Positions 1-64,000 of a stretch of 64,000 bases of DNA are shown in pieces (positions within the stretch are counted from its first letter, which is position 1; each line of letters starts with the position of its first letter). The DNA lies in assembly GCF_004010195.1 (NCBI RefSeq), contig NC_057751.1:9807457-9871456 (forward strand), read 5' to 3'. The translations under genes were made by a program, and so were the position numbers. The notes below the pieces were generated by a model. It saw only the letters and a program-made list of their open reading frames with translations, searched no databases and had not been told where the DNA came from. The DNA comes from Chiloscyllium plagiosum. Taxonomy: Eukaryota.

Positions 1-104
1 TTGCATCAAGATCCATTCATCATTCATCCTTGTATGTGCCGATTTTTATTGGTTTTTGCTCTTCCTCACCATAAATTTAATTTTAAAATTTTCCTGCCCA
101 TGTA

Positions 105-990
105 CAGAACATTGAACAGTACAGCACAGTACAGACCCTTTGACCCTTGACATTGTGCCGACCTTTTATCCTACTCTAAGATCAAACTAATCTACGTACC
201 CTTCATTTTACTGTCGTCCATGTGCCTATTCAAAGAGTCACTTCAATGTCCCTAATGTATCTGACTCTATCACCACCGCTGGAAGTGTATTCCACACACC
301 CACAACTCTCTTTGTAAAGAACTGACCTCTGACACCTCCCAGAAACCTTCCTCCAATCACCTTAAAATTATGTCCCCTTGTGATAGCCATTTCTGTCCTG
401 GGGAAAAGTCTCTGTATCATCTTGTACGCCTCTATCAAGTCACCTCTTATCCTTCTTTGCTCCAATGAGAAAAGCCTTAGCTCCCTCAATCTTTCTTCAT
501 AAAACAAGCTCTCCAGTTGAGGCAGCATCCTGGTAAATCTCCTCTGCACCTTCTCTAAACCTTCCATATTGTTCATATAATGAGGGACCAGAACTGAACA
601 CAATATTCCATGTGCAGTCTAACCAGGGCTGTATAGAACTGTTGTATAACCTCGTGGCTCTTAAACTCAATCCCCCGGCTCATGAAAGCCAACACACCAT
701 ATGCCTTCTTAACAACCCTATCAACTTAGGTGGCAACTTTGAGAGATCTATGGATGTAGATCCCAACATCCCTCTGTTCCTCCACACTCCCAAGAATCCT
801 CCCATAAACCCTGTATTCTAGATTCAAATTTGACCTTCCAAAATGAATGACTTCACTCTTTTCCAGGTTGAACTCCATCTGCCACTTCTCAGCCCAGTTC
901 TACATCCTGTCAATGTCCCGTTACAGCCTACAACAACCCTCCTCACTATCTACAACTCCACCAACCTTCGTGTCATTGGCAAACTTACTA
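105..990 (-). mobile_element. CR1/HER1-like LINE 3' fragment
   Basis: ORF 238-603 LEKVQRRFTRMLP...LFSLEQRRIRGDLIE...FFTKRVVGVWN is the CR1 ORF2 C-terminus. Confidence 0.85.
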
Positions 991-1315
991 ACCCTAACTC
1001 TAATTAAAAACTCCATGACTTATAGAATCAGAATTAGAATTAGGTTTATTGTCACATCTGATCATGTGAGAGCAATGAAAAGTTCACAATGTCACTGCTT
1101 GCAGCACCATCTTCAGTTCAAATGTACCTAGCTGCAGATTCTTAGGAATAAGTTAGAAGAACAAAGCAATAAAAAGTTCAGATTTACAGTCCTGCCAGGT
1201 AGAGAAGATGGAACAGATGACTCTGCGTTGGTCTCCAGTCCATGTCAGGCCTCGCTTCCTGTCCAAGCCAGGACCTCCCCTCCAGTTTGTGTTGAGCCTT
1301 GCCTCCAGACTGTCA

Positions 1316-1490
1316 AGGCTGGGAGTCCATGTTGGCTTCACCCAAGGACAGCAGTCTGCTTTGGATTCACCTCTAGGCCAGGAGTCCACGCTGGCTTTAC
1401 TTTGAGCCTCATGAGGCTGGGAGTCCGTGGTGACTTCACCTCAAGGCCAGGAGTCCGTGCTGAGTCTATGAGTCCATGCAGCTTCACCCC
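1316..1490. repeat. Degenerate tandem repeat, unit about 30 bp (aggcyrggagtccryrytggcttcacc)
   Basis: 4-5 diverged copies visible by eye. Confidence 0.55.
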
Positions 1491-2329
1491 AGCCATTGGT
1501 AAGAAGAGAGAGAAAAAAACCAAAAGGCAAAAAAAAAGGAAATGGACAGAGTGGATGAGCTCTGTCTCAGGAATCCTACTCAGCCACCATCTTAGATCGA
1601 TGCTTTATACTTCTTATCTGACTAACTTCTTTCATCTTTAACGCATTCCAAGATCTCTATGACTGTACCCCTGTGCTCCTTCAGTCCTGAATCCTGTGTA
1701 TCCAGCTTAAATTGCTCCAGTGTTGGTAGTTGTGCCTCCAGCTGCTCAGATACTAAAGTCTGTTCCTCTCCTACTTTTAACTCTCTGTTCTCCTTTCATA
1801 CATTTTTTAAAAGCCACTACTTGGAGGGCTTTATCCTAATATCTCCTTTTTTGGATTGTAACCAAATTTTATCAGGTAACCTTTTCTGAGAAATGTATCA
1901 GAATGTTCCATAGTTTTAATATTTAAACTTGCAGGTTGTTAGAAATGCTACATCCAGTTTGGAATCCATGCTCCAATCAAGAAAGGTCTTGCTCCTGATG
2001 CAACCCCAAGCTGGAGTTCTGGCATGGTAAAACTTTGGGTTCTGACAGTGTAGAAAGTCATTCAGGAATAAAAATACACCTATAAGTGAGAAGTTACTAT
2101 TCCTTGTTTTTTCTTATGGAGTTTTTCAATTTTCCTTAATCTGAATACAGTTAAACTCAAATTACTTGATTTGCCAGGACACTGATCTTTGCACAGTTTA
2201 GATGAAGTCTATCCCAATAGAACTGTTCTTGTTTCCCCTGTATTTGTGTCAGTATTCCAATCTTTGAGCCAGACATTTATTTCTCTGATTTAATTTACCT
2301 TTGTTTTCATCCAATGCCAATTTGCTTAT

Positions 2330-3050
2330 GGTTGGGGAGTAATCTGAAGATTATTGTCTTTATGGGCATGCTTTTTAACTTCACCCCAAGCTGCTTATAC
2401 TCTTTCAGCAGAAGTTTCTTCCTACGTGTGTGGTTGGTATTATGTTCAACCACAACAATTGGATCCTTCTGTTCTCACTCTAAATTCTCAAGAGATGTAT
2501 TTAACACTGGCAACATACCCTACGGGACTTAAGCTTCATTCTGCCAAGAATGGTGTCACACCTTTCCCTGCACTCTCCTTTTCTATGACCATATTTCTCT
2601 GTAGTCCCTCAACTTGAATGGCCCTCTGTATCACAGTGGTGTGGTCACTTTGCTCATCTTTCCTCCAGTTCCCACTGTCTTCCACACAGGATGCAAGAAC
2701 CTCGCACCTATTAGACAAGTGCAAGGGCTGTGGCTTCTTCAGTGCAACTTTCCAGATTCCCATATCCCTTTCAATTGTAGTTAGACTCTCCTGTACTTGA
2801 CTATCGACAAAGTGGTAGAAAACGTAGGTTGGTTTTCTGGTTCCTGGAACACACATGGTTCATTGTGTCCAAAACTTGGGCTCCAGTTCATTGAGTTGAA
2901 GTTTCTCAAATGCAGGTGCTTACGACCAATGTGGTTGCCGTGGATCAGATTGCAGTTCAGCAGCTCCTACATGCTTCAGCTGCAGCACAGCACCTGCCCT
3001 TCCAGCTTTGTTGTATTTTCTCTGAGAGTGAGAGTTTCAAGATTTGAAAT
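2330..3050 (-). mobile_element. Degraded CR1 LINE ORF1 region
   Basis: QPLHLSNRCEVL and Cys-rich CCAAAEAC-type segments typical of CR1 ORF1. Confidence 0.5.
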
Positions 3051-4250
3051 ATTCCCCTAACAATTATTTTTAGCTTCATGAAATAATTTAAGTCATTAAG
3101 CCATAAATTTAATACAGTCCTCATGCAACCAACTTCCTGAGTTGAGAGAAACAAATGTCAAGCTCACCAAACTACTGACCAATCACCTACTGGCTTACCT
3201 ATTAATGCCTTGAGACATCAGCTCTCAGATCTTGCTGCCTCTCTTGTCTTGTACAAAATCAGAACAGAAATACCAAGTACTCTGTTGAAACTGTACTCTG
3301 TTGAGGAACTGCTATCTGTTTAATAGCTTTAACTTTACACTTTGCTCTTGGATCTTCAGGGAAAGATACACTAAAATGCCCAGATCTCTTTCCTTCACCT
3401 GTCTTTAATTCTGTTCCTCTGTGGTAATATACTCAGCATTTGATCTACCCAATGAGAAACACCGCATGTCCTGAAGTTAAACATCATTTGGTAAACACGA
3501 GCCCATTTATCCAACAAGATCTGCTTTCTGTGCTCAAGCTCCTCCATAGTTCCAACTCCCACATACATTTTGGGGTCATTCACAACTTGTGGTTTATTCT
3601 CCAAGATTATTGATAAACTTGGTAAACAGTAAAGTTAGTGAATGAGAAACAACATTGGCGAGCAGTCTTCAAGCAGATCCAAATCTATTGACTGCAATTT
3701 TCAGCCTACAGGTATTCAGCCAGGTCTCAATCTACTGGAGTGATTTGCCATTAATTGCACATGGTTCTGCCTGTCAATAAGCAATTTGAGAGGTTCTCCT
3801 AAAGTTGCTTTACATGAGGTAGCTGTTTCAAACATGTTCCTTCAGCTTTTGGTCACAATTCCTAATTTCTTTCTGAGCTCTGCACCCACTCTCCATGTTA
3901 ATTATATTTAAAATGTTGAATACCACATGTTATTATTGCCACACTTCCATTTATTGCCCAGATCGAACAATGGAGGGGTTTTCTGGATCATGTCGGAGGA
4001 CACTTGAGCAATATCTACCTTGGTGTGTGACTGAAGGCAGATCAGTAAGTTGGCAAACCTCCTTCCCTAACTAGAAAACCAGTTGGAATTTTACTGTAAT
4101 CACATTTTCATTTACAGATTTTGAATTTGAATAATACCATGGTATTTGAACTCTCTTTTCTGGATAATGAGACCTAGCCTCTGAAGTATCAGCAATGTAA
4201 CATAAACAATGCACTCCAGTCCCTTCATTTTATACAGCTTCACAGTTCTC

Positions 4251-5558
4251 TCCCCTTCCTGGACCATCTCAGACACCTCCCTCCCCTTCCTGGACCATCT
4301 CAGACACCTCCCTCCTCTTCATGGACCTCTCCATCACCATCTCCGGCAACCGACTAACTACAGACATCTACTACAAGCCCACTTACTCCCACAACTACCT
4401 AGACTACACCTCCTCCCACCCTTCCTCCTGTAAAAATCACATCCCTTATTCCCAATTCCTCCGCCTCCACCGCATCAGTTCCCAGGATGACCAGTTCCAC
4501 CTTAGAAAATCCCAGATGGCCTCTTTCTTCCAAGATCGCAATTCCTTTCCCATGTGGTTGACGATGCCCTTCAGTGCATCTCCTCCACTTCCTGCACCGC
4601 TGCCCTTGAACCCCACCCCTCCCAACACAACAAGGACAGAAACCCCTAGTCCTCACTTTCCATCCCACCAACCTCCGCATACATTGCGTCATCCTCTGCC
4701 ACTTCCGTCACCTCCAAACAGACCCCACTACCAGAGATATATTTTTCTCCCCACCCCTATCAGCATTCTGGAGAAACCATTCCCTCTGCGACTCCCTCAT
4801 CAGGTCCACGCGCCCCCGCCAGCCCACACCCCACTCCTGGAACCTCCCCTACTGCCACAGGAATTGAAAAACCTTCGCCCACACCAGTCCCCTCACCTCC
4901 ATCCAAGGCCCCAAAGGATCTTTCCACATTCGACAGAAATGTACCTGTACCTTTACCAATGTCATCTACTGTATCTGTTGCATCCGATGTGGTCTCCTCT
5001 ACATCGGTGGGACAGGACCCTTTCTTGCAGATTGTTTCAGAGAACATCTCTGGGACACCCGCACCACCAACCCCACCGCACCGTTGCTGAACACTTGAAC
5101 TCCCCCTCCCACTCCATCAAGGACATACAGGTCCTGGGCCTCCTCCACCCCCAAATCGTTACCATCTGTTGCCTGGAGGAAGATCGCCTCATATTCTGCC
5201 TTGGGACCCTGCAACCACATGGCATGATTGTGGATTTCAACAATTTCCTCATTTCCCCTCCCCCGACATTATCCCAGTCCCAAGCCTCCAACTCAGCACC
5301 ACCCTCCTGACCTGTCAATCACCTTTCCCATGTATCCGTTGCACCGCCCCGCCCGACCTACCACCTTCTCCTTCACCTTCATCCACCTATTGCTTTCTCA
5401 GCTACCTTCCCCCCAACCCCACCCCCTCCCATTTATCTCTCAGCCCCCCAGGCCCACAAGCCTCATGCCTGATGAAGGGCTTATGGCCGAAACATCGATT
5501 CTCCTGCTCCTCTGATGCTGCCTAGCCTGCCGTGCTTTTCCAGCACTACACTCTCGAC
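4251..5558 (+). mobile_element. Penelope-like retroelement, 5'-truncated (RT C-terminus, GIY-YIG region, terminal repeat with hammerhead motif)
   Basis: [44 protein letters not shown]; CTGATGA..GAAA at 5469-5492. Confidence 0.85.
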
Positions 5559-6454
5559 AGCTATAAGATCTGTCAGAAGGGGTTTCTTCAAATGAAATAA
5601 TGTGAGAGTTACAGTTGCTATACTAATTTGACCATTGCATTTATGTTGTGCATAGTTCACCATAAACTTATCAGAATTCCTCAGTGGCAAAACACACTCT
5701 GGGTGATGGAATGGAATCAAAGTGCAGATAACAGAACACTTGGACTAGTCAGGACGCTCTGATTTCTTTCAGATGCCAGATTTTTAATTGCACCATTGCT
5801 AGCAGTCTTCTGTTGTGCAGGATAAGAATTTCTGCTGAAGCAGTTAAATCTGTACCATTTGTACAGATACAGCAATGATTCATTGTGATTGATGAATAAC
5901 AATGCAGTAGGAGATCAAACTCACTCAAACCAGGTTAGTACCAACAGCTGACCCAATGTAAATTCACTTTTCTGTAAACAGTGTTGTAAACTGTAATTAG
6001 CAGGAACATGCAACAATATTTGAAGAAGCTCTGCACTCAAATTTCCAGCTCAGCATGTTTAACCAAAAAGGCTGCGAGGTTCATTCCCAGACTTTGCCGG
6101 ATGGCAGGAATGAGGGATTTGAGGATAGGTACAATGGAATTCTGAGCTCTGAGCAGGGGAAAGCAAATAAGCCTGGGTTCCTGTGTTGGCCTGCTGACCA
6201 GTGATTGCCTGTTGGGAAGTGCATCTGAGTCCAGGATGGAATTAGCTGTGATGCTACCACTCACTTTCAGACTATTTTGGTCAGCACTGGAGTGTGATTC
6301 AGCATGAGTCATCACCTTCAGAACAAAATATGTGGGGAGGGCTTAAGAGGAGAGCTTTTGATTTTGGAGCAAAGTCCAGGGGTACAGATCAGAATGAGAA
6401 GGAAAGAACTTGAATTTCTGCCCTGCATTTGCCCATCTCAGAATATCCCAAAGT

Positions 6455-6843
6455 CATAGAGATGGAGCTGTGCAGCACGGAAACAGACCCTTCAGTCCAA
6501 CCCATCCATGCCAACCAGATATCCCAACCTAATCTAGTCCCCCTTGCCAGCACCCGGCCCATTTCCCTCCAAACCCTTTATATTCATATACCCATCCAGA
6601 TGCCTCTTAAATGTTGCAATTGTACCAGCCTCCACCACTTCCTCTGGCAGCTCATTCCATACACTCACCACTTTCTGCGTGAAAAGGTTGCCCCTTAGGT
6701 GTCTTTTATATCTCTCCCCTCTCACCCTAAACCTATGCCCTCTAGTTCTGGACACCCCCACCCCAGGGAAAAGACTTTGCCTATTTATCCGATCCATGCC
6801 CCTCATGATTTTATAAACCTCTATGAGGTCACCCCTCAGCCTC
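6455..6843 (-). mobile_element. CR1/HER1-like LINE 3' end
   Basis: [41 protein letters not shown]. Confidence 0.85.
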
Positions 6844-6992
6844 TGATAACTAAATCAATCTTTCTGAAGTGTTCCTGCTAGAGATAGTCCACAGTATGAA
6901 AGTCATCTAAAAGGATGTTATTGTTTCTGAAATATCAGGATATGAAGAACATCTCTGGAGCACTTGATACATACATCCCAAATTGCTCCTAC

Positions 6993-7071
6993 CTGCCCAT
7001 TTTGTTAGCGAGAACACCAAAGAGATTTGTGCCCATCAAGTAGCTGATTGTGGATGGCAAGAAAGCCAAAC
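6993..7071 (-). CDS. SLC18A1: SLC18A1 coding exon 10 ([27 protein letters not shown])
   Basis: ggcag| ... AG|gtagga, 79 nt; preceded by a 110-bp intron; TM8. Confidence 0.93.
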
Positions 7072-10000
7072 CTGCCAGAAGAGAACATCCAGGTCAGGAA
7101 AAAGGCAAACAAGGTGACTCTGCCTCAGCCTTTCACATCCACACAGACAATGGTTTCAACTTGATATTTGTGGCAACATACCCAAGTGCAGTTTAGGAGA
7201 ACACATGGTCTTCATCATCCAGATTGGTAGCGCCTGGTCCAGCATTGCGATGGCCATATTTGAGAAGCACAGGCTTCCTTGAAATAAATAACAGGCCCAA
7301 CTTTCAATCAATACATGCATTTGCCCGAAGGAGTTATGAGCAGGAGAAGGCAATTTGGTCCTTGAGCCTGCTATACCAGTGAATAAGATATTGTTGTAAC
7401 CTCAGTTCCATACTCCCACCTACCTCTGACGACATTTCATTCTCTTGCTAACCAAAAGTTCATCTATGTCTGCTTTAAAAATATTCAAACAGTCTGCTTT
7501 TCCTGCCTTTTGGGGAAGAGAGTTCCGAAGATTCATAACCCTCTGTGAGAAGAAATATTTAAAATGTGCATTTGACAACTCAATGTTGGAAATCTGAGCA
7601 AATGAAAAATTCACCCTCACCCCTTCAGATGAGAAAGAAACCAAATAAGCTCCATTCGTTAAGATTTTTCTTTACCTGTGCACTTAAAGTTAAGTGCAAG
7701 TAATTAAATCCTTCTATATCTCACCACTGTGCTTGGATACACTTTATGTGCACACAATTAATAGCAGCTAAAGGAGAAATGAATTTCTAAGAAAAGGACT
7801 GTGTTTAGAACATTGGAGAAGGTTCAACAGTTGAACATTAAATGTATCAGGCGACCATTCTCTTGCTTCTGTTTTCGATGTTTCAAAGACATTTAACGTG
7901 TCAAGGGTTTGGAGACAGAGCAGTAGTATGGCATTGAGAGAGAAGGTCAGCCATGACCATACTGGACAGTGAAACAGGCTCCCTGGACCAAAGAGCCTCC
8001 TCGTACACCTTTTTGCTCTGTTTATCCCAGTATTCTAGTTTGGTGCCTCAGAACGACAAATTGCCAGCCACTCTTCAACCCAATCATTTGAAATCAAAAA
8101 TGATATTCCCTTGTAATGTGTTCCTCTAAAAAGTTATTCTCAGGAGTCACTGGCAAGGCCTGGAAAGGTGCCAGTGGACCTCCTTCTTCTTGAACCACTG
8201 TGAGCTGTTTGATAAGACCCAGTTGGGCCATTTAAGAGGGGAGTTTAAAATCAGTTGCGTTGGTGTGGGACCACAGTCATGTATGAAACCAGATTGGATA
8301 AGGATGGAAGATTTCCTTCCCTAATGGCTATCTGTGAACCAGAAGACCTTTTCCAACAATCTGACAGCTTTAGTTTAAAGGAGGCGCTGGTGTGTTGGTA
8401 ATATCCTTGGACTAGGAATGAAGAAACCCAGGCTAATATTCTGAGGTCTTGAATTCATGTACAGCAGTGGCAGTGATGAATTCAACAGAAATCGGTAATT
8501 TGAACAAAAAAAGCAAGGCGAGTGGCAATCATGTGACCACACTGATTTGTTGTAAAAAACATACTAGTTCATTATTGTCCTTCAGGGAAGGAAATGAGCC
8601 ATCCTGCCTCCCTCAGCTCACAAATTCACTCCAGATCCACACCAGTGTGGTTATCTGTTAAGGTGTTGTCTCCAATTTGGGATCAGCAGTAGATGCTGGC
8701 CTGACCAGCAATGTCCAAATCATGTGAGTAAAGAATAAAGTGAAAATGATGGCAATTTGGATGAGCACTTCCCTGAATTGTAAGGCTGTAGCTCTGGATT
8801 ACGAGTCCACTAGCATAACCATGACACAATCATAATTTTCACTTTGTGTATTCTAATTCTATCACTATCACTGAAACTTTCCGACAACAAATTTCTGGAG
8901 ACACATGCTTTGAGGCACACATATGTGAAAGAATTCTCTTCTTATCCATTTTCTAGATTAACATCTATAATTTATTCGCTCACGAAGAAATCTGCAGAGT
9001 GTCTCAGAAGCCAGGTTTTCTGAAAACCATCCTAAATCAAAAGTCACGCAAATATTTCTGAAAACTCAATCCTTCCTGGGATAATGTGTAAACAATGGAT
9101 CTGCTTACCGGCAGCAATCAGTATGTAGGGATCTCTCAACAATGTTAACAGAGACGATCCTTTCTGACTCTGTAATCAGAACAACAGAAATAGCAGTCGG
9201 TCAAGCTATCATCCCATCCAAAGCCAGCTTGAATTCTGACAGAGGAGACCAAATGCTACTGTTGTAAATAGTTCATATTGAAGTACAAATCCTCTTGTAA
9301 TATTCAGGGCTGAAATCAAGTTCTGAGAATGAACAGATGGATTGCTCGTTTAAATAATTATTATATATTTCAGATAAATTATAAATTCCTGATAGAATGC
9401 CAAAATAACATTCAATGACCTCCTCAATCATGTTTCAACTCTATTACTAGTTCTGTTCTGCAGCTCCAGATGGAAAGAGTGAGATCAGTCAGCCTTGTTA
9501 CAGATATTTAATGTTCATTTTCTGAATTGAAAGGTATGACATTTGAGATTGATATTGTCTCCCTGTCATTCTGTTGTTTTAGGGTGCTGGATGAATGCAG
9601 CTTATTGTTGTGAGGGATTCCATGGTATCAAAAGAGTGCTGAAGGAAGAAAGAAAAACTGGTCACTCACCTCTGCAATAGCTTTAGTGGGAGAAAGGATG
9701 AAGAGCTGGAGAGCTGGGTGAATAGAAAAAGGAATTCAGCATTCAATAATTTAAGCAAATTAGCAGTTATGAAAAACTAGCAGGAAAGAAAATTGTGAGT
9801 TAAATCTGGTTCATTCAGGGATTCAGGGACATCAATTGCCTTTCAAAGTAAAATCTCTTCATGTGCTGTTCTATTCTGTCTTTTTTCAAGCATGCAAATG
9901 TTTCGAGACAGAGGAGATTATACAAAGGAAGATCACTCGAGGTGGTGTTTTGAAAGCCCATTCAGTGTTGGAGAAGCAAAGAGTTAGATTCTGCAATTCC

Positions 10001-13000
10001 AATTTAAAACTGTTACCCCCTCCACAATTACCTAACAAAGGGGGCAGGGATGTGACCTGCACTCAAACCTGTCTTTCGCTGCCCATCTTGATCTTGGGCA
10101 AAAGACTGACTCTGCTCTGACGCCTTCTTAATTTCATGGCTGTAGTGGAGACTCACAATTACTGACCTCAGTGACAATCCACTCACCAATTGGTCAAGTT
10201 GTACACAAAGAAACTAATTTAAAAGGACTGCTTTGGAATAGCAGATTTGTTCTGTGCCAGTCAAATAGTAACTTTGCAGAATCCTTGCTGCCACAGGAGC
10301 AGCTTTAACTGAGGTTGGCAACATCCCACAGTTGAAGTATCAGCTGTTTCAGAAAACAAACTGGCTCTGACTAAGATCATCTCCTACTGTCTCCAGAAGG
10401 GTTGATGACACTACTGTGGGTAAAACACACCCCCAACAGTACCCTTCCACCGACACTCTCATTCGTTTGGCCAACTGGTCCTCGCCCTCAACAATTTCTC
10501 CTTTGAATCCTCCCACTTCCTCCAGACCAAAGGGGTAGCCATGGGCACANNNNNNNNNNNNNNNNNNNNNNNNNNNNNNNNNNNNNNNNNNNNNNNNNNN
10601 NNNNNNNNNNNNNNNNNNNNNNNNNNNNNNNNNNNNNNNNNNNTTCATCCCCTCCCCCACTCACCTATTGTACTCTGTGCTACTTTCTCCCCCCCACCAC
10701 CCTCCTCCATCTTATCTCTCCACCCTTCAGGTTCACTGCCTTTATTCCTGATGAAGGGCTTTTGCTCGAAACGTCAATTTTACTGCTCCTCGGATGCTGC
10801 CTGTGGTTCAGGCAGCACCACTAATCCAGACACTAATATGGGTGGCTACCAGGTTAGGCCAAATGTACCTTCTGCCTCATAATTTAACAAAACAAATAAT
10901 TCACATGAAATGTAGAACATTCTGTCTTTTTTCAGTAAATCAGCAGTGTTTCACAATTTAAAATTGTACCGACCTCCATCGATTAAAGCCAAGCCTGCCA
11001 AAATCAGAAAAGGAGATGACTTTCCCACATATTCATACATCACACTTCCGAAAGGTGCTCCAACTGCAAGCAATGAAAAATTGGAATGAATCCAAATGAA
11101 ACTTACCAAGAACCAGCTGCAAACACAAGTGAATGGGTGGCACGGTGGCATAGTGGTTAGCACTGCTGCCTTACAGTGCCACGGACCCAGGTTCAATTTC
11201 TGTCTGTGTGGAGTTTGCACATTCTCCCCGTGTCTGCGTGAGTTTCCTCCGGGTGCTCTGGTTTCCTCCCACAGTCCAGAGATGTGCTGGTCAAGTGAAT
11301 TGGCTATACTAAATTGTCCATAGTGTTAAGTGCATTACTCAAGGGAATGGGTCAAGGTGGGTTACTGTTCGGAGGGTCGGTGTGGACTTGTTGGGCCGAA
11401 GGGTCTGTTTCCATACTGCAAAGAATCTAATCAATGGCCAAAAGGTTGTTAATTTTATTCCATTCAGTCCTGTGTATTGCCCTGTCCCTGCTGCTGATAA
11501 TTAAAGCTCCAGAGATGAATGAGAACATTTCAAGATTCTGACCTCTTGGCTTGTCTTCCCAGGTTCTGGTCTGCACTTCCTTGAACAAACTTGCTGAGGT
11601 CAAGATTTAAACAAAGGGACCGAAGGTATGGCTTTTGACTGAGCACCCTTCTTTGGGAACGAGACAGTATGGGAGTAGATCTGAGAATGTTTGTTGCTCT
11701 TTTTGATTTGATTTGATTTGATTTATTATTGTCATGTGTAATGAGGTAAAGTGAAAAGAGTTGTCTTACATGCCTGACAGTACAAATGTAACAGTACATA
11801 GTTTCATCTACGTGCAATGTACACATTACTTACCAAGCACCCCCACAGCTATGCCTCCCAGTGCTATGCCCATGGTTTTGCCTCTTTCATTGTCATCTGT
11901 ATAATAACTGGCTAACATTGCCAAACCTACAGAGAAAGAAACCATTAGTCCAACAATCACTAAGTCATAAAGAAAAAACTCAAGCAACATCCATTACTTC
12001 TCACAAAACTGGAACTCATCCTTAGTCTGTCAGCCCATTTTATTGTTATGGTGTGGAGGTGCCAGTGTTGGACTGGGGTGGACAACGTCAGAAATCACCC
12101 AACACCAGGTTATAGTCCAACAGGTTTATTTGAAATCACAAGCTTTCAGAGCGCTGCTTCTTCATCAGTTGGAGTCCAGTTGACGAAGGAGCAGCTCTCC
12201 AAAAGCTTGTGATTTTAAATAAACCTGTTGAATTATAACCTGGTGTCATGTGACTTCTGACTTTATTGTTGTGTAGAATTTCAGTGAACTTGTCACCATT
12301 GCACTGTCATTTTTGAAAGCTTCTGAATATTCAGAACTGAATATTCAGAATATTCTGAACCAGAAGACCAATATTTTAATGCTGAATGGTCCGATCTATT
12401 TGGCTTCTCTTCATTATTTCACCCAGGTTATTATTAGCTTCTGAAATCTCATACAGTTAATTGTTGCTGAAGCAGGCAGATGGAAAAGATATGTTCAGGA
12501 AATAAATCCTACCCTCCTCCATTTGATTAGATTAGATTAGATTCCCTACAGTACGGAAACAGGCCCTTCGGCCCAACAAGTCCACACCAACCCTCCAAAG
12601 AGTAACCCACCCAGATCCATTCCCCTATCCTACATTTACGCCTGACTAATGCGCCTGACATTATGGGCAATTTAGCATGGCTAATTCATCCGACATGCAC
12701 ATCTTTGGATTGTGAGAGGAAATCAAAGCACCCAGAGGAAACCCACACAGACCACAGGGAGAATGTGCAAACTCCACACAAGACAGTTGCCTGACGCGGG
12801 AATCAAACCTGTGTCCCTGGTGCTGCGAAGCAGTAGTGCTAAACACTGAGTCAATGTGCCACCATATTCTGGGCCCCAGTCCTGTTGATTCCCTCCCATC
12901 ATCTTAACAATGCATTTATCCAGATTCCCCTAAAATAGTGGTTTCATTCTTCTTATTCAACTTTCTTTTTAAAACTTTGCTCATTCAGCGTTTCCTAAAG

Positions 13001-16000
13001 AATGATGATTCTCTCAGAATCAACGTTGCACCATTGCACTCACAGTCGTGATTTTTAACAAGTAAGTACTGTCAAATCTGAAATAATCCAGAAATCTGAA
13101 AGTTTGGCCAAATCCATGATTGTCAGATTGCTCCAGTCTTGGGTTGTTTCACTGGTGCTCATGTTGTGTTGGTTTCTCACATAAAGAATTCTGCTCTTGA
13201 AAACTTGGATGAATGGAATGGCATAATGTTCTGATATTGGAAGGAGGCAAGGTTTTAATTTTGTCTTTTTCATTTTCTCTGTGTGTGATTTGCTTAATGC
13301 CGTGTCCTCTAACTTGTTTTCAACTCTGCCTTTCCTGTGATTTACAATGACTCTGCTCTCAACCATGGTAGACAATTTCAGAGATTCTGGATCAGTGGTG
13401 CTGGAAGAGCACAGCAATTCAGGCAGCATCCGAGGACAGGCAAAATCGACGTTTCGGGCAAAAGCCCTTCATCAGGAATAAAGGCAGAGAGCCTGAAGCG
13501 TGGAGAGATAAGCTAGAGGAGGGGGGGGGTGGGGAGAGAGTNNNNNNNNNNNNNNNNNNNNNNNNNNNNNNNNNNNNNNNNNNNNNNNNNNNNNNNNNNN
13601 NNNNNNNNNNNNNNNNNNNNNNNNNNNNNNNNNNNNNNNNNNNNNNNNNNNNNNNNNNNNNNNNNNNNNNNNNNNNNNNNNNNNNNNNNNNNNNNNNNNN
13701 NNNNNNNNNNNNNNNNNNNNNNNNNNNNNNNNNNNNNNNNNNNNNNNNNNNNNNNNNNNNNNNNNNNNNNNNNNNNNNNNNNNNNNNNNNNNNNNNNNNN
13801 NNNNNNNNNNNNNNNNNNNNNNNNNNNNNNNNNNNNNNNNNNNNNNNNNNNNNNNNNNNNNNNNNNNNNNNNNNNNNNNNNNNNNNNNNNNNNNNNNNNN
13901 NNNNNNNNNNNNNNNNNNNNNNNNNNNNNNNNNNNNNNNNNNNNNNNNNNNNNNNNNNNNNNNNNNNNNNNNNNNNNNNNNNNNNNNNNNNNNNNNNNNN
14001 NNNNNNNNNNNNNNNNNNNNNNNNNNNNNNNNNNNNNNNNNNNNNNNNNNNNNNNNNNNNNNNNNNNNNNNNNNNNNNNNNNNNNNNNNNNNNNNNNNNN
14101 NNNNNNNNNNNNNNNNNNNNNNNNNNNNNNNNNNNNNNNNNNNNNNNNNNNNNNNNNNNNNNNNNNNNNNNNNNNNNNNNNNNNNNNNNNNNNNNNNNNN
14201 NNNNNNNNNNNNNNNNNNNNNNNNNNNNNNNNNNNNNNNNNNNNNNNNNNNNNNNNNNNNNNNNNNNNNNNNNNNNNNNNNNNNNNNNNNNNNNNNNNNN
14301 NNNNNNNNNNNNNNNNNNGAGGTAGGGTGGGACGAGGTGTAATCCAGGTAGCTGTGGGTCGGTGGGTTTGTAGAAAATGTCAGTGTCAAGTCGTTCGTCA
14401 CTAATGGAGATGGAGAGGTCCAGGATGGGGAGGGAGGTGTCAGAGATGGTCCAGGTAAATTTAAGGTCAGGGTGGAATGTGTTGGTGAAGTTGATGAATT
14501 GCTCAACCTCCTCGCGGGAGCACGAGGTGGCGCCAATGCAGTCATCAATGTAGTGGAGGAAGAGGTGGGGAGTGGTGCCGGTGTAATTACGGAAGATCAA
14601 CTGCTCTACGTAGCCAACCAAGAGACAGGCATAGCTGGGGCCCATATGTGTGCCCATGGCTACCCCTTTGGTCTGGAGGAAGTGGGAGGATTCAAAGGAG
14701 AAATTGTTAAGGGTGAGGACCAGTTCGGCCAAACGAATTAGAGTGTCGGTGGAAGGGTGCTGTTGGGGACTTCTGGAGAGGAAAAAACGGAGGGCTTGGG
14801 GGCCCTGGTCATGGCGGATGGAGGTGTAGAGGGATTGGATATCCATGGTGAAGATGAGGCGTTGGGGGCCGGGGAAACGGAAGTCTTGGTGGAGGTGGAG
14901 GGCGTGGGTGGTGTCTCGAACGTATGTGGGGAGTTCCTGGACTAGGGGGGATAGGACAGTGTCGAGGTAGGTAGAGATGAGTTCAGTGGGACAGGAGCAT
15001 GCTGAGACAATGGGTCGGCCAGGGTGGTCAGGCTTGTGGATCTTGGGAATTGTTCAGTGATCAACCATTTCCTTTCTTTGACTGATGATCTCGTTCTGCT
15101 TTCATCAATTTCTTACACTACATGCTTATAATCTATGGTCATCTGAGAATGCAGCGGTGTTTGCTCATAAAAGAATTGTTTGAAACTTGAAGGACATCGA
15201 AAACCCAATTGTTTCAAACACAGAAAATGCTGGAGAAACTCAGCAGGATCGGCAACATTTGTGAGTCCAATGTAACTCTTCTTCAGCACAGAATCAGAGA
15301 ACAGATCTGGAAGGAGGCCATTTGGTCCTGTGGACCTACAGCAGCCCTCTGAGTGACCAATTCATTAAGGACCATTCTCCCCATCCTTCCCCTGCAGCCT
15401 TGCATATTTATCCTTCACAGATAACAGTTTCATTGTCTTTTGATGCCTCCATCATACCTTCAAGCATTCCAGGTCTAACTACTAAAAGCCAAGTCCTGTG
15501 AATGCTGGAAATCTGAAATACAAGCAGAAAATGCTGGAGACATTGAGCAGGTTTGGCAGCACCTGTGGAGGAAGAAGCAGTTCATGTTCGAGTCCCACAC
15601 GACTCTTCATCAGAACTCAGTTCAGATCCAAACCTGCTGAGTTTCTCCTGCATTTTCTGTTTTTATCCAGATCAAGTTACTTGCAGTGTGACAATGTTTT
15701 TCCCCATGTCGTTTTCCCTATTCTTTAATCAATAACTTCAAATATTTTCCCTTCCTTTGATTCTTTCATGAGTAAGAACAGTTTGTCCCCATTACTCTGT
15801 TCAGATGCTCATGATTTGAATGTCTTAATTAAAAGTCTTCTCAGCTTCTTTTCACCTTAATCCAACTCACATTCTTGGAAATGTAGAAACACATTTGTTA
15901 TCTGCTGGCAATCTTTCAGTCACTTCTTTCTCAATTTTTCTTTCACTTATAACTTTATTTCTATGACTATGCCTTTAGATTTCCCCCTTGTGTTTTTTTC

Positions 16001-19000
16001 TTTCCCCATATACAGCATCCAACAAGCTATTATCCTGCCTGTCATGATGGAAGTGGATTCAATAATAGTTTGTTCAAGGCAATGGAAGAAAGTTGCCTGG
16101 CGATAAGGAAAACATGGCACTAATTGGATCATCCTTTCGAATGGTCATTGTAGACACCGTGGGATTTTTGAAATATGCAGGCAAACGTGTTATGTGACCA
16201 TTGAGAAAACTCAGCTGAGTATCTCACCTTATCTGTCTCTTGATATTGGTGACTGGGGTCACCACAAACTGCTGATTAATAGAGGCCTCCCGGGTTCTGT
16301 CATCCACCATTTGTGATCCACTCCTTTGGGATCCAGTGGCAAGGAAATGAATCATTTCTTTCCTTTTACTTTGAGGTGAGGATTGTGGGTAGAGAGGGGT
16401 TGCAGCAAGAGCAATAGTTTGGCTTTCAGAGGCCACCTTGTCTCCATCTGTGCCTCCAAATGGCCCCACATTGGACAATTGAAGCCCCAAGCCCCAACAA
16501 CGCAGATATGTCACCACTGTTTCCCAGCTGGGAAATTAATCACTTTTCTAACCAGCCAGGAAGGCTGGTGATGAGGAAGGAAAAGAGTTGAGGCCCTGAA
16601 GTGGCACTGACTGACAATGGGAGCACTGTAATTGCTGGTGAGTTGAGAAAGTTCCCAATGGAACTTCTTGCCCAGAACATAATTGTTGAGGTGGTGAGAA
16701 GGCAATGAGTTTCCCTCCATAGTCAACTCCCCCCATTAGTTCACTTCTTGCTGCAGGGAGGGGAAAGTTCTGTCCCAGAAGCTAGGAGCCAACTTCAATG
16801 CTGCAATTCAATTATCGCTCCATTGTGTTGAAATTTAGACTCAGTTTGCTACTCAAATGTACTCTTTCCCTCAGACCTCAAAATGCATTGCATCCCTGAT
16901 TATTTTCCCCTTTCTATCTTTCAAAACCTTTAAGAGTTCAGTATCATTCAATTACTAGTCTCTGATGTCCTGCAGTTTTCTTCTGCACGTTACCTTGCCT
17001 TTCACCAGGGATTTCTCAATACCCATCAGAAATACCTGCTACTGAAGAACACGACGAGCCAATTCCTTGTAGAGCTCGAGCAACAAATAACCAGAAGTAG
17101 GTGTTCGAGAAAGCGTACACTGTCAACAAGAGGAGAGGAAAGTTAAGTAGTGTCAATGGGAAGACCAAGAATTTGATTGGGCATTCCAGAGTGAAACTGC
17201 CATCTTCCATAGCAGGGAAGGATACAGTTCCTCAATTCAGTGAGAAGAACCTCATAGTTTGGAAATAAAATCAATGCTGCAGTATTTTGATTTCCATAAC
17301 TTTCTACCCTCCTCTCTTCTTTTAGTCCATTGAATTATTTATTAATTTGGAGAACTGATGGACAGCTGCTGAGTTGGAACAATTAATACTGAACACACTC
17401 AATTTCTCCATGTCATTTATTAGCCAGTTTGCAACATTCAAATTCATCTCAAAATCTTACGAATTCTTACAGAAGTTGCACAAAATGATTGAAACCCGAT
17501 GGACCACACATCATTGACAAAGGTACCAGACATGGTGGCTCAGTGGTTAGCACTGCTGCCTCACAGCGGCAGGGATCCTGGTTTGGTTCCAGCCTCGGAC
17601 GACTGACTGTGTGGAGTTTGCACATTCTCCCCATGTCTGCGTGGGTTTCCTCCGGGTGCTCCGGTTTCTTCCCACGATCCAAAAGATGTGCAGGTTAGGT
17701 GAATTGGCCATGCTAAATTGCCCAAAATGTTCAGGGATGTGTAGGTTCAATGCATTGGTCAGGGATAAATATAAGATAGTGGGGTGGGGAGAGTGGGTCT
17801 GGGTGGGTTGTTCTTCGGAGGACCAATGTGGACTTGTTGGGCTGAAGGGCCTGTTTCCACACTGTAGAGGTTCTGTGCACTCTATGATAAACTGACCCTC
17901 TTTGATCCACCCTTCCAACATCTGTGGGTTTGTACCAAACTTGGGAGAGCTGTCTCACTGACTATTCAAGCTACAGCCTGATATAGTCATATTCTGGAAT
18001 GACACCTTATTGATGATGACCTGGACAAAACCATCACCATCCCTGGGTATTTCCTGTCCCAATAGCAAGACAGATACAGCATAGGTGGTGACACAGTCAC
18101 AAGAGATTTGTACTGGAATCTTCAACATTGACTCCCAAGGTGTTTCATGGCATCAGGTCAAAGACAGAGACAAAACAAACCTGCAGATGCTGGAATTCAA
18201 GGTAGGCAAGCAGGAGGCTGGAAGTACACAGCATGCCAGGCAGCATCAGGAGGGGGAGAAGTCGACATTTCAGGTGTAACCCTTCTTCAGGACTTAGAGT
18301 GGTGCAGAGGGAGTTGCAGACAAAGGGAGTGGCAGGGACACGGTAGTGAAATGAGGAGAGGTAAAGACAGGGAGAGAGTACGACCTGGTTGGTCAGTGGG
18401 AGGAATGAATCTGGTTGGTGACTGGGAGGAGTGGAAGGAATGGGGAGGGGCAGGGAAGGGTTCTGGGGGAAGGGAAGGGGATGGAAATTGGAGAACCCGA
18501 TGTTTCGTCCTCCGGGCTACAGGCTGCCCAATCAGAAGATGAGGCGTTGTTCTTCCAATTCACAGTTTGGTTTGTTGTGGCAATGGAGGAGGCCAAGGAT
18601 GGTCATGTCGGAAAGGGAGTGGGAAGGGGAATTAAAACGGGTGGTGACTGGGAGGTCCGGTTGGCCCCTGTGGGCCTGGCTGAGATGCTCAGCAAACTGT
18701 TCCCTAACTTTACGTTTGGTTTCCCTGATGTAGAGAAGACCACATCGGGAACAACTAATGCAGTAAACTGGGTTGGAAGAGAGGCACGTGAACCTCTGTC
18801 TCATTTGGAAGGACTGTTTGAGGCCCTGGATGGAGATAAGGGGTGGTGGTGTACTGGAAGGTTTTGCATCTTTTCCAGTTGCAAGTGAAGGTACCTGGGG
18901 GTTAAGAGGGGTTGATGGGGAGAGTGGCACAAAATAAGGACTGTCAAAGGGAATGGTCCTTGCGGAAGGCAGAGAGGGGTGGGGAGGGGAAGATATTCTT

Positions 19001-22000
19001 GGTGGTTGGGTCTAGCTGGAGTTGGTGGACGTGTTTAAGGATGATGTGTTGGATGCCGAGACTGGTAGGATGGTAGGTGAGGACAAAGGGGATTTTGTAT
19101 TTATTGGGTTTGGAGGGGGGAGGGGTTTAGAGCATTGGCGTGGGGAAAGAGGTGGTGTGGTGGATGTCAAAGATGGACAAAGAAGTCTCCTGCTTATTAT
19201 CTCATATTGTGAATTCTCCCCCACCCACCTATGATTATTGGAGGTAAGTCTTCTCAGTTCCAGGACATCTATGCAGGAATTCCTCAGCAGAGTGTCCTCA
19301 GCTCAACCATCTTCAGCTGCTTTATCAATGAACATCTCACCTTCATAAGGTCAGAAGTGGGGATGTTTGCTGAGGACTGTACAATGTTCAGCACTGTCTG
19401 TGTCTCCTCAGATACTGAAGCACTCCATGTCCAAATGCAGCAAAATTGCTCAATATCCATGTTTGAGTTGTTAAATAACTTTGGATGCGAGCATAAGAGA
19501 TACAGTTAGTAAGTTTGCAGATGACACCAAAATTGGAGGTGTAGTGGACAGCGAAGAGGGTTACCTCAGATTACAACAGGATCTGGACCAGATGGGCCAA
19601 TGGGCTGAGAAGTGGCAGATGGAGTTTAATTCAGACATTGGTTAGGCCACTGTTGGAATATTGTGGGCAATTCTGGTCTCCTTCCTATCGGAAACTTGAA
19701 AGGGTTCAGAAAAGATTTGCAAGGATGTTGCCAGGGTTGGAGGATCTGAGCTGCAGGGAGAGGCTGAACAGGCTGGGTCTGTTTTCCCTGGAGCGTCAGA
19801 GGCTGAGGGGTGACCTTATAGAGGTTTACAAAATTATGAGGGGCATGGATAGGATAAATAGGCAAAGTCTTTTCCCTGGGGTCGGGGAGGGCATAGGTTT
19901 AGGGTGAGAGGGGAAAGATATAAAAGAGACCCGAGGGGCAACTTTTTCACGCAGAGGGTGGTACGTATATGGAATGAGCTGCCAGAGGATGTGGTTGAGG
20001 CTGGTACAATTGCAACATTTAAGAGGCATTTGGATGGGTATATGAATAGGAAAGGTTTGGAGGGATATGGGCAGGTGGGACTAGATTGGGTTGGGATATC
20101 TGGTCGGAATGGACGGGTTGGACCAAAGGGTCTGTTTCCGTGCTGTACATCTCTATGACTCTGTGACTCTAAGAGAGATTCTAACCTTTGCTCCATGTCA
20201 TTCAATAGCAAAACCAATGCTGAATTCCCTACTATCAACATGCTGAGGCTATGATTCGCCAAAAACAGTACTGGGCTAACTGTATACATACAATGGTTAT
20301 AAGAGCAGATCAGAGGCTGGCAATCCTGCGGCAAATAACTCACCACCAAATTCCCCAATATCTTTCTACAGTCCTCAAGGCACCAGTCAGGACTGTGATG
20401 GAATACTTCCACTTGACTAAGTGAGTGGAGCTTTGATAACACTAAAACTTCAACACCATCAGGACCAAGCAGTCCACTTGATTGGCACCATATTCACAAA
20501 CATTCACACACTGATGCACAGTGGCAGCATTCTGTACCATTGACAAGATACACAGCATAAATTCGCCTAGGCTGTTTAGACGTGAGACAATAAGACATAG
20601 GAGCAGAAATTAGGCCATTCAGCCCATCGAGTTAGGTCTGCCATTCAATCATAGCTGATAATTTTCTCAACCCCATTCTACCACTTTCTCCTGTAACCCT
20701 TGATTCCCTTGATACTCAAGAACCTATCGATCTCAGCACTGTCCAAACCCATGACCACTGCCCGTTAGCAGGAGATACAGGAACACTACCACCTGTAAGT
20801 TCCTGTTCAAGCCATTCACCATCCAAACCTCAAAATATAGGTGTTCCTTCAGTGTCACAAGGCCGTAATCCTGGAATTCCCTCCCTCACAACATTTTGTG
20901 TCCAGCTCCAAAAAAATAGACTGCAAGTAGTGCAAGAAGTGCACTGCACCTTCTCAAGGGTACTTAGGGATGGGCAATAAATGCTAGCCCAGCCAACAAT
21001 GTCCACATCCCACAAACAAATTTAATAAATACTTTGTTACAAGCCTCTGACAACATTCCTTTTCAACAATGAGTTCTGAAACATGCCCCACTATTGGCTT
21101 GCAGTGTCCCCGGCATAACTTCCAGAGTAATTCAATCTGTACTCACTTATTGTTGACATAAACAATATCACAAAACCAGTGAACATAGGAAGGTGATATC
21201 CAATCCTGAAAAAAAGAAAATAAAATTGATGCAGAGAATGAAAAAAGATATATTACCCAGGAGCTACTTTAACTGAAAATTCCCATGCTCCTTGCAGGGA
21301 AATGATCTCAATGTATTAAGTTGTATTCTTTGTATTTGGGCAAAGTTCAATGTCATGTGTTAAAAGTAGAGTTTTCAGAGTTTTGACTGGACAAACTGAT
21401 CAGCTTGTTTAGGAATGGAAGCCTTTTAATTTCAGATTCAAATCCTGAAGATGAACTTGTTTGACTGTTGTCACTTGGAAAGGAGAATAAAATGATTTCA
21501 CTTCCAGATTTATGCTGTTGAGCTCACCTATTCCTCAGCTTGCAGCAGAATTAAGATGTTATGCTGTTTATTTCAGTTTGAGAGAAGTTTTAAGTACAGG
21601 TAGACAACCCTTTATCCAAACTCCCGAAATCCGAAAAGCTCCAAAATCCAAAGGTTTTTTTGTGAAGTTTTATCTCATTAACAAGGTTGTTGGCGTGCAA
21701 ACAGTTAACCCAATTCCACACCCACTCAATGCGTGTCACTTAGATGCGACATGGGTGGGCATGGCCCAGCACTGGCAGGCCTCAATTCTGTCGCAGGGTC
21801 TGTTACTCACAGTGAGTCTGCTATCGGTAAGACTGTTTTCAAAATTTCACCATTGAAGTATCACTTATTCTGAAATTCAAAACATTCCGAATTCCGCAAA
21901 CCAGCTGGCCCCAAGTGTTTTGGATAAAGGATTGTGTACCTGTACTACGAACCTTGTTTCTCTTTTACTCGAGAATTGCAGGTCAAGTGTCTCCATACCT

Positions 22001-25000
22001 GCAACCTAAGGAGTGAGGCTATGCCTGATTTCAGATACTGCTGGTTTTGGGCTTGGGCGGTTCGAGAAATGGGCAATTCAGGTCAAGCTTGGTTGGGTGG
22101 GGTCAAAGGTTATACAGGACAGATCAGCACACGAAACCAATAATTCATCTGGGAGCCATACCGAGTTGAATTGCTCAACGTAGTTTTTTGTTCAAAAGTT
22201 ACGCAATTAAGTTTGATTCATGGAGCATAAAAGCAGGATATGATTTTTGGAAAACTCTGTTTTCGGACAGCCAGATTTAAGGTGCAACCTGCAGTCAAGA
22301 GAAATGGGGAATACAAAGTGCAGTCTTACACAAATAGCTCAGAACTCCCCGGTTGAAAGCTGTATTCAGTAGATCAGACAGCATAGGTACAACAACTCCA
22401 CTGTAAATTCTCAGTTGTAACAATGGCAGGAAATGTGAAAAGGAAATAGTTAAATTCCTGCCAGGTCTCACGACTGTGGGCACCATGGCCTCAGTTGAAA
22501 GGCAAACACGATGCTCCCCCAACCTTCTGCACTGTTTGTCTTATCTTGGTTGGCAAGAGAGAAGGTTCAGCCACAGATTCTTTTTCACTTTAGATCAATG
22601 GTCTGCTGTGTGGATAAATGAGAGCTGAAGACCAAGCTGGAAGGTTCATGGTCTTGCACATTAAGGCACCTTGCACAGCATGGTATACTCTTGGTCCATG
22701 CAGTGAGGTGCCAAGTACATATGAATTAACCCAGATTCAATTGCCTCCTGAAGGCTTCCTCACTCACCTGTTGGTCAGCGGGCCAATTAATGGATTCACG
22801 ATGAGCTGCACAATCGCTTTTGAAGCTAATAACAAGCCAACACGAACGTTTTCCTCTGCTAAGAATGATTTGTTCCGACTGCAGTGGGCTCTTCCAGTTC
22901 CTGGCCTCAGGCTTGGGATGGCAGCTTCAGTCATGTTTGTCCATTTAAATCCTTGAGTCTGACTGTCAGCTGCTGCAGTATTCTCAATTGTAAACTGGCC
23001 ACCACTGGAATCTGAGAGGCCAGGGGAGAGTGTGGAGGACAGAGCTGGTGGCTGCTCTGATGATGCTGACCTATTCATTTCTGAGTTCTGTTTTTCATAC
23101 AAGAAATTAGGGATGATGGGTACTGAAACAGAAAGAACATTCAATCCATACTGAGTGAAGATTATAATTCCCTCAGTTGAAATGTGGTGCACTTTAATCT
23201 CCTGCTTTGTAGCCATCAAAAAGTTAAACAACTGCTTCTGTGACAATGGTTCAGCTCTCTGAAGCCTCCCAGTACAAAGGGCAATGGCTCTTTCTGACAA
23301 CATAGAGATGATGTTTGCAGATACTATGAAAGAAATCAAAGTGCATATTTTTACATATTCAGGATTACAATTTGGGAATTGCCCAAAAACATAAAATGCT
23401 GTTCTGATTACAGTCAGAGACTGTGGGTTGCAAAGTTAATTTCCCACATTGTTTCTTCTGGAAGTTGGTCAAACAGATACCGAGACAAAGCAAAGGAATA
23501 TTGTTTGAGAAAAAACTGGCAAGTAACTCAACCTGGACCTTCCCTTAGTGGCTCAGAACAGATACTGTGTAAGGCTTGAGATCATATTGCCCAGCTGGTC
23601 TCTTGGCTGGGAGTGTGGAGGGAGTGGCAAATACAAATAGATGAGGAGGAAGGGGAACAGTTTACCATTCACTGCTGTTATGAGTGGATAAAGCTTGTGA
23701 AAATCTCAGCACATAACACCATTAGATACAAGCAGAATTTGACCATTCAGACCATCGAATCATGTCTGCTATTTGATCATGGCTGATATGTTTTTCAATC
23801 CTATTCTCATGGCTTCTCCCCCTAACCCTTGATCCCTTCAGAGATTCATCAAGAATCTATCTATTTCTGCCTTATGGAAGCCATGACTTGGCCTCCACAG
23901 TCTTTTGCAGTAATAAGTTCCACAGATTCACTATCTTCTTGCTGAAGAAATTCCACCTCATCTCAGTTTTAAAGGGTTGTCCCTTTGACTGAGGCTACGC
24001 CCTAGGGTCCTACTCTTTCGTATGAGTGAAAACATCTTCTCCATGTTCACTCTTCCAGGCTTCTGTAAATTTCAATCAGATCCTCTCTCATCATTCTACA
24101 CAGACCTAGCATCATTAATCACTCCTCATATGACAAACCTTTATTCCCTGGGATCATTTCTGTAAACTTCCTCTGAATACCCTCCAATGCCAACATATCC
24201 TTCCTCAGATAAGGGCCCAAAGCTATTCTCAGTGTTCCAAACACTGTCTAACCCGAGCCTAATACAGCCTCAGCAGGATTTCCCTGTTTATGTATCTTAA
24301 TCCTCTTAAAATTAATGCTAATATTGCATTTGCCTTCCTGACTGACAACTGAACCTTAATGTTCAGAGAATCCTGAACTCGGAATCCCAAGTCACTTTGC
24401 ACTTCAGATTTGCAAAGCCTTTCCCTGTTTAGAAAACAGTTCATGCCTCTATTCTTCTGACCAAAGTGCATAACCTAACACTTCTCCACATTATATTCCA
24501 TCTGCCACTTCTTTCCCTATGCTCCGAGCCTGTCCAAGTCCTTCTGCAGTCCTTGTGTGTCCTCAACTCTTCTTGTCCCTCCACTCATTTGCAAATTAAT
24601 CAACGATGCTCTCAGTTCCTTCATCTATATTGTGAATGTGTAACGTAAATAGTTCAACAGTGTGTGGGAAATAGTATCAATCAATGAGTGAGAAATCTGA
24701 CCCTTCATCATGTGAGAAATATGATCCCTCAGTAAATAAGAGGCATGGTCCTTCAGTGCATGAGAAATTCAACCCTCTGATTCTCTTGCAACCTCTGCAC
24801 TTCAATATTGTTATCTTCTACTGATGACCAGAATTATATTTTTTAATCAATTGTCCACAAATAATATTAGACCTGAACTTACCAATAACAGTTAGTAGGG
24901 TATAGTCCAGAAAAAGTGCAATATAAACAATAACAAGCACCATTGTTCTGGACTGCCTTTCCTTTTTCAGCCATTGCCATCCTCTGCATTCCTTTCCCCA

Positions 25001-25009
25001 TGGCACCAT
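6993..25009 (-). CDS. SLC18A1: Vesicular monoamine transporter 1, spliced; 10 coding exons in window (1088 nt, about 362 aa, N-terminus to TM8); 3' exons lie left of the window
   Basis: All exons have GT-AG borders and consistent phases (127,355,59,84,93,90,44,61,96,79 nt). Translation matches VMAT motifs ([68 protein letters not shown]). VMAT1-type segments ([23 protein letters not shown]) and head-to-head position with ATP6V1B2 as at human 8p21.3 support SLC18A1 rather than SLC18A2. Confidence 0.9.
7182..7277 (-). CDS. SLC18A1: SLC18A1 coding exon 9 ([32 protein letters not shown])
   Basis: ttcaag| ... G|gtatgt, 96 nt; TM7. Confidence 0.92.
9109..9169 (-). CDS. SLC18A1: SLC18A1 coding exon 8 ([20 protein letters not shown])
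   Basis: ttacag| ... G|gtaagc, 61 nt. Confidence 0.93.
9670..9713 (-). CDS. SLC18A1: SLC18A1 coding exon 7 ([15 protein letters not shown])
   Basis: cccag| ... GAG|gtgagt, 44 nt. Confidence 0.9.
10427..10830 (+). mobile_element. Penelope-like element fragment spanning an assembly gap
   Basis: RT segment near-identical to 14620-14770 (reverse complement); terminal hammerhead motif 10744-10779. Confidence 0.8.
10550..10643. other. Assembly gap (N run)
   Basis: Ns. Confidence 1.
10974..11063 (-). CDS. SLC18A1: SLC18A1 coding exon 6 ([30 protein letters not shown])
   Basis: ttgcag| ... G|gtcggt (weak donor), 90 nt. Confidence 0.9.
11135..11432 (+). mobile_element. HE1-like tRNA-derived V-SINE
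   Basis: A box (tggcatagtggttagc), B box (ggttcaattt), V-domain core, LINE-derived tail ending aatctaatc. Confidence 0.85.
11834..11926 (-). CDS. SLC18A1: SLC18A1 coding exon 5 ([31 protein letters not shown])
   Basis: ctgtag| ... G|gtaagt, 93 nt. Confidence 0.93.
12048..12261. mobile_element. Palindromic PLE-terminus-derived insertion with 9-bp TSD
   Basis: Arms about 12087-12168 and 12180-12261; TSD tttattgtt at 12039-12047 and 12262-12270. Confidence 0.75.
12525..12863 (-). mobile_element. HE1-like V-SINE
   Basis: Reverse-complement SINE with (gatta)n tail. Confidence 0.85.
13381..15048 (-). mobile_element. Penelope-like element (RT) spanning an assembly gap
   Basis: [32 protein letters not shown] motifs; hammerhead motif 13444-13479. 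Confidence 0.9.
13542..14318. other. Assembly gap (N run)
   Basis: Ns. Confidence 1.
15500..15670. mobile_element. Degraded palindromic PLE-terminus remnant (similar pieces at about 15215-15290, 33940-34060, 60760-60890)
   Basis: cagaaaatgctggaga..agcaggtttgg / ccaaacctgct..tctcctgcattttctg arms; CTGATGA-AGAGTC..GACTC-GAA on the minus strand. Confidence 0.6.
17036..17119 (-). CDS. SLC18A1: SLC18A1 coding exon 4 ([29 protein letters not shown])
   Basis: gacag| ... G|gtattt, 84 nt. Confidence 0.93.
17530..17874 (+). mobile_element. HE1-like V-SINE
   Basis: tRNA-like head, V core, LINE tail. Confidence 0.85.
18165..19165 (-). mobile_element. Penelope-like element with GIY-YIG endonuclease, 8-bp TSD gtcaaaga
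   Basis: [23 protein letters not shown]; TSD at 18157-18164 and 19166-19173; hammerhead motif 18261-18293. Confidence 0.85.
19462..20170 (+). mobile_element. CR1/HER1-like LINE 3' fragment
   Basis: [24 protein letters not shown]; ctatgactct tail. Confidence 0.85.
21147..21205 (-). CDS. SLC18A1: SLC18A1 coding exon 3 ([19 protein letters not shown])
   Basis: tttcag| ... A|gtgagt, 59 nt. Confidence 0.93.
21597..21942. mobile_element. Tc1/mariner (Tigger/pogo-like) MITE
   Basis: 24-bp TIRs caggtagacaaccctttatccaaa / caggtacacaatcctttatccaaa (22/24 identical), TA on both flanks. Confidence 0.85.
22768..23122 (-). CDS. SLC18A1: SLC18A1 coding exon 2 (lumenal loop + TM2)
   Basis: ttcag|TACCC...AACAG|gtgagt; VPIIPNFLY...[10 protein letters not shown]; sequons NRS, NMT, NKS and a loop Cys. 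Confidence 0.93.
23725..24650 (-). mobile_element. CR1-like LINE 3' fragment
   Basis: [27 protein letters not shown]. Confidence 0.8.
24883..25009 (-). CDS. SLC18A1: SLC18A1 coding exon 1 ([10 protein letters not shown]...LDYTLLTVI)
   Basis: aagATGG start; acceptor tttcag with exon start at 25036; donor G|gtaagt at 24882. Confidence 0.88.
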
Positions 25010-28000
25010 CTTGATCCCAGGTGAGTTGTTGTCAACCTGAAACAACACAGCACATTGATCATCAGGTGCATGTTACCCCAACCATAGTGCCGAGCTCACA
25101 GAATGAATTGCCACAAGATAACTATGTGTATTGAGACAAATCTAAACAGAACTATTCATTCCAAGCTGAGGTTGTCACATCCCCACACTTGACAGAAACC
25201 TGTGTACAGAGTTAAGTTTTGGCTGGGATTCAGGTAGGCATTCCATCAATAATTCTTGAAATGTTTTGTTTTGATCTGCATCAGCATGGTCAGAGTCAGT
25301 CTCTTCTTGTTGTGTAATTTTCATGGTGCTATTTTCCATAAACAATCGATACTGATAGGAGCATCATAGTGGTGAGAAGAACCTGGAGTTAATGCATTAT
25401 GACTCAGGCAAGAGCAGAAACAATTGAGCCAGGCAAACACTGCGATGTTACAGAAATAATTTGGGGCTGAATGTTCTGCTTAGCCCCGGCTTGCTGCATG
25501 CGAAGACAAGTGATTCACGACCTGAGTGAGCCGTGAGCTCGGAGAATCTGGCTGAATTGACTCTTAGTGGCCAACTCTCGGAGCTCTTCAAATTGGCTTT
25601 CATCACTCTTTCAGACAGTGCATTCCACATTATATCAAACTATCAATAGTTTCTCCATTTTTCCCATCATTATTTTGACAATTATATTAAATCCATCTGA
25701 TATGTTCCTGGTGATGATAACTATTTTTATCTATCAAATCTCATTTGTCATTTTTAACACCTCTGTTAACTGTCCCTCTATACGTCCTCATCATGAGTAG
25801 GCTAAATCTAAAACTGACCTTACAATCATCACCATCTCTAAATTTTATCAGACACTTGTATTTTATTTCAGAATTTGCATCATTTAGCAATGTTCCACTT
25901 ACCTTCTCCACAATGTCCTGTGACCCTTGAATTCGCAGACTGCTGTCGTTCTCGTTTGGTCTGCACAGTTTCAGTTCAGACTAATATAAAGAAATGATTT
26001 TATGAGGAGAACATAATAAAGGATCCCAAACAAAATGTAGCCTACAAAACTGTGGTCCCCTGCGTCATGTAGGAGGAAATGAATCAAATATTTTCATTTG
26101 ATTTGCAAAGAACAAGGAGAGTTTAACATTACTGTGATTTGTTTGCTCAAGATAATCGCTGTTCAAACCAATGCAGTTTGTTTTCCTGTATTTGGTTCAT
26201 TAAGGGATGCAGCATCTGGAAGAGGCAATTGTTGAAAACTTCAAATTTATCGTGACAAGTTTATGTTTTGCAGAAGATAACCATTGAAGAAGACAGAGCA
26301 AGGAAAAGCTGCATGTCACATGACAAGGCTACTGAGAATGTTATAATTTTGGTTCATAATAAGAATTCAAACAGAGTCTGTCAAGGTGCAGACAAAGTGT
26401 TCCACGTCACATTTAAAATCAAGCAAAGGTCTGTTCTGGGAAAGCTGACAAAAGACTGGAGACCATAATCGCCTTGCCCTTGGTTATTGCTGGGGATCAT
26501 CTGTTAGTTATTAACTGTGGGGTTGCCCAGTGTCCGATAATCATTATCTTGGCTATCTTTAAAAGCACCATCAACCCCATGTTCTGTTAGATAACTTAAT
26601 GTCACTAAATATTCCCAGTGCAGAGAATTCAAGTTGAAGCGTCTGACGTAATGGCTGCTTCCACCATTTGCTGATTCCACTGTACTGTTTATCTCATTAT
26701 CCAGTCATCTTGATCTTTTTCCAAATTTTTTCAGTCTGTTTTCCACTGAGGCTGAGTTTCCTATAACTTTGGGGCTGCTGTTATCTCTGACCTCCCTCTT
26801 CTCCCTTCCTTTTGCCTTTGATTGACTGCAGCAACATTTTGATGAGGAAAAGCAAAACAAAACTCCAGCATACGTCAGGTAATCCAGCAAGGATAAAGGA
26901 GAAAAGTTGGCAATAAGATGAAAGAGATAGGCTGCCATCTTAAGCCCAAGATCTCACTTTCTCCCGTAAACTCCTGAAGATTTTTACATTTGTAATTCCA
27001 TGGTTCCAGCTTTGGCCTTTTATTCTGATCTTTCTAAAATCTGGTACTCATCCTTCATTTTATGCTGCCAATCTTTAACATACCAAAGAGAGACCTTGCA
27101 AATTGCAGCCTTCATATCATAATATACGAGAACGCAGTACATGTATCACAGCACAATTCCTTTCTTGGCACAAAAAACCCTCCTGTTTGTCAGTTGATAA
27201 TTATCATCCAGTAGGGTTGGGCTGCACATCTGCTGAAGATTCATGCTGGTCCTGGGCTGATGGATGCATGTGTTTTTCAACTGTTTGTGCAGCAATTCTT
27301 AGTGCAGTGGCATCAGGGATCACTTTGGTGGCTGGATCCACTGGGGACTATGTGGACAACATCGGGAACTGCGGATCTCCTCAGCTGAATGATCATTTAG
27401 CATTCAGCTGCACACATGAATCACATTCAAAATGTCTCCTCAAAATATTGGGATATGGTGACTCCCTGTCAAGTAGGCCCTTGAGATTCCTCTCCATGGA
27501 TGTTGCAGATCATTGCTCTGAACCAAATGTCTGTTGTTCAACTCTGTTGGCACACATGCAGAATCTGACTGTGCATGTAGCAGCAATGATGAAGAAAGAC
27601 AACAACATATGGAGGATAATGGTGTGGACGTTTGAAGGCCCAAGGTGCGCAGTGAGCCAGTCCTACAATTTGCGCAGACAATATGACCTTGGAAAGTGAT
27701 TGCTAGTTTGGCAATGAGGGTGAATCTTTCAGGCCACAAGACATTTCTTGTGCCTCATTACCATTAGTAGGATAGATTCATTATGTTCAGTGATGTGGTC
27801 AAAAGTGCTTCGGTCAGGACTTTTCGTTGATATCATCAGTCAATGTTCAGCATTTGTGATAATGGATGTCATTCACGCAGACTGTGCAGGTGAATGTTTA
27901 ATGCTATTGTTCTTTGAAGGGCCATACATTGCACAAAAATGGATTCCCCTTCCTTAGCGAATGAAACACTTACTGCTGTCACTTGGTTTGTGGTGGCACT

Positions 28001-28061
28001 CATTTTCATTTACCTGTCATTTGGATGAGGGTGGAAGGAAGCAGAGGTTGTGCTTCAGGGG

Positions 28062-28690
28062 AGTCAAAGGGTGGTCACACAACACCAGATTATAGTCCAA
28101 TAGCTTTATTTGGAAGCACTAACTTTTGAGGTGCTGCCTCTTCATCAGGTCACAGAGTCATACAGCATGGAAACAGACCCTTCAGTCCAATGTGTTCATG
28201 CCGCCCAGATGTTCTAACCTCATCTTGTCCCATTTGCCAGCACTTGGCCCATATCCCTCTAATCCCTTCCTATTCCAGATGCCTTTTAAATGCTGTAATT
28301 GTATCAGCCTTCACCGCTTCCTGTGGCAGCTCATTCCACGCACACAAAAAGTTGCTCCTTCGGTCCCTTTCATGTCTTTCCCCTCTCATCCTGAACCTGT
28401 GCCCTCTAGTCCTGGACTCCCCCACCCCAGGGAAAAGAACTTGGCTCATTTACCCTATCCATGCCCCTCATTATTTCATAAGGTCATTCTGTACCTTCAT
28501 CAGGTGGTTGACCTTGCTATTTGAGCTATAGGGAGAGGCTGAATAGGCTGGGGCTGTTTTCCCTGGAGAGTCGGAGGATGAGGTCAAATAGCGAGGTCAA
28601 CCACCTGATGAAGAGGCAACACCTCAAAAGCTAGTGCTTCCGAATACTCCTGTTGGACTATAACCTGTTGGTGTGTGATTTCTAATTGTG
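28062..28690. mobile_element. Palindromic PLE-terminus element with CR1 fragments in its centre
   Basis: Arms of the same family as 12048-12261; CR1 3' end at 28151-28480 and a CR1 piece at 28525-28583. Confidence 0.7.
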
Positions 28691-29319
28691 TCAAACATAG
28701 TCATGCACAACCCTCCCATCAATGCCAAGGTGGTCATGAGTGTTTTAGGACCGCAGTGTTAATCAGGCCCGGGAGCTTTATTGTGAAGGTTGTTTGGGAA
28801 GTGTATTGTCTGGTCTGGGAATAGCTTGGCCATGTCTGGTTTCTTAGTTAGCCTGTTTGGCCAAGGCTGGGGCACTGTGAGTGTGTTCTATTTGTCTTTT
28901 GATTTCTGTGTTTTGCAGGCCATGTGTTTTTTATGAGGCCATGCTGTGGGTGGGCAGGGTGGCAGATCTTTTTCCCACAATGTCATTGAAACATAACCTG
29001 AAACTTTGGTAACTGATTCAATAGATGAAGGTCTGAGGATCAAGCAGTGACCTGGATCCACCAGGCACTTGCTCTAACTTTAGGTCAGGCATTTTCACTG
29101 TCAAGTTTCTTTTGAGCACATGAGGCAAAAAGATACTCATATCAGTGAGGCAAGATTAGGTAGTAACTGCATGTAAAATTGACCAAATAGGCCTCTCACC
29201 CCTCATTAGTGGGGTTCATGTCTCTCCATTCAACACCTTGTTGCAGAATCTGACATTGAGAATCTCATTTCTTCTGATTTAGCCATATTTTGGCCTTCAG
29301 TTCAAAGGAGATAGAGCTT

Positions 29320-29905
29320 GAAAATAGGAAATAAAAATGAAAGGTTTTATGAAAGTAGGAAGATCGTGCTTAAACAACGCAAGGCACTAGTTTGGCCACA
29401 CATAGTACACTGCAGACAGTTTTGGTCCCCTTATCTAAAGAATGATGTACTGACATTGGAGGAAGTCCAGAGGATTCGGCTGATTTTGAGTGTAGAGGGA
29501 TTTTTTAATGAGGAGATGTTGAGCCATTTGGGTCTATACTCATTGGAGTTCAGAAGAATGAGAGGCAACCTGATAGAAATACATAAGATTCTTAGCATAC
29601 TTGACACAGAGAGGTTGTTTTTTCTTGTGCGAGAGTTTGGATCAGACAGCATAACCTCAGAATAAGGAGTGCACACTTAAGACACAAATGAGGAAGAATT
29701 TCTTAATACAGAGGGCTGTGGAGGTTCTGTTGTTAAGTGTATTCAAAGGTGTGACAGACAGATTTTTGATCAGTAAGGGTATCAAGGGCTATGGGTTAAG
29801 CAGCAAAATGTTGTTAAGGATTATAAGATCAGCATGATCTGATTGAATGACAGAACAGACTTAATGGGCCAAATGGTCAATTTCTGTTCCAACATCTTAT
29901 GGTTT
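29320..29905 (+). mobile_element. CR1-like LINE 3' fragment
   Basis: ALVWPHIVHCRQFWSPYL..LGLYSLEFRRMRGNLIE. Confidence 0.8.
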
Positions 29906-30329
29906 TATGGCCCTATTACGTTTTCAGGTACTCTGTTGAAATAATCTCAGGCAGTGATTTAGAATCTAAAATGGGATATATTCTTCCTGTGTTCTGACTG
30001 GGCAGGGAGTGCACAGTGACTGTTTTGGTTTTCTGGTTCTTCTTTTCTGATTCTGTTTCTTTCTCTCCCTTCCATATCTCTTGATTGTTTTTGTTCTTGT
30101 TTCTAAATTTCTCCACCCCGTGGAACTGATCAGGTGTCTGTTTTATCCTGGCTCTTAGAAAATTAACTCCAGATCTCCTGAATCATTTTCTGTCTCGTGG
30201 GGATCATGCCTTTTTTGACCAACCAGGGATCAGGTATATGGCTGTTGCTGATCTCATGTATTTATGTTCTTCTCTTTGCATCTTCTTCTGTATCTGAATG
30301 CTTCTACATTTCAAACTTTTGTATCTTGT

Positions 30330-30348
30330 AGAGAGAGAGAGAGAGAGA
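30330..30348. repeat. (AG)n microsatellite
   Basis: agagagagagagagagaga. Confidence 0.9.
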
Positions 30349-30449
30349 CATCTGAATTCCTTTGTTACCTAAGTAGTTTCTTATAGATAGTCTTCAAGGA
30401 CTCAATGTTTTGCTGCAGTGAGCCACAAAGCTTGACATAAGCTTGAGCT

Positions 30450-30923
30450 ATAGGGTGGTTGGGTTGGTTGGTCCGGGTGTCCCAGAGGTGTTCTCTGAAA
30501 CGTTCCGCAAGTAGGCGGCCTGTCTCCCCAATGTAGAGGAGGCCACATCGGGTGCCCCACCACAGGGATATATTTCCCTCCCCTCCCCTATCAGTGTTCC
30601 GAAAAGACCACTCCCTCCATGACTCCCTCGTCAGGTCCACACCCCCCACCAACCCAACCTCCATTCCCGACACCTTCCACTCCGGCCTGTCACCCTCACC
30701 TTGACCTCCTTCCACCTATCGCATTTCCAATGCCCCTCCCCCAAGTCCCTCCTCCCTACCTTTTACCTTAGTCTGCTGGACACACTTTCCTCATTTCTGA
30801 AGAAGGGCTCATGCCCGAAACGTCGATTCTCCTGCTCCTTGGATGCTGCCTGACCTGCTGCGCTTTTCCAGCAACACATTTTCAGCTCTGATCTTCAGCA
30901 TCTGCAGTCCTCACTTTCTCCTC
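30450..30923 (+). mobile_element. Penelope-like fragment with 5' inversion and hammerhead motif
   Basis: Inverted CGLLYIGETGR..EH segment at 30450-30555; CTGAAGA-AGGGC..GCCC-GAAACGTC at 30797-30824. Confidence 0.8.
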
Positions 30924-33270
30924 CCATTTTGATACTTTGCCATACTTGTAAGTTTCTCATTTTAATATACAACCAAGAGAAATTCCTGTTACAGTTCGAT
31001 GTTAGTTTCTCATAACAAAATAATAAATATTCTGGCTAGTAATCTAATAATTATTGCTGTAATCATTCTATGTTCTGAAGGCTGTTGCTTGAGAATTAAA
31101 CTCTTCAGCCATTCACAGTATTGCATCTTAGAAGGTACCTCAAGCCCTCTGCTTCCATGAGTGTCATGTGAGATCAATAACTGTCACATTGCAATCTGTA
31201 CATGGATTAAAATAAGAGCAAACTGGAAGAATAAGTCTGAGATCTGATTGTAGAGGTAAAAATGTTTGCAAATTTGATTACTGAGTGCTATTTTGGAAGA
31301 GCTGTGCCATACTAAAAGGACACAAGTCTGTGATGCACATAGTTTGAGTTTGCAGTAATGTCAGTCTACGTAGCTGCACATATTGCTGCCATCCTGTGGT
31401 TAAGTTCACAACTTTCATTAGTTTTACATTGTAAAGGACAATCATCTGACTATTCTTAATTTGTTCCTTGATATATTTTGTGCAGAAGCCATTGTTGCTA
31501 TTGAAATAGACCATTAGAATATCAGATGTAGGCTGAGCAGCTAATTTTGCTGTCAATGGTCATGCCATCAATGTGCACAGAAATTTTTTTTCTACCCCTC
31601 TTTGAAAGAATTGTTACTGAGAGAATTGGATTACAGACAGCGTGATTTAAGAGGAAAAACAAAATCACAAGACTTTGCTTGCCTAAACTAAAGGTTTAGT
31701 GCAGATGAAGGCTAACACAGAAAGTTAGAATTTCTCATATAATGGATCCCATTGCGAGGATCAGAGGATTATATGTTTGAACTGATATTTTTTCAGTAGG
31801 GGCTCAACATTTTGTGAAGGTGAAATAGAACAGCATCTATACAGTAAGTTATGATATATTTTGGATATCCCAAATGCCTTATAATAATGGATTACCATGT
31901 TAATTGTAGTTACTTTTGATGCACAACAAGCAACCACATAGAGTTGGTAAATAAGGGTCAGAATGTGACAGAAAACCACCTATAATAATGTCCAATTATA
32001 TAGAAATGCCATTTCCATTTTTCCACTTTGTTTCTTTCACCAGAAGCTTTGGAAGGTGTTCAAGTGTATTGATCATGGTCAGATTTTATGGAGGCAAGAC
32101 AGTGGTGAGGTTGAGGTGTCTAACCATCAAAAACAAAAATGCCAGGATGTTGATTGTCTATTGACATGTAATGGTTATGTCTCAAGAAACCATCATTTTA
32201 AATGTAGCCTTTGGTTGGCCAGGTTGCATTGACTTCTAGAGTCAAGGAGTCATACAGCATGGAAACAAACCTTTCAGTCTAATTCATTGATGCTGACCAG
32301 TTTTCTCCAACTCAACGAGTCGCATTTACCAGTGCTTGGCCCATATCCCACTCATCCTTTCCTGTTCATGAACGTATCCAAATGTCTTTTCAATGTTGTA
32401 ACTCTATGTACATCTAACATGTCCTCTTGCAGTTCATTCCACATGCAAAACACCCTCTCAAAGCTGGCAACAAAAGAGAAGTGACAATTGTATGATCCAG
32501 AAAGTAGATTACCTTAATTGCTGGATCTAACTTAGTCAGAAACATCTTGAACTTTCCATTTTTCTCTCTGATCACATATCCTTGCAATCAGCCAGACTCC
32601 AATCTCCTCTGTGGCCTGCAATTTTTTCCCGCTTTCCCTGAACACTAGCCTCTGATTTTACTACTAGTCCATAATGTTCTCCACCCTGTCCTCTCAATCT
32701 CACCATGGCCTCTGATTTGTTTTGGGCTATTAATTTTTCCCCAAATTGCACCTTTCTGATATCACTGTACCTCCTCTGCATTCCTCAACTTCTGGCTGGT
32801 GCTGAAGGCCTGTCCTTCTGACAATCAATCAGCCTGTTGAGCTGGCTAGCTGCAGCTTGGAAATGGACAAAAATAAATTGTAATCAGGTTCTGCTGTGAG
32901 ACAGAAAGAATTCTGAGTCAATGGAGTGGCCAGCTTTTTGGATGACTGCTGCTTAATTTTGAAAACATTGGTGTTTCTCTGAATTTCTACTAAGTTTGAA
33001 AACATGTGTTGTGTTTAAGGGAACTTTGGACAAGAAATAGGCCATTTAGCCCTGACAGCCTTAGTTACCATCAATGAAAATTTGGCTGATCTGAAACTGA
33101 ATTCTACATAGTGTTTAACAGAAACTGATCAGCACAAATTTAAAATTTACAATTGACTCAGTATCAATTATCATGTGTGGATGTAACTTCCAAACTTCTG
33201 TCAATTTCTGAGATTTAACTGCTTCCTCACTGTTGTCCTGAAAGACCTTCTTCCAATTTTTAGTCAGAGT

Positions 33271-33555
33271 GGGTGGCATGATGTCTCAGTGGTTAACACT
33301 GCTGCCTCACAACGCCAGGGACCTGAGTTCGATTCCAGCCTTGGGTGACTGTCTGTGTGGGTTTCTTCCAGGTGCTCCAGTTTCCTCCCACAGTCCAAAA
33401 GGTATGCAGGTCAGGTGAAACGGCCATGCTAAATTTCCCATAGTGTTAGGTGCATTAGTCAGAGGGAAATGGATCTGAGTGAGTTACTCTTTGTAGGGTC
33501 GGTTTGGACTTGTTGGGCCAAATGGCCTGTTTCCGCACTGTAGGGAATCTAATCT
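33271..33555 (+). mobile_element. HE1-like V-SINE; a second 3' fragment at 33636-33724
   Basis: tRNA head and (aatct)n tails. Confidence 0.85.
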
Positions 33556-34336
33556 CCAAGTCTTAGACCACACGTGAAAGCATTTTCTGCCTGCTACAGA
33601 GTGACACAAGAATCAGTGGGTCTGATTACTCATTGTAGGGTTGCGCTTCGGCGGGTCGGTGTGGACTTGTTGGGCCGGAGGGCCTGTTTCCACGGTGTAA
33701 ATAATCTAATCTAATCTAATCTAAACTATAAGAAGGAGATAAACGTATGATAAATAAGCTTACTTTCAAAACAAGTACTCAAGTGATTGGCTGAATTACA
33801 GCCTCTTCACATAATGCCTTGCAAGTTTGTATGCTTCACATTTACAACCTTGATCTAATGCTCAGTTGCAAGAAAATGTTGAGTTTTACAGTAAGGAAGG
33901 CATAAAAAAGCACGATCTTGTATTGAACAAACGACTGCGTGTGTTGGAAATCTGAAATGAAAATAGAAATTGCTGGAGAAACTCAGCAGGTCTGGAGGGA
34001 TCTATGGGGAGGATAGGAAAGCAGGGTTTAATGGTTTCAAATCCGAAGTGATGAAGTTTTTTGGGGGGGTGCTTCCGACATTGTCCCCTTTCATTTGAAA
34101 TCTTTGCCCAGCTCATATGCCTGTTGAAGACAAGGGGCAGTCCTTCAGTGCCAAATCAAAACAGCGGGATCATTTCCAGCACCAAGGACAGCAACAGGCG
34201 CATGCGCACGGCTGCAGCAGCTGGGGACCGCACTGTGCGCGTGCGCACTCGGTGTGTTGCCGGCCGTGGGCCGGAGATGCGTGAGGGAGCGTGCGCAGTG
34301 GCTTCCTCCCCCGTCGCCTCGGCCGTGAGAGACAAG

Positions 34337-58098
<23,762 letters not shown>

Positions 58099-59540
58099 CT
58101 TTCAGTGCAGCATTCATGTATTCTTTATTTTGTCACGTGACCTATTCATTTCCTGTGGTGTTTTAACTCTTGAAAATTCTGGTATTTGAACAAAGCAAGC
58201 ATTTGTGATTTTGCTTGTGATTATTTTGAGATCTTTCATCCTGAGTTGGATTTGGAGCATCTGTTTTATCAGATCTGCTGGTAATGCTGGCCTCTGAGCA
58301 AGATTGTCTTGGTCACAACCGTGGGTTTGTGAATATTTCAGAGAGGCTCACGAATGAATGGTTGATTTGTTGCCATTGTGTTTTCAAGTATGGTAAAGGT
58401 GCTGAGCTGGTTGTCTACCTGTCATCGGCAACTCATGACTATTAATTGATAATTCATATGTGTCTTCCACTTAGTAATGTGTTGATTAAAGATCCCAGTT
58501 GATGATAATATTCAGTAAACAACAGAAGCAATTAAAACATGTTATTTTGCAACATCACATTCTCACATGAAAAGTTTGATTTCTTTGCAATGGTGCAAAG
58601 ACTTGCTGTCATGTAAGTGTATCTTATAGCACAGAAGAAGCAGCTGCTGAATTCGTACAGGAGGTCTTTTGGAAATTGATCTATTTTTCTGAATTTGAAT
58701 CGAACAAGATTTGTGGAATGCTTCATCTGCTGCACTTCTTAAACACAACTGATAGTTGCTGTAGTGTACCTGCTACAATTATTGTGGAGTGTTAGCATTG
58801 GCAGTTAGTATTTTTGTATTTTGCCCGAAGTCTGACTCCAGAAGTCACTTGTCAGCACTTAGAATTTGCATTTTTGTGCAATCCCTTTAAACTTCTGGTG
58901 GTTTACACATTTGATTATCTCTGTTGAAGAACATGTATTTGTAACATATTCGGCAACTTCAGGCGATCTGGCAATTTTATTCCATCTTTTCTTTGTCTGG
59001 ATCTGATCCAACGTTCTCCTGTGTTTGGACTTGGATGGAGATCGATCAAGGTACTTGGGGTACAATGTGGTCTTTACCAATATATGTAACTGTATGTGTT
59101 GGTAAATAGCTTGGAAAATACAGGCTTTTTGTATTGCATTCTGCATGAAACTGGAAGCACTTTTTTTATTTGAGTGTGCAATGTTAGGAAAGTAGCCTTT
59201 CCATGCTGTCTTGGTCAATGACTTCTCTCTTCAATTGAGTTTTCTCTTTCGATCATACTGCTCATACTTGTGGACTTGCTCTCCTTTGAGTTATAGCCCT
59301 TGTGAGTACATCAGAGGTTAATTCTGGTTGTGTCTAACTCTGTCTTAAGCAAATGTTTTGCTTGTATTTATTCTGCATTGATTTTGATGAGATGTACACA
59401 TTGTTTAGTTGTTCAGTGTTATTTGTAAGTTTACTTTTGGTAATTTGTGTTATATTCTATGCATTCCATAAATTCGGACATGTGTATGAAGATCATTTGG
59501 TTTGAAATTCAAAGTACTAAAACAACTTAAATGTCAGCCA

Positions 59541-59560
59541 TAAATAAATAAATAAATAAA
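59541..59560 (+). terminator. Probable ATP6V1B2 polyadenylation signal: (TAAA)5 giving overlapping AATAAA
   Basis: About 1.45 kb of repeat-free, U-rich 3'UTR-like sequence ends here; GT/T-rich sequence follows; a second AATAAA at 59691. Confidence 0.6.
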
Positions 59561-59769
59561 TGTTAATAGAACAATAACCAGTGTTAACTTGGTGAATTTT
59601 TTTGGCACCCGCATTTTTGAGGTTTTGAAAGCACAAGTCATTTAATGCAAAGCAGCCTTTAATGTTTGAGAAAATCAGCATATTTTACTGAATAAACAGT
59701 GTCTGAACAGGTGAGATTTCTGAAAGTAATGATTACTTTGAGTGACTGTTTCAAGGTTTAGAATCCCTC

Positions 59770-60200
59770 TATGATACCCTAGTCCACTCTTCCTTCACTG
59801 CTTACACTTTCTCTCCAACCCCACCCATGGCATCTAACTGTGCACTCACAGAAGTTGTAAAACTTCCCATTCTCCACTGTCATCGTCACTGTCCTTCGGC
59901 TTTAAAAACACTTTGCAAATTAAGCAGTGGTTTACTTGTACTTCATTCAATCTCATTTATTATATGCATTCTCCTTTACATTGGCAATGCCAAACGCAGA
60001 TGAGGTGAGCTTTGCAGGCCACCTCTGCTCTCTCCAGAGGACTGACTTCCAGCCATTTCACTAACTAGTTTGTAGCAGGCTCAGAACAATGTTCCAATGA
60101 AGCACAACACATACTTGAGGAGCAACAACTCATTTTCAACTTAAGCACTTGACAGACTCTTAGACTGTGTATTGAAATTCACAATTTCAGAGCTTGAACT
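59770..60200 (+). mobile_element. Degraded Penelope-like 3' fragment
   Basis: Diverged similarity to the GIY-YIG region at 4920-5240. Confidence 0.5.
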
Positions 60201-60207
60201 CGTGACA

Positions 60208-60526
60208 TTAGATTAGATTACATTACATTACAGCATGGAAACAGGCCCTCCGGCCCAACAAGTCCACACCGCCCCGCCGAAGCGCAACCCACCCATGCCC
60301 CTACATTTACCCCTTACCTAACACTACGGGCAATTTAACATGGCCAATTCACCTGACCTGCACATCTTTTGGACTGTGGGAGGAAACCAGAGCATCCGGA
60401 GGAAACCCACGCAGACACGGGGAGAACGTGCAAACTCCACACAGTCAGTCGCCTGAGGCGGGAATTGAACCCGGGTCTCAGGCGCTGTGAGGCAGCAGTG
60501 CTAACCACTGTGCCACCATGCCGCCC
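60208..60526 (-). mobile_element. Young full-length HE1-like V-SINE
   Basis: Near-identical to 44246-44570. Confidence 0.9.
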
Positions 60527-61018
60527 ATAAACATCTTCCAGTTTTCTTACATTCTTCTCCCTGTATTGTTGCTGTGTCTCGTTGACTTGGCTGTGAGCTG
60601 GAAGAACTAATTTCACCCTTGCGTATACTCTTTTTACATATACATTGCTCTTTCACCCCAATTAGCAAACCCTTTGCGTTTTGCAGTAAACCTTCACACC
60701 ATCTGTTCCCTTTGCTTCTCCTCCACTTCTGTTAGTGTATTAAAACACCATTTTGCAACCCTTTTCAGTTCTTAAGAAGGCATATCAGACTCTTGAACAC
60801 TAATTCTTGCTTTTGTTTCATAAATGAAGTGGATACAGATGCTGCTAGACCTGTTGAGTTTCTCTTGCATTTTCTGTTTTATATTCAACATTTGCCTCCT
60901 AAAGCCAAAGCAGATTATTTTTTCTTTCCTGGAAATAGAGATTTTTCCTTACCCTGTATTGCACGTATCATTTTAGGGATCTGTTCATTTACAAGTCGAC
61001 CAATTTTATTTTTGTCAA

Positions 61019-61150
61019 GAGTGTGGTACTAGAAAAGCACAGCAGGTCAGGCAGCCTCTGAGGAGCAGGAAAATCAACGTTTCGGGCAAAAGCTCTTCAT
61101 CATGCTCTCAACTCTAATCTCCAGCACCTGAAGTCCTCACTTTTGCCTAG
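61019..61150. mobile_element. Short PLE-terminus insertion with degraded TSD
   Basis: Truncated hammerhead motif on the minus strand at 61073-61102; ccaattttattttt / ccaactttattttt flanks. Confidence 0.65.
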
Positions 61151-63104
61151 CCAACTTTATTTTTAGTTAACAAATTGCAGCAGCCGCCACTGGAACATCA
61201 CAACTGAATCTTGTGATGAATTGACTTTGAAGCCAATCCCACCATTTAATAGTTTCAGCAATAGATGACGTATTTTCAGCAGAAATGAAATGGATGTAGT
61301 AAAGCATAGTCAAATATTTGCTTTGTACTGAACATGACAATTTCTGGGAAAAGAGACATGCTGTCAAAACTTTTCGCTTTGTACGTACCAGGATAGAACA
61401 GCAAAGAGGACCAAATTGCAACAAAGGAGCAAGAATTTAAATTGCTTGAGAAGAGTGGTGATTGATTAGAAAGTGGACTCGGTGAGAGACAGTCACGGAG
61501 AAGGCAATAATGTCCTGAGTTTTTGTTTAAGTTGAAACTGTGCAATCCCGGTCAACGTATTCGCATGGGGATCATTATTTGTGTTTATTTATTTGAAATT
61601 TGGTACTGCAATTCCATCCTGATGAGTCAAGAGTAAAGGCATCAAAGTGTCGCTTTTTATAGCAATTGACCATAATTTTACCTGTTACATTTAATGCAGA
61701 TTACAGGTCGGTCATGTGCTTGCCGGACTATGCTTGAATACGAAAGAAAAAAACTGAAGAATTCTAAACTCATGAAGCCGAATAATGTCAGTGATACTGA
61801 AAAATGTCACCCAGCACATTCAGGAGATGATAATCATCAACAACATTTATTTTGTGCTAATTGAGCATGTTGGAATTCTGCAGGAAAGTAATTCCAGTAC
61901 TCAATGATTTTCATACACCAAAGTAATACCAATGATACAAATATCACATGATTACAACTTGAAACAAATCATGAAAAAGGTCACTTGTCGGGGAGGAAGT
62001 TGTAATTTCTAACTAGAGATTTTTCACATCTGTGTTTGTGACCCTTTCAACATAAGCAAATTGATTATTAGTTACATTCATGTGCATCAAGACCATTTTT
62101 AGGAACATGTTCAACTTTGACAGAAGCACAACGGCACCAAACATTCACATGAAGGCCACATAGTACAAGAATCAATTTGTTGAAAGGAGACAAATTAATC
62201 TTTCCATGATAATCCATAAAATTCTCATGTAAGGCACTAGTATCTCAAGCATCTTTTACCTGCAGAAAAGCTTAATGAAGCTTCTGACTCATGCATAATT
62301 GCCCCTTGGAAAAGAAGTTATGTCAGGAGGTCAAGTTTTAAGTGCTTACAGATGATGAACAGTATAGAAACAAGTTATACAGCCTTCGTTAAATCTTGTC
62401 ATCTGGACGGTGCACTCTAGCCCTCCTTGACATTTTATTTAATCCTTCAGGACTGAAAGTAGCTTGAAAGAAATGTGATTTTATATTTTATGTAATTAAA
62501 CAATGACACAACCAAACTTTTTCAAATACAACAAAATGTTTGATAATCCACTCTTTATCAACAGTCATTTTAATTTAGACAATTGTTTTGGATACTCACT
62601 GTGCTGAAAACTGCCAACATGAATTTCACTTTGGAAACTAAAGAATTAGTGTTGAAATGAGACACAGGTCACAAGCCATTGTTCCCACTGAAGATTGTTT
62701 TGCTTTTGTAACTGTATGAGAATGTGAGCTGTGCTTCAGAGTTCTACCATAAGGATTTGGAAGAAATTTTATGACGTATATGGCACAGTTCCAAGTCTCA
62801 AATATGATTCTAACTTTGTATTGTTCTGCAAGACTGAAAATAATCATAATTTTGGCACCTGATTTGTAAGAATGACATCATACTTCAAATGGAACAACGT
62901 GAAGGTTCATTTTGCATAAGGACAACATGATGATGGAAGCTTGAAGTCAGAGTGAGATGAAAACCTGTCATTTCCCCGATATACTATGCAAATTAAAATT
63001 AATTTATTCGGCTTTCGTAAAGATTGTGTTCAAACACAACTTGAAGATGTAGTTGTTAAACTCAAGTCCATTTCATGTTTACTTACCTATCTCACAAAAG
63101 AAGA

Positions 63105-63400
63105 AAAGCTTGCATTTTTTCAGGACTTTTTGTGACCTCAATGTTTTCTGAAGTACTTTGCAGGCAGCTTTCACAAAAAGCAATTGGATCATGATCAGAT
63201 GTCCTGAGCTATTTTGATCACTTCCCCAGACTTCAACCTGGCGACAAAGGAATGTATCAGCTCCTCCGAAGTTTTACATGAAATGGCAATCCCTCAGTGC
63301 AACACCATGGAGTCAGCCTTGAGATTTGTGCTGTCTTTTCTCGAGTGGTGATTGAGCACACAGAATTCAAATTTTGAAGTGAGAGTACCATCAACTGAGG
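63105..63400 (-). mobile_element. Ancient Deu-domain-type SINE remnant (SacSINE/AmnSINE-like)
   Basis: Minus strand reads ctcagttgatggtactctcac..agcacaaatctcaaggctgactcca..gcactgaggga, resembling the recalled SacSINE1 head and Deu domain. Confidence 0.45.
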
Positions 63401-63578
63401 CCTTTTGTGTGTCACCATTTCTTGTTATGCCAACCTCTTACTGTAGTTTTCTAACTGCTTGGGGGACATTTTTCCTGCCTGTTCTTCTCTACTGAATAGT
63501 CGAGACTTTTTTAGAAAAAAGCATGATTTTGGCAGTAGATCAACTTGTGTAAATGCTTGCCAATTTCCTTATGCAGGC

Positions 63579-63998
63579 TCACATGTTAGCTCTTTCTGTT
63601 TGGTCGTTGTTGGGTTTCCTTACAGAGCCAGTTAATGTGTGTATGTGTCTATATGGAGTGGTAGTGACTGGAAGCAGGCAGCAGCAGCACTCCTTGCCAA
63701 AGGAGGCCACCTTCTGCAGTGGACTGTGTGTGTGTTTGGAACTTGGAGTCAGATTCCCCACTTTGGCCACCGGGGCAAGGATGCTGCTCTTGCCAGGGAC
63801 CTGTCCCTGTCCCTCTCCCTGGTTCGTGGGTGTAGGCTCCGTTTCTAGGGAGCAGGCCGCGTCTCCATGGTGACAGGCGGCTCGCAGAGGCTCCGAAGAA
63901 CCAAAAGGAGCAAGAAATGCATCCGTGAGATGGCGAGGGCAAGACGGGGGACCCACCGAGCCAGGTCCACTGCAGACTTTACCGAGGAGACAGTTTGG
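63579..63998 (-). CDS. Probable terminal coding exon (partial) of an unidentified convergent gene
   Basis: Minus frame open from the window edge to the stop at 63579 (about 140 codons); GC-richer than flanks; followed by AT-rich 3'UTR-like sequence with AATAAA on the minus strand near 61584-61593. Confidence 0.4.
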   Translation of the reverse strand, partial: PNCLLGKVCSGPGSVGPPSCPRHLTDAFLAPFGSSEPLRAACHHGDAACSLETEPTPTNQGEGQGQVPGKSSILAPVAKVGNLTPSSKHTHSPLQKVASFGKECCCCLLPVTTTPYRHIHTLTGSVRKPNNDQTERANM

Positions 63999-64000
63999 GA

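Follow-up and report, generated by a model that had tools for sequence, protein, structure and literature searches.

What kind of transporter is made by a vesicular monoamine transporter gene that carries Asp-Gln (D-Q) in place of Glu-Pro (E-P) in transmembrane helix 7 (TM7)? The question arises at a locus of the bamboo shark Chiloscyllium plagiosum, which we analysed within a 64,000-nucleotide stretch of DNA (the window). A sequence-only reading had called the gene VMAT1 and described it as divergent but seemingly functional. Elasmobranch VMAT1 proteins are already in RefSeq under routine names, and the divergence of their pocket itself appears unreported. Among top-listed results, with most subscription journals outside coverage, we found no publication on the sequence or function of shark or ray VMAT1.

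The SLC18A1 locus in the window

We observed ten SLC18A1 coding exons on the minus strand, from 25009 to 6993, every one open and with AG/GT ends, which bears out the intact frame and splice sites claimed by the sequence-only reading. Residues are numbered as in human VMAT2, from alignment to 8ucj_A. The features are as follows.

37687..58020 (approximate span of the exons seen), plus strand: V-ATPase subunit B gene, head to head with SLC18A1
25900..25959 (approximate ends), minus strand: possible upstream exon, an N-terminal extension in the gene models of two relatives
24883..25009, minus strand: SLC18A1 coding exon 1 of the 523-residue model (TM1); D33 retained, N34 replaced by Tyr (24904-24902), M35 by Thr
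22768..23122, minus strand: exon 2, lumenal loop and TM2; F135 replaced by Leu (22829-22827); K138, Q142 and N146 retained
21147..21205, minus strand: exon 3
17036..17119, minus strand: exon 4, TM4; R189, Q192, S196 and S197 retained
11834..11926, minus strand: exon 5; D214, R217 and V232 retained, L228 replaced by Ile
10974..11063, minus strand: exon 6
9670..9713, minus strand: exon 7
9109..9169, minus strand: exon 8
7182..7277, minus strand: exon 9, TM7 and loop 7-8, residues 305-336 of XP_043537281.1; AG/GT ends
7258..7260, minus strand: AAT, N305, a conserved amine-site residue
7237..7239, minus strand: GAC, Asp at VMAT2 position 312; the same in the run X2 contig, GAG in a contig from another organism
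7234..7236, minus strand: CAG, Gln at VMAT2 position 313
7186..7191, minus strand: CTG CAC (CTG 7191-7189, CAC 7188-7186), L328 H329; Trp-Gln in other VMATs
6993..7071, minus strand: exon 10, TM8; F334 and Y341 retained, S338 replaced by Thr (ACA 7051-7049); final SLC18A1 exon within the window

Joined, the ten exons encode residues 1-362 of the C. plagiosum RefSeq protein XP_043537281.1 (P0009; 523 residues) with 0 differences. Over the same stretch, the differences number 4 in C. punctatum, 14 in Hemiscyllium and 40 in Stegostoma. We found no SLC18A1 exons for TM9-12 in window positions 1-6990, and these exons most likely lie beyond the window edge. Because they are outside the window, statements on D399, N388, Y422, D426 and F429 rest on XP_043537281.1. 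Human SLC18A1 adjoins ATP6V1B2; the V-ATPase subunit B gene beside the shark SLC18A1, putatively its counterpart and of isoform B1 or B2, agrees with SLC18A1 descent.

Exon 9 (7277-7182; 96 bp, phase 1/1) contains the TM7 stretch ATG CTG GAC CAG GCG CTA CCA ATC TGG on the minus strand. Residues 1-29 of its translation align gaplessly to residues 300-328 of human VMAT2 chain 8ucj_A, and in the alignment to the solved VMAT2 and VMAT1 chains D falls on E312 and Q on P313. The codons GAC (7239-7237) and CAG (7236-7234) therefore read as first claimed, and so does the downstream change of KWQLG to KLHLG.

The sequence-only reading had named two findings that would point to an error or a pseudogene: GAG CCG in reads, and disrupted downstream exons. 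Neither was seen. Across 7083-7472, a Logan contig of run X2 shows 0 differing letters, and runs X2-X5 contain all 31 sampled words (four samples from one study, which may include the source of the assembly itself). LDQ is common to the RefSeq proteins of C. plagiosum, C. punctatum and Hemiscyllium ocellatum. The letter-for-letter agreement of the X2 contig, together with LDQ in three hemiscylliid species, rules out an assembly error. Exon 10 is open, and XP_043537281.1 is full length with D399 and D426; ten open exons, GT-AG ends and 0 differences from this 523-residue protein led us to reject a pseudogene. What can be said for either reading is that the state of the TM9-12 exons is taken from a RefSeq gene model, and that 0 reads fell on SLC18A1 exons in two single-cell RNA runs sampled at ~2% and ~6%, a result that carries no weight as to expression. 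The runs listed as containing the sampled words included no RNA run. That D-Q reflects an assembly error or an SLC18A1 pseudogene is already largely refuted, and we consider it extremely improbable. A spliced contig from another organism (run X1) carries GAG at position 312. It omits the 110-base intron, with the junction at the GT-AG ends, and extends into what reads as the following exon (depth ~3; its RNA origin is the guess of the tool).

The window gene is the SLC18A1 (VMAT1) orthologue by descent, as first identified. A quick IQ-TREE analysis of 59 rows (no bootstrap) places the elasmobranch VMAT1 proteins in one clade (SH-aLRT 100) that is sister to bony-vertebrate VMAT1 (SH-aLRT 97), apart from VMAT2. 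A separate canonical VMAT2 with LEP is present in C. plagiosum (P0218, P0220) and C. punctatum (P0213). Human VMAT1 (PDB 8TGG-8TGN), in the sister clade, has the same fold and 71% identity in the transmembrane core. VAChT (SLC18A3) shares the fold at ~34% identity and falls outside the VMAT clade (E ~1e-89 vs 1e-194 for VMAT1). VPAT (SLC18B1) has an Asp (D255) at the E312-equivalent place and is an H+ antiporter. It is distant in sequence (E 2.8e-10 vs 1e-194 for VMAT1) and lacks equivalents of D33, D399 and D426, whereas the shark protein keeps them. The AlphaFold model of XP_043537281.1 (125 sequences; pLDDT 86) has twelve long helices, the predicted 12-helix MFS fold of the SLC18/MFS DHA1 antiporters. 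Its best Foldseek matches in the PDB were human VMAT1 and VMAT2 (8tgh_A, TM-score 0.97 over the target). Tree, database E-values and Foldseek matches rule out a misassigned paralogue (VMAT2, VAChT or VPAT). The model draws TM7 as a single helix through 313; this drawing has no control and no contacts, and we gave it no weight.

Positions 312 and 313 and the substrate pocket

An alignment of elasmobranch SLC18A1 orthologues, as the sequence-only reading had suggested, was run on 22 species. It held 209 proteins (220 before 11 redundant elasmobranch isoforms were left out): one VMAT1 from each of the 22 species and 187 other vertebrate VMATs, the latter being the best 120 of 1309 and the best 120 of 1941 matches plus cluster members. 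The 187 are bird-rich, include isoforms, and comprise 118 VMAT1-like and 69 VMAT2-like proteins. We observed Q313 in 22/22 elasmobranch VMAT1s and in 0/187 others. LEP had been described as conserved in other VMATs; this was correct for the Glu (E312 in 187/187) and nearly so for the Pro, which is present in 183, the other four (lizard VMAT1s) having Ala. At this level of conservation, D-Q exceeds what chance would produce. Among the elasmobranchs, 18/22 VMAT1s have E312 and 4/22 have D312 (C. plagiosum, C. punctatum, H. ocellatum and Scyliorhinus torazame). Position 312 is Glu or Asp only, so that a carboxylate is present in 22/22.

Stegostoma and Rhincodon, which stand beside the hemiscylliids, have E312, and so does S. 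canicula, the sister of S. torazame. Because the nearest relatives of both D312 lineages carry E312, parsimony gives D312 two origins. The S. torazame Asp312 is present in one GenBank and two RefSeq records, on contigs of very unequal size. L328 is present in 22/22 and H329 in 16/22 elasmobranch VMAT1s, and the F135 to Leu change in 9/22, all four Asp312 proteins among them. D-Q had been treated as one local oddity. This applies to D312, which is found at the bamboo-shark level and separately in S. torazame; it does not apply to Q313 and L328, fixed in 22/22. A change private to the species is thus ruled out for Q313 and KLHLG, both elasmobranch-wide (H329 in 16/22). These comparisons indicate that Q313 and D312 differ in age, Q313 being elasmobranch-wide and D312 later. 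Pairwise alignment gave both letters for 142/149 more distant SLC18 representatives: 95 had E-P and four had Asp312, and E-Q or D-Q occurred in 0 of the 142. No holocephalan VMAT1 was present among the matches listed (best 120 of 1309; best 120 of 1941), so the changes can be placed no more closely than before sharks and rays diverged.

The sequence-only reading did not report the changes at N34, N388 and S338 or F429L and Y422F, which are larger and as old as Q313 and affect a pocket that is almost constant in other vertebrates. N34 is gone in 22/22 elasmobranch VMAT1s (Y 18, F 2, H 1, R 1), N388 in 22/22 (G 18; also S, M or F), S338 in 21/22 (replaced by T or A), and M35 and A337 each in 22/22. 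Y422 is replaced in 20/22 (F422 in 20/22), and F429 is Leu in 22/22. Q313, L328, L429 and five further columns are both derived and fixed in 22/22. Against human VMAT1, the bamboo-shark protein has D-Q for E-P at 312-313 and Y-T for N-M at 34-35, together with L135, I228, Leu-His at 328-329, S-T at 337-338, G388, F422 and L429, and Val232 where the human protein has Leu. It shares with human VMAT1 the equivalents of D33, K138, Q142, R189, N305, Y341, D399 and D426, and Phe at 433.

Across the 22 proteins, the canonical proton network (D33, K138, Q142, R189, Q192, D426) and the canonical amine site (N305, Y341, D399) are both invariant (bamboo-shark D426 and D399 from XP_043537281.1). N146, S196, S197, D214 and R357 and D411 are likewise unchanged, as are the prolines P42, P45 and P316. 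The gate residues are mixed: R217, Y418, W318 and F334 are invariant, but F135, Y422 and F429 are not (L135 in 9/22, F422 in 20/22, L429 in 22/22). Three hallmarks are lost: Glu312, which is Asp in the window gene; the TM7 PxxP helix breaker (P313, P316), in which P316 is retained and 313 is Gln in 22/22; and the hydroxyl-reading and E312-partner residues N34, S338 and N388 (lost in 22, 21 and 22 of 22). Because of these three, we did not file the gene as a functionally canonical VMAT1. Because N34, S338 and N388 are lost while the proton network and amine site are invariant, the part of the pocket that recognises ring hydroxyls appears to have been rebuilt and the motor kept. With its catalytic residues invariant, its frame intact and its pocket residues changed, the protein is divergent and probably functional, as had been proposed; it most likely works like canonical VMAT1 in outline.

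Our data are consistent with a shark VMAT1 that is likely a proton-driven amine pump in which the hydroxyl-reading residues were replaced in the shark-ray ancestor. Binding would have become weaker and less selective, and Glu to Asp would be tolerated thereby. We regard the case for and against this reading as evenly balanced.

Published roles of the residues and evolutionary rate

Most of the mutagenesis used here is from VMAT2 (SLC18A2), which shares the fold and the proton network. In VMAT2, residues surrounding D33 form a network, E312 pairs with N388, and N305, Y341 and D399 make up a group (PMC10959523). In lumen-facing states, the amine of dopamine or serotonin is on D399/N305/Y341 and the ring hydroxyls contact E312, S338, N34 and Y433 (PMC11405867, PMC11695631, PMC12721464, PMC10770148). 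E312 takes the amine of histamine, and of serotonin in one cytosol-facing structure. The sequence-only reading had E312 bind the substrate amine, which fits those last structures. It does not fit the lumen-facing serotonin and dopamine states, where E312 goes to the hydroxyls; because these put the amine on D399, 'amine-binding site' describes only part of the role of E312. The structural papers disagree on whether E312 binds amine, ring hydroxyl or proton, and coupling models have been termed 'at odds' (PMC12049414).

A review describes E312 as fully conserved among higher organisms and says that not even Asp is accepted in its place (PMC5940252). E312D abolished the activity of rat VMAT2 (review PMC5940252) and of human VMAT2 in proteoliposomes (PMC11405867), sharply cut FFN246 uptake (PMC10770148), and was 'more tolerated' in radiolabel uptake (PMC12721464). 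The change was thus dead or impaired in three mammalian VMAT2 studies and tolerated in one. In VPAT, the equivalent of E312 is naturally Asp, D255, in a working antiporter (PMC12049414, PMC13490608). N34 mutants lost tetrabenazine binding, with transport from normal (Gln) to nil (Thr) (PMC10959523); serotonin uptake by N34A was nil in one study and below half in another (PMC12721464, PMC10959523). F429A halves transport (PMC10959523). Rat P314G/L, from a screen for lower tetrabenazine sensitivity, have both higher Km and higher Vmax (review PMC5940252), and rat P314A still takes up FFN206 (PMC9684503). The rat P314G/L/A and E313D and human E312D mutants alter the same two positions as in the shark, but are single laboratory changes in a mammalian background. 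Neither Gln313 nor its combination with the N34, N388 and F429 changes is among the mutants in the accessible parts of the literature consulted.

We compared rates over 383 transmembrane-core columns, with crowns from the same 14 species for VMAT1 and VMAT2. The elasmobranch VMAT1 stem measured 0.193 substitutions per site and the matching VMAT2 branches 0.040; the crowns came to 1.325 and 0.272, respectively. Stem and crown thus both run ~fivefold faster than in shark VMAT2. The latter keeps LEP and a canonical pocket in its separate clade. Because the stem and crown ratios are equal, lasting relaxation fits better than one burst followed by tight constraint. One adaptive burst of that kind is not supported. 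Mean core identity across the 14 elasmobranch species was 80.7% for VMAT1 vs 95.0% for VMAT2; bony vertebrates gave 86.2% vs 90.0% (ten proteins each, species partly matched). The 163 bony-vertebrate proteins share 241 conserved core sites. In elasmobranch VMAT1, 21 of them have been replaced and 45 are variable; the corresponding figures for elasmobranch VMAT2 are 2 and 7. At eleven paper-named substrate contacts, replacements numbered 2/7 scoreable (one-sided p 0.11) or 3/10 (p 0.049), depending on the threshold. Enrichment was strong (much smaller p) only with 313, 388 and 429 added after the fact.

The ~fivefold rate on stem and crown upholds relaxed selection as a live alternative, as had been suggested at the outset. 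Here VMAT1 would be a partly redundant paralogue under relaxed constraint, with ordinary monoamine cargo and poorer function; D312 would be mildly harmful and have drifted to fixation twice, with VMAT2 providing cover. The low core identity of VMAT1 relative to VMAT2, where the two differ little in bony vertebrates, the canonical LEP-bearing VMAT2 of both C. plagiosum and C. punctatum, the harm done by E312D in three of four studies and the weak enrichment at named contacts all agree with this. It sits less well with the retention of SLC18A1, full length, in all 22 species seen, with nineteen invariant catalytic, gate and salt-bridge residues, with the fixation of derived Q313, L328 and L429 across sharks and rays, and with the restriction of 312 to Glu or Asp. 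On these data, we consider it somewhat unlikely. Relaxation and re-tuning are not mutually exclusive.

Proposed transport mechanism and cargo

Returning to the preferred reading, bamboo-shark VMAT1 is most likely a working H+/amine antiporter with weaker and less hydroxyl-dependent binding, judging by its retained and replaced residues. Turnover would possibly be faster, and we infer little sensitivity to tetrabenazine. Lumenal protons would act on D33, the K138/Q142/R189/D426 network and the 312 carboxylate, all of which are retained, and would turn the carrier to face the cytosol. The ammonium of the cargo would dock on the invariant D399/N305/Y341. Above it, the polar site for 5-OH or catechol hydroxyls (N34, E312, S338) and its partner N388 would be altered by Tyr34, Thr338 and Gly388. 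From published geometry, we guess that Leu429 may make room for Tyr34 and that the Gln313 amide may replace N388. By analogy with rat P314G/L, we predict that a transporter without the P313 helix breaker has higher Km and Vmax, and that this change together with loss of N34 abolishes tetrabenazine binding. With N388, N34 and the proline kink gone, position 312 likely requires only a protonatable carboxylate, and we propose that Asp was fixed there twice because of this. The canonical VMAT2 of the same species likely does high-affinity loading, which we propose would loosen the constraint on VMAT1. In favour of this explanation are the natural Asp of VPAT and the one study in which E312D was 'more tolerated'. 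Counting against it are the equally raised stem and crown rates and the weak enrichment at paper-named contacts. The damage done by E312D in the three mammalian VMAT2 studies, the harm from N34A and the variability of position 34 itself also count against it.

The intact amine site, beside the loss of N34, S338 and N388, would also suit a change of cargo, in which the pocket was re-tuned to an amine without ring hydroxyls rather than to serotonin or catecholamines. Candidates are trace amines (such as phenylethylamine or tryptamine), histamine and polyamine-type amines. Amphetamine lacks a ring hydroxyl and binds through D399/N305, without E312 or TM1 (PMC12721464), VPAT uses Asp here for polyamines, histamine and serotonin, and three mutations convert rat VMAT2 into a transporter of drugs that has lost neurotransmitter transport (review). 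However, both candidate cargo and tissue remain hypothetical, elasmobranchs differ among themselves at 34, 338 and 388, which is unlike a tight fit to one new ligand, and D33, D399 and D426 are kept, whereas VPAT lacks them. We therefore consider a change of cargo unlikely. A bolder form holds that elasmobranch VMAT1 was re-purposed long ago for a different amine class, with Q313, G388, Y34 and L429 as natural suppressors that would make Glu312 replaceable by Asp. We give this a small chance; if true, it would suggest that elasmobranchs secrete or store a cargo not yet described.

Elasmobranch VMAT1 provides a natural series, with E-P in the human protein, E-Q in most sharks and rays and D-Q arising twice, on an unchanged proton network. 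Residue swaps between these backgrounds could split substrate reading by E312 from proton coupling, and could test N388, N34 and P313 as determinants. For the animals themselves, the drug tools and assumptions built on mammalian VMAT1 may not transfer to shark chromaffin and gut endocrine cells.

Surroundings of the transporter gene

The interval between SLC18A1, the VMAT1 gene, and the exons of the V-ATPase subunit B gene includes a CpG-rich stretch, which may contain the promoter or first exon of the latter. Both runs of N lie within SLC18A1 introns, and joining the exons against P0009, the C. plagiosum VMAT1, showed that they hide no SLC18A1 exon over residues 1-362. Broken open frames in five intervals of the window resemble remnants of reverse-transcriptase retroelements.

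Features of the window
22829-22827, minus strand: codon for residue 135, Leu for lumenal-gate F135 (alignment)
34001-34500: CpG-rich stretch (GC 0.60, CpG observed/expected 0.85)
37687-58020, plus strand: V-ATPase subunit B exons
10550-10643 and 13542-14318: N runs
241-618, 4201-5307, 6537-6854, 13422-15053 and 54583-55338: broken open frames

Residue 135 and Asp312

Leu135 (human VMAT2 numbering) replaced lumenal-gate F135 in all four Asp312 proteins (P0009, P0002, P0010 and P0196), and S. canicula VMAT1 had F135 together with E312. Because five Glu312 proteins also carry Leu135, the alignment suggests that this residue may be permissive for Asp312 rather than tied to it, weakly so with two origins only.

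Variants in other VMATs

Callorhinchus VMAT2 was among the matches listed (the best 120 of 1309 and the best 120 of 1941), and these included no holocephalan VMAT1, which may be lost, fragmentary or lower-ranking than the matches listed. In Mobula (devil ray) VMAT1 (P0014, P0003), residue 34 was Arg or His, and in P0014 a glycine that is conserved in TM5 was replaced by Glu. Several batoid VMAT1s (P0004, P0006, P0013 and P0018 noted) carried Gln or Met at 311, adjoining E312. Four lizard VMAT1s (P0169, P0179, P0187, P0188) aligned with Ala in place of Pro313; judged from sequence, this is a second loss of the helix breaker, separate from the elasmobranch one.

In many distant SLC18 proteins (P0221-P0369), D33 was followed by Tyr, Cys or Phe, and E312 by Ala, Ser or Thr. 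Similar pocket changes therefore recur in divergent members of the family.
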